Part shown: piece after piece, positions 1 to 64,000 of the stretch
Numbering within the stretch: the first letter of the stretch is position 1
How the letters are laid out: each line of letters opens with the position of its first letter
NCBI GenBank assembly: GCA_000004985.1
Contig: GG738885.1
Source of the DNA: Naegleria gruberi
Taxonomy: Eukaryota
Direction: 5' to 3' (one strand)
Length of the DNA stretch: 64,000 bases
Made by a program: the position numbers and the translations under genes
Notes under the pieces: model-generated
Seen by the model: only the letters and a program-made list of their open reading frames with translations
Told to the model about the DNA's origin: nothing
The model's database searches: none

Positions 1-60
1 AACAGGTCAATCAATGGAGTGTCAGTGACGCCTCATGTTTATACTAACTGCATCAAAAAA

Positions 61-2535
61 ATGAAAATATCGAAACAGCTGCTACAGCTTACATGCTTAC
101 TTGCTTTATTTCTTGGTGCAATATGTCTTCACTCAGTTTGTCAAATCTCCATCTTCACAACAGCCCAAACAACACAGTACACACGCTCCACACTACTCGT
201 GGATACTTCAATACACGATGTAGCCGTAAGTTCCACAACAGATGAAGTGTACTTTACTTCGTATTTAAAAGTTCAAAGATTATCAAAAAGCGGTCAATTC
301 ACAACTATAGCAATACATTACATGCATGCAGATGGCCTCGCTCTTTATTCGAATAGTATTGATGATGTTGAAGTTTTTTTCACTGATACCAACCTAATAC
401 GAAGAACGAAGAATGGTACTAACACAGATATTGCAGGAAGTTTGACAAGTGGTTATAGTGGTGATGGAGGATTGGCAATTAATGCACTGTTGGCTACCTC
501 AATGGGAGTTACCATCTCTCCTAATCGTGAAATTTACATTGCAGATACTGGCAATAGCGTTATTAGAAAGATAAATAGTACTGGCTACATTCATACTATT
601 GCAGGAACGGGAACATCTGGACACAGTGGTGATGGAGGGTTAGCAGTAAATGCCAAACTCTTTCACCCTAGGACAGTTACAGTCACCTCAGAAGGTGAAA
701 TTTTAATTGCAGATACAAGTAACCATGTTATTCGAAAGATTACAAAAGATGGGTATATTTTTACAATAGCAGGTAAACCTAGCACTTCTGGTTATGGTGG
801 CGATGGTGGATTGGCAAAGGATGCCTTATTATCGTCTCCCCAGTGTGTTAGAATAAGCCCAAGTGGTGACATTTTTATTGTTGAGTATGGGGGTGCTAGA
901 ATTCGTAAAATTAATTCTAAAGGAATAATCTCTACATTTCTAGGTACAGGACAACAGAAGTTAAGTGGTGATGGGTTAATAACAAACCAAACAACATTGA
1001 ATTACCCAGTTGCTATTGCTTTTGGATTGAATGGAATTATTTATTTTGCAGAATCTGGAGGACTTAGAAAACTAACACCGATTTGTGTGGAAGGAAGTAT
1101 TCTAATGGAGAATGGATTGTGTGAATATCAGTGTTTTGGATATACTAATCTTAATTCGAGCATTGTTTGTTCAGGTAAAGGTGAATGCATTTCATTTAAT
1201 GTATGTGAATGTAAGGAGAATTATTATGGTAGTAGTTGTGAGAAGTTCAAATGTTTTAATGTTGAAAACAATAGCTCGAATGTTTGTTCATCTCATGGAA
1301 TGTGTGTATCTCATAATAATTGCTCTTGTATTGAAGGATATCATGGTTTGAATTGTGATTTATTTGAATGTAATGGAATACCTTCAAATGATTCAAAAGT
1401 TTGTTCAGGAAAAGGAAATTGTACTTTATTTAATCAATGTTTATGTGAATTGGGTTATTTGGGAAATGACTGTCAACAATTCTATTGTAATTCCATTCTT
1501 AATGATAATTCAAGTGTTTGCTCTTCAAAGGGACTTTGTCTTTCACCAAATAATTGTTCATGTTTTGACAATTTTAGAGGAGATAATTGTGAAATGTATG
1601 ATTGTTATGGTGTTGCAAGAAATGATTCGAGTGTCTGCTCCTCTCATGGTATATGTACTTCTTTTAATAATTGTTCATGTCAAGTAGGATATTATGGAAA
1701 TAATTGTGAATTAACATCATGTTTTGGTGTTGAGAAAGTAAGCTCACATGTTTGTAATGGAAATGGAACTTGTGCATCATTTGACATGTGCAATTGCTTT
1801 GACAATAGCAGATGGTTTGGAAAAAATTGTAATTTGACTTATTGCTTTGGTAACTCATCTGATGATGTCAATGTTTGTAATTCGCATGGAGATTGTTTAA
1901 ATTATGACATTTGTCACTGTAGACCTCACTATATTGGTAATCAGTGTCAATTCAGATTCAATTCTCAACAAATGAATTTTACATTCAATAGTTCAATTGA
2001 TTATTTGGAAGATATCACGACAATTTTACTTCTCTCCATTCAAGATTTACAATTTATTGATTATTATTCAAGAAAGAAGATTGATTTCAATGTCACTTTC
2101 TTTCTTAATAACCAATTTTTATGGAATCAAGTTACACAAGAAGAATTGCGTTCACCTTTAAGTTTCTCGCTTCCATCTTCTCTTTCTAATGGTTCTCTAT
2201 TGGCTTCAATTACTTTGAGTTTTAATTCAACTTTAATTTCATTAGAAACTGTCACATTATCTCCTCTATTAATAATCCGAAAAGAGAAAGCATCAGTATC
2301 AAATTCAATTCCTTTACCAAAGACATCCATTTCACAACCGAAAAAGGATAACGAAGCAATTTCTTCCACATCTGAAAACACTACTGGAATAATTGTTGTT
2401 GCTGTTGTTGTACCAGTGGTCACTTTAGGTGCTTTAGGCGTGGGAATCGCTGTTATTGTGTTAGTTGTTATTTTAATGAAGAAGAAAGCAGCCACAAGCA
2501 TGGTCGCAAATACTAATAATTTTGAAATGAAGTGA
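61..2535 (+). CDS. Type I membrane protein with N-terminal NHL repeats and about eight EGF-like cysteine repeats (teneurin/tenascin-like architecture)
   Basis: The ORF at 19..2535 begins on GTG; the first in-frame ATG is at 61 and sits on an A-run. A hydrophobic signal peptide (MKISKQLLQLTCLLALFLGA) follows. Five to six repeats of the form GxSGxSGDGGLA(x)A.L match NHL repeats. They are followed by repeated CxxxGxCxxxxxCxCxxGYxGxxCE units (EGF/tenascin type), a C-terminal TM helix (IIVVAVVVPVVTLGALGVGIAVIVLVVILM) and a short basic tail. Confidence 0.7.
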   Translation: MKISKQLLQLTCLLALFLGAICLHSVCQISIFTTAQTTQYTRSTLLVDTSIHDVAVSSTTDEVYFTSYLKVQRLSKSGQFTTIAIHYMHADGLALYSNSIDDVEVFFTDTNLIRRTKNGTNTDIAGSLTSGYSGDGGLAINALLATSMGVTISPNREIYIADTGNSVIRKINSTGYIHTIAGTGTSGHSGDGGLAVNAKLFHPRTVTVTSEGEILIADTSNHVIRKITKDGYIFTIAGKPSTSGYGGDGGLAKDALLSSPQCVRISPSGDIFIVEYGGARIRKINSKGIISTFLGTGQQKLSGDGLITNQTTLNYPVAIAFGLNGIIYFAESGGLRKLTPICVEGSILMENGLCEYQCFGYTNLNSSIVCSGKGECISFNVCECKENYYGSSCEKFKCFNVENNSSNVCSSHGMCVSHNNCSCIEGYHGLNCDLFECNGIPSNDSKVCSGKGNCTLFNQCLCELGYLGNDCQQFYCNSILNDNSSVCSSKGLCLSPNNCSCFDNFRGDNCEMYDCYGVARNDSSVCSSHGICTSFNNCSCQVGYYGNNCELTSCFGVEKVSSHVCNGNGTCASFDMCNCFDNSRWFGKNCNLTYCFGNSSDDVNVCNSHGDCLNYDICHCRPHYIGNQCQFRFNSQQMNFTFNSSIDYLEDITTILLLSIQDLQFIDYYSRKKIDFNVTFFLNNQFLWNQVTQEELRSPLSFSLPSSLSNGSLLASITLSFNSTLISLETVTLSPLLIIRKEKASVSNSIPLPKTSISQPKKDNEAISSTSENTTGIIVVAVVVPVVTLGALGVGIAVIVLVVILMKKKAATSMVANTNNFEMK

Positions 2536-2700
2536 TGTCAGAAATAAAGTTTAGAATATATTTAATCACTCGTACACCAATTGATGATCCCATTTATTGA
2601 CATTGAGTTAGAGAGACCTTCGAATATACATGGAATATCTTCTAGAAGGTAGGAACAGATTTATGTTAATTTGGCTATTTTATTTTGTTATGATACAATA

Positions 2701-4383
2701 TTAATTCTTTGATTTGAATGCAGAAGATCCGAGAGCCTTATCTCCTCTCTTAATTCCAGTATTGGCAACAATAATGTCAGAAAGAGTAACTCTCTCAATG
2801 GACTTTCTGAGTTGTTTAACCCAAGATTCCTTTCTGTGAGTGTAGAAACATGGATCACCCTTAATCAACTTTAAGAATTGATCCTTAACAATCTTGGTTC
2901 CTAATTTACCCAACATTGAATCTCTGGATTTTGGTTCCATCAAAATACCGAGCCAAGGATCCAAATCGCTCAATTCTTCACCATAGTATTGAACTAGTTT
3001 TTGCTTGAGTTCAGAATTGGAATTGGAAATTTCAGTGGCTGTCAATTTCTTGAGTCCAAGTTGACTTCTCAAATCATTGAATGAGGCAATACCACAATCA
3101 CGAGATCTTTGCAAATTGAAGGCAGCCAAATCAAATCTGACATTAGGTCCAAACAAGAAATCTCTTAAACCATCAGCAACCTTTTCATCAAGATTTTGTT
3201 GAGCATGTTTACACAAACCTCTCAAAATAAGATCCAATTCTTCCTTACTATTCTTGAAACGATTGAAACCATTAAAAGCATCCTTAAATTCAACTCTTTC
3301 TTTCTCAATACCATTTTCGTCAATTCTCTTCAAGAAACATGAAACAAGAGAGTGACCAAAACGATAGGCAACAGTAGCGAATTCTGTACTTGGTGTCACT
3401 TGAACATCTGGATTGAATTTGACCTTTTTTGGATTAAAAGAATGAGATTTACCAATCAATGCTGGAACATATTCCTTATAAGTGATGGATTGAATTTGTG
3501 CACAATTGATGGCTCTAGCTGTTTGATATAACCATTCATCATATTTTGGACTCTTTGCATCAGATTTACAGACATTGAATCTCTTTGCAAGAAGTCTGGC
3601 CAATCTGTTGTGCTCTCTCAAGAATAAGGTTTGAATTGAGGTGATAGGCAATGCCTCAGTTACTCTATCATCACCTGCTACGATACTTTGGTTTCTGCCA
3701 CCAGAGAAGAATAATCCATTAGTATGAGGGAATGCAGAAGGAAGGAACTCTAAACCAAACTTTTCATCATATTTTAAAAGACCTCCTTTGAGTAATCTCA
3801 ATGCTCTTCCCTTAATTGGATCACTTCCGTAAATTTGTGAACAATCCAAGTAACCAGTAATTTGATTGACTTGATTCAATGGTTGACCAATGAAAATTTG
3901 TTTCTCACTTGCAAAATTGGCTCTAGTGAATGGCATAGTTGGAGTGGTAAATCTATCTCCAGGTGGAATTGGAATTGGGAATGATTCAGTATTGATACCA
4001 GTTCCAATTGAATCAATATCGTGATCAATGAATTGGGCAAAGGCATAAAACATTGAACTCAAACCATACTTGTTAGAATCGTCACACTTTTCTTGTTTAC
4101 AGAATACATTACTGATTTCTCTGGCAGAGTACTTTTGTCTTGGTGGGACTTTAATACCATCAGTGTAAGCAGCTTTGGTAAGTCTTGGGAATGGCTCGCC
4201 AGTTGAACCCCAAGTTGGGTGCTTCTTATTCACTCCAACTCCATCATAGGTATAACAAGATTGTTTTACTGGCTTGGTCAACTTTTTGAGATCTTTGAGT
4301 GAAATTTCTCTTGACAAAACGTAGACCATGCACTGAAGTAGCAACAGGACAACAAAAAGAGAAAGGGTCAACTTGTTGTTCAT
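2701..4383 (-). CDS. Secreted animal-type heme peroxidase (peroxinectin/peroxidasin family)
   Basis: The motifs FAQFIDHDI (distal His), RFGHSLV (proximal His) and the calcium-site region LTxAAYxDG are those of animal heme peroxidases. The first ATG with a signal peptide (MNNKLTLSLFVVLLLLQC) is at 4383; the ORF-track extension to 4509 precedes it. The gene is convergent with the NHL/EGF gene. Confidence 0.8.
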   Translation of the reverse strand: MNNKLTLSLFVVLLLLQCMVYVLSREISLKDLKKLTKPVKQSCYTYDGVGVNKKHPTWGSTGEPFPRLTKAAYTDGIKVPPRQKYSAREISNVFCKQEKCDDSNKYGLSSMFYAFAQFIDHDIDSIGTGINTESFPIPIPPGDRFTTPTMPFTRANFASEKQIFIGQPLNQVNQITGYLDCSQIYGSDPIKGRALRLLKGGLLKYDEKFGLEFLPSAFPHTNGLFFSGGRNQSIVAGDDRVTEALPITSIQTLFLREHNRLARLLAKRFNVCKSDAKSPKYDEWLYQTARAINCAQIQSITYKEYVPALIGKSHSFNPKKVKFNPDVQVTPSTEFATVAYRFGHSLVSCFLKRIDENGIEKERVEFKDAFNGFNRFKNSKEELDLILRGLCKHAQQNLDEKVADGLRDFLFGPNVRFDLAAFNLQRSRDCGIASFNDLRSQLGLKKLTATEISNSNSELKQKLVQYYGEELSDLDPWLGILMEPKSRDSMLGKLGTKIVKDQFLKLIKGDPCFYTHRKESWVKQLRKSIERVTLSDIIVANTGIKRGDKALGSSAFKSKN

Positions 4384-4702
4384 TTTGTTTTTTTGTTTTG
4401 ATTGTCTAAATGAGTGGAGTTGTAACTTGAATTTTAAATGGCATTGGAAAAGATTTGGGTGCTCATCACATCTATTAACTGTCTCTCCAAATTTCAAACT
4501 TGGAAACAAATGGAGAATTTGATGAAGTTATCAATTTATTGTGATGTTAGACATAAAACAAGGCCTAATTTGATCTATTGAGAAAATTTGTTGATTGTAT
4601 TCAAAAGAAACCAAAATTGAATGTATCACTCTCACCAAATCAGAATGTCTGTAATCTACTGTAGATCAAATGGTTAAACAAGTCATGATTCACTAAATTT
4701 AC

Positions 4703-6256
4703 TCATTGACTATGTTGATGCTCACTTGTATCTTCAGTATCATCAATATCGACCACAAGTTCCTCTTCAAAGACATGATCATCTCTCTCGTCCACCAATT
4801 TAGTGTGTGGATGAGTTTTTCTCCAAACACAATAACCAAAAACGGTTAAAATAATAATGACTCCAGCCAATCCAATGCACAGGACAACGACCAAGATGTT
4901 AACCCAGAGTGACTCATTCTCCACAATAGAAACTGTCTTACTCACCACAATGTAATTGTCCATCATGATTACAATTTGAGCTCCAGAGCTTGGTGAAGAA
5001 GCAACACAGAGTACAGTTCCAGATCCATAACTATCTTTAGGAGAAGTGCAGTTGAGATCAGTGTCAGGACTCACGAATGACAACTTTTTCAAATCGAGTA
5101 CTGGGGTAATAGTTCCATCATTATCATAGATGGTGTACTTGATCTTGAATTCAGAATTTACAATTACTGTAGCTGGTACAATTTCAAAAGATCCTCTGGA
5201 TGCCATTTTAACAACGAGTGCAGAAGGTGCTGTAATGTCAGCAATAGCATTTCCATGCATGGCTGTGCTTGGAACAAATTTTAACACAAGTGTCACAACT
5301 CCAGAACCAACAGGAGTGAATTTGACAACACCAATTCCATCAACAACTGGTACTTCAGGTTGATTTCTGTAATTTGTAACAGAAAGAGATCCCTGAATCC
5401 AAGTATCAACCAATGAAAATCTATTCTTGAATGCAACTGTGAATGTAATGGGATTTCCAGCATAGAATTTACTCCAATCACCAAACTTTGAAGCAGAAAC
5501 CTCAATTGAAGAGAATGGAGGAATGACACACGACATCTGAATATTAAACCTCACATCAGTAGTATTGACAACACTCTTTGCAATAAGATATACTCTTCCT
5601 CCATCTCTTGGAAATCTCACTGGTGGCTTTGAATCGGAGACACAATTATGAGCTTCACTTCCACCACTCTTCAGAGTGCTATAATCAAAACCTTGTCCTC
5701 TAATTGCCTTCTTCTTATTATCCTCATCCACCAGATAGTACTTGAATGGAGGTAAATCATCATCAATTGTTTCAATATTTATGAGTCCTACACTTGCAAC
5801 CTGACTGTATTTTCCACACGTTTCCAACGAGGCAAGAATAACAATTTCATCACTCTTCAATTGTCTTGGACACATACTTAGTTGGTTATTGCAGACACAA
5901 TTAGGGCATGAGCATTGTTCATCAGTGTAGATATTTCTATTCTCCACCCTGTCTATTGAGGATGATATTTCGGAGGACCAATAATGACTATGAGAAACCA
6001 CCGTTACATAATTCGATGAAGGAGTCGCTAGGGATAGTATTGTTCTTGTTTGAATTAAGAGAATTATTAGTAATATTGTAAATAATGGCCATTTCTTAGA
6101 TTGAGATTGGTTGATTCCTAGTTGTTGTTGTTCATGATGATTGTTATTCTGATGAATATTACTCCTCATATTCGTGTTATTAACGTAACTGCTGCAGTTG
6201 ATGCTACAGTATTCAACCTGTCTAGTACTTGTTGAAGAAAACCTCAAAACCATCAT
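4703..6256 (-). CDS. Hypothetical type I membrane glycoprotein (N-terminal signal/anchor, Cys-rich module, beta-rich ectodomain, single C-terminal TM, acidic tail)
   Basis: A long ORF starts with ATGATG immediately after an in-frame TGA. A hydrophobic segment (WPLFTILLIILLIQ) lies near the N-terminus. The motif CSCPNCVCNNQLSMCP and many N-glycosylation sequons are present. The C-terminal TM (VNILVVVLCIGLAGVIIILTVFGYCVW) is followed by a D/E-rich tail. I recognise no family for it. Confidence 0.5.
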   Translation of the reverse strand: MMVLRFSSTSTRQVEYCSINCSSYVNNTNMRSNIHQNNNHHEQQQLGINQSQSKKWPLFTILLIILLIQTRTILSLATPSSNYVTVVSHSHYWSSEISSSIDRVENRNIYTDEQCSCPNCVCNNQLSMCPRQLKSDEIVILASLETCGKYSQVASVGLINIETIDDDLPPFKYYLVDEDNKKKAIRGQGFDYSTLKSGGSEAHNCVSDSKPPVRFPRDGGRVYLIAKSVVNTTDVRFNIQMSCVIPPFSSIEVSASKFGDWSKFYAGNPITFTVAFKNRFSLVDTWIQGSLSVTNYRNQPEVPVVDGIGVVKFTPVGSGVVTLVLKFVPSTAMHGNAIADITAPSALVVKMASRGSFEIVPATVIVNSEFKIKYTIYDNDGTITPVLDLKKLSFVSPDTDLNCTSPKDSYGSGTVLCVASSPSSGAQIVIMMDNYIVVSKTVSIVENESLWVNILVVVLCIGLAGVIIILTVFGYCVWRKTHPHTKLVDERDDHVFEEELVVDIDDTEDTSEHQHSQ

Positions 6257-6952
6257 TAAGGTTCAAATAAGGATTTCTTAAGGTTGTTTTTGTGTGAATT
6301 TTTTGTAATTTGTTTCACTAAAGCCAAACAGGAAAGATTCCCAATTAGTGTGTGGACTCTAAAAAATCGTTGTGAAAGAATGGAGCCGTTACGTTATTGG
6401 TTGAGATTAAGCGAGCCCATAAGAAGATTCTAAAAAGTATCTGAAGAATATTTGTGGCTGATTGAAAAGGAAGGTTGTATGTTTGTGTTTGGAGGTTCCC
6501 TGCATTGGATGTGTTGGAAAAGAAGGATCTTTTCTGAATGGTGTTGTTTGTGTAGTAAGGTGCAAAGTATTGTACAGATATTCAATAAATTGGTTGTAAA
6601 ATATGACGCTTATACGTAAGCAGACTGGCGAAGAATCGAATAGAAGTATGGATTTTAGATGCTAAGAAGGGAGGGATTGAAAAGACTTGATGCCAGATTG
6701 AATCCTTAGCAGAGAGGACTTCCAAGAATTTTTAACTTACCTCATCCATGGAAACTGCACTTTCCACCACCCAATGAATGGTCAACAAGAACTTACCCAT
6801 TGAAATTCTTGAAACATTCTCAACAAGAATAAATACTTGCGGTCGCAAGAATGTACAATCCAAAAGTGCGACTCCACTTCGCAACCATCATTTCCAAATA
6901 AATAGTAGAGACTAACCAAAGCAAGACACAAAAACAAATTCAAGCAAAAAAA

Positions 6953-8008
6953 ATGTCTACTCCAACAATTCCTTCCACTCAAAAAGCTTACAAATGGTCG
7001 CAATTCACTGGAATTGAGAATCTTGTCTTGCATTCCAATGAAAAAATCGAAAAGCCACAAAGAAAACAAGTTCTCGTTCGTTTACATGCAGCCAGTTTGA
7101 ATTATAGAGATTATTTGGTAGCTACTGGTACTTATCTTGCTCCATGTAGTGCTGGATTGATTCCACTCTCAGATGGTGCTGGTGAAATTGTCCAAGTTGG
7201 TCAAGATGTTACTCAATTCAAAGTTGGTGATCGTGTTGCTGGAACCTTCTTTGAAAATTGGCAAGATGGTGAAGTTAACGATCATGCAATTTCTCGTTCT
7301 TTAGGTGGTGGTTCTGTTCCAGGAGTTTTACAACAATACAGAGTATTTGAAGAGGATGGTTTAGTCAAGATTCCAAACTATTTAACTTATGAACAAGCTT
7401 CAACACTTCCATGTGCTGCATTGACTGCATGGGTTGCTCTAGTTGAAAATGGACTTGATAAGGTTGGTCCTAACAGTACAGTCTTGATTATTGGAACAGG
7501 TGGTGTTTCATTGTTTGGTTTACAATTTGCAATTTCTGCTGGAGCCAAGACAATTGTTTTATCTTCAAGTGATGAGAAATTGGAGAAGGCCAAAGCTTTG
7601 GGAGCAACTCATTTGGTCAACTATAGAAAACATCCAGATTGGCATGTTCAAGTTAAAGAACTCACTAATGGAAGAGGTGTTGATCATGTTGTTGAAGTTG
7701 GTGGTGATGGAACCTTGTTTAGATCTTTGAATTCAGTTAGAAAGGGGGGTCATGTTCATATGATTGGTGTTCTTTCAAAGGCTCAAGATCATAATAATCT
7801 TGCTGGAGTATTACTTTCTAATTTGATTAATTTGAAAGGAATATTTGTTGGTTCTCGCGGATCATTCGAAAGAATGAACAGAGCTTTCGAACAACATGCT
7901 ATTCAACCTGTTATTGATAGTGTGTTTGAGTTTGAAAAGGCTAAGGAAGCTTTGGAATATTTGGCAAGTGGAAAACATTTCGGCAAGATTGTTATCAAGA
8001 TTGATTAA
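6953..8008 (+). CDS. Medium-chain dehydrogenase/reductase (zinc-binding alcohol dehydrogenase / quinone oxidoreductase-like)
   Basis: The Rossmann motif GTGGVSLFGLQFAISAGA is present, and the layout is a GroES-like N-domain followed by an NAD(P)-binding domain. The ATG at 6953 sits on an A-run. The gene is a single exon. Confidence 0.8.
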   Translation: MSTPTIPSTQKAYKWSQFTGIENLVLHSNEKIEKPQRKQVLVRLHAASLNYRDYLVATGTYLAPCSAGLIPLSDGAGEIVQVGQDVTQFKVGDRVAGTFFENWQDGEVNDHAISRSLGGGSVPGVLQQYRVFEEDGLVKIPNYLTYEQASTLPCAALTAWVALVENGLDKVGPNSTVLIIGTGGVSLFGLQFAISAGAKTIVLSSSDEKLEKAKALGATHLVNYRKHPDWHVQVKELTNGRGVDHVVEVGGDGTLFRSLNSVRKGGHVHMIGVLSKAQDHNNLAGVLLSNLINLKGIFVGSRGSFERMNRAFEQHAIQPVIDSVFEFEKAKEALEYLASGKHFGKIVIKID

Positions 8009-8089
8009 TTGTAAATAAATTGTAAGATTGTTAAATGTAGGCTAGTTCAATAGAATTGAAATGAATTGGTAGTATCTTTAATAATTCGA

Positions 8090-11000
8090 CTAGTTGGCCT
8101 GTTTATCTAAAATCATTTTGTGGAAAATATCTTTCTTTGTTTTTCCACTTGTTGGTAAGAGCCAAGAGAGATCATAATGTTTTTCATCATTCAAGGATTT
8201 GCTCTCCAAAATAGTTAGCATGGCAATTTCGTATGCTGTGAGGCCATAAGCATTGATCAGGTCCTTGTCAGCCCCATATTTTTCGACTAACACCTTTCCC
8301 ACGGTGAATAAGGAAGGGAATGGTAAATAGGCAATCACATGTAGCACAGTATTGAGATCATTATTAAGAACATTGACAATCTTTGGTTGCTTTTCAATAA
8401 TTTTTTCGTAAAGTTCGATATTTGTAATTGTTTGCTCGCTAATAATATGTAAACAAGTATTTCCCCAACTATCTTGATACAATAATTGTGATGATGTCAT
8501 TACATCAATAGCATACAGTACTAAAATCTCAGATCCAACACAAGAACACAGTAGATCCAAAATATTTGTAGTTTGGTCTCTTAATTTGTCTTCAATACAA
8601 TTTTCATCAAGGATGGATGAATCAATTTTGGTTTCTAAGTCTGTAATCCCTTTGTGATAAATGATTTTCAATAGTTCTTTTCTTCTTTCGATCTTTGTTT
8701 CATATTCAAACATAGTACCATAAGAATCCTCAATCACTGCTGCCATGTTGTTAACCCGACTGACTTTAGATTTCAAATTACTTGTAGAGAATGGTTTGAT
8801 AAATAGTTCATTGAAGTTACTGAAGCAGTGTTGGGCTAAGGTAAGGCAAGCCTCTACCAAACTAAACTCTTTTGCACATACCAACAAAGCGATATAAGAG
8901 GAGATCTTATCCAAATTAAATGTAGATTTTTGGTGTTGGTAATATGTATGCTGTTTTGGTTTTGAGATATATGTAAAGAAGAGCTGGAGAGTTCTTCTTG
9001 TTCTTTCATGTGAGAGATTAGATACTGTATCACAAGCCCATCTTTCTGCTTCTTCAATAATGTCCTTTTCGGTGCAAATATTTAAATGGTGATCTAGATA
9101 ATAGATGAATAAGTCCATGTCTGCATTTTCATAAAACAATTTTGCCAAGAACAATTTGGTAAAAACTGAACTATGAGAAGATACTGGAATGTGAGTTCTT
9201 ACACATTTGTGTGCAATTGCAGCGAAACATGCTTTTTCAAATTCTTGAGGATTTGAAATTAAATCAAGACCTAAATAAATATCACAAAAAAGTTTCTCAT
9301 GAGTTAAAGGGGTACTATAAGCTCTTGCGTTTTTGAGTATTGGATTCTTTGAGTGTTTCCTTCTAAATATTAAGTATTCTTCAAGTGCTCTTGTATCTTC
9401 AGAATAGGAATTAAAAGAGTCAATAAAGTATGATTCTTTAAATCCCCTTTCAAGAAAATAATCTATGATTTCTTTTTTTTCTTGAAGTTGAGATTTAGAT
9501 TCGAAAATAGCAATGACAAAGGTTGGATAGTGAAGTAAGTCAATTTCCAACTCTTTCTCTAAAGACTCAATATTATGAGATTCAAATTCTCTAATTGAGG
9601 AAAAGCAAATACTCAAACAACCTTCCCCTAAAGTTGTATTTTCAAATAAAGGATTAGTATCGACAGTTTCTGCATCAACTACTTCTTCATTATACCCCAT
9701 TGTTGTCAAAGGGCAACTTTGTGCCTTGAAAATAATCTTCTCCAAGTCATATGATAATGATTGTCTAATGTCTTTGAATTGAATTGAAGAAGTAGTATTT
9801 TGGAATGTATTCATTGGAGTATAATGTATATTTGGGCACAAGATAGATGCTCTTATTTCTTTTACATTTGGGAAATGTGTACAGATCAATTCAATTTCAT
9901 CCATTATCCCGTAAGCATCACGATGAAGATGAACATCAATCTTTTGTACATTATTTTCAAGTGAGGAAATAACTGCTGTTTTGACACTTTCTCTAAAATC
10001 AACTTGTTTCTTTGTAAACAAAGCCAAATTATCATGATCATTTACGCCTACTCTTCGTACATGTCTAGAGTTTTTTATACATTCAAAAAGTGAACTGAGG
10101 CCAAAATTAACAAATGTTATTTCCTCTAAGCCATTCTTTTTGAAATTCTTGGAGAGTAATAAATCTTCATCCAAATTTTGGGGAATTTCTTTTCCATTTT
10201 CAAGCAGCAAGTGTAAAATAAGATTGTTATATATATTTCCTTCAGACGAAATTGTCAAAGATTTAAAAAGTGTGATATTATCATCATAAATTGAACTAAA
10301 CAGTTCAGGCAGTGCTTTTTTCAATTTTCTACGAATCAAAATACTGTAATATCTCTCCTTTCCAGCAGCCGGTGAAAGAGGTTTAATGGAGGGGATAATT
10401 TCTGGAAGCTTTCCATTTGGAAACAAAGTTTCTAATTGCCTAAAGGTTGTTTTTTCAAGTGAATCATTTATCATCTCAAGGGACATGTCTCCATGTGGAA
10501 TGCCTTTCACTGTGTCAGTACATGTTACAGCATGGAACTTACCTTTGAAATCTAACGATTTGTTTTGTAATGCTATTTTTTTGTATTCTTTCTTCTGATT
10601 CTCTCTATCTGATCTAGAGATTATATAGTCAAAATTATGTCTTCCATAGTTAAGATCTTGGAGTTCAAAATATTTTACAATATCCTCCTCAGTTTGAGGT
10701 GCTATTTCAGTATCTTTTGGTATATACTCTGGCTCAACGAATATACCACCAAACTCTTCTGTATCTTCATTCTGAACTATTTGTTTTTCTTCCTGTTTGT
10801 CCTTGTCTTGATCTTCAAGTTCGAGATCAGTTTTATCAGAATGAAAGAAAGCTATGCTAGAATTAAAATAGAGTGTCCCTCCTACAAAGTAATGAGTGAC
10901 CAAATTATTCATCTCTGCACAACAGGAACGTAAACATGAATGAATTTTTGAAAAGTCTTGGTAAATATTGATATTCTCAACATCTTTGGTCCTACCCAAA

Positions 11001-11596
11001 ACATACTTTCTTTTGGAATTGATAAATGAAAGTAAATAAGCTGTTTTAACCAAATTTTCAAGCTGTTTTGGTGTTTGGCCCATACTAAATACCTTTGCCA
11101 AGTTGAGTGAATCTAATTCCATCAACTTTTTTTGCATTCTATTATTAAACTCTTTGGAGATAATTCTGTACTTGTGATATGAAACAAATGCAGAGTCTTT
11201 CACATTACAATCAATTGAAAAATCATCAGGAAACAATTCACTCCACTGCTGATTTTCATATTGTCTCACAATTCTGGAAGTTGAAGGAATCATTGAAATA
11301 ATTCTAAACTTTAAATCGAATGATAATTTCCCTCTAATTAATTCAAGCAAGGATGGATCAGCTATTGTTTCCTCCACCGATTCCTCATCTTGCTTGTTCT
11401 GAGAAGATTGCTCTTTTCTTTGATATTGGTTGATCCAAATTCTACCCAAAGGACTCAATTTTCCTCCTTCTTCAGCATGGAAATCATAGGTTGATCGGTA
11501 GGAATCTTTGGACTATGAATTGTTAAAATCACTAGTACACCATATAATATTATTTACCTTTTCCGAAACTTTTGGAAACTTTCCATTGCCATTCAT
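8090..11596 (-). CDS. Large hypothetical protein with C-terminal ankyrin repeats (two exons)
   Basis: The 1122-aa ORF begins on TTG. Upstream in the same frame, the exon MNGNGKFPKVSEK (ATG at 11596) joins through a 45-nt GTAAAT...TCATAG intron (11513..11557) to SKDSYRSTYDF... The C-terminus carries ANK-like units (GNTCLHIISEQ, LNTVLHVIAY, GADKDLINAYGLTAYEIA). Its function is unknown. Confidence 0.55.
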
Positions 11597-11962
11597 AACA
11601 AAATTATTCAAAAAGGTATTATATTCTTGTCTGGTTGTTCTTGGTTTTGGTACTGATCACAATTTAATCATTCAAATATTTAAATAATTAAAAACCTACC
11701 ATGATCTGGCACTTGATAGAGTTGATCATCACCAATCCTATCATGAATAAAATCCATCCACTTGTGAGCATTCACAAGATCCAACTCAAACGGAGGAAAA
11801 GCATCCGACATTTTTTCTTATTGTTTCCCATCAAATACTACTCAACTCGAACATCCAATGAACACACCATGTGTCAATCTTTCATCTAAGGAATGTACGC
11901 GGACTGGCAAGTGTATTAAAACAAGCAAACATAACAAACATGAATATTTTTTAATAATTTCC

Positions 11963-11975
11963 AAGGCGGGAAAAG
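11963..11975 (-). promoter_or_regulatory. E2F-like GC-rich element TTTTCCCGCCTTGG (shares the 11-mer AAGGCGGGAAA with the SPT16 upstream site)
   Basis: This is an isolated GC-rich motif in AT-rich intergenic DNA. Its reverse complement matches the E2F half-site TTTCCCGCC. Confidence 0.25.
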
Positions 11976-12344
11976 ATATCACTTCGCTTAACACGTACAC
12001 TGTTTGATTGAAATAATCTCTTTCCCAATTCATAAGACGAAGAATAAATATATTCTTGGATGAATTTCAAAAATTTGTTCTTTTCCCTTTCGCTGCCCCT
12101 TGTTCCTGCTTGATTCAGAGAAGACACTATGGGGTTGCTTGAATTTTAATAAAAACAATACTGTTATCCTCAATAATTGATTCTTTATATCATCAGAAGA
12201 TAAAGGGAAAGGGGAGTTTACATTAGAGAGATGAATTCAGGTTGTTTTTGGTGCCAGTGAGTTTGGATAAACAATTTACTGAAACATTATTATACAATTA
12301 CAATCAGGGAAAGTGTACTAATTTAAATTAGATTCTCTTATCTC

Positions 12345-12768
12345 TTATTTTTCGAATTTCTTTTGATTTCTCCTTGCCATATCAATTTGTTTCTTTTCAG
12401 AAGTTGAATTGAACGTTCTCTTATCAAGACGAGATACAACATCATTGTATCCTTTTCCTGAATTTCTCATTTCTCTCATAATATGAGTGGTTGCTGAACT
12501 GCTCTGTTGCTTTTTGAGTTTTCCAAGAGCTGTTTTAAAACTCACATCCAACAAATACAAAGTTTTAACGATGGAACACTTCTTCTTCTTGATAGTGGGT
12601 GTCTGACTGTTGTTGTTCTTTTTCTTCAGTTTCGGTTGTACGTACACGTGGTTTCAGAAATGGGATATCATTGACCTGCTTAGAAGCGAATAGAGGCATT
12701 TTTCTAGGAATAAATACCATACTTACAGAGAAGTTATTATTTCTTTGCTGGAGAACCCACTTAATCAA
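12345..12768 (-). CDS. Unresolved small basic protein locus, probably spliced
   Basis: Two overlapping minus-strand ORFs lie in different frames, neither with a convincing ATG start. A GTAAGT donor sits at 12726..12721 on the minus strand. The exon structure cannot be resolved from sequence alone. Confidence 0.2.
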
Positions 12769-13004
12769 GATTTTAGCATCAACCCCATAAACAGCTTATT
12801 ATTCTTCTGAGTTATTTCATGATTTGTCGTCAAATTTACTACACATTGTGTAAAGAAATTAGTGGAACTAATGATTATTTCATAACTCCATATTTCTTTG
12901 ATATTAAGATTGTAGATAAAATTAATCACAACATGAAAAATGCCTAAATGATCACTAAATTAAATTATCATTTTCCATACTTAAATTATGTAACATTTCA
13001 CTAA

Positions 13005-13457
13005 ATGATTTCTCGGCTGTTCAGAACCTCTAATAACAACATTTTTTCAATAAAAATGAGTAATGAAGAAGTAAAAGATAAATTGGATGAATTGGATCAT
13101 GATTTGTTATCAAATCTTTTACACTTAATAACAGGTTCAAATATGAGTAAAAGTATTCAAGAAACTTTATTTTCAACTCTTTCATATCTTAACGGCAATA
13201 CCAAATTAGATCCTTATTTAAATTATACTAATTTTCATAATTATTTTAATAATAGTGAAATGGATGAAAATATTGAAGTGCTTACTCTAGAGGCCATTGT
13301 GAAAAAGTTCCGAGATGGTAAACAAGCGGATTTTAAAGTAGTAGAATTAAAGTCAATATTAGGTAGATTTGGATTGCCAAAGAGTGGAAAGAAAAGTGAT
13401 CTATTAGATAGACTAAGAGATCATTTAGAACAGAAAGGGCATTTGAATAAACAATAA
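13005..13457 (+). CDS. SAP-domain protein
   Basis: The C-terminal segment LKSILGRFGLPKSGKKSDLLDRLRDHL fits the SAP helix-x-helix consensus (LxxLKVxELRxxLxxRGLxxxGxKxxLIxRL). The ATG at 13005 follows an A/T-rich leader. Confidence 0.55.
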   Translation: MISRLFRTSNNNIFSIKMSNEEVKDKLDELDHDLLSNLLHLITGSNMSKSIQETLFSTLSYLNGNTKLDPYLNYTNFHNYFNNSEMDENIEVLTLEAIVKKFRDGKQADFKVVELKSILGRFGLPKSGKKSDLLDRLRDHLEQKGHLNKQ

Positions 13458-13503
13458 TATTGAATTCTTCCTTTATACATAGTTTTTGAAATAATTATCG
13501 GAA

Positions 13504-15070
13504 ATGGCACCTGATTCTGTTGTATTATATTTGGATTTAATATCCTTTGAATCAGAATTATTAAGTAGTAAAATCAGAGATGTGCCAATGAAGGATAAAT
13601 TTAAATTGATATGGAATCCGATTTATTATTCCTTTGCTTATATAGATGAAGAAGATGTTGCGGAGGATGAACAATTAGAGAGAGAAAAGTTTGACTATCT
13701 CCTGAAGAATATTTACTCGGGTGAATATATGTTTAATTTAATGACCAATGCAGATATTTGGAAGATTGATTTAATTAGAGATCAAACATTTATTATAAAA
13801 CAGCTTACGCAAATATCTTGGGAAAAGTTTGCTGAAATTTCTACTAGATTGAATCTTTGGAAATTGAAATCATTTGCTGAGAAGTTTGTGGAATGTTTAG
13901 GAAGATATGTACTCGTATACATACCTATTGAATTAAGAAGTAATAGAAAGTTTATGTTACATGCTATTAAGCTGGATAGACATGCTCTTGGATTTGCTTC
14001 TGAAGAAATCAGAAATGATAGGGAAATTGTAATGGAATCTGTTAAACAAACTGGATGGGTTCTCAAGCATGCATCTGATGAATTGAAAAGAGACAAAACA
14101 ATTGTTCTTCATGCTGTTAAGCAAAATGGGCATGCACTTCAATTTGCTTCTGAAGAATTGAGAAATGATAGAGAGATTGATGGAGGCGGTTAAGCAGAAT
14201 GGCGGTGCAATAGAATTTACGTCTGATGAGCTAAAGAGAGACAGAGAAATAATAAGTGAGGCTGTTAGAAAAGAGGGAAACGCACTTTTGCTTGCATCTG
14301 AAGAGTTTAGAAAAGACAGAGAATTGCTTATTGAAGCCGTTAAGCAATATGGAAGGGCATTACAATGGGCGCCTAAAGAATTTAAAAATGATAGAGAAAT
14401 TGACTTGTTTGCAGTCAAGGAATATGGATCAGCAATTGACTATACTTCTAGTGAATTGAAATGTGATAGGGAATTTGTTTTACAAGCTGTTAAACTAAAT
14501 GGAATGGCACTTCAATATGTATCTTTTGGATTGAGAAATGATAGAGAAATAGTAATGGAAGCTGTCAAACAAAATGGATGGGCGCTTGAATGTGTATCAA
14601 GAGAATTAAGGAAAGACAGAGAAATTGTTGTCGAGGCTGTTAAACAAAATGGAACTGCTCTTGAATATGCACCAGAAGAATTGAGAAATGACAGGGAAAT
14701 TGTGTTACTAGCTATCAACCAAAATATTTCTTCATTCAAATATGTATCAGATGAATTGAGAAATGACAGAGAAATTGCAATGCTAGCAGTTAAAAAAGAC
14801 GGATATGCCATTGAAAAAACTTCTAGTGAATTGAGAAATGACAGAGAAATTGTCACAGAGGCAGTTAAACAAAACGGACTATTGCTTAGTGAGGCATCAG
14901 AAGAATTGCGAAATGATTGTGAAATTGTATTGCTTGCTTTTAAAAATAATGAGAGTTCACTGGTATATGCATCTGAAGAATTGAAAGCAGATGGAAAATT
15001 CATTCAACTTCTTCGAAGTTATTTATTTGAAAAGCAGCCTTATGAACTTCCAGGTAGATCAAGAAAATAG
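13504..15070 (+). CDS. DUF4116-like tandem-repeat protein with an internal 2-nt frameshift
   Basis: At least 15 consecutive ~30-aa units of the form xAVKQNGxAL[EQ]YASEELRNDREIV are encoded by ~90-nt DNA repeats. The reading frame switches at 14179. Upstream the sequence reads ...NDREI; one stray g follows; then MEAVKQNG continues in the +1 frame. Every other unit has REI-xx-[EHQ]AVKQ, so two nucleotides are missing here. The two halves appear as ORFs 13504..14193 and 14165..15070. Confidence 0.6.
13930..15010 (+). repeat. Coding tandem repeat array, period about 90 nt
   Basis: The string gaattgagaaatgacagagaaatt and near-variants recur about every 90 nt. The reverse-strand ORFs over this region are low-complexity artefacts of the repeat. 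Confidence 0.7.
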
Positions 15071-15134
15071 CTTTCCTGATGCAGTTTATCATGATTACAA
15101 TAATTCAAATCTTGGTTGATCAAGAAGAAAAAAA

Positions 15135-16619
15135 ATGACTTCAGAAATCCCACACCCATTCTCACACTATAATTCAGCACCGGATCTTTTTTTGTCTTCC
15201 TCATCAGGTTATGCTGCTCCATCAACATTGATAAAATTCTCCACAGGAAAACAATATAGGAACATGATGGAAAATTCCTTCCGAGATGTTGTTTGTAAAT
15301 TTAGGGAGTATTCGTTCTTGATCAGAGAAAAATCTTTTTATGATTATTTAAAGCCTGAATTTATGCAACAATATAAAATTGAGAGAAATTTGAGTTTATT
15401 TGTGAGTGAGATTTGGAGCGGAACATCGGCTACGTGTGTTAGGGGAGGATCTGGTTTAAATCCGTATGTTCTTGTTGTGCCAAGATTGGAGTTGGTGGAA
15501 CAGGTGATTAGAGATTATTTGGAATGGTGGAGATCGAATGATTTGTTTAACTCTGTAAAATATTGGAATGATTTTGATATATTTAGAATAGCAGATTCGA
15601 ATACAGATGGAAGAGGTGAATTGAAAAGTGTTTTTGAAATGACGTGTTTTACTTTGGAGGAAGGGGAGTATGTTAAAAACATTTCAGATAAGGGTTATTT
15701 TGAAATGACATTCTTGACTAATTTAGGACATTTTTATCACATTATTCAAGATAGAAATGGTGGGAAGAATATAATTACAAAATCAGCTGAATTATTTACT
15801 GGACTAGCAGTTGGTGGATCATTTTGGATTGGGTGGACAAGTACTAACCTTTTTCTATTTGGACATAATTTTTACATTCATATGCAAAACAGGAAAGCAA
15901 GCATACCTAGTGAAATTCTATCAATTGATGATGTTAGTTGCGGATGGGATAATATATTTATTGTGGCCAATTCTAGGAAAGATGTATTTGGATTTGGCAG
16001 AAATTTTGGGTCTTTTTTCACTCCAAACCACAAACAAACACCAAATATAGTTCAAATTCCACTCGACAAATTAAAACTCCCAGAAGAAACCATTCAAAAG
16101 GTCTCCGCAGCAGATGAAGCAGCTGTAATTTTATTGGATTCTGGAAATTTAATCATTAATAATTATGCACTGAATCGAACTTCTTTTAGTATTTTTTCTA
16201 GTAAATTATGGACTAGAATTGATGCTGCCAAAACTTTGAACAAATTTCAAGACTCGAGAATTATTGATGTTGGAGTTGGAAGATCCAAAATTTCTGTACT
16301 TACTTTCAATCATTGCATTTCAGTGTACTCATTGGATTTTACATTGGAATTTGAAACCAAATTACACATATCCTGTTCCTTAGATTATCCTCTATTTGTT
16401 ATGAATAAGACAAAGATTGTGGATGAAAGCAAGAAAAGAATAGTTCAAGAATCATTTAATCCCTCCCTCATTTTCAACCCAACAATCATACAGGCAGAAG
16501 AGAGTGTTCAAGTATGGTATCATGCTCATAATCCAATCGATTTATTTCAATCAGATTATAGACGAAATATGATTTCCTCTTCACTCCACTTTTCAGATTT
16601 ACAATTCAACTTTGTTTAA
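15135..16619 (+). CDS. Hypothetical protein, possibly an RCC1-like beta-propeller
   Basis: The 494-aa ORF starts on an ATG after an A-run. Repeated glycine-rich turn motifs (GWDNIFIVANSRKDVFGFGRNFG) suggest a propeller fold. There is no confident family assignment. Confidence 0.4.
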   Translation: MTSEIPHPFSHYNSAPDLFLSSSSGYAAPSTLIKFSTGKQYRNMMENSFRDVVCKFREYSFLIREKSFYDYLKPEFMQQYKIERNLSLFVSEIWSGTSATCVRGGSGLNPYVLVVPRLELVEQVIRDYLEWWRSNDLFNSVKYWNDFDIFRIADSNTDGRGELKSVFEMTCFTLEEGEYVKNISDKGYFEMTFLTNLGHFYHIIQDRNGGKNIITKSAELFTGLAVGGSFWIGWTSTNLFLFGHNFYIHMQNRKASIPSEILSIDDVSCGWDNIFIVANSRKDVFGFGRNFGSFFTPNHKQTPNIVQIPLDKLKLPEETIQKVSAADEAAVILLDSGNLIINNYALNRTSFSIFSSKLWTRIDAAKTLNKFQDSRIIDVGVGRSKISVLTFNHCISVYSLDFTLEFETKLHISCSLDYPLFVMNKTKIVDESKKRIVQESFNPSLIFNPTIIQAEESVQVWYHAHNPIDLFQSDYRRNMISSSLHFSDLQFNFV

Positions 16620-16670
16620 ATTAAAATTATTATTTAAATACTAATGCAAGTTTTATCTATGGTTTATTTT

Positions 16671-17540
16671 CTAAAGTAAAAGAGAACAGACAAGAACAGT
16701 GAGAGTTACACCTAAAAGATCCATTACAACTGAAGACATTGGACCAGAGGATATGCCAGCATCGAATTTCAAAACAAAATGAATGAATAGTGGAATGAGT
16801 GCACACACAAATACACTCACAATGACAATCATTATAACACTCAAGGTAAGAGCTATTAATTCTTTCAATAGAGTTGGATTATAAAAGATGGCAATGAATG
16901 GTGACATTCCCATTGCTTCTTGTGGAGTGAGACTGAAAACTCTGTAAATATAAACTCTCAGAAAAGCAATTAATCCAATAGCCAAGCTCAATAGAATACC
17001 AATTCTAAATTCCCTCCACACAACTTGAAAAATATTTGATTTTTTAAATTCACCTGTTGTAATTCTTCTCACAATTTCAATAACTGTTTGTGATCCTGAA
17101 TTGCCTCCTGTTCCTATTAACATGGTTAAAAAAAGGGAAATAATAATATGTTTTTCTATCAGAGATTCAAACTTGGCCAAAATAAAACTAGAAAATGATT
17201 GCAAAATTAATAATAATATCAGCCATATGCCTCTTTTGTATACAATTTTAAATATCGATTGGTCAAAATATTTAACATCCACTTCGGAATTAGTTGAACT
17301 ATTTACATCTGTCTCGGAATTATTTTCATCATTATTTCCAATCAAAGGCTGATTTGATGAATAAATTTCATCATCCTCAAATACTTGAGATTCTAAATCA
17401 ACTTCGCTTTGAACTAACTGACTTTTTTCCTCTCCTATTTGTTCTTCTATTGTAGTGGTAGAGGTAGTGGCTGGAGTAGTACTGTTTGTGTTTTCCGATA
17501 TTGCTGATGATGGAAGATCTTTCAATTCCTTTTCACTCAT
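16671..17540 (-). CDS. MgtE/SLC41-type divalent cation (Mg2+) transporter domain protein
   Basis: The transmembrane domain carries the MgtE signature TGGNSGSQ (LTMLIGTGGNSGSQTVIEIV) and has about five TM helices. The N-terminus is acidic and Ser/Thr-rich. The ATG is at 17540. Confidence 0.6.
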   Translation of the reverse strand: MSEKELKDLPSSAISENTNSTTPATTSTTTIEEQIGEEKSQLVQSEVDLESQVFEDDEIYSSNQPLIGNNDENNSETDVNSSTNSEVDVKYFDQSIFKIVYKRGIWLILLLILQSFSSFILAKFESLIEKHIIISLFLTMLIGTGGNSGSQTVIEIVRRITTGEFKKSNIFQVVWREFRIGILLSLAIGLIAFLRVYIYRVFSLTPQEAMGMSPFIAIFYNPTLLKELIALTLSVIMIVIVSVFVCALIPLFIHFVLKFDAGISSGPMSSVVMDLLGVTLTVLVCSLLL

Positions 17541-17638
17541 TTTTTATTTGATTATTAATATTTTATGATATTTTTAGATGTTTAGAATTATTTTAATATG
17601 AAAATTGGGTCAATTAAGACCAAATGTTTTGTAAGGGT

Positions 17639-20600
17639 TTATTTCCTGTTCTTGCTACTCTTAGCTGGCTTACGATACTCTTCATCATCACTGATTTCTT
17701 CATCTCTCTTTCGTTTTTGATTATCTTCTTCCATGGCTTCATTTTCTAATTCTTCCCATGTTGGAGCATCTTCTTCCTCTTCTTCCTCGAAATCATCATC
17801 GTCTTCATCATCATCTGAATCAATGTACATTTCTTCATCATCGTCATCAACGTCTTCTTCTTCACCTGATGATGGTTCATATTCTTCGGCTCCTTCTTCT
17901 TCTAAATCTTCTTCAACTTGTTCACCACTCATAACGAGGAAAGAGGTCCAACCATTTTCACTGTATGGATCCCAGTTGTCTTCTTCACGAATAGTCTTAA
18001 GAATTGGACCCCACTTCAAAGATTGAGCACCTTCAAAGTATAATACATTGCTGTTTGTTAACCAATCCTTAATCTTATCCAAATGTTCAACTGGTATAGA
18101 TGTTATGGAGTGGTAAGTAGTAAGGTCTTTCAAAATAAATACAATATCAAAGTTCTTCAATCCAAATTTCATTCTTTCAAAGTGAGCAATTTCAACTTCA
18201 TCCATTGTCAACACAAAGAAAGGAGCTTCAGAGAGGGAAACAAGGCAATTTAGAGTTGGTACTAAATTTACATTTGATTTACCAGTAGATGGGACACCAG
18301 TAAATTCTAAATCACGGAATGGAATTTCAAAATCAACGCCTGACTTTTCTTCAACTTTCTTTACAAATGAAGCAAATTCCTTATTCAATTTAATCTTCAA
18401 AAGTTGTTCTCTTTCTTCTTCTTCAATAGCTTCTCTTTCAGAAACAGCTTGTCTTCTGTGTCTACCGACCAAGTGATCAAATTCTTCAATAACTTCAGTA
18501 AAGAATTGAATATCATGGAAGGCCTTCTTACCAATCATAACTGGATTCTTAAGATGGAAGTGAATAAGAACAATAATATCATTCTTGGCTTCTTGGAAGA
18601 AGGCATGTTTGATATTAGAGTACATAATTTCAATCTTAGCACCCTTGTTACTGGAGAATCTCAAACCATTTTCATGAGCTTCAATTACACCAACTTGTTT
18701 CTTACCAGGTCTCATGAAGATATCAGCAAGTCTTGGAGCCTTTTGACCCTTACTAACTAATTTAAGTTTTGGTTGATCAACTTCCTTATTATTTTCATTG
18801 AATTCTCTGTCTCTTTCTTCTTGACCAATTTGTTTCTTCAATTCAAGGATTTCTCTTCTAGCACTTTCCAAACGTTTGGAATCCTTTGCTCTGTATGAAA
18901 TTTCCTTGACAAAGACAAGGTGCTTATACAACTTGGCTGGTTCGTAAACCTTACCAAAGTTGAGTTTAGTATTGTTAAAGTTGATTCTGAGATGTACATA
19001 TTCACCTTCGTCAGTTGTGTTTACGTTCTTAATAGCGGCAATGTGGAATGGAACGTGAGAACCATTAATTGGCAACAAGACAGATCCATGTCTCTTATCG
19101 ACAATGATTTGGTTGGCAACCAATTGAAGATTCTTTGGAATAGGTCCAGTATAACTAACAACTTCACCTTTAGCGAATTTTTCATCAGCTGACAACTTTT
19201 TCTTTCTTGATGAAGTGCTTGAAGATTCATCCTTTCCTTCGTATTCTTCTCTCTTTCTTTGGAGAAGAGATAATTGTCTCTTTCTTCTTTCTTCATCATT
19301 GAGAGTAGAGTCAGATGATTCAACACCTCTAACCAAACCTGAAGCAATAGCAGCACTACGCTTTTGTCTTTGTCCGAATTCTTGATCAATCACTTCTGGT
19401 TCAACCTCTTCAGCTGCTTCTTCATCTTCAATTGAGTAAGATATTTGATTATAGTCAATCTTAATACGAGTCAAAACTTGACATTCTTCACGAACCTCAA
19501 CTTGATCATTTGATCTTGGCATACCATAATCTTCAGTTGAAACTACAACTGTATCAGCAATGAACATAGAATATGGAGCACGACCTGGTTCTGGAACATT
19601 TTCAAATCCTAATTGAACAACAAATGTCATATTATTTGCAATTTCCATCATATTGCCTTCAGCCATTTGCATGATTGGAGAGGAAGGTTGCCATCCTATA
19701 CAGAAACCAACCTTCGTTGTGAAATGTGGAACCAACTCTGGTTTCTTCTTTCTTAAAAATTCCCTAGCAGCAGCATAAATACTATCCATTGTTTGACCAA
19801 CTCTAATCTTCTTTTTGACAAGGAATTGGTAGACATTGTACAAAATTTCGTAATCCATTTCCTTTTCCACACTAGCATTAATGAAATAAGTTCTTGCAAC
19901 CATTGAACAGAATGATTTGTATCTGATACCAAACATTAAAATGATGTTATCAAATTTAAGGATTTTGTCATCTGATTTAACTGATTCGTCATTGAAATCT
20001 AAGTTAAGATTATATCCACCTCCAGATTGAATAATAGGATTAAAAGCTAATGTTAAATCAATTTCTGCAGCAGCTTTTGTCACCATATTTTCAATATTTA
20101 CGGCAAATTGACTGTGTTTGATTTCCTTTCCTTCATCGATAACACCTTCCATATCGGTGACAATTTTCTTGACGAACTTAGTGGTGTATTGTGAAGAAGC
20201 TTTAGCAAGTTGTACTTCTTCTGGCTCTCTTGTACAGAGCAAATCTTGAAGGGCAATCTTGACATCTACAACTTTTTGCTTCTTGAGAGTATCAATATAT
20301 TCCTTGTGTAATGGTCCTGTGTGTTTTTCTCCTTCAATTACACCAATAACAGTATTTGATGAAAGTGAAAGAGTAGCAAAGAAATCGGAAGTTGTTCTCT
20401 TCTTATCCTTTTCAAAGAGTTTGATCTTTCCTGATGTATTTGGAATGTCTTGCAACATTTTAATTTTGTTAGCACTAAAGTTTGATCGTATTCGAATTTT
20501 GTCATGATCTGTTACTTACCTAGTGAAGAAGTGCACAGATTTTGTATGAGGTTCAAAGGAAATAATAGTATCAGTGAATTCGTATCCAATCAGCCACAAG

Positions 20601-20776
20601 AGCATTAATTTGTGTACATCGTAATCGTTCTTTTCTTCTTGATTTACCTTGCCCATAAAAACTTGGAAAATTGTGCAATTATCATATAGAGTATCTTTGT
20701 ATTTGTCAAAGTGGTCAAACAGACGAGCAAGTCGCTTGTTGAATATTTCCCCATCAATTTTATTCTCGTCTGCCAT
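17639..20776 (-). CDS. SPT16: FACT complex subunit SPT16
   Basis: Exon 1 runs from 20776 to 20520 (MADENKIDGEIFNKRLARLFDHF...LLWLIGYEFTDTIISFEPHTKSVHFFT). A 45-nt intron (20475..20519, GTAAGT...CTTTAG) follows. Exon 2 begins SANKIKMLQDIP..., reproducing the conserved Spt16 N-terminal lobe. The remaining 939 aa include the middle and PH-like domains and a long C-terminal acidic tail (DDDDEEMYIDSDDDEDDDD). Confidence 0.9.
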
Positions 20777-20812
20777 TTTTTTTTAATTTTATTTTGTGTC
20801 AAATTTTTGGAA

Positions 20813-20821
20813 GGCGGGAAA
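20813..20821 (-). promoter_or_regulatory. E2F-like element TTTCCCGCC about 40 bp upstream of the SPT16 ATG
   Basis: The reverse complement of ggcgggaaa (context ttttggaaggcgggaaacatt) is a GC island in otherwise AT-rich DNA. This is the classical E2F half-site. Confidence 0.3.
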
Positions 20822-21007
20822 CATTCAAGAACCAATAATTTAGCATCCATCTAGATGCCCCAACTTGATTGAACCTTTTCTTTTTCTTATAGAATTATAA
20901 TATATTATATCTAAAACTAAATTGTTAATTAATACTTGACATTTTTCACATGAATGTTAAATATGATGAAATTAATAACACTAAGCAACTTTGGATCGGA
21001 CAGAGAT

Positions 21008-21016
21008 GCGCGCCAA
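21008..21016 (+). promoter_or_regulatory. GCGCGCCAA element 25-33 bp upstream of the TMEM97 ATG
   Basis: The site atgcgcgccaattc belongs to the same CGCCAA(A) family seen upstream of the TMPK, GH31, RPL14 and IFT56/coiled-coil genes. Confidence 0.25.
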
Positions 21017-21040
21017 TTCACAAAACTTCAAACAAAAAAA

Positions 21041-21602
21041 ATGGCAGTACCAAGCATCTTCTCCAGACCATTGCATTTGATTTTCTTCATCTACTTTTTG
21101 AGTCACATTCCAATCACTATCATGATTGACTCTCAAGTAAGTTTATCACATATGTTGTATCATTATAGTTTAAATAATTATAAAGCCTCTCTTGGTTGAT
21201 AAGATCCCACAACTCTATCCACCAATCATTAAACAAATTTTGAATGATCACTGGTTAGAACCATTCCAAGACAAGTTGATGGTTGTCTTCCCAGTTTGGT
21301 TTGCTAGTTTTACAGTTTGTGAAGTCTTTTTGCAATTCCCATTCTTCTTCTTTGCTTGTTATGCCTTCATTGCTGGTAAGAACTGGATCCGTATTCCATC
21401 AATTATTTATGCCACACACGTTATGACTACACTCGTTCCAATTATGAGTGCCTTCATATTTGATCCTGCTTTCCTTAATCACAATCCAGTCTTGTTGGCT
21501 ACCTATTCTGTCTACTTTATCATTCCACTCTTGTTATTGTTGAATATGGTTCTCTACACTAATCCATTCAATTATGAGGAAAAGAAGATCAAGAAGCAAT
21601 AA
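21041..21602 (+). CDS. TMEM97: TMEM97 / sigma-2 receptor (EXPERA domain) homolog
   Basis: Exon 1 is 21041..21136 (MAVPSIFSRPLHLIFFIYFLSHIPITIMIDSQ). A 67-nt GTAAGT...AG intron (21137..21203) follows. Exon 2 begins IPQLYPP and contains KNWIRIPSIIYATHVMTTLVPIMSAFIFD, ending ...YNYEEKKIKKQ. Together these are collinear with human TMEM97 (YFLSHIPITLFMDLQ ... [30 protein letters not shown] ... YKYEEKRKKK). Confidence 0.85.
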
Positions 21603-21673
21603 TTAGTTGCTTATCCGAATCTTTCAATTTTTAAATCAACACTTTAAATTATTAAAATCAATATTATTAAAAA

Positions 21674-22594
21674 ATGTCTTTCAACAAACCAATAACCATT
21701 CCTTCCAACAATGATTCATCACCACCAATACTAAATCATCAAGTACACAATTATTTTAATAATAATATTAGTGAATCACCGTCACCCACACTATCCGATA
21801 ATAGTTCTTCAAATATTAATACGAGTAATAGTCAATTTATTCTCAATATACGATTTCCACACTCTTCGGAAACTCATCAGTGTATTTTAAAATCAGGATC
21901 TAACACTATAGTGAGTGAATTATTACAAGCCATCAGAGAACAATGTTTGGAAAAGGATAAAACTTTACGATCTAATGAAAATTACTCTCCATCAAAGAGT
22001 ATTCTCAAATTAATTCATCATGGAAGACTACTAACGCCTCCTACATTTCCGATTTCGAGATTTAATATTCAACCTGAAAACTTTATACATTGCACATTTT
22101 CACCCATTCAACAACCTAGTAATAATTCACAACAACATAATACTAGCTCTTCATCAACTGATATTCGACAAGGATTTGACATGTTATTGAATGCTGGTCT
22201 TGCCAGAGAGGAAGTTAATGAAGTGAGGAGACAATTCTATGCAAGTCATTCAAATTTATTGGAATTGCACAGAAGAGGTCAACTCACTCAAAGGGATTTA
22301 TTTGAAATTGAGCAACAGTGGATGCAAAATGATCATGTTCAAACAGAAAACGATCAAAGCAGCTCAATAAGACCAACCAATACAATCATAGATACGAATA
22401 ATGTGGGAAATATTTATCATTTCTTCTGTGGAGTTTTCTTGGGATTCTTCTTGGGATTTGTTGCACTGATAGCTCTTTTGGAAAACTCACTCTCTCGAAG
22501 ATTTCAATTCGGTATAAGATGTGGTGTAACAACAATGGTTCTCTTGTCGATATTCAAGTATTACTTCCCGACACTTCTACCATACATGATGTAA
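21674..22594 (+). CDS. Membrane protein with a ubiquitin-like domain (TMUB/HERPUD-like)
   Basis: The N-terminus is N/S-rich. A UBL-like segment (ILKSGSNTIVSELLQAIREQCL...KLIHHGRLLTPPTFPISRFNI) is followed by a C-terminal hydrophobic hairpin (FFCGVFLGFFLGFVALIALL). Confidence 0.45.
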   Translation: MSFNKPITIPSNNDSSPPILNHQVHNYFNNNISESPSPTLSDNSSSNINTSNSQFILNIRFPHSSETHQCILKSGSNTIVSELLQAIREQCLEKDKTLRSNENYSPSKSILKLIHHGRLLTPPTFPISRFNIQPENFIHCTFSPIQQPSNNSQQHNTSSSSTDIRQGFDMLLNAGLAREEVNEVRRQFYASHSNLLELHRRGQLTQRDLFEIEQQWMQNDHVQTENDQSSSIRPTNTIIDTNNVGNIYHFFCGVFLGFFLGFVALIALLENSLSRRFQFGIRCGVTTMVLLSIFKYYFPTLLPYMM

Positions 22595-22876
22595 ATAATG
22601 TACAGTTCAGTCCTCTAAATTAAATAGTTGTCTAATCCAATAAATTCCACCATCGTACTATCATCACAATAATACAAATAAATAATAATAATTATTATAA
22701 TTTATTTAGAGCAGGAAGGAAAAGACGGAGGTTAAAAAGGGATGAGTTAATGATGTTGTAGATTATTATCCAATTAGTTTTTGTACAAATAAATCCGCGT
22801 CAACTTGTTGTTGTGGTCAACATCATCAAAAATCTAGGTGAATTAATATTCACAATATAAATTATGTAAGAATAAT

Positions 22877-23160
22877 TTAAGCGTTGTATGTTGCTTGATC
22901 TTCTTGTTCTTCATCCTTATCAGTAGTATTATATAACAATAATTTTTCAATAAGTTCGACGTGGGTAAGCAACATTCTTCTACAACAATATCTCTTCAAG
23001 CCTAATGTATTTAAAGCATCACTAACAACAAATCCATCTATTAAATCATCAGTATTTACACTTACTTTTCAGGATATTCGGAATTCAAAAGTTGGAGGTA
23101 CTTGTCCCATTTATTACCAATAACTTTACCACAAGTAAAACAACGAACAGGGATGATCAT
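22877..23160 (-). CDS. RPB10: DNA-directed RNA polymerases I/II/III subunit RPABC5 (RPB10); absent from the supplied ORF track
   Basis: The minus-strand ATG at 23160 opens exon 1 ([31 protein letters not shown]). A 44-nt intron (23022..23065, GTAAGTG...TTGTTAG) follows. Exon 2 encodes [48 protein letters not shown] and ends at a TAA. The product is collinear with human POLR2L, including the CxxC zinc site and the RYCCRRM motif. Confidence 0.85.
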
Positions 23161-23513
23161 TTTTTTTGAATGCAAAATTATCCAACGTTTTTTTTTTAAA
23201 TTTAAAAAACAACTTGAAGATTGTGTGAAGAATGTGAAGTTAAATGTTATTTAAAACATTGACTATTACATATTCTGAGCTTATCATAGGCAGTTGATTC
23301 ATTGTATCTCAACTTTCTGTTCACTAATCCATAATCCAAAATGCAGCAACATGAACCATTTGCTCACACCTCAATCAACCCAAGTAAATGTGCTTTGCAA
23401 ATTAATCTTAATAAGTCTTTTAACCTTCACAACATACCTTTCATATTACCCGCCATAACAACTCTCACCTTTTCAAAAAGTAAACTCCTCAAATAATTCA
23501 TCCTCAATATCGA

Positions 23514-23522
23514 GCGCCAAAA
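23514..23522 (+). promoter_or_regulatory. GCGCCAAAA element about 40 bp upstream of the GH31 ATG
   Basis: The site cgagcgccaaaaaaa is another member of the recurrent CGCCAAAA motif family. Confidence 0.2.
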
Positions 23523-23558
23523 AAACCCTTTAAAAACACGCGACTGAGCATTAAAAAA

Positions 23559-25867
23559 ATGTCAAACACGATTGCAACCAAGATGAGCTGCAAGAGTGCT
23601 ATGGTTCTTGTTGTCCTGATGATGGTAATGATGTTGATGGCGATTGGATTGTTGGCCAAGAGTGTACAAATAGATAGTGAAGATTATGTTGTACCACCAG
23701 TGCCTTTACAAAAGGCTCCGTATGCAGAGTGGGCTCATCATCATTGGGTGTGGTAAGTGATCAGTGTGTTGATAGTTTTATTCAATTAGTGATGATGATT
23801 TTGTGTTATTGATGATTTTGTGGATGTCAAATGAAATTGTAGGATTGATCACGGTAGAGAAAATCAACAAACATTGATGAATCTTGTAAATAGTTATCTT
23901 TCTTATGATATTCCAGTTGGAGCTATTGATATTGACTCTGAATGGAGTACTGGCATTAACAACTTTATTATTGACAAGTAGGTTATTCTTTGAATTATTC
24001 ATCATCAAACGAAAATTTCATCATGCATGATGGCTTGTAATTGTGATAGGAACAAATTCCCAAACATGTATCAATTTGTGAAAACACTTCACTCTATGAA
24101 TATCAGAGTTATTTGTTGGGTGACTAGTGTTGTTAATGTGGATTCATCAAATTACAACGAAGGAAAAGAGAAAGGATATTATTTGAATTCTGGATCCACT
24201 GTTAAATGGTGGCATGGACACGGAAGTTTTATTGATTATTCCAATCCTGATGCATTGAATTGGTGGCATAATCAATTGAATAATTTATTAATTTTGAATG
24301 AAACTGACAAGTCTGTTGGTATTGATGGATGGGTAAGTGGAAAAATCAATGTGGTTGACCTCAATCCTTTCTTAGAAATGTGATGGAACTGATCCATATG
24401 TCTTTGAATTTATTTACATTCATGGCCATAAAGGACATATTTCAGAACGTGAATATGCTAACATGTATTATAGAGATTTCTTCTATTATACTAGACAAAT
24501 TAGAGGAGATGATGCTTTAATTATGGCTCGTCCAGTTGACTCGTTCTTAGGATATGTGTACCTTGATTTTGCTCCAAGAGATGTTGTAAGTTTTTTGAAA
24601 GTATTATGTTATTTAAAGTTGTTTGATTTAAAAAAAGGTTTTCAGTGGTTGGGTTGGTGATCAAGATCCAACATTTGAGGGTTTGCAAAATGCCATTAAG
24701 AACATGTTCCACTCAGCTTGGAATAAGTATGTTTCCTTTGGTATGTTGTTTTTTTAAGACATGTTTTAATAAGTCTTCCTAAAACCAGGTACTGATATTG
24801 CTGGTTATCGTGGAGGTGGAAAGAGAGATCTTTCTTTATACATTAGATGGTTCCAAATGGGAACATTCAATGGATTGATGGAAAATGGTGGTAATGGTGT
24901 TCATGAACGTAAGTATTAAATGGAAAATGGTAAAAATTACAATAATGAACTAGCATGGGGATATGATACTCCTAGTTTGAATGTCACAAATATTTACAGA
25001 AGATACGTTCATATTCACTATGAATTGAATCCTTACTTGTACTCTGCTGGTATTAATGCTTATGCCAACGACAAGAGTATCATGACACCACAATGGTAAG
25101 TTATCTTTATACTGTTTTCTATAATGTGATATTTCAGTTCTTACACCATGTTCACACCTGAATTTTGGACCTACACCCTTGGAGACAATATTCTCGTTAC
25201 TCCAATGGTTGATTCTTCTTCTAATGTTGTGGTGTTCTTCCCTAAGGGTAAATGGGTTGACTATTTCAATCATGATCGTATTATTGAAGGAGGTCAAACT
25301 ATGACTCTCAATTACACTTCATATGATCAATTCCCAGTTTTCTATAAGGCAGGAAGCATCTTGCCATTCAATATTACCTCAGATCATGTCAATTTGTTTG
25401 GTAATTCCAGAACTAACAGAGGTTATTTGACTATTGCAATTCACTATCCACATGATAATACTGAACAAGTTCAAGATATTGAATCACATGGAATCCAAGT
25501 TAGATATATTAAGAATACTGCTGACAATACTCTTTCTGTTTCAATTTCTGCTCCAAACTCTTTCAGAAAAGATTTCAAGAATTTGAAATTCTTGCTGGAT
25601 ATTCGTGGAATGGTTCCTTCATCACCATCAGGATATAAGATTTCTCAATATTCATTCTACGAAAAGGAGTATGTCAACTTGCAAAGGGTTGATAATGTTG
25701 AATCATTCAATCGTAACATTCCATCATTTGGTTCCTATGTTCACATGCCAATCTCCAAGTATTCTGTTTTCAATTCAAAGAATCAAATTGTTGATTCTCA
25801 AAAGCACCAACCAGTCTTGATTAAATTGCATGATATCATCAGAGGCGTCAAATTGGTCATTCAATAA
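23559..25867 (+). CDS. Glycoside hydrolase family 31 protein (alpha-glucosidase/xylosidase-like), eight exons
   Basis: The exons are 23559..23752 (signal peptide), 23843..23977, 24050..24332, 24376..24585, 24638..24740, 24789..24908, 24954..25095 and 25138..25867. They are joined by 42-90-nt GTAAGT/GTAGGT/GTATGT...AG introns. The spliced product carries GH31 blocks (WIDHGREN..GAIDIDSEWS, KWWHGHGSFIDYSNPDALNWW, GTDIAGYRGG..LYIRWFQMGTFNGLMEN, ERPWGYD). Confidence 0.8.
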
Positions 25868-25917
25868 AATTTCAAAATTGTTTTTACTAATTTCTCAATC
25901 ATACTTTACAAATTATT

Positions 25918-26871
25918 TTACAAAATTGTGAACAAGCTCATTAAAATTACAATCATGAATCCAATAATCACCCTTGATGGTGATGATTGACTTTCTCCAT
26001 CACTCGAACGATTTGTCTTGGCAGTAAAAACTCCATAATATGAACCACTTCCAAATGTTCTCACATAACATTTCGTACACTGATTTGCATTATTACTTTT
26101 CCACCTATTTAAATCAAAAGCATCAGCAACCAATGCATGAACTTTCTTATTTCCAACAAGATTGAATTGTTCATCATAACTAGTTGGTACTCTTTCAGCA
26201 TATTTAAATGTCTGGTTGACTATATCTTCATAAATTGATCCAATATAGTAACCAATCTTGAAATTTGGTTTATCCATTTCAGATAATGAAGTAACATTAG
26301 GATAAATATCAATATCTAAATCACTTCTCAAGAATGCATCAAGTGAATATCCATATGGACAAGTGGCAAAGTTAACATCGGCAACTCTGTCAGCTGTAAT
26401 GGTTGTATCGGAAACTACCACATCACACCTTCCATCATTCACATAACTTTTCATAGTTTCGAAAAATCCCATTTCTGTTGTATTGACCAACACAAATTGT
26501 GTCTTTAATGAAAGTCTGAAATTCGAATTAATATTCGAAACAATGCTTTCACCCACCAATTGATACAAACCAATCCAAGCCTGTTCAATATCTTGTGCAT
26601 CTTCGTAACACATCTTGAGTGAGGAGACAGATGATGGAATTGGGTTTCGTGAAGGAAAGGAAGGAGAAACTGAACATGTAGGAGGACTCAGAGGTAAATT
26701 CTTATTCACATAATCGATAAATGTTGAGGAGGCGACCATTCTAGAAGTAGCAGCTTCTACTGCTTGGTTGAATTCAATACTCGAAACTATAGATTGTGAG
26801 ATGGAAACTTGACTAAAGAATAGAATAAACAATGAAAGACAAAGAGTAATACAGGAATGATATCTAGTCAT
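25918..26871 (-). CDS. Signal-peptide, C-terminally anchored protein with a periplasmic solute-binding (family 3, PBPb-like) fold
   Basis: A signal peptide (MTRYHSCITLCLSLFILFFSQVSISQ) leads the protein. The core has the two-lobed PBPb pattern (RCDVVVSDTTITADRVADVNFATCPYGYS ... KIGYYIGSIYEDIV ... KVHALVADAFDL). A hydrophobic C-terminus (VIIGFMIVILMSLFTIL) follows, suggesting a TM or GPI signal. The family call rests on pattern recognition only. Confidence 0.4.
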   Translation of the reverse strand: MTRYHSCITLCLSLFILFFSQVSISQSIVSSIEFNQAVEAATSRMVASSTFIDYVNKNLPLSPPTCSVSPSFPSRNPIPSSVSSLKMCYEDAQDIEQAWIGLYQLVGESIVSNINSNFRLSLKTQFVLVNTTEMGFFETMKSYVNDGRCDVVVSDTTITADRVADVNFATCPYGYSLDAFLRSDLDIDIYPNVTSLSEMDKPNFKIGYYIGSIYEDIVNQTFKYAERVPTSYDEQFNLVGNKKVHALVADAFDLNRWKSNNANQCTKCYVRTFGSGSYYGVFTAKTNRSSDGESQSSPSRVIIGFMIVILMSLFTIL

Positions 26872-27631
26872 TTTTTAGAATAATGATAACAGTATTTTCA
26901 CAAGCCATAGTTGAAAGATTCGTCAATAAAATGCGAAAGAAACCAGACGAAAACTAAATGCTACCAAAACAGTTCAATATTTCCTACTTTCATCACTACC
27001 ATTTTAGGAAGGATCATAGAAATTCGGCAAGAGATTGTTTGAATTGGTCACTTGTCATTTCGCATAACATTATATTCATGTTAGAATAGTATTGATGTTG
27101 GGGATTTGTTTTAGATGGAAAGTTGTCCGTTGTTGTATTTACATAAATATGAAGATTCGAATGAGATTCATATTCAAGTAGTACAGATTCAGAATCACCA
27201 TGTTTCGTTGGAGTTTCCTCTATTTTTCTTTGGGTTGTTAGTTACTTTCTTTCCTCACTTGTAGAGTTTCAAATTTCATTGCTTTACTTGCTTACTGCCT
27301 CACACATTTATTCGAAAAAGAAGAATTGAGATTTAATACGTAAATTGTTCTTTTTCAGCATGTTTTTGTGCGGATTTTTGACTTGACTATAATTAGTGGA
27401 GGTTGTTGAAGCGTATTCTATTGAGATTTTCACTTTCGTTGTATCTTCAATTCATAAATTTCAATTTTCTTTTTATTAAAATGAATATTCAATATTGGGG
27501 CCATCAATTTGTGAATTTGTTGGATTTTTCTCATATTTTGTAAAACTCGTCAACTAATCAGCAATCAAAGGAATGAGTCAAATTGTCGACATTTTAAAAG
27601 AAATGGATGATTTTTTCAAAAAGAAAACAAC

Positions 27632-27871
27632 ATGCCACCTAAACCTCTCCCAGTTTTCAATAACACTGCTACAGGTCACGGAGAGCCATACAAAGGCAAC
27701 ATAAACGCTCCTCATATCGTTCACTATGGTGTAAATCAGACCACTGGTCAAGTACTTCCAATGACAAGAGCTCCAAATCGTGGTGAGAAAGCTCCAGGCA
27801 ATGGTCAAACCTTACATGGTGGAGTAGTTGGTGAAAGAGATAAAGGAGGAAAAAGAGTTGTTTGGCACTGA
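27632..27871 (+). CDS. Small Gly/Pro-rich hypothetical protein (79 aa)
   Basis: The ATG sits in an aacaacATGcc context. The product has no hydrophobic segments and repeated GxG/KG motifs. It is unsupported beyond ORF integrity. Confidence 0.3.
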   Translation: MPPKPLPVFNNTATGHGEPYKGNINAPHIVHYGVNQTTGQVLPMTRAPNRGEKAPGNGQTLHGGVVGERDKGGKRVVWH

Positions 27872-28005
27872 AGTCTTTTCTGTAATTTGGTCTCTACAAT
27901 GTTTTAAGATATCAGTGGTTATGTTAATCATCAATTTCTATGTCATTTCTCAATACGAATTGTATGAAAAATCCAGATCTGTGAATGAAATTTTCTTTTA
28001 TTATT

Positions 28006-30881
28006 TTACCACAAACATTGTTTCAACATGACCAAAATTCGTTTCCATTTTTCATTCTCTTTAGTGTCAGTATTTCTATTCGAATGCATGCCAATAATGT
28101 TTAAGAAAACTTGTTCTAACGAATCTTGATTCAAGGCAAATTCCTCAATTCCATTTCCAACCTTTCCTTCTTCCATGTGTTTGAATAAACCTGAGAGAGA
28201 TTTGATTTCTTCTTCCTCCTCTTCAATGTAAATGTTATTAGAAAGTGATATTGGAAAGTGTGGAATTTTGAAAATTGACATTGTTTCTGATAGAATTAAA
28301 TCCTTTCTTGCTTGTGGAACATACTTGAGCACATATTGTTCAGCCAAACTTTCGAATTGTTTCGGATAACTTATACTCAATACATAACCATCTCCAAACT
28401 TATTTTTCAATCTCAATCCAGATCCCAAACATTTAAATTCACCATTTGACATGATTGTCATCCTATCACACAAAACGTCAGCTTCTTCCATTGAGTGAGT
28501 TGTCAAAATGACAGTTCGATTCTTCTTTTGTTCTAAAATAATGTCCCATAAATGTCTTTTAGAAAGTGGATCTAATCCAGTGGTTGGTTCATCTAAGAGA
28601 ATTACCTTAGGATCTCCTATTAAGGAAATGGCAATTGACAGGCGACGTTTCATGCCTCCTGAGAGTGATTTTGAAGGTGGAGAATTCTTCATCTTGAGAG
28701 TTTCATTATCTAAACCAACTTGTTTCAATAAAGATTGAATGTGTTGTTTTTCATGTTTGATTTTGACAGCTTTCAATCTTGCATAAAATAATAAATGATC
28801 TTCACATGTCAAGTCTGGATATAAAATATCGAACTGAGAGGTCAGACCCATAATCTTGTGAATGGAATCCATTTCTGTACGAATATCTTTACCATATACG
28901 AAAGCAGTTCCAGAGCTAGGTCCAAACATTCCTGACAACATTGAAATAGTTGTTGATTTACCAGCTCCATTCAATCCCAATAAACCAAAGCATTCGGATT
29001 TACCAATTCTTAGACAAATATTGTTGACTGCTGTTTTTGAGTTGAATTTCTTTTCTAGATTAAAGAGAACAACACCAAAATCATTCTTCAACTTTCGAAT
29101 ATGTTCTTCCTGTTGATCTCGAGTAAGATTGGGTGGAGTTACTCGATTATTCTCCTCGGCAACATCTGAATCTATTGTTGCTATTTGATTTTCTTCATCT
29201 ATTGTTGGTTTTACTCTCTTTCCAGAGATTCGTTTCTTTAGAATATTTCTAAAAGGTTTCCATAACCAATTCATAAAGAAAAGTGGACTCTTTGACACGC
29301 CAAATGGTTGGGGAATGACAGCATCTAAATACAATCCAAGAATCATGTATACTAAACTCATTCCCAACATGTAAATCAACGAATAGAATACTGAGCTATT
29401 GTTGTAAATATCGACAAAGTTGGTGATGCAACCATTGCCAGAATTACACGCAGCTGTGGTAGCATATACGAAATGAGTGATTTGGAATGGAAAGATTGTC
29501 AAGATACCATATTTGGACTCTGGAACATTCGTATAAAGTGACGAATCTAGAATTACGCCAACCATTGGTCCAATAAGAACAATCAGATAGGAAACTATTG
29601 TGGCTACAATAGTAGTCCCAATACATGAAGATAATAAGAATGAGAAACTAATCAGCAAATTTCCCCACAATAAGAAAAATATAACTATTAGAAAGTTAGG
29701 AAACAAACATCTTTCCAACAACAATACTTACTCAAAATTATTGGGTTCGTCTTGGTAACAAAGCTGAAATTAAAGAGTGCAGAGAATATTATAAACATTA
29801 CAACTGAAATTGCATACATTCCATAAAAGAACATATACGAAACAAGAAAGTAATATCTCATCTTCATTCCCATAAGTTTCATCATTTCACGCAACTTGAA
29901 CTGCTTTTCCATGACAATTGTAAACGTAAAAGAAGGCAACAGCAAACATAATATCATTGGGAAAAACAATGAACCCAACAAATCCGAAATGTTAGCCGAA
30001 GGAAAACTAATGGTATAACTCATTTGAGATGTATAGGTTCTGATATTGTATCTACCAGTAATATTCTTCAAAAAGGCGTCATTCATCCAATGTTGCATGG
30101 AAACTCCCATTACATTTCTGCAACTTGTGATTACAAAGCTGATTGGAATGGTTTTGGACAAGTAGTCACAGAAAAGTGACTTTTCATTGGAATCGTATTG
30201 GATTGTGTAGTTTAAAATAGCTCTGGTTGATGTTGTCAATTGATTAATGATATAACCACCGACAGCATCAAGAGCATGTTTGGATTTTCCATCAGATGCC
30301 AATTTTTCATAAATGACATTTTCCATTTCTGTGCTATTGTTGAATGATGAGACAGAGTATGGAATTGATATCATACCAGTTGTTTCAAAAGTACCATTCA
30401 CTTGCATGGATGGAATTTTTCTTGAAAACGGACTGAAATCTTTCAAGAATCCATTCGAAACTCCAAACTTTGAAGAAAGTTGCCCAAAATTAATATTGTC
30501 CAGATAGTCCCTTCTATTGGAAGAAAAATAAATTGATTCTGGAGGATTGAAAGTCAAGTTTTGTGAATTCTTCACTTGAACCATCAGTTGAGATAGCTCA
30601 ACTGAGGTTGAGTTGACTTTCGTATTTGCCAAACCTTGTTCAGAAAGAAAATTATTGGTCAAATCTTTAGTAACCACTTGTAACAAGAATATAAACACCA
30701 AACAAATGACTGGAAAGAACAATAGACAGCAGTTGGACCTTCGTATTGATAATTCGAAACAATTCGAAAGAAACACTTACTTTTTCTGTTTCATTTGCAA
30801 TGAGAATGACTTGAAGAGTAAACCCCTAACTTGACTCAAATCTTTGGACAAGTTAGTGTCCATTATCAAGTCACTGTTCAT
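28006..30881 (-). CDS. ABC transporter, A subfamily half-transporter (TMD-NBD), three exons
   Basis: Exon 1 is 30881..30781 (MNSDLIMDTNLSKDLSQVRGLLFKSFSLQMKQK). A 42-nt intron (30739..30780) follows. Exon 2 runs 30738..29732 and begins KSNCCLLFFPVICLVFIFLL. The junction reproduces the ABCA N-terminus ([30 protein letters not shown]). A 47-nt intron (29685..29731) precedes exon 3 (29684..28006), which encodes the NBD with Walker A (LLGLNGAGKSTT), the signature (LSGGMKRRLSIAISLIG) and Walker B (ILLDEPTTGLDP). Confidence 0.85.
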
Positions 30882-31133
30882 TATTAAATATTTTAATTTT
30901 TTTGGATTCTTTACTTTTGAACTGTTTAGTCCATACTATTATATTAGTTAGTCATGATTCTAATGTAAATGTTGTTGGAAGCAAAAAGGAGGTGGAAAAG
31001 GAGTTTGGGGCTGCGGCGAATCCTAAATAGGTCAACTATAAGTCGAAAAGATATACTCGAAAGTAGTTTAAACTTGATAGATGATGAAAGCAACAAGAAA
31101 ATTGTCTCATATTTGAAAACTCCATAAAAAAGA

Positions 31134-33870
31134 ATGAAATATCTTGTTGAGGTGTTGAAACAAACACTTGTATTACTCAAGAAGAATGCCTTGCTATATG
31201 TAAGTGTTTCTTTATAGTTTCGTCTGACATGTAATTATTCCAAAGACAAGAAGATGGAAGTCCACATGTTTACAACTCGCTTCGCCAATCATTATTCTTG
31301 CCATCTTACTCATCATGTCTCTAATCATGGAAGTAAACTTTGACAAATCAATTCTTACTCAACCAACAAGAAATATTCATGAAATTGAAATTCCAAGAGA
31401 AGGAAATTCTAAAAAGTTACAATTCTATGAATGTAAAGCAGCACCTAATGTTCCATGCTACAAGATAGTCTACACATCTGATGGAATTTCATTTGGAGAA
31501 ACTGTCATGAGTCAACTTGTGTCAGATTATCAATTAAAACTTGACAAGGACTTTAAGAATTTCACATCTGTAAAAGAAATGGAAGCATGGATGTTTAGCC
31601 ACCAGAATGAAACAATGTTTGGTCTTGCGTTCATACCAAACTCCATTTTGGATACAGTTGATACTTTATCTTACACACTTTACTATAATAGGTCAAGAGA
31701 GGAATTACATTTTCCATTGTTGAGTTTACAAAACATAATTGATAACAATATAATCTATTTAAGAATGAAAGAGTTGAATAGAACTCAAGATTTGATGGAT
31801 TCTAGATACTCTGTCCAAGTTGACTATAAGAGTTTTCCTCAACCATTGACAACCAAAGATGGACAAACTTTAGTTTTCAAAATTTCAGGCCCAACCTTCT
31901 TCAGCATATCCGCAATGTTTATTTTAATTGTTTCTTTGAATAATTTGGTGGTTGAAAAAGAGTTTCGTCTCAGATTTTCAATGATCATGATGGGAATGAA
32001 AGAATCGGCATATTTCCTTTCATGGTTAATCACATTTTTAGTGATTAGTTTAGTTTTTGCTTTGGTGAATGTGTTGGGTGGAATGATCTTTCAAATGTCC
32101 ATATTTTTGAATGCAAATTTTGTTGTTTTGTTTCTTTTATTCTTTAGTTTCTCATTTTCACTTATTTGCCTTTCATTCTTTCTGTCAACTTTTATTAAGG
32201 AATCAAGAAATGCATTAATTCTTGGATTTACAGTTTTGGCTATATCATTTGTAAGTTCTCAATATTTTTTGTAATTTATAATATTGGAGAAAGATATTGA
32301 ACTTGACAGTTTCGAATGGAGGAATTGTTTATCTTCTCTATTCAGACAAAATTTCTCCCTTCTTCTATATCATCTTCTCATTCTATCCACCATTTAATTT
32401 TGCAAAGGTTTTCATTGATATTGCTTCTAAAACCTTACCTGAATACGATTCTGCACTGAGAAGATTTGTTAGTGGTCCTGGTTACTCTTTTACAGATTTT
32501 TTTGTTGGAAAGAACTCTTATGATTATGTACCTGCTTCTTGGATTGGAGTTGGTCTCTTGTTCCTAGACGGTTTGTTCTTTCTAATCCTGTATTGGTATT
32601 GTGACAATGTCATTTCTGATGGAAACGGTATTCGAAAGTCACCAATCTTTTTTCTCTATCCTTCCTATTGGGGAATTCAATGCTTTCGTTCAAAGGAACA
32701 CAAAGCACCATCAGATGATAACATTACCTTCTCCAAATTTGAAACAGATGATGTCAAGGTAGAATTTAAAAGAGCAAGAGATTGGAGTCAACCAGCAATT
32801 GTTAGAATCATTTCATTAAGGAAAACATTTTCTGGCTTTTTTTCAAGAATTGCACACAAAATACTTCCTCAAAAGTATGCTGACAAATTTTCAGAGAAGA
32901 AAGCACTCAAAGAGTTGAATCTTGTTGTGAGGGATAATGAATGTGTCAGTTTGTTAGGGCATAATGGAGCTGGCAAGTCAACTACAATGAATATTTTGAC
33001 AGGTTTGTTTGAGCAATCACATGGTGAGGCATATGTTTCTGATTTAGATGTTAAAACTTCCATTTCTGCTGTTAGAAAACAGCTTGGCATTTGTCCTCAA
33101 CATGACATTTTGTGGGATGATTTGACAGCTGAAGAACATTTGGAATTATTTGGAGATTTGAAAGGAATTCCAAGAAAAGAATGTAAAGAGCAAGTTAAAT
33201 CGTTATTAGATTCTGTCGAGCTGTCAAAAGTTGGACATCATTTGACAAAGACTTATTCTGGTGGAATGAAGAGAAGATTATCCATCTGTATTGCATGTAT
33301 TGGAAATCCTAAATTGATTCTTCTCGATGAACCAACAACTGGATTAGTAAGTAAGCTCTTCAATTATTCATTTACCAACTCTATTCGAAATAGGATCCCT
33401 ATTCAAGAAAGAAAGCTTGGAATTTAATTCACAACATGAAAAAAGGAAGAGCCATGATTTTGACAACACATGCAATGGATGAGGCTGATTATCTTTCGGA
33501 TAGAATTGCAATCATGGCCAATGGTGAGTTGAAATGTATTGGAACCTCACTTTCAATCAAATCTCAATATGGAAGTGGTTACAACTTGATGGTTGTGGCC
33601 AATTCAGGTCACGAAGATAGTATTCTCACATTAATCCAACATAAAGTTAAAGATCTCAAGGTTGTGAGTGAAAATGCTGGAAATTTCATATTTAACATTC
33701 CAAAGCATCAAGTGAGTGAACTTTCTGATTTGATTTCAGAAATGGAAAAGCAATCATCTAGAATAGATGGTATCATTAAGGATTGGGGAATTTCTCAAAC
33801 CACATTAGAAGAGGTCTACTTGAAAGTTACTCAAAAGTCAGAGTTTTCCTTTTCCAAAAACAAAACCTGA
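31134..33870 (+). CDS. ABC transporter, A subfamily half-transporter (TMD-NBD), four exons; divergent paralog of the upstream gene
   Basis: Exon 1 is 31134..31199 (MKYLVEVLKQTLVLLKKNALLY). A 46-nt intron (31200..31245) follows. Exon 2 (31246..32250) begins TRRWKSTCLQLASPIIILAILL. An approximately 43-nt intron precedes exon 3 (about 32294..33346), which encodes Walker A (LLGHNGAGKSTT) and the signature (YSGGMKRRLSICIACIG). A 47-nt intron (33347..33393) precedes exon 4 (33394..33870), which encodes DPYSRKKAWNLIHNMKKGRAMILTTHAMDEAD. Confidence 0.85.
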
Positions 33871-34024
33871 TTGTTGATAAAGCACCAACATTCCTTTACA
33901 ACAATCAAAACTCTTTCAATGACAGTGTAATCCAATCAATTCAATACTTGTTACTAAAATCTGTAAAACTCTAAAGATTCTCATCACACAATAAAATTAA
34001 CTTTTTTTTGCATTTAAAAAAAAA

Positions 34025-36274
34025 ATGTTTTTGCAAAAGTCAAAAGTGAGCAGAGTTTTGGTTCACACCTCTGCTCGCCATCAGCAGCAATCTCATCATC
34101 AATTTAAGAAGAACAATGTTGTTGTTCATCATGGCACCAACGGAATGACTTCATCATTGACTAGACACAGATCCATCGCTTTGAATAATAGCAATTTTAT
34201 AGAAGCTTCATTATCCAGCTTGGTATCATCCAATAATAATAATAATAATCATAATGGATTGAATAGTCATGTAATTATTAGTAATGCTAAACAGAAGAGT
34301 TATTCTACTACCTCTTCTTCATCTTCTTCATCTTCTTCATCTCTTTCAGTTTCTAAACCATCAAATCAACAAACAATTTTAACCTTTATTGAAACAACAA
34401 AAAAGAAGAGAATTGAGACTGAAAAGAAGGAAATGGTTAAAGATATTCTTGATACCTTCTCCGATGACCCATTCACATCTAAATTCTTGACTAACATCAT
34501 TTCAAGCAAGGTTTTTGCATATTCTACACCAAAGAAATTGAAGGATACCTTTCAAGTTTTATTATTGAGAAAATCTAGAAAGACTATTCTGTCTAGTAAA
34601 TTTGATGAATTACCGGAAGAGAGACAATATTCATTAATGTGTAAAACATTGAGCGAAGACCTTCTTCCCTTCATTCAAGAATACATTAGTGAAGGAAAAT
34701 TCGATTTCTTGAAAAAGGATACTATTTTACAATCACTCTTCCTTCCAACAAGATCTATGAGATATATTTCTAGAGATGTTGCTTTATATCTTTTGGAGAA
34801 TAATACTTATATGAAATTGAATATCAAGAGAAGTATTGTTGAAGATGCAGTGCTTTCATATTATAGAGTTATGGAAGATTTATCAGGATTTACCAAGTTT
34901 GTTACTGAGAATCAACTCGACATGTCTGTTCTTCGTTATGGAATGTTCATAGAATTGATTAATAAGAATGGAGATTCTAATTCATTAACAACTGTTTTCG
35001 AGGAATTGTTGAATTATCTTTTACAGAGAGAAGAGTTAAATCTCACTCCTAAAGAATGGGATATTATTTCCAAGTCTTTTAGTTTAGCTATTAATCATTA
35101 CCAATTATTAGGAGAACTTGACAAGGCAGAGGAATTATTCAGTCTTTCCATTCACTCTCAAAATCTGTACTCTAAACCATCCAATTTTAAAACTGAAAAG
35201 GACATTTCAATTTTGAAATCACATATTTATAGCTCTTTGACTACATTCAATTCAATAATCAAGACCTACCTTAATGCTGGAATGGTAGAACAATCTTACA
35301 AGTTAGTGGAAGTTGCATTTGCAGAGTTAGCATATTTGGCAAACAAGAAAATTATTAATGCTCCTCTTGTAAAACAATCCAAGCAATTCATTTCTATCAT
35401 CAATCCATTGTTGAATGTACTTATTTCAAGGGGTAATTTGCAAGAAGCTGATAAGGTAGTAACATCGATATTTGACAAGTCATCATCTTTGCAAAAATCA
35501 TATAACCGTACTATGAACCAATTGTTTACTACTTCTGACTATTCAATTAATGCTGACCGTGTTACTTTCTTGATACTTATCAGAAGACATAGTATTGATG
35601 GAAATATTACAGAAATTGTAAATATTATGAGAAATATGCACGTTTTTGGCGTAAGTCCATCCAATGAAATTCTTCAGTCAGCCATTGTTAGTTTGGCCTT
35701 CAATGGTCAATCTGCTGGTGTTGAAGCACTATTACAATTCTTAGTTTCTGAATTTGATTACAAACTCACAGATTATGCTGCTTATGCCATAATGAAGTGT
35801 TATGTGCAAACAGGAAACATTCAAAAGGCTGAAAGAGTTTTAGAAGAATATTCTGGAATTGGCAAACCAATTATTGGCATGTATAATGTTGTCATTGGTT
35901 CTAATCTGACTCAACTCCATAACTATGAAGCAGCTTGTCAATATTTCTTCAATGCTGTACAGCAATCCGGATTGGCTTTCGCTGTTAACCAACATACCTT
36001 TACCCCATTCATTAACTTTTTCACAATTGCTGCCGATGAAACAGCTTTAAAGTGTATCAACACTCTTCAGACGCTTGCTAATCAAAATCCAAAGGAAACA
36101 GCATTCTTAAAATACTCTCAAATACTGAAAACTATTTATGAAGATATTTCAAAGGGAAGAAAGGGTGAAAATAATGGAGCATCAGTGGAATCTGTTGTTG
36201 AACAAGCAGTTCAAAAGACAAAGTCATTACTCTCTCAAGCTAAGAGTGAAATACATAAGGAAATGCGTAAATAA
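34025..36274 (+). CDS. Pentatricopeptide-repeat (PPR)-like protein, probably organellar
   Basis: The N-terminal region is basic and S/N-rich, with a polySer tract. The C-terminal half has degenerate ~35-aa helical repeats with PPR-like spacing (TFNSIIKTYLNAGMVEQSYKL, AYAIMKCYVQTGNIQKAERVL, MYNVVIGSNLTQLHNYEAACQ). Confidence 0.45.
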   Translation: MFLQKSKVSRVLVHTSARHQQQSHHQFKKNNVVVHHGTNGMTSSLTRHRSIALNNSNFIEASLSSLVSSNNNNNNHNGLNSHVIISNAKQKSYSTTSSSSSSSSSSLSVSKPSNQQTILTFIETTKKKRIETEKKEMVKDILDTFSDDPFTSKFLTNIISSKVFAYSTPKKLKDTFQVLLLRKSRKTILSSKFDELPEERQYSLMCKTLSEDLLPFIQEYISEGKFDFLKKDTILQSLFLPTRSMRYISRDVALYLLENNTYMKLNIKRSIVEDAVLSYYRVMEDLSGFTKFVTENQLDMSVLRYGMFIELINKNGDSNSLTTVFEELLNYLLQREELNLTPKEWDIISKSFSLAINHYQLLGELDKAEELFSLSIHSQNLYSKPSNFKTEKDISILKSHIYSSLTTFNSIIKTYLNAGMVEQSYKLVEVAFAELAYLANKKIINAPLVKQSKQFISIINPLLNVLISRGNLQEADKVVTSIFDKSSSLQKSYNRTMNQLFTTSDYSINADRVTFLILIRRHSIDGNITEIVNIMRNMHVFGVSPSNEILQSAIVSLAFNGQSAGVEALLQFLVSEFDYKLTDYAAYAIMKCYVQTGNIQKAERVLEEYSGIGKPIIGMYNVVIGSNLTQLHNYEAACQYFFNAVQQSGLAFAVNQHTFTPFINFFTIAADETALKCINTLQTLANQNPKETAFLKYSQILKTIYEDISKGRKGENNGASVESVVEQAVQKTKSLLSQAKSEIHKEMRK

Positions 36275-36294
36275 TAAATTTAAGGGAATTTAAA

Positions 36295-37609
36295 TCAAAA
36301 TTTTATGTCATAGGATCTTTTCTGTTGTGGAACCTCTTGAAAAGAGAGTTTTGGAGAAGGTACAGTGATAGATCTAGTTTCTAAACACTCTCCTTCCTGT
36401 TCGACATATTGAATAAAATGCTCACAAATAGATTTCAAGCCAGTGGAAATATTTGAAAATCTGCAAAATGTAAATAAATCTCTCACGGTTTGATTTCCAT
36501 TCATTTCAAAATAGTTTCTAAATCTACTGTCTAGCTCAACAAGATTTGCAAAATTGTCACTTTCTGAAATACCCACAACAATTACACTCATAGGAATACT
36601 TGAGCATTGTTGTAGCTCTTTGATTGTGGAGTTAATATCATTGATATCAGTATGGGTAAGTACAAGCACTGTGGTATAGCATTTCTCTGAAATACTTTGT
36701 TTCTTGATGATACTTCTGGCGTTGTGTACAATAGGTGCCAACAAATTTACCTGCCCGTTTGGAACAATATCACCTCTTTCTATATTATCCATTAAAATCA
36801 TTTGTTTTGCTATCAAATTTTGGTCTTGTAGGTTTGATCCACCAACCACCTCAAAACAACTTTGATTCACTCTTGATTTGTCCATTCTTAGTTTTCCTCT
36901 ATGATAGAAGAGCTTGTGTTCTCTTTTTGATCTGAAATTCTCCATCATACTACCAAACATGTGGATAGATTGTGAGTATCTTGAAGAAAATGATTCCAAA
37001 TTATTTTTCTCAAAATTCACATCAATATTTACAATTAAATCCAAAGAATATCCACTCTTCAAGTATTGATAAATGTTTGGTCTTGATTCAATGGAGAACA
37101 CATCCAGTTTTACAATTCCACTATTCACATAGTTTGGATTTTGGTTGTACCTTTCATTAACAAGTGAAAATTCTCTACCTTGTGAAATCTATAATTACGT
37201 ATCAATACAATAATTATTCTCAATAACAAACTAACCTTCAATTCGTTAAATGTCGTCTCAAAAACTCCAATAAATGAGTGTTTTCTCTTATCGCTACAAT
37301 GAATGTCAATTTTGTTTCTATTATTGAATATATTACTTACATATTCCAATCAAATACTTCAATCTTTAGGGGTGTATCAAAATTTGTGTTAGAAATGTCA
37401 AATGAAGCAATTTTTCTTTGTTTCCATGTTGGATTTTTGGTATGTTTATACTCTGTCACAATTACCTTCTCATAGAATCCCTCAACATCTTGCTTACTTA
37501 TCACCAAGTAAGGATCACTGGTATCTTGAATGTATCCCTTTCCATCCAAATTACGAGCAGAAAATTGCAAAGTAACTAGATTATTGTATAGGGAGCTCTC
37601 TTCTGCCAT
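36295..37609 (-). CDS. Copine-like protein (C2 domain(s) plus vWA-like domain), at least three exons
   Basis: Exon 1 (ATG at 37609) ends at 37341 and encodes C2 strands (SDPYLVISKQ..., KIEVFDWN). A 47-nt intron (37294..37340) follows. Exon 2 (37293..37236) encodes IDKRKHSFIGVFETTFNELK, the canonical C2 FDWD..KHDFIGEF block. An approximately 47-nt intron leads to exon 3, which ends at the 36295 stop. Its vWA-like region includes QVNLLAPIV, VLVLTHTDINDINST and IPMSVIVVGISESDNFANLVELD. Confidence 0.65.
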
Positions 37610-37718
37610 TATATTAATAGATCCAATTGTATTGATTCTATTCTCGTCATAGACATTCTTCCTTAATAGTGCTGATGATGTAGTAATCAAATCATTTGAG
37701 AATAAAAACTATGTTGTG

Positions 37719-38666
37719 TTAACTAATTTTGTTTGAAAAATCATTAATACTTACACATTCACCAATTATTTCATTATTCTCATTACTAATTGAAATACAC
37801 AATTTTTGTAAGTGATGAAATTTGTAATGATAGATTAGTGGCTTCTCCATTTTGAATAATTCAGAACATTTGATAAGGCTTGTCTCTGAAACCACTGGCC
37901 ACTGTTTACAATCACTCACATATACATTTTCCACTTTCAACTTGACTTTTAACACGTCTGCATTACATTGACTCAAATTAACATTTGCAAAAACCTCTAA
38001 AATCGTCTCTGAGGCACATTTTGAATCGGGTTTAGTTTTTTGAGGAGGTCCCAAGACATCCATCATTGAAGATCTTCCACTTGGTGAGGCAGGAAATACA
38101 GAAGGAATACTATTCGAATATCGATTCAATTCACTTTCTAATGATGGAGAGGGCGACTCGGCAATCGGTTTTAATGAATGATTGTTGCTATTATTAACTA
38201 TTATTGGCTTAAAGTGAGTCGTTGAAGTAGTGGGAATATGTTGTTGTGAAGGTATTTGATAATTACTTCCAGAATCTGATGAAAGGCTACCACCATGTAT
38301 ATTGATCGGAGAAGATGAATGAGATGGATTGTGAATAGATTCTCCATTCCGATTTCCAATTAGTGTTGTTGGAAGCCAATGCTGTGCCGACGATGTAAAA
38401 GTATTATTATTTGTATTTGCATTTGCATTGTTGATATTGTTGTGATTTACTTGTTGATTATGATCAAAGAATAGTGCTTGTTGATGTTGATGAGCATAGA
38501 ATCGATTCATATCTGGACTTTCCAAGGTTCCGAATGATAAATTATTTGCAAGGCTCGGAGTAACATTTAATGTTGTTGTTTGATATTGTTGTAATTGATG
38601 TTGCTGATGCTGCTGATGAGGAGAATTGAACATTTGATCATTGACTCCAGTAGTTGAAAGAATCAT
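37719..38666 (-). CDS. Q/N/H-rich low-complexity hypothetical protein
   Basis: The ORF is intact, with polyQ/H and polyN tracts. It lies immediately upstream of the copine-like gene on the same strand, in a different frame. No donor joins the two. Confidence 0.35.
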   Translation of the reverse strand: MILSTTGVNDQMFNSPHQQHQQHQLQQYQTTTLNVTPSLANNLSFGTLESPDMNRFYAHQHQQALFFDHNQQVNHNNINNANANTNNNTFTSSAQHWLPTTLIGNRNGESIHNPSHSSSPINIHGGSLSSDSGSNYQIPSQQHIPTTSTTHFKPIIVNNSNNHSLKPIAESPSPSLESELNRYSNSIPSVFPASPSGRSSMMDVLGPPQKTKPDSKCASETILEVFANVNLSQCNADVLKVKLKVENVYVSDCKQWPVVSETSLIKCSELFKMEKPLIYHYKFHHLQKLCISISNENNEIIGECVSINDFSNKIS

Positions 38667-38865
38667 AATATTAATAATATTATTTACGGAATCTATTTGA
38701 TAACAGACAGTGTAAATATCCTGTTGGTTGTAATTTATGGATCAAACCTTCCTTTCTGTTTTGTTTGCTTTTTTTCTTGGAATTTGAATTGGAAGGTAAA
38801 TGGTTTGTTGGTTATTATGAATTCTAAAAGGACTCTTGATTCCAATTCGGAACACAGGTTGCAGT

Positions 38866-40419
38866 TTATTGAGTTAAATCCATGAAATAAATCATTTCCT
38901 TGACTGAGGAAAAACGTTTGCTATTCAAAAGAATGTCTCTATGTTTGAAATGAATGTTGAAAGCGTTGGAATGTGTGGTAATGTGGTAGATGGTTTCGTC
39001 TGGATACCTAAAGAAGGATGGAGAAATATTGAGGGTGGAAAAGAGTTCTGAACTTTCTTGGAGTGTATTTTCAAACCTTAAACACAGTAATTTATGTCTG
39101 AGATATTTGAGGACATTCTCAAAATGTACAAAAGCTTTCCTATAATATTGAGATATTCGATTAAATGGGCAATTATCAAAAAAAAACACTTACTCTAATG
39201 TTAAGGTATTGTCTCTGACCATATCATGAACTTGAAGAAGACAATCCTGAAGTAAAACATCAATTGATTCACTGTTCAATAGAGTGGCGGCTGCTTCTGG
39301 AGCATTGAGCAACTTGGTTTGAGTCTCCCAAAATGGCTTTAAGGTGTAAGATGAAAATTATAATAGAAATACATACTGAAGATGATGATTCTGTAAGTGT
39401 CACTACTAAAATTACATTTTGATTAATTTGAATTTTGATTTCCAAGTCTGTTAGTTCTACAACAGTAAATTCTGTGTTGGTTGGTCTTGACACGCAAGCA
39501 ACAAGCTATTGAACTGTTAGAAAATGGTCACATCAAAAATTACACATACCGTATCAAATAATTCCAAATAAAAAACAGATTGCTGAGCTTTTTCTAAAAT
39601 GTCATCAACATTCTTGAGTGTATCTGGGTAGTGTTTTGAAATGACAGAGGTAAGCATTGATCGTCTTCCGTAGGTTGCTATGGCTGGAATAATTAAATCG
39701 ATTTTCTTAGCTTCCCTCTTTCTGATAATTTTTACAAGGATAGTTTCATACAGTTTCATAGAAGGGAAATTATAAGCAAGATCCACAAAAAAGTTATTAT
39801 TTCCAAATTGTTTCACTTTCCACTTTTTTTGTAATTTGAAAATAGTTTGATAAAAGTCACTGGTTCTTTCCGATCTTTTTCTCAATTGTTCACTTCCACT
39901 CTTTAAAATTCCATGAGTGTAGATAAGTTGTTCAATTCTACTTGGGAAAAGTTCTCCAGCTTTTTCTTTAGTCCTCAAGTCTTCATTAAAAGTTCTGTGA
40001 GCATTCACAGTTTCTATTAATTGATCATCCGATGTCTCCTTCATCATTTTGGAAACGTCGTGAATAAATTGTACTTCATAGATTGCTTGTCTTAACTTGT
40101 TTACAGTCTTTTCCCATTCTGGTTCTGGGACTTTTCTTATTGTTGGTGGAGGAAGTTGTTGTGAGTCATCAAATCTAATTGATTCCAATTGTCTTTGATA
40201 ATAGGTAGGAGTAAAATCGAATTTGTTTTGTATAATTCTGGCAAAATTCTCTTCAGCACCTAGATTTGGTACAATAGTTTCCTTGCCATCAGTATCATAA
40301 AATTGTATCCTAAATTCTTCGTATGGATCCAGGTTGAGAAGTATTTGTTCTCTCTGTGATGAAGATGATCCACCATTCTCGTTTTCATGTATTGTTCCTC
40401 CATTTGTATTTTCAGTCAT
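38866..40419 (-). CDS. Mediator subunit MED17-like protein (multi-exon)
   Basis: The ATG is at 40419. Exon 1 (to about 39517) contains NKLRQAIYEVQFIHDVSKMM and LQKKWKVKQFGNNNFFVDLAY. These parallel human MED17 [20 protein letters not shown] and [20 protein letters not shown]. Two further minus-strand exons (39269..39493, 38866..39189) probably complete the gene. Confidence 0.45.
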
Positions 40420-41774
40420 TTTTTTGTGTTGAATTTAAAAAATTGTTTTTATTCATCGGAATTGTTTTGTCTTGTTTACTTGCCAAGCCAATTTACCACA
40501 CAAAACCTATTCATAAGAAACTTGATAAAACACGAATTGTTGTTGAATTTCGTATGTCTTACCAATGTTGTATGTTTAAACAATAATGCCATGGTTGATG
40601 ATTCAAACAAATCAATTAAAAATATGATGATGGTTATTCTCCTTTGAATGCACTTGATGGGAAACATTTACTGCTTGCTATTGATACCTTTAAAACAAGC
40701 ATCCAAACAAGCAACAACTACCTCACTAATGAATGGCAAAATAATCAACAGAAGTGTTTCGGAGTTGATAGCTATTTGGTTAATTGAAAATTGTGTCAAT
40801 ACTATTAATTAGAAAATTGAGGAAACCAATATGAAACAGAGCCAACCAATCTATGAAATTATTATTAGGCATGGAATAATGCAAAATCAAAACTATTGGA
40901 AAGATATGATATTTCATCATTTCTCTCTTCTGAAATCAAAAATAAGATATTACAACTTGTGATTACAAGAAAGTTAGTAACAAAAAGTGACAAAGTGGAG
41001 AATGATTTAACTTGGTCAGACTTGGAGAACAGAGGATTGGTAATGTTAGAGCAATTTAATACAATCAAAGAAAACTCTTCACAAGAAGAGAATGCTCAAG
41101 TTCAGGTTACATATCCTATCATTCTTTCATCATTATTACCTACTAATTTAAGAGATATTTACAACAAATTATTCAATACCAACCTCTCTGAACTATAGAA
41201 GGCCATCTTCTTGGGAGGATGTAGTTTTTGAATATTATTATTTGACCCTGGTATTATCGAAAGAACAAAAATCATTAACATTGAAAGAATTATTTCCATT
41301 TTCAAAATGAATCCAACACATCAGATTTAATAAGACTTATTCGAAACATGAAGTTAATTTCATCATGATGATTTGGATTTCCAATAGTTGTAGCATTCTC
41401 CTCATTATGACGATGAGAACAACATCAAGACCTCCTATTTCCAAAGCTCTCTTCAGTTGCTCCCAATTGACTTGGTGTGAATAATTTGGTGGTGTTTGAA
41501 TGTTGTTTAACCCACCTGCCTACAGAATAATCAATGAAGTAAAATTAAAAGGCTGATGATGAATATGATTACATGATGAACTCATTACGGAATCGTTATT
41601 GTTGATCCAACTGGCTCTCTAACATTAAATATGTTTGGATTTGTGGATGTTGGTTGTGTTTTGATGTTTCTTGCAATCTTCTCCTTTCGTTTGGAATGTT
41701 GAGGCATTTTGCTCTCATTCTCTCCATACTAAGAGTCTGCACAATCAACAAGCCTTGTTCTCCTTTACAAAAAA

Positions 41775-43442
41775 ATGTCTTCCAAGCCTAATAGTAGTAG
41801 TGGTATCAAAAGTGACAAGATAGCAATATATCAAGCATGTTTCATTTCCCCCGAGTATGAAGAAAAACTATTGGAAGTGGATGCAATCTTGGAGGCTAGA
41901 AAGAAAGACAAATCTATTTCTATTGATGACTTTCTGAATCAATCACGTGATAGAAAAAGCAAGAAGAAAAAGAAGAGTGAAGATAGCCTTCTAATGGATA
42001 CTGAGGATCTAAGAAAGTTATTTGATGTAATCAAGAAGAAGGCTGACATTGGAAACGAGGATAACTCGTTCACTAGTAAAGGAAAAAGGGAAAAGGAAGA
42101 AATCATTATCAACCTATTAGCTGGTAATGAAAAGGCTTTGAATGTGTTTCGTGACATCCTCTCGGAATGCAAAAAGAATATAGTTGCTCACAACAATAGA
42201 TTTGTCAAAATTGAGCCAATTTGGCAGGTTGGTGTTGCTGTAGTTTTGACAAGCAAATTCAAAGATGACTATATCAATATTGGATTTGGTAATTTGAAAT
42301 CTGTACCAGTTGAGGGAAGTGAAATAGTCCAAGTAGAAATTAGACAAATTCTTGAACATGCTGAACAATTTGTAAATGGTGTTGAAATAGTTACGGGAAG
42401 TATTATTGATTATCCCTACTCTCTGCTCTCTAAATACATGACGGAACAGGATAATCGATTGTTGAGCAATCCTCCTCCATCCAGAAGAAATATACTGCCT
42501 GTTAATAATCTATTAATATTTGATAGCAGATCTACTCGAATGGATATTGGTGGTGAAGAAAGTGTAATGAATGTTGATCGTATGCATGTAGATCAACCTA
42601 TTATAAGTGATCTGGATAGAATAACAAGTAATAATTCCGATAGTGGTAGTAGTAATATCAATCAAATTGCAAATAATCCTATTCCAAATACTATTCAAAA
42701 TAATCATACTAGTAATCATAGTCTTGTTCCTACTAATCCAATCCATATTAATAGTAATCCTATTCTTACAAATAGTTCAATTAATAATCAAGTTGTCACT
42801 AATCTACACAACTCTTCAAATAATAACAAATTGAGTTTCATTTCAAATCATAATAATACTACTCTAATTGCTATGAATAGTAATGACAATATTCCAGCAT
42901 CTGCATTACTCCACAATTATGAGTACATGTTCGGAAATGATGGTATAAGCAACCCAAACACCAACAAGCCATTTCTAGTAGTTAGTACAAAAGATATGAT
43001 AAAGCTCTTAGACAGCTACAGTCAATTGATAGCACATTATGATATTATGAAAATGCAAATTGACAGTGACTCTCAATTAATCAATAGTTTCAAGATATTG
43101 GCCAGTGGTAGAAAAATAATTGATACTTCTGTTGTTGCAGTACAAACAGTTATCATCCTTTTTGGACAAAAAGAGAAGGTTATTACTAAGACTGAATTGG
43201 CTAATTTCAAAAAAATCGTTCATATTAATCATGCTCTGGACAAGATAGTCGAGTGGTTTGACCTTGAAGAAAGTAATTTAAGCAATCATGAACAACAGTT
43301 AAAAACATTTCTAAGTCAATACCATAAAGGTCTTGAATTGAATGAAAGTTCTTTGAGAAATAGAAATTCAAAGAAACCCCCTAAAAAGAAGAGAAAACAG
43401 GTACAAGACAGTAGTGGTGCAAGTAGTAGCAATGATCAATGA
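41775..43442 (+). CDS. Hypothetical nuclear protein, N-rich with a basic C-terminus
   Basis: The 555-aa ORF starts on an ATG after an A-run. It has KKKKK tracts and a C-terminal KKPPKKKRKQ NLS-like motif. No family was recognised. Confidence 0.5.
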   Translation: MSSKPNSSSGIKSDKIAIYQACFISPEYEEKLLEVDAILEARKKDKSISIDDFLNQSRDRKSKKKKKSEDSLLMDTEDLRKLFDVIKKKADIGNEDNSFTSKGKREKEEIIINLLAGNEKALNVFRDILSECKKNIVAHNNRFVKIEPIWQVGVAVVLTSKFKDDYINIGFGNLKSVPVEGSEIVQVEIRQILEHAEQFVNGVEIVTGSIIDYPYSLLSKYMTEQDNRLLSNPPPSRRNILPVNNLLIFDSRSTRMDIGGEESVMNVDRMHVDQPIISDLDRITSNNSDSGSSNINQIANNPIPNTIQNNHTSNHSLVPTNPIHINSNPILTNSSINNQVVTNLHNSSNNNKLSFISNHNNTTLIAMNSNDNIPASALLHNYEYMFGNDGISNPNTNKPFLVVSTKDMIKLLDSYSQLIAHYDIMKMQIDSDSQLINSFKILASGRKIIDTSVVAVQTVIILFGQKEKVITKTELANFKKIVHINHALDKIVEWFDLEESNLSNHEQQLKTFLSQYHKGLELNESSLRNRNSKKPPKKKRKQVQDSSGASSSNDQ

Positions 43443-44126
43443 TAGGTCAGTCGGAAGGACTTTACTTTGCAGTGTGGAAGTAGCAGTTAATTATTAGAAG
43501 CATTTGATGATGGCGATTATGGAATTGAGTTGTTGATTTTTTTTGTAATTATGCATGGTTTATTCAGCGTCTCCATATTGCTTGTCAGAATGAATAATAA
43601 TTGTGCTTACTCTCCACACAATTTGTACAATAACAACAATAAACATTCAATCCAAACAAATATAATTATTTCTCTCGAATCACATTTCCCGATTTGGGCC
43701 AAGAAGTTTTTCATATGTAAAAAAAGTTGGTAAAAATCCCAATTTTCTCAATCAAAACCACCTTCTTACTACCCTCAGTAGGTGTTTAGTAACAAAAGTA
43801 ATTATTCCCTTGTTCCGAAAATTCCATGATGATATCCACCAATACTAATTATCGAAGGAATTGTATCATGTATTATCGATGTTTGGTATGCTAGAAAAAA
43901 TATTTGTACTATTGCTCATCTAAATATTCACCACAGAAGTTCTATTAATCGAGGTAATACTATCTTTAATGTCCTTCAATTTACCATTATTATTGCTTGA
44001 TGATGAAAGCATGAAAATTGGTATTATTAAAAATCATGCCTCATTTTTTTTCATTGTAAATTACCAGTAGGTTAGACAACCTAGAATTTTGAAAAAGTTT
44101 GTTGAAAAAAAAATCCATAAATCTCA

Positions 44127-44134
44127 CGCCAAAA
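44127..44134 (+). promoter_or_regulatory. CGCCAAAA element abutting the RPL14 start codon
   Basis: The site ctcacgccaaaaATG belongs to the same motif family found upstream of several genes in this window. Confidence 0.2.
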
Positions 44135-44596
44135 ATGCCATCAAAGTTATTCAGTCAACTCTTGGTTCAAATCGGTAGACCAGTCGTCTTCTCATCTGGT
44201 GCCAACAAGGGAAAGTTAGCCGTTATTGTTGATATTCTCGATGCCAACAGAGTTTTGGTTGAAGGTGAACAAATCCCAAGACATATTGCTTGTACTGGTG
44301 ATATTCAATTGGTTAACGCCCTCGCTGCTGTTACCTCTGCTTCCACCACTGAAGAAGTCGTCAAGGCTGCCCAATCATCTGAAGTCCAATCTGCTTATTT
44401 GGCCAGTCCACTTGTTAAGTTGCACTTGAAGAGAGTTAAGAGACAAAACTTGACTGATTTCGATAGAGTCAAGGTTCAAATCTTGAAGAAGAAGAAGAAC
44501 GCTCTCATCAGAGAAAAGCTCTCTGCTTTGGTCCAAAAGAACGGAAGTGAAGTTGTGAAGAAGCTCGCTGCTAAGAACGCTCCATTGAAGCAATAA
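44135..44596 (+). CDS. RPL14: 60S ribosomal protein L14e
   Basis: MPSKLFSQLLVQIGRPVVFSSGANKGKLAVIVDILDANRVLVEG matches the eL14 N-terminal KOW-like region. The C-terminus is Lys/Ala-rich. Codon usage is biased toward C-ending codons, typical of a highly expressed gene. Confidence 0.9.
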   Translation: MPSKLFSQLLVQIGRPVVFSSGANKGKLAVIVDILDANRVLVEGEQIPRHIACTGDIQLVNALAAVTSASTTEEVVKAAQSSEVQSAYLASPLVKLHLKRVKRQNLTDFDRVKVQILKKKKNALIREKLSALVQKNGSEVVKKLAAKNAPLKQ

Positions 44597-44791
44597 ATTT
44601 TATAAAACAATAATTAAAATTCACAAATCTGTTCTTTCTTTTCCGATCATCATTAAACTAATAATAAAATCTAGGATATTGTTGATTTGCAGGATTTTGT
44701 TGAATTAAAGTGAAAATAGATTTTTATCTCCTGAAACTATTTCAAACTAATTAAGGCTGCAAGGTATTGCATTCTAAAAACTTCACATAAT

Positions 44792-46843
44792 TTATTCTTG
44801 CTTTTCCAACTCGTTAAACCTCTTTTGCAAAACTTTCATTCCTTCCTTTTGGTAACTCTCCTTTCTTTTCTTATTTGCCTGTCCGAGACCTCCTCCAGTG
44901 TTGGATTTTGCAAAGCCAAGACCAGTATTTTTTTCTGTTTGTTTGGCACTGATTGGAGTGGTGATACCTGACTTGTTCTTACCCAATCCTTCACCTTTTG
45001 TCCAACCAAGCTTTTCTAACATTTTCTTACCGACATTGTTATCGTCAATTTCCTTCTTTTCCAATTCCTTGGCATTTACTGGCTTTGTATCACGCTTTCG
45101 TTTTACTCCTTGTTGGGATTTACCATTTTCTCTATTGAGTTGTGAGGTGGCCTGCTCAATATCCTTTTCCAATTGTTTTAATTGTTCATTGAATTCAGGG
45201 TTAGGAACAAATCCTCCTGAACTGATAACCTCAATGACTTGCTCCTTTTCCTCTTCTTGGGGTTTAGGAAGAGATGGTCCAATTACTTTGCCTTCAGTTG
45301 TTGGATTCTTTTCCTCAGAATTGTCGTTTTGTTCGCTTGCATCGGTTCCTTCAGCAGGGAATGCAACGTAAGTTTTATCTTCCTCATTATAATACATCCA
45401 GAATCCTCCTGCACAGTCATAGTAGTATCCGGTATTGATATCATAGTAATAATTAAGTTCACTATTATAATAGTAACCAGAGTCTGAATCAAAGATAAAG
45501 CCACTTTCTGCGAGTGCTTTATCCTGTTTTGAAAGGTTAGTATCTGCCGAGGAGCTCTCTATTATTTTTTGCTTTTCTTCTAGCTTTTGATCTGTGCCAG
45601 TATAACTGTATAAGGAATTCCAACTGGCTATTGTTGGTTCAGATTCATTTTCTTGTGACTGTTGACGTTTGGCATAGGCAACGTTAACACGAACACCATC
45701 AATAAATAGTTCAGAAACTTTTGATAGAGCGTTTGTGGCATCCTATATTGAATATTGTAGAAATGTAAAATATCAATAAAACATACCTCTAAAGAGAAAT
45801 ATTCCACAAAACCAAACTGTCTGGATATTTGGGTCGTCTTATCTCTAATAATTCTACATGCCTTGATTGGGGCAAAGGTAGAAAATACACTCAATAACTA
45901 GATATTGATAAGCTGAATGAATATTATAAACCAATCATACCGTTGTTTCATTAGTGAGAAGGTTAAGACCTCTCACAATAAGCTCTGTAGTTGGTGTGAC
46001 CTCTTCGTTAACATCGGAGGCATCTTTTGCCAACTCGTCTTTTGGAATAGAACAACCGAAACAATTAGTTCTATGCATAAAATTTTTAGTATTGCACTAT
46101 CAAAGAATTAATCAAATATTCAGTTATCAAAACAACTTACATGACCACAAAACCAATCCTTGAAACTTTTTTCATTTTCTTTTCCTTCCTCCGAGTGAGG
46201 TGTTTTGTGACTGTACTCCAACTCTACATAATCATTTCCAATAAACATTCCACCATTTGAAGAATTCATAAATTGCTCACTTTCGGTTAATGTAGCAAAG
46301 TCAACAAAACCAAATCCTCTACTTTGTCCAGTTGCTTTATCACGAACAATTCTGACACGTGTTGGTTGTAGTCCATGAATTTGAAAAACAAAATTTGAAA
46401 TATCATCTTCACTTGCAAGATTTGACAAACCTTTCAAAATAACAGAAGTAGATGGTTGAAAATGATTGCCTCTACGTTCTTCCCATACTTTTCTCTTCTT
46501 TTCCCTAAATTTTTGTTTGCCTTCATCTGGATTTTTAAACTTTTCTTGTAATTGTTCATATGCTTGTGTATGTCTTGGTTTTAATTGATGACCATCTTCT
46601 TCCTTTCTCTCCTGATGTGTTGTATTACTGAACGGATTACTTTTCAGTGTTCTTTGAAAAGGTTTCTTTTGATCCGATCTATTAAATCGTCATAATACAA
46701 GTTATTGTTAGATTGATTTTTGTTTAGTTTTAGATATGAATTTTATCCTGAACCGAACCTGTTTGAAGTGGTGTGACCGTGATCCCGGTTACTGCCAGTA
46801 TTATTTGAATATTGTTGTTGGTGTTGAGAATTGTCTTGTGGCA
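44792..46843 (-). CDS. RBM5/RBM10/SUA-like splicing factor: RRM, RanBP2 zinc finger, RRM, OCRE, G-patch (about five exons)
   Basis: An N-terminal exon starts at 46843 (MPQDNSQHQQQ...). The RRM1 exon (RGFGFVDF) ends ...KDWFCGH at a GTAAGT donor. A 44-nt intron follows. The RanBP2-ZnF exon (CNTKNFMHRTNCFGCSIPK) fits WxCxxCxxxNx6CxxC across the junction. The RRM2 exon contains RQFGFVEY. The final exon carries OCRE Tyr repeats (SGYYYNSELNYYYDINTGYYYDCAGGFWMYYNEEDKTYV) and a G-patch (GKKMLEKLGWTKGEGLGKNKSGITTPI). Confidence 0.75.
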
Positions 46844-47080
46844 TTTTTTCTAAGATTTAAAAATAATCTAATTTTCTAATATTTTATATTATATAATTCT
46901 TTAATTGTACCTTAATTGGCAAGTGGTTAATGATATTGTATTTAATATTGTATAGTAATCTTCATGTAAATAAACATTCATAATAAATAAAATCAAATAA
47001 TTACTCATTAATTTAAATTATTAATATTATTGTTTTAATTTCTTTTAAAAATAAAAATATATCACAATTAGATCATCAGG

Positions 47081-48483
47081 ATGAAGAGAAAATTAAACAA
47101 TAATTCCTCCTCACTGAGTAGTCTTTCGGAAGGCTATAGAAGTGATGATGAAAGTAGTCAGAATGCAATTGATGAGGAAAAGCCATCAAAAAAGTTAGCA
47201 ACCTCATCTTCACCAACAACTAATGACAATCATCACACAGATGGTGAAGAAAAGGATTTAACCAACAAGACAGTTATTATAGAAAAAAGTAATGATAATG
47301 ATTTTACATCAATACCTTCGGAAGAATTTGATATTGAACAAATTACAGGTTTTTCTGCATGTTCAACAGTGGAAAATTACGAGTTTTTAAATAATATTGG
47401 AAGTGGAACATTTGGTGTTGTGAGTCGAGGAAAATGTAAAGAAACAGGAGAGATTGTAGCTTTAAAGAGAATTAAATTAATGAAGGAATTTACTAGTAAG
47501 GAGGGATTTCCATTGACAGCACTTCGTGAAATGAATACACTTCTCCAGATGAGACATGAAAATTTAGTTTGTGCTAGAGAGGTTGTATGTGGATCTGATT
47601 TAAACAAAGTCTTTATTGTTATGGATTATATGGATCATACTTTGAAGGATGTTCTTGATAGATATAGCTTTAGTATGAGTGAATGTAAAAGATTAATGAT
47701 ACAATTATTATTAGGATTGCAATATATGCATGAGGATTGTTGGTTAATTCATCGTGACTTGAAGACTTCTAATATTTTGATGGATAATAAGGGATCTTTA
47801 AAGATTTGTGACTATGGTCTTACGAGAAAATATGGTTCTCCAATTAGAGATAATTATACTCCAGTTGTGGTGACACTTTGGTATAGAGGTGAGTTTTTTA
47901 TTATGTTTTAAATATGTTGATGAAATAATTTCAAGCACCTGAACTCTTATTGGGAGCTAAGAAATATTCGACACCAATTGATATGTGGAGTGTTGGATGT
48001 ATATTTTATGAAATAATTACTGGTGAATATTTATTTACATCTGACAGTGAAATTGGTCAAATGAAGAAAATATTTGAAGTTTTAGGAAAGCCAACAGAAT
48101 CAGAATATCCTGGATTTTCACAACTTCCAGCAATTAAGAAATTTAAATGGGATATTAGTAATGTGAAAGGAAGAGCTCAATTAATTAGACTTTTAAAAAC
48201 TCAATATCAACTCTCTGATCAAGGATGTGATCTTTTCAATAGATTATTATGTTTTGATCCAGAATCTAGAATTACAGCAAGGGAAGCACTTGCCCATCCA
48301 TTCTTCAAAGAAGCACCTCTTCCACAAACTAAGGAAAATATGCCGACATTCCCATCTGTACAAACAATTGACAGCTCAAAGAGAAAATCAACAAGAGAAT
48401 CTGGAAGAGATGAAGAACAAGTAGTTCAACACTCGAGAGCTAATGAATTGGAGAAGGAATTTAATAGATTCATGACGGAATAA
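47081..48483 (+). CDS. Cyclin-dependent kinase, CDK11/CDK10 (PITSLRE)-like, two exons
   Basis: The N-terminal extension is S/D/E-rich. Kinase subdomains include GSGTFGVV, the cyclin-binding helix PLTALREMNTLL, HRDLKTSN and DYGL. Exon 1 ends at 47888 (..TLWYR + G). A 47-nt GTGAGT...TCAAG intron (47889..47935) follows, and exon 2 restores WYRAPELLLG. Confidence 0.85.
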
Positions 48484-48485
48484 TA

Positions 48486-48497
48486 TTTCCCGCCAAA
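48486..48497 (+). promoter_or_regulatory. E2F-like element TTTCCCGCCAAA 42-53 bp upstream of the thymidylate kinase ATG
   Basis: The site taatatttcccgccaaataaa is nearly identical to the textbook E2F site TTTCGCGCCAAA. It lies upstream of an S-phase nucleotide-metabolism gene. Confidence 0.35.
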
Positions 48498-48538
48498 TAA
48501 ATCATTTAATTCCAAACGTTTTTTAAATTATCAAAAAA

Positions 48539-49186
48539 ATGTCTACAAACATTTCTAGAGGAGCCTTTATTGTTTTCGAAGGATTAGATCGATGTGGAAA
48601 AACTACCCAAACAAATAAATTGGTAGAATTATTGAAAAATCAATTCGGAGTAGTTCATGAAATTGCCTTCCCTGATAGAACAACTGAAACTGGAAAATTA
48701 TGTGATGAATATTTGCGAAACAAGAATAATTTGAATGATCGTGCTATTCACTTGATGTTTTCTGCTAACAGATGGGATAAGATGCAATGGATTCAAAAAA
48801 CACTCCTCTCCGGTGAGCATGTTGTTTGTGGAAGATATGCATACTCTGGTGTTGTTTATAGTGCTGCAAAGGGAATTGACAGAAAGTGGTGTAAATCACC
48901 AGATGTTGGTCTTATTGAACCTGACTTGGTGATTTATCTTCAAGTGGATCCATCTATTGCCTCTACAAGAAAAGAATATGGAAATGAAAGATATGAAAAG
49001 GAACAATTCCAAAAAGCTGTTAAGGAACAATTTGAAACTTTATTTGAAGAAGATGGTTATAAGAATGTTAAAGTTATCGATGGAACAAAGAGTATTGAAG
49101 AAATATCTGAAGAAATTGCAGAAATCACCAAATCAACAATAGAGAAAGTTAAGTCTGAACCTCTTAGAAAGTTGTGGAGTGAATAA
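48539..49186 (+). CDS. DTYMK: Thymidylate kinase (dTMP kinase)
   Basis: The P-loop GAFIVFEGLDRCGKTTQ, the DRYAYSGVVYSAAKG region and the LID-like segment are collinear with eukaryotic TMPK. The gene is a single exon starting 55 bp after the CDK stop. Confidence 0.9.
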   Translation: MSTNISRGAFIVFEGLDRCGKTTQTNKLVELLKNQFGVVHEIAFPDRTTETGKLCDEYLRNKNNLNDRAIHLMFSANRWDKMQWIQKTLLSGEHVVCGRYAYSGVVYSAAKGIDRKWCKSPDVGLIEPDLVIYLQVDPSIASTRKEYGNERYEKEQFQKAVKEQFETLFEEDGYKNVKVIDGTKSIEEISEEIAEITKSTIEKVKSEPLRKLWSE

Positions 49187-49214
49187 GTTTTTCAATACAA
49201 TATATGATAATTTA

Positions 49215-50952
49215 TTAATTTGAGATGAGATTGTTTTCATGAGCCCATTTGGCAATAATTTGAAGGATAATATTCTTTTCTTCTCTGCTTGAATTCTTCA
49301 ACATGTGGACAATATCACGTAAAGTTTCACTCGATTCCTTTCCTATTACTATTTGTTGGAATACACCTATACAAGCACCTCTCTTGCCTTCCCAAAATTC
49401 AGAATTCGAATCCAATCTTTCCAGAACATCGAAAGCCTTAGCAGCATAGTAATACGATCCAATCTTGTAACAATCATTAGCTATTAATTGGAGCAGATTC
49501 ATAGCATCTATTGAGGTTTCCATTTTCAAATATAATTCCCAAGCTAACTCTGGTTTGTTGTTCATAATGTAACATCTTGCTAACCAACTATTATATACAT
49601 AATCTCTCTTGTAACTTTCATCTGCAGCCATTGAAAGTGCTTTTTCTCCTTCCTTATAATTTCCAACAAATGCGTGAGCAATACCATAATTCCAATGGAA
49701 ATCACTATCATCTTGGAAGAAGTTTTCTACAGATTGAAGATATACTATTACATCGGCAAAACGTTTTGTCAAGAAGAAGCATGATGCCATACATTGTCTA
49801 CCTGGAATTGTGTCACATTCAGTATCTGATGTACCAACAAGTTGGAAGTAGTGTTCTGCGTTTTTGAGATGTTCTCTCGAATCGTGTAATTGTCCTTTAC
49901 ATGCATTAACAACACCCTTCAAAATATATTCACTTGCTTTCATTGGTTCCAAATCCTTAATTAATTCATATGCTTCATCTACATCTCCATTCTTTAAATG
50001 GTATATTACAAGGTTTAGCTTTGCTTCTGGTAAAATATCAAGAAGAGGAGGAAGCACTTGAAGAGCATTCTCTCCACTTCTGAAAACTACCATATTGTGC
50101 TTGATCAAATAGTTTTCAGCAGTATGTGAAGTTTGTTGGAGTTCTATAATTGGTTGGAGAACAGCTTCTGCTTTCTTTCCAGAATATGTCTTGAAGATGT
50201 TGCAAGCTCTAAGATTAAGTGCTGTTGGACTGTCTGGGTGTTTTTGAAGATAACTGCTCAGTACTTCCAAAGAAATATCAAAGAAATCTAATTTAAAGTA
50301 ACAAAGAGCTACATAGATTTGCAATGCTTCAAATGAACTGTCCTCCATCAATATATTTTTGTAAATATTTACAGCTGCTTGAACTTGGTTTCTAGAAAAG
50401 TGCATTGCAGCCAAACTCAATTGATCTTCAATATTGTTATCATTCAATTTTTTGTGACATTGATTCACTAAATCCTCTTTTTGGAGTTTATCTGCAACAT
50501 GGAACAAAATTCTATTTTGGAGTGGATTATCTGGACCTTTAATGCAAGCTTCATAAGCTTCTTCATATTCTCCTAAGAAGAAATAACAACAAGCAATATG
50601 AAGGAATACAAATGAATCCTTTGTTTTAGTGTATAACTCTTCCAAATATTCAATTGCTTTAGCGTATTCTCCTAAATGAAAACAACAATAGGCCAACCAT
50701 GGAAGTGTTGGTCTCACTCTTGGATGTTCCTTTCCGAGCCCCTTAAAGAACTAAAATACAAAATATTATTCCGACTTATCTTCTTATTAAACATACCTCC
50801 AACACTGCAATAGCACCAGAAAAATCACGTTGTTGTATCATTGATACGATATCAATTTCTGTTTGTTCCGTCTTTTTGGTGTTTGCAACAGGTTTCTTTG
50901 CCTGTTGGGCAGCTGCTGTTTTCAGCTTTCCTGTAACTGGTCGTTTGAACAT
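49215..50952 (-). CDS. IFT56: Intraflagellar transport protein 56 (TTC26 / DYF-13), two exons
   Basis: Exon 1 runs 50952..50797 (MFKRPVTGKLKT...MIQQRDFSGAIAVLE). A 46-nt GTATGT...TTTTAG intron (50751..50796) follows. Exon 2 begins FFKGLGKEHPRVRPTLPWLAYCCFHLGEY. TPR repeats run throughout. The N-terminus matches TTC26 (KRDFTGAITLLEFKRHVGEEE..LWIGYCAFHLGDYKRALEEYE). The stop lies 28 bp from the convergent TMPK stop. Confidence 0.85.
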
Positions 50953-51019
50953 TTTTTATTCTTGTTGTTGTTTTCTTAGAAGTGCAAGTAATTGAGGTTA
51001 GACGATTAATCGTAAACAG

Positions 51020-51031
51020 TTCGCGCCAAAA
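51020..51031. promoter_or_regulatory. E2F-like palindromic element TTCGCGCCAAAA, with a second GGCGCC 25 bp away, in the IFT56/coiled-coil bidirectional promoter
   Basis: The site cagttcgcgccaaaaccagttcaaagaaatggcgccacaaa lies in the 265-bp divergent intergenic region. Confidence 0.3.
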
Positions 51032-51217
51032 CCAGTTCAAAGAAATGGCGCCACAAACAATTAAAATTATTAAATTTATAAAAAATTCAAAGCTTTGCAG
51101 AACTACAACCTCTTGATAATAGATTATTCATAATATCTGCATTGAAATTGAATCAGAATCACGAATGATAGTTAATTGCTAGAGGAGGAAATATTGGAAT
51201 AATTATTAAAAGGAATC

Positions 51218-53011
51218 ATGAAACGAAGAGATGTCAAACCACCCGATTCAGCAAAAGGACTGATTTCAAGAGGAACCTCTGCAAAGGCAGGCACTTTAAT
51301 GAGACCTCAAAGTGAGTCAGTGAAGAAAACGTCAGAGTTTGGAGTTGTTAGGAATGTTCCATTTACAAAGGGTTTAAATACTGGTATGATGAATAATCAC
51401 TTTACATCACAAACCGAATCACAAAAGGATTTATTGGAAAAATTTAAAAGTGATAGTAGGGGTATTGCTAGTAAATTAACTCAACTCACAAAGAAAGTAT
51501 CTACCAAAAAACAACAAATCAAAAAGGTTGCTCATAACACCGAGTGGGGAAACGAATGGAAAAAGCTCAGAAAAATTCAAAGAGAGTTGGAAAGTGAAAT
51601 AGTGGACGAAATGAAGGCCGAGAGAGAAGAGTATTATTACGAAATAATGAACCAAGTTGAAGAGGGACAGAATAATCCTCTGAAATCAATTAGAGAAAGT
51701 ATTCATCGGCTTATTCTGGATAAAATTGAGAGGACAACGTGTGAGATATATAATTTAGAGAACGAAATCAATACCTTGTTTAAAAATTATGAGAGCTTAA
51801 ATCCCAACTCTATTGATATGGAAATTGATAATAATACATTCTCAGCGGATGAGTTTGTCAATAATATTTTGAGATCATTCAACTATTCCATAGACACGAC
51901 TTTAACCTTAATTCTTGAGGAGTTCAAGAAGAAGATCAATCAAATAATTGAGCTATACAAACAAGGGAAAGTTGTTCTTACTCCACATAATTGGGCAAGC
52001 GAGGATCATGAAAGATATAAACATGTTTATAGACAATATCAAAATGGAGAGCATTTTGGAAAGAATCTAGTATCATATTGGGAGCTACTGAAAAATACTC
52101 TTCCAACGAAATCGGAAACAGATATCAAAGATCATGATATGTGGTACAAGAAAGTTCACAAAATTGAGATCCACAAGATTAAGGAAAACAAGGAAAGACT
52201 TTTGAAAGATTTGGAAAAGATAGAGAGCATCAGTAAAGAGACAATCTCTTTTTATATCGAATCAGAGGAGAATAAGAAGAAAGAGGAATTGGAAAGGAAA
52301 CGGTTTAATGTTATTGCAGAAGAAGCTCGCAGAATGTTAGAGGAACAATTGATTTTGAAGGAAGAAAAAACCAAGGTAGACAATGAGAGAAAGGCCAAGG
52401 AGGAAGAAATCCGAAAGCAAGAGGAAGATGAAAGAGATTTGAGGGAAAGAGAGAGAAGAGAAAAGCTTAAAGAACAATTAGAGAAATATTTCAAAGAGAA
52501 GGAAGAAATCAATCAAATTCAAGAGGAGGAAAGAAAGAAAGAACAAGAAAGATTGAAAGAAGAACAAGTCCTAACCCAAAAACTCAATAAGGAAAGAGTA
52601 GACTTTAGAAAAAACAAAGAGTTTGAAAAGTTGGAAAAGAAAAAAGAAGAACAAAAAAAGAGAGAAGAGGAAGCTCTTAAAAGGGAGGCTCAACTCAATA
52701 AGCTCATAGAAAGTGTTTATGAGGAGATGAATTTATTGGAAATAGATATTGATACAAAACGTCTAAATCAACCAACTCAATCACTATTAAACAAGCAAAA
52801 GGAGGAAGAAGAGCAAGTTGAAAAGCTCAAACTTTATGGATATACTGCAGATCAATTAATGAAGGACAGAAAGTTCAAATTGCAACTCCTACTACAGGAA
52901 GCTGGATTACTCAATACTGATTATGCAAGAGAAATATTCAGTACATTGAAACCATCTCGATTGACAAGAGTAGATAATCTGACAACTGACCAAAAGACTC
53001 GCATCAACTAA
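51218..53011 (+). CDS. Charged coiled-coil protein (E/K/R-rich), hypothetical
   Basis: The 597-aa ORF is intact and starts on an ATG. Its central ~250 aa are E/K/R heptad-rich (EERKKEQERLKEEQ...). It shares a divergent promoter with IFT56. Confidence 0.55.
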   Translation: MKRRDVKPPDSAKGLISRGTSAKAGTLMRPQSESVKKTSEFGVVRNVPFTKGLNTGMMNNHFTSQTESQKDLLEKFKSDSRGIASKLTQLTKKVSTKKQQIKKVAHNTEWGNEWKKLRKIQRELESEIVDEMKAEREEYYYEIMNQVEEGQNNPLKSIRESIHRLILDKIERTTCEIYNLENEINTLFKNYESLNPNSIDMEIDNNTFSADEFVNNILRSFNYSIDTTLTLILEEFKKKINQIIELYKQGKVVLTPHNWASEDHERYKHVYRQYQNGEHFGKNLVSYWELLKNTLPTKSETDIKDHDMWYKKVHKIEIHKIKENKERLLKDLEKIESISKETISFYIESEENKKKEELERKRFNVIAEEARRMLEEQLILKEEKTKVDNERKAKEEEIRKQEEDERDLRERERREKLKEQLEKYFKEKEEINQIQEEERKKEQERLKEEQVLTQKLNKERVDFRKNKEFEKLEKKKEEQKKREEEALKREAQLNKLIESVYEEMNLLEIDIDTKRLNQPTQSLLNKQKEEEEQVEKLKLYGYTADQLMKDRKFKLQLLLQEAGLLNTDYAREIFSTLKPSRLTRVDNLTTDQKTRIN

Positions 53012-53059
53012 TTTATTACTACACTACTTTACACTATTGTACATATAATTTTTAACAAA

Positions 53060-53365
53060 CTACTTTGAATTTGTCTTTGAGGAATGAGGTTTTGCCTTTA
53101 AATCTCTGGAAAAAAGAGAAGAATGATTGATACGTTGCTCCTCTTTGAATGTCTTTACAGGACTGAATGTCTTGTAATGCCCAGCATAAAACAAGTTGGA
53201 ATTAGCTGTTAATGGTTCAGTTTTATGAGTCTTGTGGTGATCCTTCTTCAAGTGTTTCAGGTCTCTAGAGAATAACGAATAACTGCGCACATGTTCACTG
53301 TTAGATGTTCTCACAAAGAGATTGGAGAATTGAGTTGACTTTCTCTTGAGGGCACTAATGATCAT
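53060..53365 (-). CDS. Small basic K/S-rich hypothetical protein with an internal duplication (SLFSRDLK twice)
   Basis: The ORF-track start is TTG, and the first ATG is at 53365. There is no family assignment, and the ORF could be spurious. Confidence 0.25.
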   Translation of the reverse strand: MIISALKRKSTQFSNLFVRTSNSEHVRSYSLFSRDLKHLKKDHHKTHKTEPLTANSNLFYAGHYKTFSPVKTFKEEQRINHSSLFSRDLKAKPHSSKTNSK

Positions 53366-53635
53366 CTTTTTTTTGAATTGAAATATTTGTAAGGACCTAA
53401 ATGGTTGTAAAAATAGTTTCAAAAAGAACGCGAGAGGAGGAAAGGAAAATTTTCACTTAAGGCGAATGTACAAAAGTTACCAAAGAAACCATTGAAAATA
53501 ATCTGACCAGAAATGTAACGAAACTTTTCAGTTAAATTATTACCATTTCAAATTGAACCTATGAAAATCCAACAAAAAGAGATTCAATAATTATTATTAC
53601 AAAATAATTATTGAATTAATAATGCAAATAAAAAA

Positions 53636-54834
53636 ATGCTCAAAAACCAAACACTAGGAAATCACAATGGCAAACAATATAATTTTGGAAGGGAATTGCT
53701 CACCACCATCACCATGATGATTATTCTAGTTATCGGGTTGTGTACATTATTTTGTGCTCAACCATCGGAGGCTTCGGAAGTTGTAGCAATTGGTGATTTG
53801 CATGGAGACTATTCAATGTTTTTAGAATTATTAAATTATTTAAATCTTACGAGAGATGAGACGAGTGGATGGATCAATACTGGAGATGTTGAACTTATTC
53901 AGACAGGAGATGTTTTGGATAGAGGAGAATATGGATTGGAACTTGTTAGACTATTTATGAATAATACAAATAATTCTAAAGTTGAAATGTTAATAGGTAA
54001 ATATTTATTGATGATGTATTTTGGTCAACTTTGTTAGGGAATCACGAGGAATTAAATTTATTAGGAGCATTTCACTATGTAAATATTAATGAATATTCGG
54101 AAGAATATAAAGATTCAATGTTAAATAAGTCTTCATTGATAAGGAAATTCCTATTGAGTAGAAAGGTTGTGAAAATTGTTGATGGTGTAGTTTATGTGCA
54201 CGCTGGTATTTTACCATCATTCATTGAGAAGGAGGACTTTGCTAACAAGGAACCAAATGATATTGTGCAATATTTGAATGAAATTATATCAAATTTACTA
54301 GATCATCTCACTTCAATTCATGTGAGATCATCAAACTCATTACTAGGTCACAGAGGTCCACTTTGGCTCAGAGATTATTCAGAGGGAAGAAATTGTGAAA
54401 GTTTATACAGAGTTTTGGAAATTCTTGGTGCTAAACATATGGTGGTTGGTCATGAAATTCAACAAGATATTACCATCAGATGTTATGATCCAAAGAAACA
54501 AATGAGTGTTATTTGTATTGATATTGGAATGAGTAATGGATATGGAGGAGCAAATCCAAGTGCAATCAAAATTGTGGATGGAAAGACTTTATATGTTTAT
54601 GAGAACATTCCAACAGTTAGAATGGTTGACTTGGCTACCAATACTGTAATGCATTTGGATTCTAATGCATTTACTGGAGGATTCAGGATTGGAATTTTTG
54701 GAGTATTTATTTCCACTCTTTTCGTTGTGTTATTGACAATAGTCTTATGCAAACCACCAAAAGAAATAATTACAGATAAGGATGACATTCAAATTGTTTT
54801 TAATTTTGACAAGAATAAGGAACTGGGTCAATAA
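53636..54834 (+). CDS. Membrane-anchored calcineurin-like metallophosphatase (PPP/Shelph-like), two exons
   Basis: The metal-binding motifs are GDLHGD, GDVLDRG(EY) and, across the splice, GNHE. Exon 1 ends at 53996. A 41-nt GTAAAT...TTGTTAG intron (53997..54037) joins ..KVEMLI-G-NHEELNLL. The protein has an N-terminal TM (IILVIGLCTLFCA) and a C-terminal TM (IFGVFISTLFVVLLTIVLC). Confidence 0.7.
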
Positions 54835-54867
54835 ATTATTTTCATTTTCTGAAATCATTAATATAAA

Positions 54868-56808
54868 TTACTTTTTAAAAAATTCATTAAATTCTAATGA
54901 AGTATAATCCAAGAATGGAGCATCCCAACCATTGAATGTTGGTTGAGCTACAGAAATATCAATATTAATCTTTCCATCATTCATAGGTCTAAACATTATA
55001 CTATGTTCAGTGTAACCACGGCAAGCCCTTTGCAATACTTGTCTCATTTGAGAATTGCAATCAATTTCAGCAAGATGGGACGATTTGGTTTGCTCAGTAA
55101 TTGGTAATTCAATAGAACGAGCCCACTCATCAATCAAATTTGAAGCTGCTTGATATCTCCACATTGATGAAAATCCATTACCTTGACCAAAGTTCTTCAT
55201 TGAATCACGATCTCCACTTTCAACACCATAAAGATGATTGTGATTTGATGCTCCAATTGAATTGTTTACAAAATAAGGGTAAGCTTGACCAGGTACCCTC
55301 ATCATTCCACTCTTCCAATCTCCTTCATAGACAAAAGATGGTGGATACTTATTCGAAACGTTATTAACACGTCTAGAAAATACCAAGATACATCCAGTCA
55401 TACATGATCCACCCATTGTTCCCTTTCTAGATTCAATTTGCTGTTGAATGAAGGGTGGTGTTGCCATGGCAGCTGATGTTTTTTGAATAATATCCTTAAC
55501 AATCCATGCTACTATTGTTCCTTGTGACCATATTGTTCCAGGTTGATTAACTCCGTAATTCATCATTGAATAGACTCCATCTTCATTGATGGCACTCAAT
55601 GTTCCAATGAAACCAGGCCACATTACTGATACATATCTCTTATCTTGAGGATTATCAGATTCTACTGTAGTAATCAATACTGAATGAACAGTAACTTTCT
55701 TCATATCGATTTCTCCATCCATATTTCTAACAGAAATAATATTCGATTGTTGTTCCTTTGGACAGTTGGCAGATGTAAATTTACCCCAAACAGAAAATTG
55801 AGTACAAGCAGCATTACTATCAGATGATTTCTTTCTGTTCATTTTGATTCCTCCCTTAAGAGTTGAAAGTTCTCCTACTATTTTTGGAACACCATGTCTA
55901 CCAATATATTCCAATTCAATATATCCATTAATTGCAATGATATCAATTGGCAGAAATTTTCTTCCTAGCTCAGGAATAGTCAAATCAACTTTGGAATCCA
56001 ACATTCCAGAATAAACTCCTTGAATACCAGACATAAATTCCTTATCATAGGTGAATGCAGCACTATTCAAAGCAGGAACGTGTACATTAAGATAACTAGA
56101 AGCTGATTGAATTGTTCCTTCCAAAATATAAAATCTGAAAAAGTCAATTACATGTTGAGCCATAAGATATCCATGAGCATAACCTCTCTGAGCTTCATTT
56201 CCAAACAAAGATAACACAGGAAGTCCTTTAATAAATCTGAAATATCCGTATTGATGATAACCTTCCTTTGGATATGGAGTCACTCCTTCCACAATAAAAT
56301 CCAAATCATTTAAACTATTTCTTTCACTTGTTAATTTAATAACTTTGAAATATTCGGCTGGTCCATCTCTATACCATCCATTGAAGCTTGTAGTTTTCAT
56401 TCCAGAAACAATCTGTCCAAGAATTATATAATTTTGATTCAATTCAACATTGAATTTGTATCCAATTTGTGTACTTTTTGGATAATTATCGGACAACATT
56501 TGTAATTTTGTGAAATTTGTAAATTTTGGAGTCAAAGTTGTCAATTCTACCAAATCAGGAATATATGGATACGAATTATTATCACTTTCTACAATTTGTA
56601 ATTCATAAATTGAAATTTTAAGTGTGATCATTGATTGATCATCAATTAAAGCATTATATTGATTCGGATTATTAATTTTTAATGTAATCAAGCCTCCAAT
56701 ATTATTTTGCGAAGTGGTGATGATTGTTGTATGGCCATATTCAAAAACTCCTCCCAACATGACCAACAAAACCATCAACAAATAAATTAATTTGATTTGA
56801 GCTGACAT
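54868..56808 (-). CDS. Secreted hydrolase-like protein (possible Ntn-hydrolase / peptidase C45-like)
   Basis: A signal peptide (MSAQIKLIYLLMVLLVMLGGVFEYGH) leads the 646-aa ORF. An internal AACTQFSVWG segment resembles the Gly/Ala-Cys autoprocessing site of Ntn hydrolases. The fold assignment is tentative. Confidence 0.45.
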   Translation of the reverse strand: MSAQIKLIYLLMVLLVMLGGVFEYGHTTIITTSQNNIGGLITLKINNPNQYNALIDDQSMITLKISIYELQIVESDNNSYPYIPDLVELTTLTPKFTNFTKLQMLSDNYPKSTQIGYKFNVELNQNYIILGQIVSGMKTTSFNGWYRDGPAEYFKVIKLTSERNSLNDLDFIVEGVTPYPKEGYHQYGYFRFIKGLPVLSLFGNEAQRGYAHGYLMAQHVIDFFRFYILEGTIQSASSYLNVHVPALNSAAFTYDKEFMSGIQGVYSGMLDSKVDLTIPELGRKFLPIDIIAINGYIELEYIGRHGVPKIVGELSTLKGGIKMNRKKSSDSNAACTQFSVWGKFTSANCPKEQQSNIISVRNMDGEIDMKKVTVHSVLITTVESDNPQDKRYVSVMWPGFIGTLSAINEDGVYSMMNYGVNQPGTIWSQGTIVAWIVKDIIQKTSAAMATPPFIQQQIESRKGTMGGSCMTGCILVFSRRVNNVSNKYPPSFVYEGDWKSGMMRVPGQAYPYFVNNSIGASNHNHLYGVESGDRDSMKNFGQGNGFSSMWRYQAASNLIDEWARSIELPITEQTKSSHLAEIDCNSQMRQVLQRACRGYTEHSIMFRPMNDGKINIDISVAQPTFNGWDAPFLDYTSLEFNEFFKK

Positions 56809-56981
56809 TTTTTAAAAGTAAAATTTATGTAATTTAAAATTATTTGATTATTTACAACAGAACAATTTTGGGATAGAATTAGAGAAGAAACAAATAAGAA
56901 TTTGCCAAATATTAGTTTAATACTCAATGTTTTGAATGAAAGTTAAGCTCTTTCAAGTTTCCTCTTATTTCTAGAAAAAAA

Positions 56982-59900
56982 ATGACATCATTAGATTGGC
57001 TGCAAGTGAGCGGAATTCGTTCCTTCGATCACACAAGTGGAGCACAAACGATCAAATTCTTCAAGCCTTTGACAATTATTTTGGGAGCCAATGGTGCGGG
57101 AAAGGTTTGTACTAGTAAAATTATATAAATATTAATATTAATATGCGATCAAATATTAAATTATGATAGACGACAATTATTGAATGTTTGAAATGTGCAA
57201 CAACAGGTGAATTGCCACCAAATTGTGATCGTGGTAAATCATTTATACACGATCCCAAAGTTTCGGGTGATTCGGAAGTAAAAGGTCAAATTAGGCTTCA
57301 ATTCAAGTCTGGCAACAAGAAACGATACATCACAGTAAGAAGTTTTCAAGTTTCACAGAAAAAGAAAACAACTCAGTTTAAACAATTGGAGGCTGTACTA
57401 CAGACTAAAGGAGAAGATGGAGAAGTGAAGAGTAATAGTTACAAATGTACAGATATGGATAAATTGATTCCGGAATGTATGGGTGTTAGCAAAGCTATTT
57501 TGGAAAATGTTATATTTTGCCATCAGGAAGAAGTAAATTGGCCACTCAGTGACAGTTTATCTTTAAAGAAAAAGTTGGATGATATTTTCTCTAGTACCAG
57601 ATATTCTAAAGCTTTGGAGGCTATTAAAAAAACAAAGAAAGAGATAGGACAACAACTTTCGGATTATGAAAAGGAATTGGCTGTAGCTGAAACAGAAAAA
57701 TCTCAATCTGTCAAGCTGAAAAAAGAAGCTGAATCAGAAATTGTTAAACTACAAAAATTGAAGGAAAGTATGGAAAAATATGAAACAGAAATGCAAGAAA
57801 TTGGTGATAAGGTATCAAAATATGAAGGCGTTATCGAAAAAATCAATAGCTTGAAACAAAAATTCACTGAGAAGGATACTCAAAAGAAAATGCTTCAAAA
57901 GCAAGTAGCTGAGCTCTATGCCGGTTTGGAACAAGAATTCACTGAGACTGACCAGGAGGTGGAAGATTTTGAGAAAAATTTCAAGAAACAACTCGAGAAC
58001 TTGAACCAGAGCAAGATAACCACCGAAAGCTCACTGAAAACAAATGAAGTAACAAAGAATTCTGTGAACAAGGAATTGAATGGCCTGAATGAAGAATTGG
58101 GAAAGCTCAAGTCCTTTAAGGAAACTCATGAGAGTAAATTAATGGATATCAGTGCTGAAATATTCACTTTAGCTGAGAGATACAAGATTTCTGGATATGA
58201 CCAATTGCCACTTAATGAAAGTCAAATTGACGCATTTTCTAAAGTGATTTCAAAACTTTATGAAGATAACAAGAAAGCTTTTGATACCTTGAAAATGCAA
58301 CACAAGTCAGAAGTCGATCAACTTACTAAGGAAATGAACGTTGCCCACCAAAAGAAGGAAACCGTTCTCAAACAAGTTAAAGTTACAGAGCAACTCAAGA
58401 CGAAATATGAGAGAGAAGAAAAAGATTTGAAAGAAAAACTTAGTAAGATTAATACTAATGCAGCTATTGTTAAGAAGGCAGAAGAAGAATTCCAACAATT
58501 AAAAACAGCACTGAAAGAAAAGCAAGAAAAGAAAGAATCTGAAAGTTTCAAAAATCAAATAGAATCAAATAATAAGCAATCTAAAGAAATCACTCAAAAG
58601 ATTTCCTCCATCAATAAGGAACTCACATCCAGAGAAAAAGAGAAGGAAATTAGTTTCAAGATACAAAATCTGAAGGAAGAACTCACCAAACACAACTCTT
58701 CCCTAGAAGAAAAGCTTCTAGACCTTAAAGGACGTTACGAAACTGTTTTAGGTGTTCAAGAAAATGATGTAACAACAGCCAACATTGAACCAAAGATCAA
58801 AAACCTTATTAAGAAAAGCACGGAACAAGTTAATGCTAAAAACGTTTCTATTCAATCGACAGAGAAGAGCATTTCTGTAACCAAATCTAAACTTGAATCT
58901 ATTACAAACCAGGAAAAGAAGATTAAGAGAGACATTGAAACCAAAGAAAAGAATGTCGAATCAGTGCTTCCTTCTGGTAAGTCTTGGGAAGAGGCTATGA
59001 GTGAAGCTGAAGAAGCTGTTTCTGATTTAAGAAACGAGGTCAGTTTGACAGAGGCTCTCAAAATGTGTTATGAAAACTTTGTAAAGCACGCTCGTACAAA
59101 CCATCAATGTCCTGTTTGTGAAAGAGGCATGAACACAGAAGAATGCTCTACTTTTGAAAGTTTACAAATGACCAAGCTTGAACAAACTCCAAAGTTTCTC
59201 CAAAAGAAGAAAGCCAAGTTAGAAGTGGCTATCCAACAACAAGAAAAGATTAGAGAAATCAAACCAATTATTACAACTATCCAAAACTTGAAGAGTAAGG
59301 ATCTTCCAGATGCAGAAAAAGAACTTGCATCTCTGAATGAAGAAGTACAAAGACTCAACTCTATTGTTTCTAAATTCACACAAGAACTCGATACTCTCAA
59401 GCAAGAAGAAAAGAAAGCCAACGATCTTTTACCTAGTGTTGCTGATTTGAAAATCTTACAATCAGCTATTCGTTCAAGTCAACAACGTTTAACTGAGCAA
59501 GAAAATGAACTCAAAAAACTTGGACTTCCAGAGGATCTTGTACCATACGAAGACTTGAAGCGAAATCTTGAAGAATCCCAAACTTTGAGAGAGAAACTTG
59601 CCCAACAAAATCAAAACTTACAAGTTGAATTGGAGAAAGCCCAGAGTGAGTTAACAAAACTCAATAACGAGGTTCACCAAAAGCAAAATTTATTACAAAA
59701 ATTACAATTTGAATTGAAGGAAATGGAAAGATTAAATGAAAGTCTTGCACAAAAACAAAAAGATTTGCAACAAACAATCACTGATATTGAAAAACAACAA
59801 CAAGATATACCTACCCTTGAAAAGACGGAGCAAAATCTTAACACCTCACTAACAGAATTGAAAGAAAAGCATAGAAAGGAAGAATACATCATGGAAGGTA

Positions 59901-60997
59901 CAGTCACTGAGTATCAACAAGAGCTTTCAAAATTGAATGCCCTGACAATGGAAATTAGGAAGTACAGAGAAAGAAACGTTGAAGACAATCTCAGTACTGT
60001 TCAAATGAAAATTGCCAAACTAGAGGTAAGATTGGAAGAAAATAAGAAGGAATATGAAACCCTTTCCGAGAATCTCAAAAAGTACAACAGCATGCTTGAA
60101 AAGCAAAATGTTATCAAAAAGAATATTGAATCCAATCTCAAATACAGAGCAAAGAAGAAGGAAAATCAACAAGTATCAGATGAATGTGATAAACTCTCTG
60201 CTGAAATTGAAAAAATCACAGGTAGTGATGCATCCTTAGATAGTTACCAAGATATCAAATCCCTCAAAGAGAGACAAACAGAATTATCGAACAAGAGATC
60301 ACAAATATCAGGTGCCAGAAGTACCATAAAGAATAGAGTTAAATCTATTCAAGATGATCTTAACTCTGATCAATACAAGGATATCGATAACAAGCACAAA
60401 TCCTTATTGATCAAACTGGTAACTACCAAGCATGCTGTAGAAGATTTGGATAAATACTCAAAAGCTTTGGAAAAGGCATTGACAAAATACCATAGTATGA
60501 AAATGGCTGAAATTAATGAAATTATCAAAGAACTTTGGCAAAAGACTTACAGAGGTAACGATATTGATACCATTTGCATCAAATGTGATACTGAAACAGA
60601 AAATAGTAGAAAGACTTATAATTACCGAGTTGTAATGGTAAAAGGTGATGTGGAATTGCAAATGAGAGGACGTTCTTCTGCTGGTCAAAAAGTATTGGCC
60701 TGTTTGATTATTAGATTAGCTCTTGCTGAAGCATTCAGTATTGACTGTGGTATTTTGGCTCTTGACGAACCAACAACTAATCTGGATTTGGACAATATTA
60801 ACAGTTTGGCCGAATCTTTACGATTCCTGATTGAAGATAGAAGAAAATTGTCAAACTTCCAACTCATTGTCATTACTCACGACGAAGAGTTTGTGAAAAA
60901 GCTTGGAAGAGCAGAATTTGTGGAAAATTACTATAGAATTTCTAAGGATCCAAGAAATGGAGGTTCCATGATTGAACAACAAAAGATTGCTGAATAA
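56982..60997 (+). CDS. RAD50: DNA repair protein RAD50, two exons
   Basis: Exon 1 is 56982..57104 (MTSLDWLQVSGIRSFDHTSGAQTIKFFKPLTIILGANGAGK, the Walker A P-loop). A 65-nt GTTTGT...GATAG intron (57105..57169) follows. Exon 2 begins TTIIECLKCATTGELPP. The protein has a long coiled coil with a zinc hook (HQCPVCERG), and a C-terminal signature/D-loop region (SAGQKVLACLIIRLALAEAF, LALDEPTTNLD). Confidence 0.92.
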
Positions 60998-61341
60998 TTT
61001 GTAAATAGTTGTACTAGTACTTGTTAACTTATTGGAAAATAAAAATGATTCCTCAATACTATGTACAACAGTACCCTCACCAAGTTAGAAGATTCCACCA
61101 TCACATCATTAGATATTTATCTTCATTGATTTCATGTATCACACATTAATACAACAATAAGATTGATGGAAATCGGCGCGACTTTTTCAATTCAAAAATC
61201 TGGCGAATACAAAGTCCCTCCTCAGTTATAGAAATCCTTTTTAGTCTTTCAAACTTCTCAAACCTAAAAACAGCCCACAACAAGATCAAACAACAAGAAC
61301 ACATTGAAGCTGCTATAAATTCTTCTTCTTTTAAAAAACAA

Positions 61342-62217
61342 ATGATCAACGACTTTTACTCTTCAAATCAATTCAATAGAGGGGTGGCAACACAGATCAG
61401 CGTTGCTACTAATGCTAATAACAACAATTTTGGGTATTCTGGTTTCAGATCATCGGTTCCTTCCTCAATATTTAGTCACAATGTGAGTCAGGCATTAGAT
61501 AGTAAGACATGTCCTATTGGTCAATCTCAAATAGTACAAGAATTAACTCTGCTCCATTCACTACTCGTCCAATATTTGAAAAACAATACTTCACCAACAT
61601 CGTCAACATGTTCTTCCAATAATAGTGTATGTTTCACCACACCAACAAAATATTCAATTGGGAGTGATTCAATGAATTTTGCATGTGGTAATAGATTCAC
61701 ATCCAGTTCTTATTCATCTGAGTCATCCATTTCCAATCCACTCCTAATGAGCAGTAGTAGTGCTACTTCACCATATGGTGGATGTTCAAGTCCTGTCAGA
61801 TCATCCATTGCAACAACTTCATTCTCTTCACCGACACACATCCAACGAACATTTAGCAATTCGAATTTCCAATCATTTTCATCAACACCACTCAGTTCCA
61901 TGAGTGAATACGAGGAGAGAATTTCCAAACTAGAACAATTAGTCAAACAAATTCTCAGTTTAATTTATAGAGGCGATTATAAATCACCAGCAACAGATAA
62001 CAAGTCAAGCTCACAAGTTGTTAAACTTGATTCTACTAACTCAATCAAACAATTACTAACCAGTAAAATTAAGGAAACCTATCAATTAGATATGGAACCT
62101 CTCAAACAAATAGTTGCCTCAGTTGTTCATCATGAACCAAAACGATTAAATATGGGATATGATATCATCTTCCAAATGAAAACTGAGTTGACGTATTTAA
62201 GTCAATTGTGTAAATAA
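61342..62217 (+). CDS. Ser/Thr-rich hypothetical protein
   Basis: The 291-aa ORF starts on an ATG after an A-run. It is low-complexity S/T/N-rich with a short C-terminal helical region. No family was recognised. Confidence 0.4.
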   Translation: MINDFYSSNQFNRGVATQISVATNANNNNFGYSGFRSSVPSSIFSHNVSQALDSKTCPIGQSQIVQELTLLHSLLVQYLKNNTSPTSSTCSSNNSVCFTTPTKYSIGSDSMNFACGNRFTSSSYSSESSISNPLLMSSSSATSPYGGCSSPVRSSIATTSFSSPTHIQRTFSNSNFQSFSSTPLSSMSEYEERISKLEQLVKQILSLIYRGDYKSPATDNKSSSQVVKLDSTNSIKQLLTSKIKETYQLDMEPLKQIVASVVHHEPKRLNMGYDIIFQMKTELTYLSQLCK

Positions 62218-62222
62218 ACAAT

Positions 62223-63138
62223 TTAATTAAATAAGAATTTCAAAATGAATCCACAAATAATTATTCCAATAGCGATCAGAAAAACCTTCAATCCAAATGT
62301 AGAAGCATGTTTGGCACATCTATCCACAACTTTGAAAGTTTCCTCTTTCAAATATGTCTTATCTTTACAATTGTCAATTACAAAATTACTTCTTCTAGCT
62401 TTCTCTTCAACTGGAAGTTGAGATTTAATTCTTTGCAAAGCTTCCTCTTCACTATATCCATTTCTACTCATTAGCCATTGTAACTGTCTTTCATCTGATG
62501 TTTTAATACAAACTATTGTCGAAACAATATATTTAAAAACTTTGGTTTCGAATAAAAGAGGTAATTCCACAAAACACAAAGTTTCCTTTCCAATTCTTGT
62601 CATGGATTTGAAAAATTCTTTAAATATTCTAAACATTATTTCTTTAAATATCTCCATATGTGTGGCTGAATTAATCATTTTCCTAACCTTAACATCTTCC
62701 ACAAATCAACTCAACTCAATCCACAATTTACCTACCTTTAAAAACAGCAGCACTCAACTTGGCTCTATCAATTGTTTTCCCATCATGATTGAAAATATCA
62801 ACTCTCTCCCCTGTTTCACTATCCAAATAACTTTCAAAAAACAATTTTACAGTTTTGTAACATTTAGATTCGGGTGAGTAGATGGAGTGAGCAATTTCAT
62901 CACTATCAATAATGACAACATGATATTGATCGGAATAAATTTCACCATATTCCCTCAAATATTGTGTTATAGTTGTCTGTATATTCATCATGTAAATAAT
63001 TACAACAATTAATTGTTGATATTAATAGTAATTTACCTTTCCTAAATATTCCGAAATTAAATAAATTGTTGTTGATCAAATGATGCTTGTTTCTTACCTA
63101 CCACATGATATTCCTCCAGTAACACCAATTAATTTCAT
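62223..63138 (-). CDS. Dephospho-CoA kinase (CoaE/DPCK) with a C-terminal TM anchor; four exons including a candidate 5-nt micro-exon
   Basis: Exon 1 is 63138..63102 (MKLIGVTGGISC + G). A 60-nt GTAGGT...ATTTAG intron follows. The candidate micro-exon GAAAG (63041..63037) follows, then a second 60-nt GTAAAT...TATACAG intron. Exon 3 runs 62976..62736 (TTITQYLREYGEIY...AAVFK + G). A 40-nt GTAGGT...GGAAG intron precedes exon 4 (62695..62223). Only this path gives the in-frame P-loop GVTGGISCGKTT. The exon 3 and 4 sequences are collinear with CoaE. Confidence 0.75.
63037..63041 (-). other. Candidate 5-nt micro-exon (GAAAG) encoding part of Gly and the Lys of the DPCK P-loop
   Basis: The micro-exon is flanked by an AG acceptor (ATTTAG) and a GTAAAT donor, with 60-nt introns on both sides. 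Without it no canonical GT-AG path keeps the Walker A motif in frame. Confidence 0.5.
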
Positions 63139-63423
63139 TTTTTCAAATTATTAAAAACAGAACTATTTCTAAATTTTTTCTAAAGTCTTTGAAATTGAAT
63201 TCACAAATAGTAATCCATCCTGGGTGCTGATTAGAGTTTATTAGATTCATGCAAAAATCTAAGTGTCTTGTGTTAAATCTATCAGGTTTGAATGTGTTCA
63301 ATCTTCCTAGTATCTTAATTATCTTAATGCCAAATTATTCTCTCTCTTGACGTATCGGAAAGTGTTTGATTGTAATTGAATCGGTCAATCTTGTTTACAA
63401 TAAACAAATAAATAATAAAAAAA

Positions 63424-64000
63424 ATGGAAGAAGAACTGCCAGCCATTGTACTCGATATAGGATCAGCATTTACAAAAGCTGGATTTGCAGGTGATGATTA
63501 TCCACGTGGATCCGAACCAATGCCCACACTCGTTGGTCTTCCAAAGTCTAGTGTTGGAGTGCAGGAGACTGCTGGAGATGTGGCCTTCCTCAGACGTTAT
63601 CAATTTAGAATAGTTCATCCAGTGAAAAGAGGTTTAATTCAGGATTGGGATTGTTTGGAGAAATTATTATATTATTCATATTGGACATGGTTGAGATCAC
63701 ATCCGAAAACTTATGGTGTGTTGTGGAGTGAATCAAGTTTGAAATTGGATAGAAAAAAGATTACTCAATTGATGTTTGAAAAGTTTGAAGTACCTGCTTT
63801 TCATTTGGTCAATCAAGGAGTTTTGGCATTGATGGCAACTGGACGAACGAATGGAATAGTTTTGGAGGTAGGAGATGGATGTTCACAATCTATTCCAGTT
63901 GTGGAAGGGTATGCATTGAGACATGCAATAATGGAAGTGGATTTTGCTGGATACGATTTGACAAGGTATTGGATGGAGAGTGTTGGAGCTAGTTCTGAAT
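63424..64000 (+). CDS. Divergent actin-like / actin-related protein (5' portion; continues beyond the window)
   Basis: MEEELPAIVLDIGSAFTKAGFAGDDYPR.. ILEVGDGCSQSIPVVEGYAL matches the actin-fold phosphate-1, connect-1 and phosphate-2 regions. Identity to conventional actin is low. The ATG at 63424 follows an A-run. Confidence 0.75.
   Translation, partial: MEEELPAIVLDIGSAFTKAGFAGDDYPRGSEPMPTLVGLPKSSVGVQETAGDVAFLRRYQFRIVHPVKRGLIQDWDCLEKLLYYSYWTWLRSHPKTYGVLWSESSLKLDRKKITQLMFEKFEVPAFHLVNQGVLALMATGRTNGIVLEVGDGCSQSIPVVEGYALRHAIMEVDFAGYDLTRYWMESVGASSE

Follow-up and report, generated by a model that had tools for sequence, protein, structure and literature searches.

DUF4116 proteins are widespread, with homologues in Naegleria, dinoflagellates and bacteria, and earlier contact-based modelling of the family arrived at an alpha-solenoid (PMC8078820). 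Here we describe a member from the Naegleria gruberi NEG-M reference, in which a two-nucleotide frameshift divides a tandem array between two open reading frames, ORF1 and ORF2. Both ORFs carry the 25-residue unit with the family signature AVKQNGxAL..AS.EL+.D+EIV. The copy differs from other DUF4116 proteins in being broken by the frameshift and in its N-terminal domain, which has no Pfam family and occurs, so far, in this protein and one N. gruberi paralogue.

The locus also resembles young frameshift pseudogenes in expanded families. It shares with them a single small indel relative to an intact ancestor, frames that are otherwise open, divergence at a noncoding-like level, a sister strain with a lesion of its own and a large family of paralogues; it differs in that pN/pS is still below 1, while its lesion is that of a reference assembly and its loss of expression is presumed. 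Programmed +1 frameshift sites, such as those of antizyme, Ty1 and Euplotes (AAA-UAA), are a second point of comparison, as ORF2 lies in the +1 frame and overlaps ORF1 by 29 nt, but no shift-prone codon or stop context is present where the register changes here. As in phase-variable contingency loci with slipped-strand changes, one copy of a tandem dinucleotide has been lost (TGTG to TG); however, with only two copies this is not a hypermutable tract, Tandem Repeats Finder (TRF) reported no simple repeat at the deletion site, and we rejected a contingency-repeat reading from the sequence and from the related strain described below.

The DUF4116 array and its frameshift

The window analysed is a 64,000-nt stretch of the NEG-M reference (assembly GCA_000004985.1, contig GG738885.1), comprising gene-dense eukaryotic DNA of 33% GC. 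The ORF listing exactly reproduced the coordinates of the two ORFs given by the first-pass annotation (Table 1). The frameshift is present both in the reference assembly and in the reference annotation, where the locus is represented by two proteins: EFC41493.1 / XP_002674237.1 (NAEGRDRAFT_70649) is identical to ORF1, while EFC41494.1 / XP_002674238.1 (761 aa) takes an ATG at 14180 (MEAVKQ...) inside ORF2 as its start.

Table 1. Features of the DUF4116 locus and of other parts of the window used for comparison (window coordinates).
Feature	Coordinates	Strand	Description
SAP-domain ORF, upstream	13005..13457		150 aa
ORF1	13504..14193	+	229 aa; N-terminal domain, DUF4116 units 1-3, out-of-frame tail DGGG and stop
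N-terminal non-repeat domain	13504..13950	+	about 149 aa; no Pfam family
DUF4116 array	13951..14998	+	14 units of 75 nt / 25 aa; register perfect except unit 4
ORF2	14165..15070	+	301 aa, +1 frame; DUF4116 units 4-14, short C-terminal tail
2-nt deletion	14177..14180	+	start of unit 4; exact placement ambiguous within 14177-14180
Premature TAA stop, ORF1 frame	14191..14193	+	four codons (DGGG) past the frameshift
5-nt deletion (GAATT) in the related strain (L001)	14321..14325	+	frame-breaking; 145 nt downstream of the window's site
Intron assumed by the reference model	15054..15207	+	GTAGAT...TCATCAG, 154 nt; joins ORF2 to the next ORF, giving the 761-aa EFC41494.1
Downstream ORF	15135..16619	+	494 aa, own ATG at 15135; RCC1-like signal below the Pfam cut-off
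6-nt in-frame indel	17457..17462	minus	low-complexity N-terminal region of the MgtE-like gene 16671..17540
Clear short intron	20459..20514		approximate coordinates
Clear short intron	29672..29726	minus	approximate coordinates
Clear short intron	32250..32296		approximate coordinates
Clear short intron	47890..47934		approximate coordinates

A profile search with PF13475 matched both ORFs, bearing out the DUF4116 family call. ORF1 matched in three stretches (E 2.5e-38, 129.8 bits) and ORF2 in nine (E 6.4e-165, 535.1 bits), both far above the membership threshold, which was the Pfam gathering cut-off of 24.9 bits. A 301-codon open frame with a 535-bit Pfam match in DNA of 33% GC rules out a chance origin for ORF2. 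The unit consensus is IVxEAVKQNGxALxYASEELRNDRE. An initial estimate of 30 aa (90 nt) for the repeat unit was too long, since the register of the 14 units and the TRF period of 75 within the array both give 25 aa (75 nt). At the DNA level the units share a mean identity of 63% (maximum 77%), and their longest common word is 22 nt.

Register analysis of the 14 units upheld the frameshift originally proposed for this gene, revealing a single length anomaly: the array is 2 nt short after the ATT at 14176-14178, with the repeat continuing in another frame. The site reads AGA GAG ATT g ATG GAG GCG GTT AAG, or REI + g + MEAVKQ. In ORF1 the repeat runs to ...NDREI and then into DGGG and the stop codon, while it resumes in the +1 frame. 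By comparison with a related strain, the lesion is the loss of one TG (or GT) of TGTG, containing a Val codon GTG. When this Val codon is restored, the junction peptide matches profile positions 8-49 of PF13475 across the break (E 6e-36, 122.2 bits), whereas the actual tail of ORF1 matches only as far as REI, at profile position 29.

An AlphaFold2 model of 14180..15067, built with 28 homologues, has a pLDDT of 95.4 and a pTM of 0.85, and shows ORF2 as an all-alpha solenoid in which every 25-aa unit contributes three short helices, in agreement with the alpha-solenoid modelled earlier for the family. A fold search with this solenoid against the PDB found no match at E <= 0.001, returning just generic designed or ARM/HEAT-like helical repeats; the DUF4116 fold is, on this modelling, confidently predicted yet appears to be without a solved representative. 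The frameshift sits at a unit boundary, and three of the 14 solenoid turns stay with the N-terminal domain.

The minus strand, antisense to the array, also holds two ORFs (13957..14418, 153 aa; 14512..15003, 163 aa), which are probably shadow ORFs arising from the biased codon composition of the repeat and not genes.

Paralogous copies had been suggested as a comparison for this gene, and one of them, P0021 of N. gruberi, has the matching architecture unbroken: a homologous N-terminal domain (BLASTP E 3e-16, 31% identity) followed by DUF4116 repeats in a single uninterrupted ORF of 630 aa. A word-indexed homologue search with the N-terminal domain alone matched only ORF1's own protein. A scan of JGI metagenomes with the N-terminal domain and first repeats found no further close relative; its matches were distant DUF4116 loci, at <=61% identity and in the repeat part only.

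The locus in a closely related strain

Clustering at 90% identity groups ORF1 with a single further protein, P0122, which is encoded on a 1563-nt ENA metagenome contig (ERZ929261 k127_519127, here locus L001). ERZ929261 is an ENA sample labelled 'metagenome' (run ERR1078381, project PRJEB11402). L001 aligns to window 13514..14571 at 98.1% identity; being a metagenome assembly contig, it may contain errors of its own. A second contig of the same sample, L015, matches window 17408..22665 at 99.3% identity, and its 939-aa SPT16 is the same protein as the window's; the strain compared is therefore a very close N. gruberi relative, and the locus the same. These contigs were reached via P0122 and SPT16 only. 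Exact-sequence look-ups of encoding contigs for ORF1, ORF2, the upstream SAP-domain ORF, the 494-aa downstream ORF, P0001 and P0121 returned none on record, and a literature search found no mention of the gene identifiers or of the ENA project.

At the frameshift site L001 reads ATTGTGATG where the window has ATTGATG, aligning as GAGATTGTGATGGAG against GAGATT--GATGGAG. The related strain is therefore read in a single frame across the site (...NDREIVMEAVKHNGG...), its GTG giving ...NDREIVMEAVK.... Val is also the residue at position 2 of most other units in the array, and together with the GTG of L001 this identifies the state in the window as derived. That the ancestor had a single ORF follows from the contiguity of L001 at this site and from the single-ORF architecture of P0021.

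The related strain has a frameshift of its own in the same gene, a 5-nt deletion (Table 1), after which its ORF ends in ...KDRAY and a stop and resumes in the +1 frame; at this position the window keeps the ancestral RELLIEAVKQ. About 1 kb of the gene thus holds two independent frame-breaking indels, one per strain, whereas 4546 nt of neighbouring coding sequence holds one indel only, of 6 nt and in frame. In the neighbouring sequence compared, all small out-of-frame indels between the strains lie within the 712 nt of noncoding DNA. Substitutions show the same contrast. The SNP density of the gene (13/1047) is 3.8 times that of the neighbouring coding DNA (15/4546; Fisher p = 0.0007) and is no different from that of noncoding DNA (6/712; p = 0.49). 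In indels and in substitutions alike, the DUF4116 gene appears to behave like unconstrained DNA.

Between the strains pN/pS is 0.29, calculated from just 13 changes (seven nonsynonymous and six synonymous; binomial p = 0.028), and although the counts are small this suggests some purifying selection over the divergence of the strains. Taken together with the otherwise open halves of the gene, the ratio implies that any loss of function is very recent, or that the gene is functional and the reference wrong.

Larger differences between the strains are found towards the 5' end of the locus. L001 has about 140 nt extra at the 5' end of ORF1 (window ~13514..13516 against L001 372..508), and its N-terminus, MNQSHHDHHPVVLYLDL..., resembles that of P0021 more than does the window's MAPDSVVLYLDL. 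The window may have undergone a second, 5' deletion here, using an upstream in-frame ATG by happenstance. Further upstream, L001 lacks (at ~215) 272 nt from the middle of the SAP-domain gene, corresponding to window 13089..13360, between AGATAAATTGGAT and AGATTTGGAT microhomology. As this loss would frameshift the SAP-domain gene, that gene also looks dispensable or decayed in the relative.

Accounts of the frameshift

We consider it probable that the 2-bp deletion recorded in the window is genuine and recent, and that it struck a dispensable gene of a large family, leaving a young pseudogene or truncated allele. The ancestral locus was one gene of about 522 codons (13504..15070), encoding the N-terminal domain and 14 DUF4116 repeats that would fold as a continuous alpha-solenoid; with a real splice to the following ORF, as annotated, it may have extended further. 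In the NEG-M lineage, one TG of ATT-GTG-ATG would have been lost at the start of unit 4 in a small local event resembling replication slippage. Ribosomes initiating at the original start codon would then leave the repeat frame after ...NDREI and, through DGGG, reach the stop at 14191-14193, so that the product would now be a 229-aa fragment with three repeats only. The remaining eleven, in the +1 frame, would have no obvious route to translation, and ORF2 is presumably unexpressed. As one of a large and redundant family in Naegleria, and probably under weak constraint beforehand, the gene would have tolerated such a lesion.

The first-pass annotation had likewise raised a recent pseudogenising slip, within a DNA repeat. 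Recent pseudogenisation fits best with the frameshift of the relative, the noncoding-like SNP density and the in-frame neighbours; a slip between repeat units is implausible, since at their mean identity of 63% the units are too divergent and the length would change by multiples of 75 nt. When the consensus of a Sanger assembly has an indel error, a single base is usually involved, which mildly favours a real 2-nt event. Against a pseudogene, the two missing nucleotides are the only flaw: each half is otherwise fully open, with its register intact.

This same integrity is what a base-calling or consensus error would predict, in which case NEG-M would truly read ATTGTGATG, the ORF of ~522 codons would be intact and the two annotated proteins would be artefacts caused by two nucleotides dropped from the draft. 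That draft was assembled from Sanger reads, and still in 2023 only one assembly of the N. gruberi genome was being used; the closest available relative carries the two bases, no second lesion is present in the 14 units, and the pN/pS of 0.29 suggests that the gene was recently under selection. Other features of the locus weigh the other way. The relative has its own frameshift in the DUF4116 gene, and other disruptive indels separate the strains where ORF1 has its 5' end and, further upstream, in the SAP-domain gene, indicating a locus that tolerates damage; the SNP density of the gene equals that of noncoding DNA. The 4.5 kb of adjacent coding sequence has no frame-breaking discrepancy, which argues that the assembly is locally accurate, and the site is neither a homopolymer nor a long simple repeat. 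An error of this kind is accordingly unlikely, though still a serious contender. Misassembly or collapse driven by the array, to which the first reading of the sequence had also pointed, was rejected outright, given units no more than 77% identical and an anomaly of 2 nt where changes in multiples of 75 nt would be expected.

A real deletion might instead have produced two genes, the arrangement that the reference annotation suggests, with both halves expressed as a 229-aa protein and a solenoid starting from the ATG at 14165 or 14180, the second perhaps joined by splicing to the RCC1-like ORF downstream, as EFC41494.1 has it. The Met of the VMEAVKQ unit directly after the break is a start codon and is the one used by the reference annotation, ORF2 is open for 301 codons, and ORF2 alone models as a well-formed solenoid. 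However, an open frame is expected after any recent frameshift (by our estimate, less than one new stop at about 1-3% divergence), the relative is broken elsewhere, so the two-gene arrangement is not conserved, and GTAGAT is an atypical donor for the intron assumed to link ORF2 with the ORF that follows. We regard gene fission as improbable, and slightly more so the specific case of a fission caught in the act, with a three-repeat gene beside an 11-repeat solenoid that starts from the repeat's own Met and is perhaps spliced to the RCC1-like ORF. A homologue search with the 494-aa ORF found only the reference fusion protein, the relative's copy not being recovered, and the fusion of ORF2 with this ORF in EFC41494.1 may be an artefact of annotation. 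P0011 also brings RCC1 and DUF4116 together but was rejected as support for the fusion, its domains being in reverse order and its source organism unrelated.

Restoration of the frame by programmed +1 ribosomal frameshifting, a spliceosomal intron or RNA editing is very improbable. The lesions of both strains put the downstream part in the +1 frame, but such a shared outcome is a coincidence with a probability of one half, and the window's frameshift is absent at the site in the 98%-identical relative and so is not a conserved signal. AUU GAU GGA corresponds to no known shift-prone motif, whether of the antizyme, Ty or Euplotes type; it allows no +1 re-pairing of the tRNA, and the stop in this frame is four codons away, in a GGU UAA G context. 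With neither a recognised motif at the shift point nor conservation in the relative, we rejected a programmed frameshift. For an intron, an open product could result from 114 GT..AG pairs of length 3n+1, a few of which keep the repeat register (e.g. 14189..14336). Every candidate would nevertheless cut out conserved codons of the repeat, and splicing at 14189..14336 would leave the relative out of frame. The candidate donors are GTTAAG, GTTCTT or GTAATG, of which GTTAAG is simply the Val-Lys codons (GTT AAG) of the repeat. As a local standard for the appearance of Naegleria introns we took the clear introns of the window, which split SPT16 (N-lobe exon), two ABC-transporter genes and a protein-kinase gene (Table 1); they are about 40-60 nt long with GTAAGT or GTGAGT donors. 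None of the 114 pairs resembles a real intron, and a spliceosomal intron across the site was rejected.

Consequences for the reference proteins and the family

The finding is an ordinary one: a gene of a redundant family that has most likely been pseudogenised by a recent mutation, a base-calling error being the less likely cause. Its value lies mainly in the curation of reference proteins; it opens no new biological question. A single frameshifted DUF4116 gene is the best interpretation of XP_002674237.1 (229 aa) and XP_002674238.1 (761 aa), each a fragment of it, and the latter protein may also be mis-fused to an unrelated downstream ORF. The strain in ERZ929261, at 98-99.3% identity to NEG-M, could act as a second genome against which reference annotations are checked.

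If the two halves were after all expressed as separate genes, the different break in the sister strain would hint that Naegleria DUF4116 arrays are repeatedly cut and re-used. As a probable young pseudogene, the locus offers a small example of turnover in the large Naegleria DUF4116 family, with independent lesions in strains that differ by about 1%.

Follow-up and report, generated by a model that had tools for sequence, protein, structure and literature searches.

Within the 64,000-nucleotide window of Naegleria gruberi DNA analysed here, a stop-to-stop track of open reading frames (ORFs) shows nothing between positions 22595 and 23558, which raises the question of whether this interval is intergenic or carries a short split gene that such a track misses. 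The initial annotation had placed there, on the minus strand, a two-exon gene for the RNA polymerase subunit Rpb10. Rpb10, also called RPABC5 or POLR2L and known as RpoN or Rpo10 in archaea, is a zinc-bundle subunit of about 8 kDa found alike in RNA polymerases I, II and III. The features of the locus and its surroundings are collected in Table 1.

Table 1. Features of the Rpb10 locus, its neighbours and four further gaps between ORFs in the window
Feature	Positions	Strand	Description
Rpb10/RPABC5 exon 1	23160..23066	minus	95 nt; ATG 23160..23158; residues 1-31 and the first two bases of codon 32
Rpb10 intron	23065..23022	minus	44 nt, phase 2, spliceosomal GT-AG, GTAAGT...GTTAG
Rpb10 exon 2	23021..22877	minus	145 nt including TAA stop 22879..22877; last base of codon 32, residues 33-79
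Spacer	22595..22876		282 bp between the convergent stops of the Dsc3_C-domain gene and Rpb10
Upstream region	23161..23558		398 bp, divergent, common to Rpb10 and GH31
Dsc3_C-domain gene	21674..22594	plus	Stop codon convergent with Rpb10
GH31 glycoside hydrolase gene	ATG at 23559	plus	Divergent from Rpb10
Gap	26872..27631		Pfam, Rfam and tRNA scans negative; one minus-strand ORF searched, no homolog
Gap	12034..13004		Pfam, Rfam and tRNA scans negative; best ORFs without homolog
Gap	40420..41774		Apparently a broken remnant from a Naegleria gene family
Gap	43443..44098		Adjoining ORF is ribosomal protein L14e, complete in a single exon

The ORF-free interval measures 964 bp, slightly more than the 960 bp first given for it, and is made up of the 282-bp 3' spacer, a gene spanning 284 bp and the 398-bp upstream region; the mechanical ORFs within the gene are only 37 and 40 amino acids long. 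The exon and intron coordinates originally assigned on the minus strand, with a GTAAGT...TTAG intron at 23022..23065, proved to be exact, and all peptide strings quoted in support of them are present in the translation. Two details needed revision. The spliced coding sequence is 240 nt long and encodes 79 amino acids instead of 81, and the statement that both exons are shorter than 100 nt holds for exon 1 (95 nt) but not for exon 2 (145 nt). The codons of the four zinc ligands are divided between the exons, with Cys7 (23142..23140) and Cys10 (23133..23131) in exon 1, and Cys44 (22987..22985) and Cys45 (22984..22982) in exon 2, which also encodes the acidic C-terminal tail. An A-rich stretch, TTCAAAAAAAATG, precedes the start codon and is kept in N. 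fowleri, and the spacer at the other end presumably holds the 3' UTRs of both Rpb10 and the Dsc3_C-domain gene.

The sequence of the intron is GTAAGTGTAAATACTGATGATTTAATAGATGGATTTGTTGTTAG. Its GC content is 27%. The window, part of the N. gruberi NEG-M reference scaffold, has a GC content of 33.3%, in agreement with the published 33% for that strain (PMC8296547). The intron length is not a multiple of three and the donor carries an in-frame TAA (AAG/TAAGT); unspliced read-through gives ...EYPEK followed by TAA, with translation stopping at codon 33. There is an internal AG at 23039..23038, which could compete as an acceptor and leads to a stop five codons on. One candidate branch point was found, CTGAT, with its A located 27 nt from the 3' splice site; no branch-point consensus was derived from the local introns.

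The comparison with Pfam that had been suggested as a check on the translation was run, and the spliced product matched RNA_pol_N (PF01194) with E=8.5e-32 and 109.6 bits, the curated cut-off of this family being 26.9 bits. Residues 2-59 covered the full profile (positions 1-58 of 58), and the alignment runs across the exon junction. Each exon was also recognized alone, exon 1 over profile positions 1-30 (E=1.9e-13) and exon 2 over positions 39-58 (E=1.6e-08), and besides RNA_pol_N no other Pfam match was obtained on the minus strand of 22595..23558. Among sequences of the PDB, Rpb10/RPABC5 chains of plant, human, fission yeast and budding yeast were matched with E=2.7e-33 to 1e-27 and archaeal Rpo10/RpoN with about 1e-19 to 5e-20, and entries named Rpb10, RPABC5, Rpo10 or subunit N gave 17 distinct matches in all (E=2.7e-33 to 8e-14). 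The 79-residue product is about 75% identical to the solved Rpb10 chains and falls within the small size range of the family (about 65-80 residues). Sixteen GT..AG excisions in the gene leave one open frame, of which a single one, that of the 44-nt intron, gives a protein collinear with the family. Together with the Pfam match, this rules out a chance resemblance.

The J chains of solved eukaryotic RNA polymerases I, II and III (8hil_J, 7eu0_J, 1i3q_J, 3h0g_J) are collinear with the Naegleria product over residues 1-69 and have in common with it the motifs RYCCRRM and HVDLIEKLL as well as zinc ligands arranged as CxxC...CC, whereas the acidic C-terminal tail is slightly longer in the Naegleria protein. 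The first 12 residues, which correspond to the family N-terminus MIIPVRCF(T/S)CGK, are identical to those of the plant and human chains. Archaeal RpoN/Rpo10 (2pmz_N, 2waq_N, 1ef4_A) belongs to the same Pfam family and shares the zinc-bundle core over residues 1-63; it resembles the Naegleria product far less closely (E about 1e-14 to 5e-20), and the archaeal genes, unlike Naegleria Rpb10, have neither an intron nor the eukaryote-type C-terminal extension. An alignment of 20 sequences of eukaryotic homologs contained 34 invariant columns, including C7, C10, C44 and C45. The CxxC...CC spacing of the 79-residue product equals that in 18 other homologs, and only the public 74-residue model deviates from it. 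The exact 79-residue sequence was absent from a collection of 15 billion proteins, the spliced-junction pattern gave 0 matches in metagenome contigs, and a literature search for Naegleria together with Rpb10 found no paper.

The gene itself is already public, as NAEGRDRAFT_88233 (EFC41569.1, XP_002674313.1, UniProt D2VNX8), and is classified as RPABC5 in UniRef. Exact matches to four single-exon ORFs of the window exist among the N. gruberi proteins (EFC41492, EFC41500, EFC41503 and EFC41574), and since the contig to which they belong also carries EFC41569.1, the Rpb10 gene of this locus had been annotated before. It is hidden, as had been claimed, from the stop-to-stop ORF track, but not from the public databases. 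All 74 residues of the deposited product are identical to residues of the spliced product described here, from which it differs by the absence of residues 29-33 (YPEND), giving 74 instead of 79 amino acids. On the window DNA, the sole excision that gives the 74-residue protein removes 59 nt, 23076..23018, with TA..AT ends, as deduced from the protein sequence alone. Because the 74-residue protein needs this non-canonical excision, the public model probably rests on a wrong junction, and the 79-residue protein is probably the better model.

We considered whether the 74-residue EFC41569.1 is the true product, arising by removal of 23076..23018 to read ...LLNSE/ALNTL... without YPEND. It is the model that was deposited and it passes Pfam RNA_pol_N with 96.6 bits, but this score is 13 bits below that of the 79-residue model, and the ends of its deduced intron are non-canonical. 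It is also the only one of the 20 aligned homologs with a five-residue gap, located at YPEND, and in N. fowleri, N. lovaniensis and Willaertia magna, which all keep YPEND, the GT-AG intron lies 11 nt further on. We regard it as very unlikely that the shorter protein is the one made.

The position of the 44-nt intron, at nucleotides 95/96 of the coding sequence and in phase 2, is shared with these relatives, in which the intron measures 138 nt (N. fowleri), 158 nt (N. lovaniensis) and 51 nt (W. magna), and also with a fungus (Phycomyces blakesleeanus, 105 nt) and a green alga (Coccomyxa viridis, 263 nt). In the three heterolobosean relatives, there is only one GT..AG intron whose removal yields the annotated protein. 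Their genes consist of two exons with a 95-nt exon 1, like that of N. gruberi, and over the first 73 residues the product is identical to that of N. gruberi in N. fowleri (FDP41_002331), differs at one residue in N. lovaniensis (C9374_012618) and at three in W. magna (ABK040_004556). The sequence SEYPENDALN, which spans the junction, is kept in all three proteins; they depart from N. gruberi in the final 4-8 residues of the acidic tail, and their genes in the length of the intron.

Divergence over these 73 codons is almost entirely silent, with synonymous changes accounting for 24/24 differing codons relative to N. fowleri, 26/27 relative to N. lovaniensis and 32/35 relative to W. magna. At the nucleotide level, exon 1 is 89.5% identical to N. 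fowleri (23170..23057) and exon 2 is 89.7% identical (23023..22898), about 89.6% for the Rpb10 exons against 65-77% for the neighbouring genes, and the N. gruberi intron does not align with that of N. fowleri. The gene order GH31-Rpb10-Dsc3_C-EBP-SPT16 recurs unchanged in N. fowleri and in part in N. lovaniensis and W. magna. A tblastn search of the window with the N. fowleri RGS and ADH neighbours indicated no synteny past GH31. The matches in Pfam and the PDB, the orthologs with an intron at the corresponding place and a divergence from N. fowleri that is synonymous throughout bear out the two-exon RPB10/RPABC5 identity given in the initial annotation.

The same comparisons speak against a decaying or silent copy of the gene. 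The start and stop codons, the splice sites and the four zinc ligands are all preserved, no codon difference from N. fowleri is non-synonymous (24 are synonymous), synteny and intron position are conserved, and a single N. gruberi Rpb10 protein appears among the top 120 homologs. It is thus extremely unlikely that the locus is a pseudogene. We are highly confident that 22877..23160 on the minus strand is a functional N. gruberi Rpb10 gene with a 44-nt intron and a product of 79 amino acids, already annotated as NAEGRDRAFT_88233.

A different splicing pathway was also weighed. The consensus of the U12-type 5' splice site is RTATCCTY, and the gene contains a possible donor of this type, ATATCCTG, at 23077..23070, from which an AT-AC or AT-AG minor intron could begin. 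The ATATCCT at 23077 fits the consensus, and the corresponding place in N. fowleri reads GTATCCT. On the other side, none of the U12 branch motifs TCCTTRAC, CCTTRAC and CTTRAC occurs anywhere in the Rpb10 gene, each of the frame-preserving excisions starting from ATATCCT removes or changes conserved residues, and TACCCT in W. magna breaks the donor motif and keeps Tyr-Pro. We therefore rejected a U12-type intron, whose probability we consider extremely small, and read ATATCCT simply as the codons TAT CCT.

The GT-AG intron of Rpb10, for its part, agrees in length with the introns around it. Approximately 15 GTAAGT donors were found at ORF ends in the window with an AG 42-54 nt later that restores a long frame; examples of such 42-54-nt introns are 20475..20519, 21137..21185, 29685..29731, 37294..37340 and 46097..46140. 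Two of them, the SPT16 intron (20519..20475, 45 nt) and the EBP intron (21137..21185, 49 nt), are supported independently by the edges of alignments to N. fowleri, with which they coincide. The divergently transcribed GH31 gene (23559..25867, plus strand) has eight exons, and it is only once its seven introns of 90, 72, 43, 52, 48, 45 and 42 nt are removed that one frame of 638 amino acids results, the N. fowleri and N. lovaniensis proteins having 618 and 631 amino acids, respectively. Two of the GH31 introns use GTAGGT and GTATGT as donors. As the introns of the window cluster at 42-54 nt, the 44-nt Rpb10 intron belongs to the modal local class. The published genome-wide mean intron length of N. 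gruberi, 203 bp, is far greater than these values, and a minimum intron length of 30 bp was used in mapping RNA-seq reads of N. fowleri (PMC8296547). The 203-bp mean may reflect a long tail of the distribution or older gene models.

The initial annotation had further suggested that four other long gaps in the window could hide short, conserved multi-exon genes, and this did not hold up. We searched six-frame translations of the four gaps, with stops replaced by X, against Pfam at E values up to 1, and no match was obtained in 26872..27631, 12034..13004, 40420..41774 or 43443..44098. As a control, the minus-strand frames of the Rpb10 gap were put through the same procedure and returned RNA_pol_N with E=1.6e-25. 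Scans of the whole window with Rfam at gathering thresholds and with ARAGORN for tRNAs yielded nothing. A chimeric query assembled from the best-scoring gap ORFs and searched against 5.8 billion proteins gave one relative only. Codon-usage scoring of gap ORFs discriminates weakly, and exon 1 of Rpb10 itself scores low.

In 40420..41774, the segments 40869..41195 and 41209..41355 (plus strand) match residues 466-628 of the N. lovaniensis protein C9374_014550 at about 50% identity (tblastn E=5e-31), a protein of 852 amino acids named 'PB1 domain-containing'. The two pieces are in different frames, 13 nt apart, and are followed by an in-frame stop, and no public N. gruberi protein contains the fragment. 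Judged from its sequence, 40869..41355 looks like a gene fragment or pseudogene and not like a short conserved gene. The gap at 43443..44098 is bordered by the gene for ribosomal protein L14e (44135..44596, plus strand, single exon; Pfam Ribosomal_L14e, E=3.9e-15). In the mechanical ORF list it begins with a TTG at 44099, but its true start codon is the ATG at 44135. Because this ATG opens a complete single-exon gene, no hidden first exon of L14e is needed in the gap, and we rejected one.

Within 12034..13004, the minus strand of 12348..12795 has overlapping ORFs of 102 and 76 codons whose codon-usage scores exceed the 99th percentile of short ORFs in the window. Neither a Pfam match nor a homolog was obtained for them, and they could be lineage-specific coding sequence or a product of chance. 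Elsewhere in the window, a metagenome contig in ENA (ERZ929261 k127_79634, 5.3 kb) is 99.3% identical to 17408..22665 and ends before Rpb10. This degree of identity indicates that a Naegleria strain very close to the one analysed here was present in the ERZ929261 sample.

The Rpb10 locus is a real, ordinary housekeeping gene that is already known. Its pre-mRNA would be read from the minus strand and the 44-nt U2-type GT-AG intron removed between codon positions 32.2 and 32.3, after which the 240-nt coding sequence would be translated into 79 residues. As C7 and C10 are located in exon 1 and C44 and C45 in exon 2, the spliced message alone would give a folded zinc bundle. By analogy with the established role of the subunit, Rpb10 would sit on an Rpb3/Rpb11-like assembly platform beside Rpb2 and help to hold the core together, and orthology suggests that the Naegleria protein would be incorporated into RNA polymerases I, II and III.

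It is tempting to speculate that regulated retention or mis-splicing of the tiny intron sets the supply of Rpb10, a subunit of all three polymerases. The idea draws on the stop embedded in the donor (AAG/TAAGT) and on the competing internal AG that leads to a stop, and the fact that Heterolobosea, a fungus and a green alga all have an intron at this position is compatible with regulated splicing but does not require it. We consider such regulation improbable. A wrong splice in the public RPABC5 model, with 79 amino acids as the correct length, is the more likely, and more modest, novelty.

Very old introns have been reported in Naegleria, and the shared position in Rpb10 agrees with them: found at one position in Heterolobosea, a fungus and a green alga, the Rpb10 intron is another example of an apparently very old intron. 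The locus also confirms that short split genes in the intron-containing genome of this protist escape prokaryote-style ORF tracks. What the present analysis adds to the existing annotation is the five conserved residues very probably left out wrongly from the public model and the intron position held in common with a fungus and a green alga, and it suggests a five-residue correction to one public model of a universally conserved polymerase subunit.

What the first reader, a model, noticed from the sequence alone, without database searches (positions are those of the whole stretch)
25918..26871. Standalone membrane-anchored protein with a bacterial periplasmic solute-binding (family 3) fold
In eukaryotes this fold is normally embedded in ionotropic glutamate receptors. 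A separately encoded, signal-peptide-bearing copy with a hydrophobic C-terminus is unusual. It may represent horizontal acquisition from bacteria, which would be consistent with an intron-less single exon.
Basis: inference. Interest (0 to 1): 0.5.

Follow-up and report, generated by a model that had tools for sequence, protein, structure and literature searches.

The report
Surface-anchored, circularly permuted amino-acid-binding protein
This gene from a Naegleria-like amoeba encodes a cell-surface "Venus flytrap" protein of the bacterial amino-acid-binding type; it is not a recent bacterial import but belongs to a large, unstudied amoeba-specific family in which the fold is rearranged (its last two helices come first) and tethered to the membrane.

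Summary
Window 25918-26871 (-) is a 317-aa single-exon ORF with a signal peptide, an SBP_bac_3-type bilobed domain and a hydrophobic C-terminus.

The interpretation as a recent bacterial transfer is not supported:
- Codon usage and GC3 match the neighbours.
- No close bacterial relative turned up in 1.84 billion representatives or in the one-genome-per-species bacterial/archaeal collection.
- Every named relative among the ~105 clusters is a eukaryote: Naegleria, Willaertia, Heterolobosea sp. BB2, and more distantly the Amoebozoa Pelomyxa, Cavostelium and Nematostelium. In Cavostelium and Nematostelium the domain sits on a transmembrane helix plus protein kinase.

New finding: the family looks like a circular permutant of the SBP fold. 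Its N-terminal two helices match the C-terminal helices of bacterial SBPs. It also has six conserved cysteines and ends in a GPI-signal-like tail.

The residues that clamp an amino acid's backbone (T157, R162, S212, D250) are retained. The most likely function is a lipid-anchored surface receptor for an amino-acid-like ligand. The ligand, the anchor type and the signalling partner are untested.

The parts
25918..26871 (-). Complete single-exon CDS, 317 aa plus stop.
   Evidence: ORF listing. Upstream in-frame TAA. Chance expectation 2e-6 per window. Codon usage as in the neighbours.
26794..26871 (-). Predicted signal peptide, aa 1-26. It has a basic n-region (MTRYH), a hydrophobic core (ITLCLSLFILFF) and a small-residue c-region (SQVSISQ).
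   Evidence: Read from the sequence. 52 of 62 family members that cover this end have an N-terminal hydrophobic segment. No dedicated predictor was available.
26692..26784 (-). Two N-terminal helices (aa 30-60, EFNQAVEAATSRMVASSTFIDYVNKN). They are homologous to the last two helices of canonical bacterial SBP_bac_3 proteins, which is the signature of circular permutation.
   Evidence: AF2 helices 32-47 and 49-58, with 10-residue block pLDDT means of 97-98. A 40-position profile of this segment hits almost only SBP_bac_3 chains in the PDB, always at their extreme C-terminus. Moving it behind the core gives collinear full-length alignments and about +10 bits, while a reversed-segment control gives no gain.
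26623..26691 (-). Pro/Ser-rich connector (aa 61-83) carrying conserved Cys66 and Pro73. It joins the transplanted helices to the first beta-strand of lobe 1.
   Evidence: No regular secondary structure in the AF2 model. Cys66 in 67/68 and Pro73 in 33/35 family members.
26014..26622 (-). Bilobed alpha/beta Venus-flytrap core (aa 84-286), ending directly after the last beta-strand with no C-terminal helices.
26353..26427 (-). Most conserved motif, aa 149-173: CDVVVSDTTITADRVADVNFATCPY. It contains Cys149, Thr157, Arg162 (the alpha-carboxylate clamp) and Cys171. Ser212 (nt 26236-26238) and Asp250 (nt 26122-26124) complete the site.
   Evidence: hhalign to GlnBP maps T157=T70, R162=R75, S212=T118 and D250=D157 (the GlnBP sequence was checked against 1ggg). 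Family conservation: R162 77/79, S/T212 70/75, D/E250 63/72. The role of the GlnBP residues comes from my own knowledge of the GlnBP-Gln crystal structure.
25918..26013 (-). C-terminal anchoring signal plus stop codon. A low-confidence Ser/Gly/Asp-rich spacer (aa 287-300) has candidate omega sites at S290 or G292. It is followed by a 17-residue hydrophobic tail (aa 301-317, nt 25921-25971) that ends the protein.
   Evidence: Sequence. pLDDT falls to 54 for aa 291-300. 48 of 64 family members covering this end finish in such a tail with 0-2 residues after it. In amoebozoan homologues the same position is a TM helix followed by KRR and a kinase. No GPI predictor was available.

Best explanation
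This is a native gene of a heterolobosean amoeba. The neighbouring SPT16 is closest, among named proteins, to Willaertia magna. The product enters the secretory pathway and folds into a two-lobed Venus-flytrap domain of the SBP_bac_3 / type-II periplasmic-binding-protein class.

It is held on the outer face of the plasma membrane by its C-terminus. The most likely anchor is a GPI lipid that replaces the terminal hydrophobic peptide.

It belongs to a large subfamily seen so far only in Heterolobosea and Amoebozoa. That subfamily differs from bacterial SBPs in three ways:
1. The fold is circularly permuted. The two helices that end a bacterial SBP are encoded first, so the chain leaves the domain after the last beta-strand and runs straight into the membrane anchor.
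2. Six conserved cysteines are present, presumably forming disulfides.
3. It is membrane-tethered: a GPI-like tail in Heterolobosea, or a TM helix plus tyrosine-kinase-like kinase in some Amoebozoa.

The Thr/Arg of lobe 1, the Ser/Thr of lobe 2 and the Asp that together grip the alpha-carboxylate and alpha-ammonium of a bound amino acid are retained. Residues around them vary between paralogues. I therefore infer that the protein captures a free amino acid, or a close derivative, by lobe closure, and acts as the ligand-sensing subunit of a surface receptor for food or chemical sensing. It would signal through an unidentified transmembrane partner.

Shown: the ORF, the fold, family membership, taxonomic distribution, native codon usage, conservation of the binding residues and sequence-level evidence for the permutation.

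Inferred: the GPI anchor, the ligand class, and sensing rather than uptake.
For: ORF and architecture.

Binding residues: hhalign to GlnBP and family conservation.

Permutation:
- The N-segment profile hits the C-termini of SBP_bac_3 chains. All of the top 7 hits and 11 of 15 overall are such chains.
- The re-permuted profile aligns through the chain ends and scores higher: 6h30 61.6 to 91.0 bits, 4zv1 71.7 to 82.4, 5eyf 65.4 to 76.6, 1ggg 42.7 to 53.0.
- Offline control for GlnBP: core only 42.7, permuted 53.0, reversed segment 42.6 bits. The GluR0-like P0111 behaves the same way: 43.1 / 53.0 / 41.9.
- The model has two confident N-terminal helices and none after the last strand.

Eukaryotic family. 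Receptor-kinase fusions in Cavostelium, in an unnamed Logan contig and in Nematostelium share the N-terminal helix motif and Cys171.

Native gene: codon usage, SPT16 59% identical to Willaertia, no bacterial relative.

Precedent for a GPI-anchored Venus-flytrap protein that controls motility and phagocytosis in an amoeba: EhVFT (PMC12965686).
Against: - The target on its own fails Pfam's gathering threshold.
- The permutation rests on sequence profiles with individually marginal E-values (0.014-1.5) and on secondary-structure order. I could not superimpose coordinates.
- T157 is only moderately conserved (27 T, 20 N and 9 S of 80).
- No ligand, anchor or partner has been tested for any family member.
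- A terminal hydrophobic stretch with no cytoplasmic residues could also be a C-terminal TM anchor.
- Disulfide pairing is undetermined, and some amoebozoan members lack Cys88 or Cys149.
- EhVFT is of the other PBP class (type I), and its ligand was not found either. It is therefore an analogy, not evidence of homology.
Confidence: 0.6

Rival explanations
1. Recent horizontal transfer of a bacterial ABC-transporter solute-binding protein gene into this eukaryote.
For: The fold and the best PDB matches are bacterial amino-acid SBPs. The gene has no intron.
Against: - Codon usage and GC3 are indistinguishable from the neighbours.
- No close bacterial homologue exists. The best clearly bacterial hit is at E=2e-7 over about 100 aa, and the genome-contig scan was empty.
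- Dozens of eukaryotic paralogues and orthologues share derived features: the permutation, the cysteines and the membrane tail.
- Intronlessness is the rule in this window.
Confidence: 0.03
2. The protein is a nutrient-capture protein rather than a sensor. It is GPI-anchored, concentrates amino acids at the surface, and hands them to a permease or carries them in by endocytosis. This would be the eukaryotic counterpart of lipid-tethered SBPs of Gram-positive bacteria.
For: The amino-acid clamp is conserved. The protein is tethered. Amoebae are strong pinocytosers (own knowledge). The circularly permuted bacterial SBP TpMglB-2 and its homologues are also mostly tethered proteins (PMC4990184).
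Against: - No bacterial-type importer permease (BPD_transp_1) is nearby. The adjacent ABC genes are ABCA-like (ABC2_membrane_3 + ABC_tran) and contain no SBP domain.
- Homologous ectodomains are fused to kinases in Amoebozoa, which points to signalling.
- The family is heavily expanded and divergent, as chemoreceptor families are.
Confidence: 0.2
3. The domain has lost small-molecule binding and serves as a structural, adhesion or surface-coat protein, or as a type-I membrane protein with a terminal TM helix.
For: No ligand is known for any member. The analogous EhVFT showed no ITC signal with CaCl2, GABA or sodium L-glutamate. The family is fast-evolving, with only 42% identity to the best hit. 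There are four N-glycosylation sequons.
Against: R162, S/T212 and D/E250 are kept in 88-97% of about 75 divergent clusters. That is hard to explain without selection on the pocket. The model is closest to closed, ligand-bound SBP structures.
Confidence: 0.12
4. The protein is an enzyme derived from an SBP, such as a cyclohexadienyl/arogenate dehydratase.
For: AncCDT-1, AncCDT-3 and cyclohexadienyl dehydratases are among the top PDB hits.
Confidence: 0.03

Closest known systems
Bacterial family-3 (cluster F, type II) amino-acid solute-binding proteins of ABC importers: GlnBP, HisJ/LAO, ArtJ, ArgBP and the GlnPQ substrate-binding domains (Pfam PF00497 SBP_bac_3)
   Different: - The order of structural elements is permuted: the terminal helices come first.
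- There are six conserved cysteines.
- It has a eukaryotic signal peptide and a GPI-like C-terminal signal.
- No cognate ABC importer is present.
- Sequence identity is only 12-22%.
- The target alone is below Pfam's gathering score.
EhVFT of Entamoeba histolytica (CL6EHI_096680), a GPI-anchored atypical Venus-flytrap receptor (PMC12965686)
   Same: It is a stand-alone Venus-flytrap protein of an amoeba, with a signal peptide, no TM domain and a C-terminal hydrophobic GPI signal. An amino-acid-binding motif is retained and the ligand is unknown. In Entamoeba it affects motility and phagocytosis.
   Different: EhVFT is of the PBP type I / ANF-receptor class, related to class C GPCR ectodomains. 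It is not SBP_bac_3, comes from a different eukaryotic supergroup, and no permutation is reported. The similarity is in architecture, not homology at family level.
Ionotropic glutamate receptor ligand-binding domains, including bacterial GluR0
   Different: There is no pore domain inserted between S1 and S2, no Lig_chan or Lig_chan-Glu_bd Pfam hit, and the terminal helices are permuted. Similarity is weaker than to bacterial transport SBPs.
TpMglB-2 (Tp0684) of Treponema pallidum, the founding member of circularly permuted 'type Ic / cluster Bc' SBPs (PMC4990184)
   Same: It is a natural circular permutation of a periplasmic-binding-protein fold that still binds its ligand. Its homologues are mostly membrane- or wall-tethered.
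   Different: It belongs to a different SBP class (type I, a sugar binder), is bacterial, and has a different permutation point.
PfVFT1 (PF3D7_0606800) of Plasmodium falciparum, PDB 5jkq
   Different: Identity is only 9%. It has no identifiable membrane anchor and is reported as probably not GPI-anchored. It is not among the 60 PDB sequence hits listed for the family profile, out of 100 at E<1e-3.
Amoebozoan receptor kinases with the same ectodomain (Cavostelium apophysatum EP01114_P015199, Nematostelium gracile EP01118_P003916; unpublished as far as I could find)
   Same: They share the N-terminal helix motif (NQLTSVLNAAIDDMWSDGDIDAIYSEWF), Cys66, Cys171, Cys265, Arg162 and the VHA motif. The hydrophobic segment is at the same place.
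   Different: There the hydrophobic segment is a true TM helix followed by KRR and a PK_Tyr_Ser-Thr kinase domain. The window protein stops at the end of the hydrophobic segment.

Membership tests
SBP_bac_3 (PF00497) / type II PBP, cluster F | Significant match to the family HMM at the curated threshold. | tested here: inconclusive
   The target alone scores 22.7 bits against a 26.4-bit cut-off, E=8.9e-5. 19 of 35 family members match at E<0.01, best 1.4e-9. The family profile against PDB SBPs gives 1.9e-25. Homology is secure at family level, but the single sequence is sub-threshold.
SBP_bac_3 (PF00497) / type II PBP, cluster F | Two alpha/beta lobes joined by a hinge, with the ligand cleft between them. 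| tested here: met
SBP_bac_3 (PF00497) / type II PBP, cluster F | Canonical order of elements: beta1 at the N-terminus and two helices returning to lobe 1 at the C-terminus. | tested here: not met
   The helices are encoded at aa 30-60 and the domain ends after the last strand. The N-segment matches the C-termini of SBPs. The re-permuted profile becomes collinear with a score gain, and the reversed control shows no gain. No coordinate superposition was possible.
SBP_bac_3 (PF00497) / type II PBP, cluster F | Residues binding the alpha-carboxylate and alpha-ammonium of an amino acid (GlnBP T70, R75, T118, D157). | tested here: met
   T157, R162, S212 and D250 by hhalign. Family conservation is 77/79, 70/75 and 63/72 for R, S/T and D/E. 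Binding itself was not tested.
SBP_bac_3 (PF00497) / type II PBP, cluster F | Works with a binding-protein-dependent ABC importer (BPD_transp_1 permease) or a bacterial sensor. | tested here: not met
   The neighbouring ABC genes are ABCA-like (ABC2_membrane_3 + ABC_tran) with no SBP domain. None of the ten neighbouring ORFs scanned (15135-36274) hit BPD_transp_1.
Ionotropic glutamate receptor | Ligand-binding domain split by a pore-forming Lig_chan domain (S1-M1-M3-S2). | tested here: not met
   No PF00060 or PF10613 hit. The chain through the domain is continuous. The only hydrophobic segments are the signal peptide and the C-terminal tail.
GPI-anchored surface protein | N-terminal signal peptide. 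| tested here: inconclusive
   The sequence has the classical n/h/c pattern. No SignalP-type tool was available.
GPI-anchored surface protein | C-terminal signal: a small omega residue, a polar spacer of about 6-10 residues and a 12-20 residue hydrophobic tail that ends the protein. | tested here: inconclusive
   S290/G292 are candidate omega sites, with a spacer up to R300 and a 17-aa tail to the last residue. 48 of 64 homologues have the same pattern. This is a heuristic only, with no NetGPI and no biochemistry.
GPI-anchored surface protein | Release by PI-PLC, or lipid labelling. | not testable with these tools
   Needs experiment.
EhVFT-like / class C GPCR-type Venus-flytrap (PBP type I, ANF_receptor) | PBP type I fold and the 8-residue amino-acid motif of ANF-receptor domains. 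| tested here: not met
   All the best fold and sequence matches are type II SBP_bac_3 proteins. There is no ANF_receptor Pfam hit.
Heterolobosea/Amoebozoa permuted SBP3 subfamily (defined here) | N-terminal helix pair, Cys66...Cys171 pattern, R162 motif, VHA-x3-D motif and a C-terminal membrane segment. | tested here: met
   Alignments A1 and A2. hmmsearch of the A1 profile on the window gives 4e-103 for this ORF only. The best hit, N. fowleri FDP41_000021, is at 3.4e-69 and 42% identity.

The most novel reading that the evidence does not exclude
Amoeboid protists of two supergroups (Heterolobosea and Amoebozoa) share a so-far undescribed, circularly permuted version of the bacterial amino-acid-binding fold. 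They use it as an expanded repertoire of surface chemoreceptors for amino acids or related prey- or host-derived metabolites. In Heterolobosea it is GPI-anchored and works through a co-receptor. In some Amoebozoa it is wired directly to a kinase. The permutation may have arisen by a register-shifted excision from a tandem array of binding domains, such as GlnPQ-type SBD1-SBD2 proteins. It places the chain exit next to the membrane.
Probability: 0.3. Interest if true: 0.65.

Novelty: new variant of a known kind. Interest (0 to 1): 0.45.

Why it matters
How free-living and pathogenic amoebae such as Naegleria sense bacteria, nutrients or host tissue is poorly understood. A large family of surface-exposed amino-acid-type binding domains is a concrete candidate receptor set. 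Its homologues are wired to kinases in other amoebae. The family can be tested directly by ligand screens on ectodomains, PI-PLC release and knock-down in N. gruberi.

For protein evolution, this would be a natural circular permutation of the family-3 SBP fold. That fold is the one that gave rise to iGluR ligand-binding domains and is widely used for biosensor engineering. The permutation is associated with membrane tethering, in parallel with the permuted sugar-binding protein of Treponema.

The result also corrects an easy mis-call. A 'bacterial' Pfam name plus an intron-less gene is not evidence of recent horizontal transfer in an intron-poor protist genome.

Tried and rejected
- The word-indexed homology search with the single protein found nothing. 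With the family alignment it found only 6 proteins. The exhaustive search was needed.
- An exact look-up of the protein on public contigs found nothing. The neighbouring SPT16 is present 100% identical on an ENA metagenome contig, so the organism has been sampled but not named.
- Single-sequence AF2 was useless, with pLDDT 36.
- The afdb50 fold library was not available, so I got no structure-based survey of eukaryotic relatives.
- The search for related loci with the alignment failed for lack of a conserved 7-10 column stretch. With the single protein it found no relative in bacterial/archaeal genomes or JGI metagenomes.
- Synteny: the N. fowleri homologue sits between catalase, PNP_UDP_1 and CLAMP genes. 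This does not resemble the window, where the ORF lies between a GH31 gene and ABCA genes. Orthology is therefore not established.
- I considered that the adjacent ABC transporters might be partners or carry an SBP-like extracellular domain. They do not.
- I tested whether the native-order profile bridges domain boundaries in tandem bacterial SBD proteins, which would support the tandem-array origin. It does not. Only weak non-collinear secondary hits to the C-terminal helices of GlnBP and a GluR0-like protein appeared.
- No formal phylogeny was built. The session held too few bacterial and iGluR sequences for a meaningful test, and the sequences had been selected by similarity to the query.
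- Literature searches for Naegleria with solute-binding, Venus flytrap or receptor-kinase SBP ectodomains found no description of this family.
- There are no tRNA or Rfam hits in the window.
Full report
**1. What is in the sequence**

Window 25918-26871 on the minus strand is a single 317-codon ORF with an ATG start. A TAA lies two codons upstream. An open frame of this length is expected about 2e-6 times per window at this base composition.

No ORF of 60 aa or more overlaps it on either strand. No tRNA or Rfam feature is present in the window.

The product has these parts:
- It starts with a classical signal-peptide pattern, MTRYH followed by a hydrophobic core and SQVSISQ.
- It has six cysteines after the signal peptide (66, 88, 149, 171, 265, 268).
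- It has four N-x-S/T sequons.
- It ends in a 17-residue uncharged hydrophobic stretch that runs to the stop codon, preceded by NRSSDGESQSSPSR.

**2. Genomic setting and organism**

The window has 30-37% GC and is densely packed with long ORFs. These encode eukaryotic housekeeping proteins: FACT/SPT16, Dsc3, a PPR protein, MgtE, a GH31 glycosidase and two ABCA-like half-transporters.

The SPT16 ORF occurs 100% identical on an ENA metagenome contig. Its best named relative is Willaertia magna at 59% identity, with unnamed environmental sequences at 71-77%. The organism is thus a heterolobosean amoeba related to Willaertia and Naegleria, not represented by a named genome in the collections.

The target's GC3 (0.25) and its synonymous-codon log-likelihood under the neighbours' usage (0.258) lie in the middle of the range of 27 other ORFs, which span 0.21-0.37 and 0.09-0.34.

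**3. Homology and fold**

Alone, the protein gives only a sub-threshold Pfam hit to SBP_bac_3: E=8.9e-5, 22.7 bits against a 26.4-bit cut-off, aa 137-176. It also gives weak NCBIfam and PDB hits to amino-acid binding proteins.

The word-indexed protein search found nothing. The exhaustive phmmer over 1.84 billion cluster representatives found 105 relatives, 47 of them below 1e-10.

The named relatives are:
- Naegleria fowleri FDP41_000021, the best hit, at 42% identity and E=3e-69. UniProt auto-labels it 'Solute-binding protein family 3/N-terminal domain-containing protein'.
- N. gruberi, N. lovaniensis and Willaertia magna.
- Heterolobosea sp. BB2, Cavostelium apophysatum and Nematostelium gracile.
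- Pelomyxa schiedti.

A 35-sequence alignment (A1) turned the weak signal into a decisive one:
- 19 of 35 members hit PF00497.
- The profile hits 100 PDB sequences at E<1e-3. It is led by the reconstructed amino-acid binders AncCDT-1 (1.9e-25) and AncQR (5.8e-19) and by many Glu-, Gln-, Arg- and Cys-binding proteins.
- GluR0 scores 3e-10 and a Drosophila kainate-type ligand-binding domain 5e-6.

**4. Ligand site**

I aligned the family profile to E. coli GlnBP with hhalign, at 96% probability. I recalled the GlnBP sequence from memory and verified it against 1ggg; it differs at one residue.

The alignment maps target T157, R162, S212 and D250 onto GlnBP T70, R75, T118 and D157. From my own knowledge of the GlnBP-glutamine structure, these are the residues that hold the alpha-carboxylate and alpha-ammonium groups of the bound amino acid. 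The same logic (Arg, Ser/Thr, acidic residue) operates in iGluRs.

Across all relatives, Arg162 is kept in 77/79, Ser/Thr212 in 70/75 and Asp/Glu250 in 63/72. Neighbouring pocket positions (155, 157, 209) vary. This pattern fits a family that binds amino-acid-like ligands with differing side-chain specificity. Binding itself is inferred, not shown.

**5. A circular permutation**

The family has about 35 conserved residues ahead of the first beta-strand, which bacterial SBPs lack. It also lacks the two helices that end bacterial SBPs. In the model the chain has helices at 32-47 and 49-58 (block-mean pLDDT 97-98), then a Pro/Ser-rich connector, then the core. Nothing follows the last strand (269-284) except a low-confidence spacer and the tail.

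The N-terminal motif (target EFNQAVEAATSRMVASSTFIDYVNKN; Cavostelium NQLTSVLNAAIDDMWSDGDIDAIYSEWF) resembles the C-terminal '...vnkALkelkedGtydkiykKWf' of SBPs. I tested this in three ways.

(a) A 40-position profile of the N-terminal segment alone (A3) was searched against all 177,635 PDB sequences.
- All of the top seven hits, and eleven of fifteen overall, are SBP_bac_3 proteins.
- Every one of those matches lies at the extreme C-terminus of the chain: 5eyf 209-236 of 245, GlnPQ SBD 195-223 of 225, HisJ 203-225 of 238, AncQR 210-230 of 233, TTC0807 224-252 of 260.
- Individual E-values are marginal (0.014-1.5). The consistency is what carries weight.

(b) I moved the segment behind the core in 28 family sequences (A4) and searched the PDB again.
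- Alignments that had stopped near residue 170-198 of the bacterial chains now ran collinearly to their ends: AncCDT-1 61-232 of 235, AncQR 58-229 of 233, GlnBP 53-219 of 226.
- Scores rose: 6h30 61.6 to 91.0 bits, 4zv1 71.7 to 82.4, 5eyf 65.4 to 76.6, 1ggg 42.7 to 53.0.

(c) In an offline control with identical sequences, I compared core only, permuted, and core with the segment reversed.
- GlnBP scored 42.7, 53.0 and 42.6 bits respectively.
- A GluR0-like channel (P0111) scored 43.1, 53.0 and 41.9.
- Some domains of multi-domain bacterial proteins gained little.

The native-order profile gives a non-collinear secondary match of the N-segment to GlnBP 194-219.

I could not superimpose coordinates, so the spatial equivalence of the helices is inferred. 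A natural circular permutation has been described for a type-I sugar-binding protein, TpMglB-2, whose homologues are mostly tethered proteins (PMC4990184). I found no report for family 3.

**6. Membrane attachment**

Of 64 relatives that cover the end of the domain, 48 finish in a 12-24 residue uncharged hydrophobic stretch. This stretch has 0-2 residues after it and a Ser/Gly/Asn/Ala-rich stretch before it. That is the pattern of a GPI-attachment signal. In the target, S290 or G292 are plausible omega sites.

In Cavostelium, Nematostelium and an unnamed contig, the homologous ectodomain has the same N-terminal helices, Cys66, Cys171, Cys265 and Arg162. There it is followed at the same position by a TM helix, a KRR stop-transfer and a PK_Tyr_Ser-Thr kinase domain.

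The module is therefore used as a receptor ectodomain in other amoebae. The window protein is the anchor-only version.

A GPI-anchored Venus-flytrap protein of the other PBP class, EhVFT, was recently shown in Entamoeba to be surface-exposed, GPI-dependent and needed for normal motility and phagocytosis. Its ligand was not found (PMC12965686). The Naegleria pangenome paper reports evidence of GPI-anchored proteins in the genus (PMC9928731).

**7. Origin**

Nothing supports a recent bacterial transfer:
- Composition is native.
- No bacterial relative was found by pattern plus tblastn in one genome for each of 185,579 bacterial and archaeal species or in JGI metagenomes.
- In the exhaustive search the first clearly bacterial protein, a five-domain SBP-permease fusion, appears at E=2e-7 over about 100 residues.
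- The lack of introns is uninformative in this genome. The N. fowleri homologue is also intronless, in a non-syntenic location.

The protein is not an iGluR derivative in any detectable sense either. There is no pore remnant, and similarity to iGluR ligand-binding domains is weaker than to bacterial SBPs.

The shared permutation and cysteines argue that the heterolobosean and amoebozoan proteins form one eukaryotic subfamily. Whether it spread vertically or between amoebae, and from which bacterial lineage the fold ultimately came, needs a proper phylogeny. I could not build one with the sequences at hand.

The permuted order (helices, then linker, then strand 1) is what one would get by cutting a unit out of register from a tandem SBD array such as GlnPQ. 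This is speculation, and my one test of it was uninformative.

**8. Verdict**

The 'horizontal acquisition' reading is not supported.

The gene is one member of a sizeable, uncharacterised family specific to amoeboid protists (Heterolobosea and Amoebozoa). The proteins are surface-tethered and disulfide-rich, appear to be circularly permuted family-3 binding domains, and most probably bind amino-acid-like ligands.

This is a new variant of a known kind. It is of moderate interest for amoeba sensory biology and for the evolution of the periplasmic-binding-protein fold.

Noticed in passing
window 28006-30776 (-) and 31315-33427 (+): Two divergently oriented ABCA-like half-transporter genes (ABC2_membrane_3 + ABC_tran), each split into two adjacent long ORFs. 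This suggests a short intron or frame change in each. Neither contains an SBP-like domain.
   Followed up: partly
window 24027-25867 (+): A GH31 glycosidase gene appears as several consecutive ORF pieces (24027-24383, 24463-24660, 25148-25867), so it probably has short introns. It converges on the target gene, with only about 50 bp between the two stop codons.
   Followed up: no
window 17639-20458 (-); locus L001: The SPT16 ORF is 100% identical to a gene on ENA metagenome contig ERZ929261 k127_79634 (5.3 kb). That contig also carries the Dsc3 and EBP neighbours. The SPT16 N-lobe is called there as a separate 86-aa gene, so it is probably an unrecognised intron. The window's organism has thus been sampled environmentally but is unnamed.
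   Followed up: partly
proteins P0059, P0085, P0099 (Cavostelium, Nematostelium, unnamed Logan contig): These are receptor kinases of protosteloid amoebae whose ectodomain is the same permuted SBP3 module, followed by a TM helix and a PK_Tyr_Ser-Thr domain. I found no description of them in the searchable literature.
   Followed up: partly
protein P0080 (JGI metagenome, 324 aa): This relative has an N-terminal TM segment instead of a cleavable signal peptide. It also has a weak ABC2_membrane_3 hit (E=2.6e-4) spanning the SBP domain. It could be a fragment of an ABCA-type transporter whose extracellular loop is an SBP3 domain, or the hit could be spurious.
   Followed up: no
proteins P0005 and P0010 (Naegleria lovaniensis C9374_002535 and C9374_002538): Two divergent paralogues have locus tags three apart on the same 689-kb contig. 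This suggests local clusters of family members in Naegleria. The window holds a single copy.
   Followed up: no
window 26872-27577: About 700 bp upstream of the target's ATG contain no ORF of 60 aa or more on either strand and no tRNA or Rfam match. This is a long intergenic stretch for this compact window.
   Followed up: no
proteins P0006 (N. gruberi, 462 aa) and P0014 (Willaertia magna, 557 aa): These family members have extra N-terminal regions of about 200-250 aa with no Pfam match ahead of the SBP module. They may be longer architectures or mis-merged gene models.
   Followed up: no

What the first reader, a model, noticed from the sequence alone, without database searches (positions are those of the whole stretch)
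48486..48497. Recurrent GC-rich E2F-like motif close to start codons in an AT-rich genome
GC islands of the form TTTCCCGCC or (T)TCGCGCCAAAA occur 25-80 bp upstream of several ATGs. They are thymidylate kinase (48486..48497), SPT16 (20813..20821, minus), the IFT56/coiled-coil divergent promoter (51020..51031 plus GGCGCC at 51056), TMEM97 (21008..21016), GH31 (23514..23522) and RPL14 (44127..44134). Related copies lie at 11963..11975 and 61172..61185. TTTCGCGCCAAA is the textbook E2F/DP site. TMPK and SPT16 are classic S-phase targets, so a conserved E2F-like cell-cycle regulon is plausible. Because so many sites sit so near the ATG, the element could alternatively be a core promoter or TSS-proximal motif.
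Basis: partly seen in the sequence, partly recalled or inferred. Interest (0 to 1): 0.6.

Follow-up and report, generated by a model that had tools for sequence, protein, structure and literature searches.

The report
E2F-type promoter sites in Naegleria gruberi
Short GC-rich sequences just upstream of several Naegleria gruberi genes match the binding site of the cell-cycle regulator E2F/DP, and two are kept across related amoebae, so they are probably real regulatory sites of a familiar kind.

Summary
The motif is real and non-random. TTTSSCGC occurs 6 times against 0.85 expected. TTSSCGSS occurs at 5 loci, all within 200 nt upstream of a start codon (P about 2e-5 with a motif-blind definition of gene starts).

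The window is Naegleria gruberi NEG-M. That genome encodes E2F, DP, an E2F7/8-like DEL and RB. The E2F DNA-binding domain is close to that of human E2F4 and keeps the RRIYD motif.

- **SPT16 site:** kept as an E2F-consensus variant in 6 of 6 lineages, including Willaertia and a more distant relative.
- **IFT56/CCDC148 site:** kept in 4 of 4 lineages.
- **TMPK site (the focal one):** kept in two closer relatives, once as TTCCCGCC and once as TTGGCGCC. It is missing in N. fowleri, N. lovaniensis, Willaertia and Acrasis.

Not every listed copy holds. The RPL14 CGCCAAAA abuts the ATG and lacks the core. The copies at 61172 and at GH31 are weak. The GGCGCC is at 51047, not 51056. An unlisted match at 57096 encodes the RAD50 Walker A motif.

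Only about a quarter of promoters carry the motif, so it is not a general core-promoter element. The sites are most likely E2F/DP-family binding sites. The cell-cycle regulon idea is plausible but untested here. This is a new member of a known kind, of moderate interest.

The parts
48486..48497 (+). TTTCCCGCCAAA, the full 12-bp E2F consensus. It starts 2 nt after the stop codon of the upstream kinase gene and ends 41 nt before the TMPK ATG at 48539.
   Evidence: A site at the same position is kept as TTCCCGCC in L009/L010 and as TTGGCGCC in L011. It is absent in N. fowleri, N. lovaniensis, Willaertia and Acrasis.
20813..20821 (-). TTTCCCGCC, 36 nt upstream of the SPT16 ATG at 20776 on the minus strand.
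   Evidence: A consensus variant is kept in 6 of 6 lineages: window, L001, L003, L004, Willaertia L002 and the distant L012, which has TTTGGCGCCAAAA. The start codon is confirmed by the NEG-M protein model.
21008..21016 (+). GCGCGCCAA, 24 nt upstream of the ATG of the TMEM97/EXPERA gene at 21041. It is the second site in the 264-nt divergent SPT16/TMEM97 spacer.
   Evidence: L001 has the near-match TTGGCGGA at the equivalent position. Pfam EBP/EXPERA match.
51020..51031 (+). TTCGCGCCAAAA in the divergent IFT56 (ATG 50952, minus strand) / CCDC148 (ATG 51218, plus strand) promoter. It lies 67 nt from the IFT56 ATG and 186 nt from the CCDC148 ATG.
   Evidence: An E2F-type site is present in N. 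fowleri (TTGGCGCCAA), N. lovaniensis (GGCGCCAAA) and Willaertia (TTTTGGCGGCAAA). IFT56 identity comes and CCDC148 orthology.
51047..51052 (.). GGCGCC, a second palindromic core 15 nt downstream of the first site.
   Evidence: It is not seen as a second copy in the orthologous promoters.
11965..11974 (-). TTTTCCCGCC, 153 nt upstream of the ATG (11811, minus strand) of a large gene of unknown function with a weak ankyrin match (8090-11811).
   Evidence: Gene function is unresolved. No ortholog was available for a footprint.
23514..23522 (+). GCGCCAAAA, a weak half-site match 36 nt upstream of the GH31 ATG at 23559. A bare CCCGCC core lies at 23449-23454.
   Evidence: It matches TTTSSCGC but not TTSSCGSS. 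No match was found upstream of the L001 GH31 gene as called.
61172..61185 (+). ATCGGCGCGACTTT, a GGCGCG core without T/A flanks, 156 nt upstream of the ATG at 61342. Doubtful member.
   Evidence: It fails both TTTSSCGC and TTSSCGSS.
44127..44134 (+). CGCCAAAA directly abutting the RPL14 ATG. Not a member: it has no S-rich core and sits in the leader or Kozak region of a promoter that has its own conserved blocks.
57096..57103 (-). TTTCCCGC on the minus strand inside RAD50 exon 1, where the codons encode the Walker A residues G-A-G-K. A coding match consistent with the chance background; not a member.

Best explanation
The recurrent GC-rich elements, with consensus (T)TT-SSCGSS-AA(A), are binding sites for the E2F/DP family of winged-helix transcription factors of Naegleria gruberi. 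The binding partner could be the typical E2F+DP heterodimer, the E2F7/8-like DEL protein, or both.

The sites lie in the very short promoters of this compact genome, typically 25-80 nt and at most about 190 nt upstream of the ATG. Several sit in divergent gene pairs.

By analogy with animals and plants, E2F/DP bound there would activate the adjacent gene or genes, and would repress them when the RB pocket protein is recruited. Expression would then be tied to proliferation state.

**Shown:**
- the motif, its enrichment and its position
- its conservation at SPT16 and IFT56/CCDC148
- the presence of cognate factors with a conserved DNA-binding domain

**Inferred:**
- actual binding
- the direction of regulation
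- cell-cycle dependence
For: 1. **Sequence.** The TMPK site TTTCCCGCCAAA is the full E2F consensus. All strong sites fit TTSSCGSS. TTTCCCGCC is cited as the commonest functional E2F site in Arabidopsis (PMC3734150).
2. **Enrichment and position.** TTTSSCGC has 6 matches against 0.85 expected. All 5 TTSSCGSS loci lie within 200 nt upstream of an ATG, P = 2e-5 with motif-blind starts. E2F-core k-mers are the top non-A-run upstream k-mers. In the Naegleria and Willaertia loci all further TTSSCGSS sites are intergenic, although 68-88% of the sequence is genic.
3. **Footprints.** The SPT16 site is present in 6 of 6 lineages within unalignable flanks. The per-region chance is 0.004-0.04, and the product for the five non-window lineages is about 1e-9. 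The IFT56/CCDC148 site is present in 4 of 4 lineages. Orthologous sites vary within the E2F consensus, for example TTCCCGCC, TTGGCGCC and TTGGCGGC. This is what selection on binding would give, rather than selection on the exact sequence.
4. **Factors.** The window is N. gruberi NEG-M (864/864 identity). NgruE2F, NgruDP, NgruDEL and NgruRB are listed in the supplement of Medina et al. 2016. E2F and DP are confirmed in NCBI as XP_002668864.1 and XP_002674586.1. Both carry the Pfam domain E2F_TDP, with E2F_CC-MB and DP domains respectively. The E2F domain aligns to human E2F4 (1CF7) with a largely identical recognition region, including RRIYD.
5. **Specificity.** Only 6 of 25 promoters carry a site. 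CpGs flanked by four S bases number 8 of 61 upstream against 2 of 656 elsewhere. General CpG retention upstream is only 1.6-fold.
6. **Human parallels.** DTYMK is a DREAM (E2F4/DP) target. SUPT16H, SSRP1 and TTC26 (IFT56) are in the p53-repressed set described as largely RB-dependent (PMC6753476).
Against: - There are no binding or expression data for any site.
- The gene set is mixed. TMEM97, GH31, IFT56/CCDC148 and an unknown ankyrin-like protein are not canonical S-phase genes, and RAD50 has no promoter site.
- The focal TMPK site is not conserved in N. fowleri, N. lovaniensis (remnant TTGCGCC), Willaertia (TTTCCCTC) or Acrasis.
- Only 64 kb plus about 140 kb of related loci were available, so there is no genome-wide test.
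- Transcription start sites are unknown.
- Some curated gene starts were defined after the motif had been seen. The motif-blind control mitigates this.
- Promoters retain CpG in general: observed/expected 0.63 against 0.39.
Confidence: 0.7

Rival explanations
1. The element is a promoter-proximal or core-promoter motif read by a factor other than E2F/DP, for example a GC-box zinc-finger protein or a lineage-specific factor. Its resemblance to the E2F site would then be coincidental.
For: - The sites lie close to the ATG, 24-67 nt for four genes.
- The gene set is functionally mixed.
- Asymmetric cores mostly read CCGCC on the sense strand of the nearest gene. That would suit a directional promoter element.
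- GGCGGG overlaps the Sp1-type GC box. This point rests on my own knowledge.
Against: - Only 6 of 25 promoters carry it.
- Distance to the ATG varies from 24 to 186 nt, and reaches 182 nt in Willaertia SPT16.
- The T-run and A-run flanks and the palindromic variants GGCGCC and CGCGCC fit E2F, not Sp1.
- Variation between orthologs stays inside the E2F degeneracy.
- The cognate E2F/DP with a conserved recognition helix exists in the same genome.
- The Willaertia kinesin site has the opposite orientation.
Confidence: 0.15
2. There is no specific factor. The GC-rich CpG clusters are passive by-products of unmethylated promoter DNA in a CpG-depleted genome ('mini CpG islands'), or of chance.
For: - The window is CpG-depleted: observed/expected 0.41, against 0.80 for GpC.
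- Upstream regions retain more CpG, 0.63 against 0.39.
- One exact match (57096) and two cores (14368, 39286) are plainly coding or chance hits.
Against: - Dinucleotide-preserving shuffles do not reproduce the counts.
- The enrichment is specific to S-flanked CpG with T/A shoulders: 8 of 61 against 2 of 656.
- The same motif recurs at the same promoters in lineages whose flanks are unalignable and whose proteins are only 44-77% identical.
Confidence: 0.05
3. The element acts at the RNA level or in 3'-end formation, as a terminator or poly(A)-associated signal of the upstream gene or as a 5'-UTR element. It would not be a DNA-binding site.
For: - The TMPK site begins 2 nt after the stop codon of the upstream kinase gene. 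This arrangement is kept in L009-L011.
- Four sites are close enough to the ATG that they could lie within a 5' UTR.
Against: - The SPT16/TMEM97 and IFT56/CCDC148 sites lie in divergent spacers with no upstream 3' end.
- The sites are pseudo-palindromic and occur in palindromic forms, which is typical of dimeric DNA binders.
- No common strand relative to an upstream gene exists.
Confidence: 0.05

Closest known systems
Canonical E2F/DP binding sites of animals and plants (TTTSSCGC; TTTCCCGCC and TTTGGCGGG in Arabidopsis; structure 1CF7 of E2F4-DP2 on DNA)
   Same: - The same 8-12 bp consensus, with a CG core and T/A shoulders.
- A promoter-proximal location.
- Cognate E2F, DP, DEL and RB proteins in the genome.
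- An E2F DNA-binding domain that aligns closely with human E2F4.
- Targets that include TMPK/DTYMK and SPT16, whose human orthologs are in pocket-protein/E2F-linked repression sets.
   Different: - The organism is a heterolobosean amoeboflagellate (Discoba) with a 33% GC, CpG-depleted, very compact genome.
- The sites sit tens of nucleotides from the ATG.
- Binding, RB dependence and cell-cycle periodicity are untested.
E2F-like upstream motifs of Cryptosporidium parvum ([C/G]GCGC[G/C], GGCGGG; PMC3734150)
   Same: - An AT-rich, compact protist genome in which E2F-like GC-rich motifs are among the most over-represented upstream motifs.
- The motifs occur before functionally diverse genes, not only replication genes.
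- The inference is computational, with E2F/DP present in the proteome.
   Different: - Cryptosporidium lacks an RB ortholog according to that paper, whereas N. gruberi has RB.
- The evidence here is cross-species footprinting rather than expression clustering.
- The sample here is 64 kb rather than a whole genome.
E2F4/E2F5-MCIDAS/GEMC1 control of centriole amplification and cilia genes in animal multiciliated cells
   Same: An E2F-type site is conserved in the shared promoter of two cilium-associated genes, IFT56 and CCDC148, in an organism that builds basal bodies and flagella de novo.
   Different: - Only one ciliary promoter was observed.
- No geminin-family co-factor was examined.
- No expression or binding evidence exists.
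- The link is a hypothesis only.

Membership tests
E2F/DP binding site (cis-element) | Sequence matches the E2F consensus TTTSSCGC / TTSSCGSS with a central CG core | tested here: met
   Met for 48486, 20813, 51020, 11965 and 21008. Partly met for 23514. Not met for 44127 and 61172.
E2F/DP binding site (cis-element) | Over-represented, and located in promoter-proximal DNA | tested here: met
   Six matches against 0.85 expected. All 5 loci are within 200 nt upstream of an ATG, P = 2e-5. TSS positions are unknown, so position is measured from the ATG.
E2F/DP binding site (cis-element) | Cognate E2F and DP proteins, with conserved DNA-contact residues, encoded in the same genome | tested here: met
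   The window is N. gruberi NEG-M. E2F is XP_002668864.1 and DP is XP_002674586.1. Both have the Pfam E2F_TDP domain. RRIYD and the flanking recognition helix match human E2F4 in 1CF7. DEL and RB are listed in the Medina 2016 supplement.
E2F/DP binding site (cis-element) | Evolutionary conservation of individual sites under divergent flanks | tested here: met
   SPT16 6 of 6 lineages and IFT56/CCDC148 4 of 4. TMPK only 3 of 7. TMEM97 is a near-match in L001. GH31 is not conserved in L001.
E2F/DP binding site (cis-element) | Physical occupancy by E2F/DP (EMSA, DAP-seq, ChIP) | not testable with these tools
   No binding data exist in the searched literature.
E2F cell-cycle (G1/S) regulon | Target genes enriched for replication and cell-cycle functions, and periodically expressed | tested here: inconclusive
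   Two of the six or seven motif-bearing genes, TMPK and SPT16, are replication-linked. The others are TMEM97, IFT56, CCDC148, GH31 and an unknown gene. RAD50 lacks a site. Published RNA-seq time courses exist, but their tables are not held.
General core-promoter / TSS element | Present in a large fraction of promoters, at a fixed distance and in a fixed orientation | tested here: not met
   Six of 25 promoters. Distances are 24-186 nt. Palindromic variants and at least one opposite orientation occur.

The most novel reading that the evidence does not exclude
The E2F-type site shared by the ciliary genes IFT56 and CCDC148 is conserved from Naegleria to Willaertia. It could mean that an E2F-family factor (E2F/DP or DEL) helps drive or gate the amoeba-to-flagellate programme, that is, de novo basal-body and flagellum assembly.

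This organism reportedly lacks RFX, FOXJ1 and XAP5. The arrangement would parallel E2F4/5-multicilin in animal multiciliated cells and would point to an ancient link between E2F and centriole or cilium biogenesis.

A related broad reading is that E2F is an unusually general promoter factor in Naegleria, used by roughly 15-25% of genes, as proposed for Cryptosporidium.
Probability: 0.12. Interest if true: 0.75.

Novelty: new member of a known kind. Interest (0 to 1): 0.38.

Why it matters
Almost nothing is known about cis-regulation in Naegleria or in Heterolobosea generally. No paper in the searched library links E2F to Naegleria promoters.

Conserved, consensus-grade E2F sites next to an E2F/DP/RB toolkit would give the first concrete transcription-factor-to-target links in this lineage. 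[quoted passage not shown]

They also offer a handle on two programmes for which synchronised RNA-seq already exists: mitosis and flagellate differentiation. The conserved site at a ciliary gene pair is the one element a specialist might not have predicted.

Tried and rejected
- **Chimeric query.** I concatenated five window proteins into one homology search to save a capped search. It returned one irrelevant oyster fusion protein and wasted the search.
- **ORF mask.** A stop-to-stop ORF mask used as a coding/non-coding partition misclassified upstream sites, because ORFs run upstream of the ATG. I replaced it with curated starts and a motif-blind proxy based on the A-rich context before the ATG.
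- **Exact look-up of the TMPK ORF.** Nothing was found.
- **Functions of motif-bearing and neighbouring unknown genes.** Pfam, NCBIfam and PDB sequence searches gave only a weak ankyrin hit for the 8090-11811 gene.
- **Willaertia kinesin with an upstream site.** Kinesin-2 chains were marginally the best PDB hits. Only the C-terminal part of the motor domain was compared, so the class is undecided.
- **Expression data.** Fritz-Laylin & Cande 2010 and the published Kennard 2025 paper are not held. The preprint has no supplement held.
- **RFX X-box reading of the IFT56 site.** Considered and rejected. The sequence does not fit GTNRCC...RGYAAC, and Naegleria reportedly lacks RFX.
- **Sp1 GC-box reading.** Rejected because the GGCGCC and CGCGCC variants do not fit it.
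- **CHR-like TTTGAA near RAD50.** Not pursued. It is expected by chance in AT-rich DNA.

Full report
**What the window is.** The window is 33% GC, gene-dense and eukaryotic. The SPT16 ORF is 864/864 identical to Naegleria gruberi NEG-M XP_002674312.1, so the window is N. gruberi.

- TMPK (48539-49186), SPT16 and RPL14 are confirmed by Pfam.
- TMEM97/EXPERA and GH31 are confirmed by Pfam.
- IFT56 matches PDB chain 8bd7_E at E = 8e-172.
- The 'coiled-coil' gene at 51218-53011 is 50% identical to the N. fowleri gene annotated CCDC148 at the syntenic position.
- RAD50 lies at 56982-60997.

**Observation.** All listed sequences exist at the stated coordinates, with one exception. GGCGCC is at 51047-51052, not 51056.

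The classical consensus TTTSSCGC occurs 6 times against 0.85 expected from dinucleotide-preserving shuffles, and none of 100 shuffles reached 6. Five of the six lie upstream of start codons. One coding hit is what the chance background predicts.

A symmetric definition, TTSSCGSS, gives 7 strand matches at 5 loci against 1.72 expected. The loci are 11965, 20813, 21009, 48487 and 51020.

All five lie within 200 nt upstream of one of 25 curated ATG starts, a space that is 6.7% of the window. Some of those starts were curated after I had seen the motif, so I repeated the test with a motif-blind rule: an ATG preceded by at least 5 A in the six preceding bases and followed by at least 25 open codons. 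That rule finds 41 sites. The 200-nt upstream space is then 11.5% of the window and still holds 5 of 5 loci, binomial P = 2e-5.

An unbiased k-mer comparison of upstream against the remaining sequence puts GCGCCA (5 against 0), CCCGCC (4 against 0) and CGCGCC (3 against 0) directly after the A-runs of the start-codon context.

The window is CpG-depleted: observed/expected 0.41, against 0.80 for GpC. Promoters retain somewhat more CpG, 0.63 against 0.39. The excess, however, is specific to CpGs flanked by four G/C bases: 8 of 61 upstream against 2 of 656 elsewhere.

**Which copies belong.**
- *Strong:* TMPK TTTCCCGCCAAA (41 nt before the ATG), SPT16 TTTCCCGCC (36 nt), TMEM97 GCGCGCCAA (24 nt), IFT56/CCDC148 TTCGCGCCAAAA (67 and 186 nt), and TTTTCCCGCC 153 nt upstream of a large gene of unknown function with a weak ankyrin match (ATG 11811).
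- *Weak:* GH31 GCGCCAAAA, plus a bare CCCGCC at 23449, and the copy at 61172.
- *Not a member:* RPL14 CGCCAAAA. It abuts the ATG and lacks the core. It also sits in a promoter with its own conserved blocks, CATTGTAAA and GTTTGAAAAAAAATAC, shared with N. fowleri, N. lovaniensis and Willaertia.

**Comparative evidence.** Homology searches with SPT16 and TMPK and contig look-ups gave orthologous loci. They come from unnamed Naegleria-like assemblies (L001, L003, L004, L009-L011), N. fowleri (L005), N. lovaniensis (L006), Willaertia magna (L002, L007), Acrasis kona (L008) and a more distant organism (L012, with SPT16 only 44% identical).

*SPT16.* Every lineage has an E2F-type site upstream of SPT16.

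| Lineage | Site | Distance from site start to ATG (nt) |
|---|---|---|
| Window | TTTCCCGCC | 44 |
| L001 | CCCGCCAA | 48 |
| L003 | TTTCCCGCCAA | 57 |
| L004 | TTTCCCGCC | 42 |
| Willaertia (L002) | TTCCCGCCAAA | 182 |
| L012 | TTTGGCGCCAAAA | 109 |

The flanks do not align: mean column identity is 48% in AT-rich sequence, and the motif stands out as an island. The chance of at least one match per 200-nt region is 0.004-0.037 by dinucleotide shuffling. The product over the five non-window lineages is about 1e-9.

*IFT56/CCDC148.* The divergent promoter has a site in all four lineages. N. gruberi has TTCGCGCCAAAA, N. fowleri TTGGCGCCAA, N. lovaniensis GGCGCCAAA and Willaertia TTTTGGCGGCAAA.

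*TMPK, the focal site.* The site is kept just after the neighbouring kinase's stop codon in the closest relatives. It reads TTCCCGCC in L009/L010 and TTGGCGCC in L011, which is a switch between two consensus variants. N. fowleri has no site. N. lovaniensis has only a remnant, TTGCGCC. Willaertia has TTTCCCTC. Acrasis has none. The focal site is therefore younger or more labile than the other two.

*Other loci.* Across the Naegleria and Willaertia loci, every TTSSCGSS match is intergenic although 68-88% of the sequence is genic.

**Trans-factors.** The supplement of Medina et al. 2016 (eLife, PMC4862756) lists NgruE2F, NgruDP, NgruDEL and NgruRB. E2F and DP are in NCBI as XP_002668864.1 and XP_002674586.1. 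They carry the Pfam domains E2F_TDP plus E2F_CC-MB, and E2F_TDP plus DP, respectively.

The E2F DNA-binding domain aligns to human E2F4 of the E2F4-DP2-DNA structure 1CF7 at E = 7e-25. The stretch [24 protein letters not shown] is identical. DP carries RRRVYD, and DEL carries RRIYD. The RRXYD motif is what contacts the CG core; the 1CF7 paper is cited for this. The same specificity is therefore expected.

**Mechanism.** The best-supported reading is that these are E2F/DP-family binding sites in very short promoters. By analogy, bound E2F/DP would activate the adjacent gene or genes, and RB recruitment would repress them.

Human parallels are suggestive. DTYMK is a p53-LIN37/DREAM target. SUPT16H, SSRP1 and TTC26 (IFT56) are in the p53-repressed, LIN37-independent set that the authors describe as largely RB-dependent. 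The individual genes in that set were not tested.

Binding, the direction of regulation and periodic expression in Naegleria are all inferred.

**Rivals.**
- *General core-promoter element.* Disfavoured. Only 6 of 25 promoters carry the motif, spacing is variable and palindromic variants occur.
- *Passive CpG or GC retention, or chance.* Contradicted by the shuffles, by the specificity for S-flanked CpG and by the footprints.
- *RNA-level or 3'-end signal.* This fits only the TMPK arrangement, not the divergent promoters.
- *A different GC-box factor.* Cannot be excluded without binding data.

**Comparison with known systems and novelty.** The elements behave like canonical E2F sites of animals and plants. 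The closest protist precedent is Cryptosporidium parvum, where E2F-like motifs dominate the upstream regions of an AT-rich compact genome and precede functionally diverse genes.

I found no paper in the searched library that connects E2F with Naegleria promoters. A 2026 preprint reports only counts of enriched JASPAR motifs across Discoba.

I therefore rate this a new member of a known kind. It is expected once E2F, DP and RB are known to be present, but it appears undescribed for Heterolobosea.

The least expected element is the deep conservation of an E2F-type site at a ciliary gene pair. Naegleria reportedly lacks RFX, FOXJ1 and XAP5, and the regulators of its flagellar programme are unknown. 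It is one locus only and remains a hypothesis.

**Limits.** Only 64 kb of N. gruberi and about 140 kb of related loci were available. TSSs are unknown. Expression tables from the published synchronised RNA-seq are not held. Functions of several neighbouring genes are unresolved.

Noticed in passing
window 44052-44060 and about 44100-44120; L005 about 5620-5700, L006 about 5560-5640, L007 about 1960-2060: The RPL14 promoter has its own conserved blocks in N. gruberi, N. fowleri, N. lovaniensis and Willaertia: C(A/G)TTGTAAA, and G-T-T-T/G-G/C-(A)8-T-A/C-C. This may be a ribosomal-protein promoter or leader element. CATTGTAAA occurs only once in the window, and RPL14 is the only ribosomal protein gene identified among the ORFs scanned, so it could not be tested as a motif.
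   Followed up: partly
whole window: CpG is strongly depleted: observed/expected 0.41, against 0.80 for GpC. The depletion is partly relieved in the 200 nt upstream of genes, 0.63 against 0.39. This would fit cytosine methylation outside promoters. E2F cores would then be among the few protected CpGs.
   Followed up: partly
window 57090-57106: The codons of the RAD50 exon 1 Walker A motif (GANGAGK) produce an exact TTTCCCGC on the minus strand, immediately before the first intron. It is a reminder that P-loop codons mimic E2F sites.
   Followed up: yes
window 48481-48541; L009 670-720; L011 826-864: Only 55 nt separate the stop codon of the upstream protein kinase gene from the TMPK ATG, and the E2F-type site starts 2 nt after that stop codon. 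The arrangement is kept in three lineages. 3'-end formation of one gene and the promoter of the next must overlap.
   Followed up: partly
window 44135-53011; L005, L006, L007: The gene order RPL14 - G-patch/RRM - kinase - TMPK - IFT56 - CCDC148 is conserved between N. gruberi, N. fowleri and N. lovaniensis. TMPK - IFT56 - the downstream gene at the CCDC148 position is also kept in Willaertia, where no Pfam annotation is on record for that gene. SPT16 and TMPK lie on the same 474-kb Willaertia contig.
   Followed up: partly
L002 15921-15936; L007 5126-5133; L006 455-469: Three further E2F-type sites occur in relatives. Willaertia has a perfect palindrome, TTTTTGGCGCGAAAAA, between two unannotated genes. 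Willaertia also has TTGGCGGG 97 nt upstream of a 1089-aa kinesin, whose best PDB hits are marginally kinesin-2. N. lovaniensis has TTTTTGCCGCCAAAA at the edge of a 3.5-kb stretch that has ORFs but no called genes.
   Followed up: partly
window, most gene starts (e.g. 48533-48541, 20776-20785, 34019-34027): Start codons sit in a strikingly A-rich context (AAAAAAATG). A-runs are by far the most enriched upstream k-mers, and this context alone locates most gene starts.
   Followed up: partly
window 13504-15070: Two adjacent ORFs encode arrays of DUF4116 repeats, with 3 and 9 repeats and a Pfam E-value down to 6e-165. An antisense ORF overlaps them. One GGCGCC core (14368) lies inside this coding repeat.
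   Followed up: no

What the first reader, a model, noticed from the sequence alone, without database searches (positions are those of the whole stretch)
49215..53011. IFT56 implies a flagellate; its divergently transcribed coiled-coil neighbour is a candidate flagellar component
A bona fide IFT56/TTC26 gene is retained only in organisms that build cilia or flagella. Together with AT-richness, about 1.8 kb per gene and 40-67-nt introns, this fits an amoeboflagellate such as Naegleria. That placement is an inference. The 597-aa E/K-rich coiled-coil gene shares the 265-bp promoter and could be co-regulated during flagellar assembly.
Basis: partly seen in the sequence, partly recalled or inferred. 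Interest (0 to 1): 0.5.

Follow-up and report, generated by a model that had tools for sequence, protein, structure and literature searches.

The report
Naegleria IFT56 and CCDC148 gene pair
This is a correct but largely ordinary finding.

Summary
IFT56 lies on the minus strand at 49215-50952 with one 46-nt intron. A single-exon 597-aa gene lies at 51218-53011 on the plus strand, and the spacer between them is exactly 265 bp.

Both proteins are identical to Naegleria gruberi records: XP_002674317.1 (named 'TTC26') and XP_002674247.1 ('predicted protein'). IFT56 matches Chlamydomonas IFT56 (PDB 8bd7_E) over its full length with E = 1e-176.

The neighbour is not a generic E/K-rich protein. It is a full-length orthologue of CCDC148:
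- It carries Pfam PF27813.
- hhalign against metazoan CCDC148 gives probability 99.8%.
- It scores 117 bits against a CCDC148 HMM but 18 bits against the paralogue CCDC112.

Mouse Ccdc148 was localised, as an overexpressed GFP fusion, to the base of the central-pair foundation of motile cilia. Comparative genomics had already placed CCDC148 in cilia-specific clusters. Relatives in Willaertia, a euglenid and an oomycete contradict a 2024 statement that the family reaches only as far as choanoflagellates.

The head-to-head pair is kept in N. fowleri, N. lovaniensis and Willaertia. The spacer keeps an E2F-type GC-rich palindrome (TGGCGCCA).

Co-induction during differentiation could not be checked, because the expression tables were cut or not held. 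Verdict: a new member of a known kind, of modest interest.

The parts
49215..50750 (-). IFT56/TTC26 exon 2, including the stop codon
   Evidence: Full-length match to Chlamydomonas IFT56 8bd7_E. Exact match to XP_002674317.1.
50751..50796 (-). IFT56 intron 1, 46 nt, GTATGT...TTTTAG
   Evidence: The intron position after residue 52 is kept in N. fowleri, N. lovaniensis and Willaertia.
50797..50952 (-). IFT56 exon 1, 52 codons from the ATG at 50952
50953..51217 (.). 265-bp divergent spacer between the two ATGs; presumed bidirectional promoter
   Evidence: The orthologous spacers are 95 bp (N. fowleri), about 112-181 bp (N. lovaniensis) and 58 bp (Willaertia).
51020..51031 (.). E2F-type site TTCGCGCCAAAA; the minus strand reads TTTTGGCGCGAA, and TTTGGCGC matches TTTSSCGS
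   Evidence: It lines up with GTGGCGCCAAACCAG in N. lovaniensis.
51046..51053 (.). Palindrome TGGCGCCA, the only copy in the 64-kb window
   Evidence: The same 8-mer is in the orthologous spacer of N. fowleri and N. lovaniensis. Willaertia has TTTTGGCGGCAAA. Only 0.02% of shuffled spacer triplets share a 6-mer with at least 5 G/C.
51218..53011 (+). CCDC148 orthologue (NAEGRDRAFT_70667), single exon, 597 aa
51980..52162 (+). Conserved three-helix middle unit, aa 255-315, family motif GGW..DH..F...Y...R...RL..LP.....L..H..W
52115..52729 (+). One predicted ~200-residue E/K/R-rich helix, aa 300-504
52829..52987 (+). Conserved C-terminal motif, aa 538-590: GYT......D.RFRL..ALR.AGL....YAR.......P....R.D. 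It marks CCDC148 as against CCDC112.
   Evidence: The CCDC112 HMM matches Ng only to residue 532, short of this tail, whereas the CCDC148 HMM runs to residue 590.
48539..49186 (+). Thymidylate kinase gene, convergent with IFT56 and part of the conserved three-gene block; not part of the flagellar pair
   Evidence: Pfam Thymidylate_kin in the orthologous loci.

Best explanation
The region is a head-to-head gene pair of Naegleria gruberi.

The minus-strand gene encodes IFT56 (TTC26/DYF13). This is a TPR-solenoid subunit of the IFT-B1 part of intraflagellar-transport trains. In Chlamydomonas and vertebrates it is needed to carry motility-related proteins into the flagellum.

The plus-strand gene encodes the Naegleria orthologue of CCDC148. 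Its predicted layout is:
- N-terminal coiled coils;
- a small three-helix unit of SANT/Myb-like shape;
- a ~200-residue charged helix;
- a short, highly conserved C-terminal helical motif.

By homology with mouse Ccdc148, it most likely forms a rod-like structural element at the flagellar base. That would place it in the distal basal-body lumen, at the foundation of the central pair, rather than in the axoneme proper.

The two genes are probably switched on together during amoeba-to-flagellate differentiation from the short shared spacer. That spacer carries a conserved E2F-type GC-rich palindrome.

Shown: the gene models, the organism, IFT56 identity, CCDC148 orthology, conservation of the pairing, and conservation of the motif.

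Inferred: where the protein sits in Naegleria, co-induction, and any role of the motif.
For: Identity and organism:
- Exact look-up of both proteins in N. gruberi.
- IFT56 against 8bd7_E gives E = 1e-176 over the full length, with TPR Pfam hits.
- IFT56 function is taken from PMC3936282 and PMC10191852 (listed).

CCDC148 orthology:
- The database-precomputed Pfam hit is PF27813 'CCDC148' for the three Naegleria proteins.
- A profile search of 1.84 billion representative proteins gave 284 hits. Nearly all match from profile position ~240 to ~600 and end at their own C-terminus.
- Named hits include CCDC148-like proteins of Branchiostoma and Bolinopsis.
- BLASTP against Nematostella CCDC148 is collinear, 73-590 against 45-609, E = 1e-15.
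- hhalign gives probability 99.8%, E = 1e-29, over 464 columns.
- The protein scores 116.8 bits against a metazoan CCDC148 HMM and 17.7 bits against a vertebrate CCDC112 HMM.
- Almost all family-conserved residues are kept.

Cilium link:
- GFP-Ccdc148 sits at the proximal central-pair foundation in mouse ependymal cilia (PMC11781205).
- It is a hub of the airway ciliary co-expression module (PMC3338421).
- It is in cilia-specific phylogenetic clusters and in the CilioGenics top 500.
- The family is absent from all solved axoneme models by sequence. That fits a location outside the axoneme.

Pairing and motif:
- The thymidylate kinase / IFT56 / CCDC148 block is kept in N. fowleri, N. lovaniensis and Willaertia. 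In Willaertia the outer flanks differ.
- The spacer motif is conserved.
- Another IFT-B gene, IFT81, rises by about 12-15 log2 units in differentiation (Kennard et al. Data S2 row).
Against: - No expression value for either gene was obtained, so co-induction is not shown.
- Divergent neighbours with short spacers are common in this compact genome, at about 1.8 kb per gene.
- The whole ~14 kb is collinear among the Naegleria species. The conserved block also includes a non-flagellar gene, thymidylate kinase. Conservation of the pairing is therefore not specific evidence for co-regulation.
- The mouse localisation rests on an overexpressed GFP fusion, which its authors say needs validation.
- CCDC148 evolves fast: 50% identity within Naegleria against 90% for IFT56. 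Its function could have drifted.
- The E2F-type sites elsewhere in the window precede DNA-metabolism genes. The motif is therefore not a 'flagellar' element as such.
Confidence: 0.75

Rival explanations
1. The two genes are neighbours only because of inherited gene order in a compact genome. Each has its own regulation, and the spacer motif serves one of them or neither.
For: - The whole block, including thymidylate kinase, is collinear in three Naegleria species. The trio is also kept in Willaertia.
- The window is 81% open frame, so short divergent spacers are the norm.
- The motif lies closer to the IFT56 ATG in all four species, at 24-94 bp.
Against: - Both genes belong to cilium-linked families.
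- The Willaertia spacer is only 58 bp, which leaves little room for two independent promoters.
- The only conserved non-AT element of the spacer is a palindrome, which reads the same in both directions.
Confidence: 0.3
2. The neighbour is a CCDC148-family protein, but in Naegleria it does something unrelated to flagella. For example, it could have a nuclear or chromatin role through its SANT/Myb-like three-helix unit, or a role at mitotic structures.
For: - E2F-type sites in the spacer resemble those in front of RAD50, SPT16 and thymidylate kinase.
- No localisation data exist outside mouse.
Against: - The family's phylogenetic profile is cilia-specific.
- Every named relative found comes from a lineage with flagellated stages.
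Confidence: 0.12
3. The neighbour corresponds to CCDC112, the paralogue in the same Pfam family, rather than to CCDC148.
For: CCDC112 proteins carry the same PF27813 hit and share the middle W..DH..F / LP.K..H..WY unit.
Against: - It scores 116.8 bits against the CCDC148 HMM and 17.7 bits against the CCDC112 HMM.
- The CCDC112 HMM match stops at Ng residue 532, whereas the CCDC148 match runs to 590 through the conserved C-terminal GYT...RFRL..ALR.AGL...YAR tail.
- All 120 listed CCDC112 hits are vertebrate, which suggests a late duplication.
Confidence: 0.04

Closest known systems
IFT56 / TTC26 / DYF13 (Chlamydomonas IFT-B1 subunit, PDB 8bd7 chain E; mammalian TTC26)
   Same: Full-length collinear similarity (E = 1e-176), the same length class (563 against 555 aa), and a TPR solenoid.
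   Different: Nothing notable. UniProt already names it TTC26 for N. gruberi.
CCDC148 (Pfam PF27813; mouse Ccdc148 of the central-pair foundation, PMC11781205)
   Same: - The same order of parts over the whole length.
- The conserved N-terminal H..W..E..L motif.
- The middle GGW..DH..F...LP...H..W unit.
- The RV..R and DP.R....T motifs.
- The C-terminal GYT...D.RFRL..ALR.AGL...YAR...P...R.D tail.
   Different: - Only about 20-23% identical to animal proteins.
- Localisation and function in Naegleria are untested.
- It lies in Discoba, far outside the range (Metazoa plus choanoflagellates) that the localisation paper reported.
CCDC112 (vertebrate paralogue in the same Pfam family)
   Same: It shares the middle three-helix unit and the E/K-rich helix.
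   Different: The Naegleria protein scores 100 bits lower against CCDC112 than against CCDC148. It also keeps the CCDC148-type C-terminal tail.
E2F/DP binding sites (consensus TTTSSCGC, palindromic TTTGGCGCCAAA), and E2F4/5-Multicilin control of multiciliogenesis in vertebrates
   Same: - The sequence of the spacer elements matches the consensus.
- In this window the same pattern sits just upstream of RAD50, SPT16 and thymidylate kinase, which are typical E2F-type targets.
- E2F, DP and Rb families are reported across eukaryotes, including Excavata (PMC4862756).
- The consensus itself and the vertebrate E2F4/5 link are from my own knowledge.
   Different: No binding or expression evidence exists. 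Naegleria has no known Multicilin. The N. fowleri copy has only two flanking T's.

Membership tests
IFT56 / TTC26 / DYF13 | Full-length sequence similarity to an experimentally defined IFT56 | tested here: met
   phmmer against PDB: 8bd7_E 'Intraflagellar transport protein 56', E = 1.1e-176, query 18-559 against chain 12-552. The next hits (IFT70) are at about 1e-10 only.
IFT56 / TTC26 / DYF13 | TPR-repeat solenoid of about 550 aa | tested here: met
   Multiple TPR-type Pfam hits across the protein: ANAPC3, TPR_19, TPR_14 and others.
IFT56 / TTC26 / DYF13 | Found in an organism that builds flagella and has other IFT-B genes | tested here: met
   Exact match to N. gruberi. N. gruberi IFT52 and IFT81 gene entries appear in Kennard et al. 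supplements.
IFT56 / TTC26 / DYF13 | Assembly into IFT-B1 through IFT46, and movement along the flagellum | not testable with these tools
   This needs biochemistry or imaging.
CCDC148 (PF27813) | Match to the family's Pfam model | tested here: met
   The precomputed Pfam column gives PF27813.1 (named CCDC148) for the N. gruberi, N. fowleri and N. lovaniensis proteins. The local Pfam copy lacks this model, so it could not be re-scored. My own HMM of 8 metazoan CCDC148 sequences gives 116.8 bits, covering HMM positions 186-604 of 610.
CCDC148 (PF27813) | Collinear full-length architecture with the family's conserved motifs, including the C-terminal tail | tested here: met
   BLASTP against Nematostella CCDC148, 73-590 against 45-609. 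hhalign probability 99.8%. Conserved residues W110, W259, H264, P296, H306, R464, T520, D550, L559, G563, Y569, A570 and R584 are kept.
CCDC148 (PF27813) | Closer to CCDC148 than to the paralogue CCDC112 | tested here: met
   116.8 against 17.7 bits. No tree was built.
CCDC148 (PF27813) | Localisation at the ciliary base / central-pair foundation | not testable with these tools
   Known only for a GFP fusion in mouse ependymal cells.
CCDC148 (PF27813) | Expression tied to ciliogenesis | not tested
   Naegleria differentiation tables were cut before jgi_70667 or not held.
E2F/DP-regulated promoter | Consensus site TTTSSCGC close to the start of the gene | tested here: met
   TTTGGCGC at 51023-51030 (minus strand), with TGGCGCCA at 51046-51053, lying 68-94 bp from the IFT56 ATG.
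E2F/DP-regulated promoter | The site is conserved in orthologous promoters | tested here: met
   N. fowleri has TTGGCGCCAA, N. lovaniensis GTGGCGCCAAA, and Willaertia TTTTGGCGGCAAA. It is the only such site in the 13.8-kb N. lovaniensis and 17.7-kb Willaertia loci; N. fowleri has no strict TTTSSCGS match, only the TTGGCGCCAA variant.
E2F/DP-regulated promoter | Binding by an E2F/DP factor and dependence of transcription on it | not testable with these tools
   This needs EMSA, ChIP or a reporter assay.

The most novel reading that the evidence does not exclude
An E2F/DP-type factor acts on the conserved palindrome in the IFT56-CCDC148 spacer and helps to drive or gate the flagellar gene programme of heteroloboseans. 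This would be an ancient counterpart of the E2F4/5-dependent ciliogenesis programme of vertebrate multiciliated cells. It would also be a first handle on cilia-gene transcription in an organism that lacks RFX, FOXJ1 and XAP5. In parallel, CCDC148 would be an ancestral eukaryotic component of the central-pair anchoring structure, not a holozoan addition.
Probability: 0.15. Interest if true: 0.7.

Novelty: new member of a known kind. Interest (0 to 1): 0.35.

Why it matters
- IFT56 in Naegleria is already annotated and adds nothing new.

- The useful result is that NAEGRDRAFT_70667, an anonymous 'predicted protein', gets a name: CCDC148. With relatives in Willaertia, a euglenid, an oomycete and an ichthyosporean, the family spans at least three eukaryotic supergroups. 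The one localisation paper proposed that it arose near the animal-choanoflagellate ancestor.

- Naegleria builds basal bodies and 9+2 flagella from scratch within about an hour. That makes it a convenient system for asking what CCDC148 does at the base of the central pair.

- The conserved E2F-type palindrome is a cheap, testable lead on an open question. A 2025 review states that the transcription factors for cilia genes in Naegleria are unknown.

Tried and rejected
Expression during differentiation (none of these routes gave a value for either gene):
- Kennard et al. Data S2 is stored only in part and stops long before jgi_70667 and jgi_80690. The '70667' hits were digits inside numbers.
- The PMC copy of that preprint holds no supplements.
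- The published version, PMC11753955, is not held.
- Fritz-Laylin & Cande 2010 is not held by PMC id or by DOI.
- The EMBO Reports 2024 supplements hold nothing relevant.
- No paper mentions the locus tags or accessions.
- The CilioGenics publication table truncates its cells, so it cannot show whether TTC26 was in the Naegleria set.

Protein searches that led nowhere:
- The local Pfam copy gave no family for the neighbour, because it lacks PF27813.
- PDB sequence searches with the single protein and with a 73-sequence profile gave only spurious coiled-coil hits.
- Foldseek against PDB gave nothing; the best E was 0.68, to BAR domains.
- The AFDB library was not available, so no organism-labelled fold hits could be obtained.

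DNA comparisons:
- The first word-indexed homology search found only Naegleria proteins, because E/K-rich words swamped the candidate list.
- MAFFT alignment of the four spacers was uninformative, so I used shared k-mers instead.

Considered and rejected:
- That TGGCGCCA is a general Naegleria promoter element. It occurs once in 64 kb.
- That the E2F-like site serves thymidylate kinase. That gene has its own promoter on the far side of IFT56.
Full report
**Observation.** On the minus strand an ATG at 50952 opens a 52-codon exon (50952..50797). A 46-nt GT..AG intron follows (50796..50751), then a 1536-nt exon ending with the stop at 49215. The spliced product is 563 aa. On the plus strand a single open frame at 51218..53011 encodes 597 aa. 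The two ATGs are 265 bp apart. The second protein is 15.6% Glu and 13.9% Lys overall. Residues 300-506 are 26% Glu, 19% Lys and 9% Arg.

**Organism.** An exact-sequence look-up found both spliced proteins, first residue to last, in Naegleria gruberi. They are XP_002674317.1 / NAEGRDRAFT_80690 (UniProt D2VNY8, 'Tetratricopeptide repeat protein 26') and XP_002674247.1 / NAEGRDRAFT_70667 (D2VNY9, 'predicted protein'). Both lie on a 362,555-bp scaffold. G+C is about 33% across the window.

**IFT56.** phmmer against all PDB chains gives Chlamydomonas IFT56 from the in-situ IFT-B train structure. The hit is 8bd7_E at E = 1.1e-176, aligned 18-559 against 12-552. The next hits, the related TPR protein IFT70, are only at about 1e-10. 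Pfam shows TPR-type repeats along the protein. The gene is 90% identical among the three Naegleria species and 69-86% identical to Willaertia magna, and the first intron sits at the same place. IFT56 is an IFT-B subunit needed to move motility-related proteins into flagella (PMC3936282; structure paper PMC10191852; both listed). It was already correctly named in UniProt.

**The neighbour is a CCDC148 orthologue.** The local Pfam copy found nothing, and PDB sequences gave only spurious coiled-coil hits. A word-indexed search returned only the N. fowleri (50% identity) and N. lovaniensis (49%) orthologues. However, their precomputed Pfam column showed PF27813, which the gene tables name 'CCDC148'.

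I then searched 1.84 billion representative proteins with a profile of the three Naegleria sequences. This gave 284 hits at E of 1e-3 or better. Almost all match from profile position ~240 to ~600 and run to their own C-terminus, which is the signature of one coherent family rather than of composition. The named hits are:
- Willaertia magna, E = 1e-105;
- the ichthyosporean Chromosphaera perkinsii;
- the euglenid Entosiphon sulcatum;
- the oomycete Thraustotheca clavata;
- 'CCDC148-like' proteins of Branchiostoma and the ctenophore Bolinopsis.

A further search from the Branchiostoma protein brought in named CCDC148 from Nematostella, sea urchin, abalone, sharks, teleosts and a rodent. Direct comparisons agree:
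- BLASTP of the Naegleria protein against Nematostella CCDC148 is collinear over 73-590 against 45-609, with E = 1e-15.
- Profile-profile comparison with eight metazoan CCDC148 sequences gives probability 99.8% and E = 1e-29 over 464 columns.

I recalled from memory that CCDC112 is a paralogue. A search with a remembered human CCDC112 fragment confirmed this. The hits are named CCDC112, many carry PF27813, and all 120 listed are vertebrate. HMMs that I built locally score the Naegleria protein at 116.8 bits against CCDC148 (HMM positions 186-604 of 610) and 17.7 bits against CCDC112.

In a 73-sequence family alignment the Naegleria protein keeps nearly every residue conserved in at least 80% of members. 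It also keeps the family motifs H..W..E..L, GGW..DH..F...Y...R...RL..LP....L..H..W, N..RV..R, DP.R....T and the C-terminal GYT......D.RFRL..ALR.AGL....YAR.......P....R.D.

**What is known about CCDC148.**
- Its function in mouse was uncharacterised until a 2024 study found it by proximity labelling from Cep131. A GFP fusion localised to the proximal part of the 'central-pair foundation'. This is a rod that extends from the distal basal body through the transition zone and holds the central microtubules of motile cilia. The authors caution that the fusion was overexpressed (PMC11781205).
- It is a hub of the airway ciliary co-expression module (PMC3338421).
- It is in the cilia-specific phylogenetic-profile clusters, among the listed targets of cilia-related transcription factors, and in the top 500 of CilioGenics. 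That study's species set includes N. gruberi (PMC11317154).
- The 2024 localisation paper reported homologues only down to choanoflagellates. It inferred that the two-part foundation was 'initially formalized' there. The heterolobosean, euglenid and oomycete relatives found here argue instead for an ancient origin. That also fits the cilia-specific profile.

**Architecture.** With the 73-sequence alignment, AlphaFold2 gives a mean pLDDT of 75.3 (57 with three sequences). The predicted elements are:
- long helices at 58-151 and 158-194, and a helix at 227-249;
- a three-helix unit at 261-276, 284-294 and 300 onwards;
- a third helix that continues as one ~200-residue charged helix to residue 504;
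- a small C-terminal helical unit at 544-576.

**Gene arrangement.** In N. fowleri, N. lovaniensis and Willaertia magna the CCDC148 gene is again head-to-head with IFT56, and thymidylate kinase is convergent behind IFT56. The spacers are 95 bp, 181 bp as annotated (about 112 bp with a better start codon) and 58 bp. Among the Naegleria species the whole ~14 kb is collinear. In Willaertia only this trio is shared and the outer neighbours differ. The pairing is therefore old. But because a non-flagellar gene is part of the conserved block, this is not specific proof of shared regulation.

**Spacer motif.** The four spacers do not align, yet they share one GC-rich element.
- TGGCGCCA is present in all three Naegleria species: window 51046-51053, L001 5940-5947 (within AGTTGGCGCCAACT) and L003 5861-5868.
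- Willaertia has TTTTGGCGGCAAA.
- It is the only TGGCGCCA in the 64-kb window. GGCGCC occurs twice, and the other copy is inside a coding repeat.
- Only 0.02% of shuffled spacer triplets share any 6-mer with at least 5 G/C.
- N. gruberi has a second copy, TTCGCGCCAAAA, at 51020-51031.

From my own knowledge, this is the form of the palindromic E2F/DP site (TTTGGCGCCAAA; consensus TTTSSCGC).

**The same pattern elsewhere in the window.** TTTSSCGS occurs 7 times in the window, against 1.9 expected. All six independent sites fall in the 19% of the window that lies outside long open frames, with P of about 5e-5. They lie shortly upstream of the following genes:
- RAD50;
- SPT16;
- thymidylate kinase, where the site is a perfect TTTCCCGCCAAA;
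- a GH31-like gene;
- an unknown gene;
- the IFT56/CCDC148 pair.

The thymidylate-kinase site is not kept in the other species, whereas the IFT56/CCDC148 site is. E2F, DP and Rb families are reported across eukaryotes, including Excavata (PMC4862756). A 2025 review states that Naegleria lacks RFX, FOXJ1 and XAP5, and that its cilia-gene regulators are unknown (PMC12183034). This is a lead, not a result.

**Co-regulation.** I could not obtain an expression value for either gene. The stored copy of the Kennard et al. table stops far before these identifiers, and the other sources are not held or are truncated. The visible part of that table shows IFT81 rising by about 12-15 log2 units in differentiation. 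Strong induction of IFT56 is therefore expected, but it is not shown here.

**Most likely mechanism.** IFT56 works as in other flagellates, as a cargo-adaptor subunit of IFT-B1. The CCDC148 orthologue is most likely a rod-shaped structural protein at the base of the flagellum. Its conserved C-terminal motif and three-helix unit would serve as docking surfaces, and the long charged helix as a spacer. Both genes are probably activated together when amoebae build basal bodies and flagella. That may happen through the conserved palindrome in the very short shared spacer. The steps from 'orthologue' to 'location' and 'co-induction' are inferences.

**Rival explanations.**
- Adjacency by inherited synteny, without shared control. 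This is plausible, at about 0.3.
- A non-flagellar role for the neighbour, at about 0.12.
- CCDC112 rather than CCDC148 identity, at about 0.04. This was tested and disfavoured.

**Verdict.** The IFT56 part is already known. The neighbour is a new, unnamed member of a known but poorly understood cilium-linked family, and its presence in Discoba corrects a published view of that family's age. The E2F-type promoter element is the only potentially surprising item, and it remains untested. Interest is modest.

Noticed in passing
window 11966, 20814, 23514, 48486-48497, 51023, 57096: The E2F-type pattern TTTSSCGS occurs 7 times, against 1.9 expected. Every site lies in non-coding DNA shortly upstream of an ATG. 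The genes concerned are RAD50 (57188-60997), SPT16 (exon-1 ATG at 20776), thymidylate kinase (TTTCCCGCCAAA, 42-53 bp upstream of 48539), a GH31-like gene, an unknown 1122-aa gene, and the IFT56/CCDC148 spacer. This suggests that canonical E2F sites are working promoter elements in Naegleria.
   Followed up: partly
L001 3340-3455, L003 3290-3390, L004 5255-5450: The perfect E2F-like site in front of N. gruberi thymidylate kinase is absent from the orthologous promoters of N. fowleri, N. lovaniensis and Willaertia. The IFT56/CCDC148 spacer site, by contrast, is retained.
   Followed up: partly
L003 about 5932-6003: The N. lovaniensis CCDC148 gene model (XP_044554243.1, 592 aa) appears to start 23 codons too late. 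An in-frame upstream ATG encodes MMMTRERVSIRSAGANLQQKSSV, which matches the N. fowleri N-terminus MSNRERASIRSALPNTQQKASSI.
   Followed up: partly
window 49187-49214: The stop codons of thymidylate kinase (+) and IFT56 (-) are only 28 bp apart, so the two convergent mRNAs probably overlap at their 3' ends.
   Followed up: no
window 13504-15070: Two adjacent plus-strand open frames are made of many tandem copies of a ~36-aa unit, roughly ELRNDREIVLEAVKQNGxALxYAS. The family was not identified.
   Followed up: no
window 19-2535 and 2701-4509: There is a teneurin-like EGF/NHL-repeat protein and an 'animal haem peroxidase' domain protein (E = 1e-123). These are animal-type domain families in a heterolobosean.
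   Followed up: no
window 28006-33427: There is a cluster of ABC-transporter pieces: two ABC_tran ATPase open frames and an ABC2_membrane_3 frame, on both strands.
   Followed up: no
L001 7857-10247, L003 7811-10147 against window 53012-54900: Downstream of CCDC148, N. fowleri and N. lovaniensis have a gene of about 780-800 aa with no Pfam hit. N. gruberi shows different, smaller open frames there: 53060-53422 on the minus strand, and a metallophosphatase-like 53636-54834 on the plus strand. Synteny may therefore break just after the pair.
   Followed up: no
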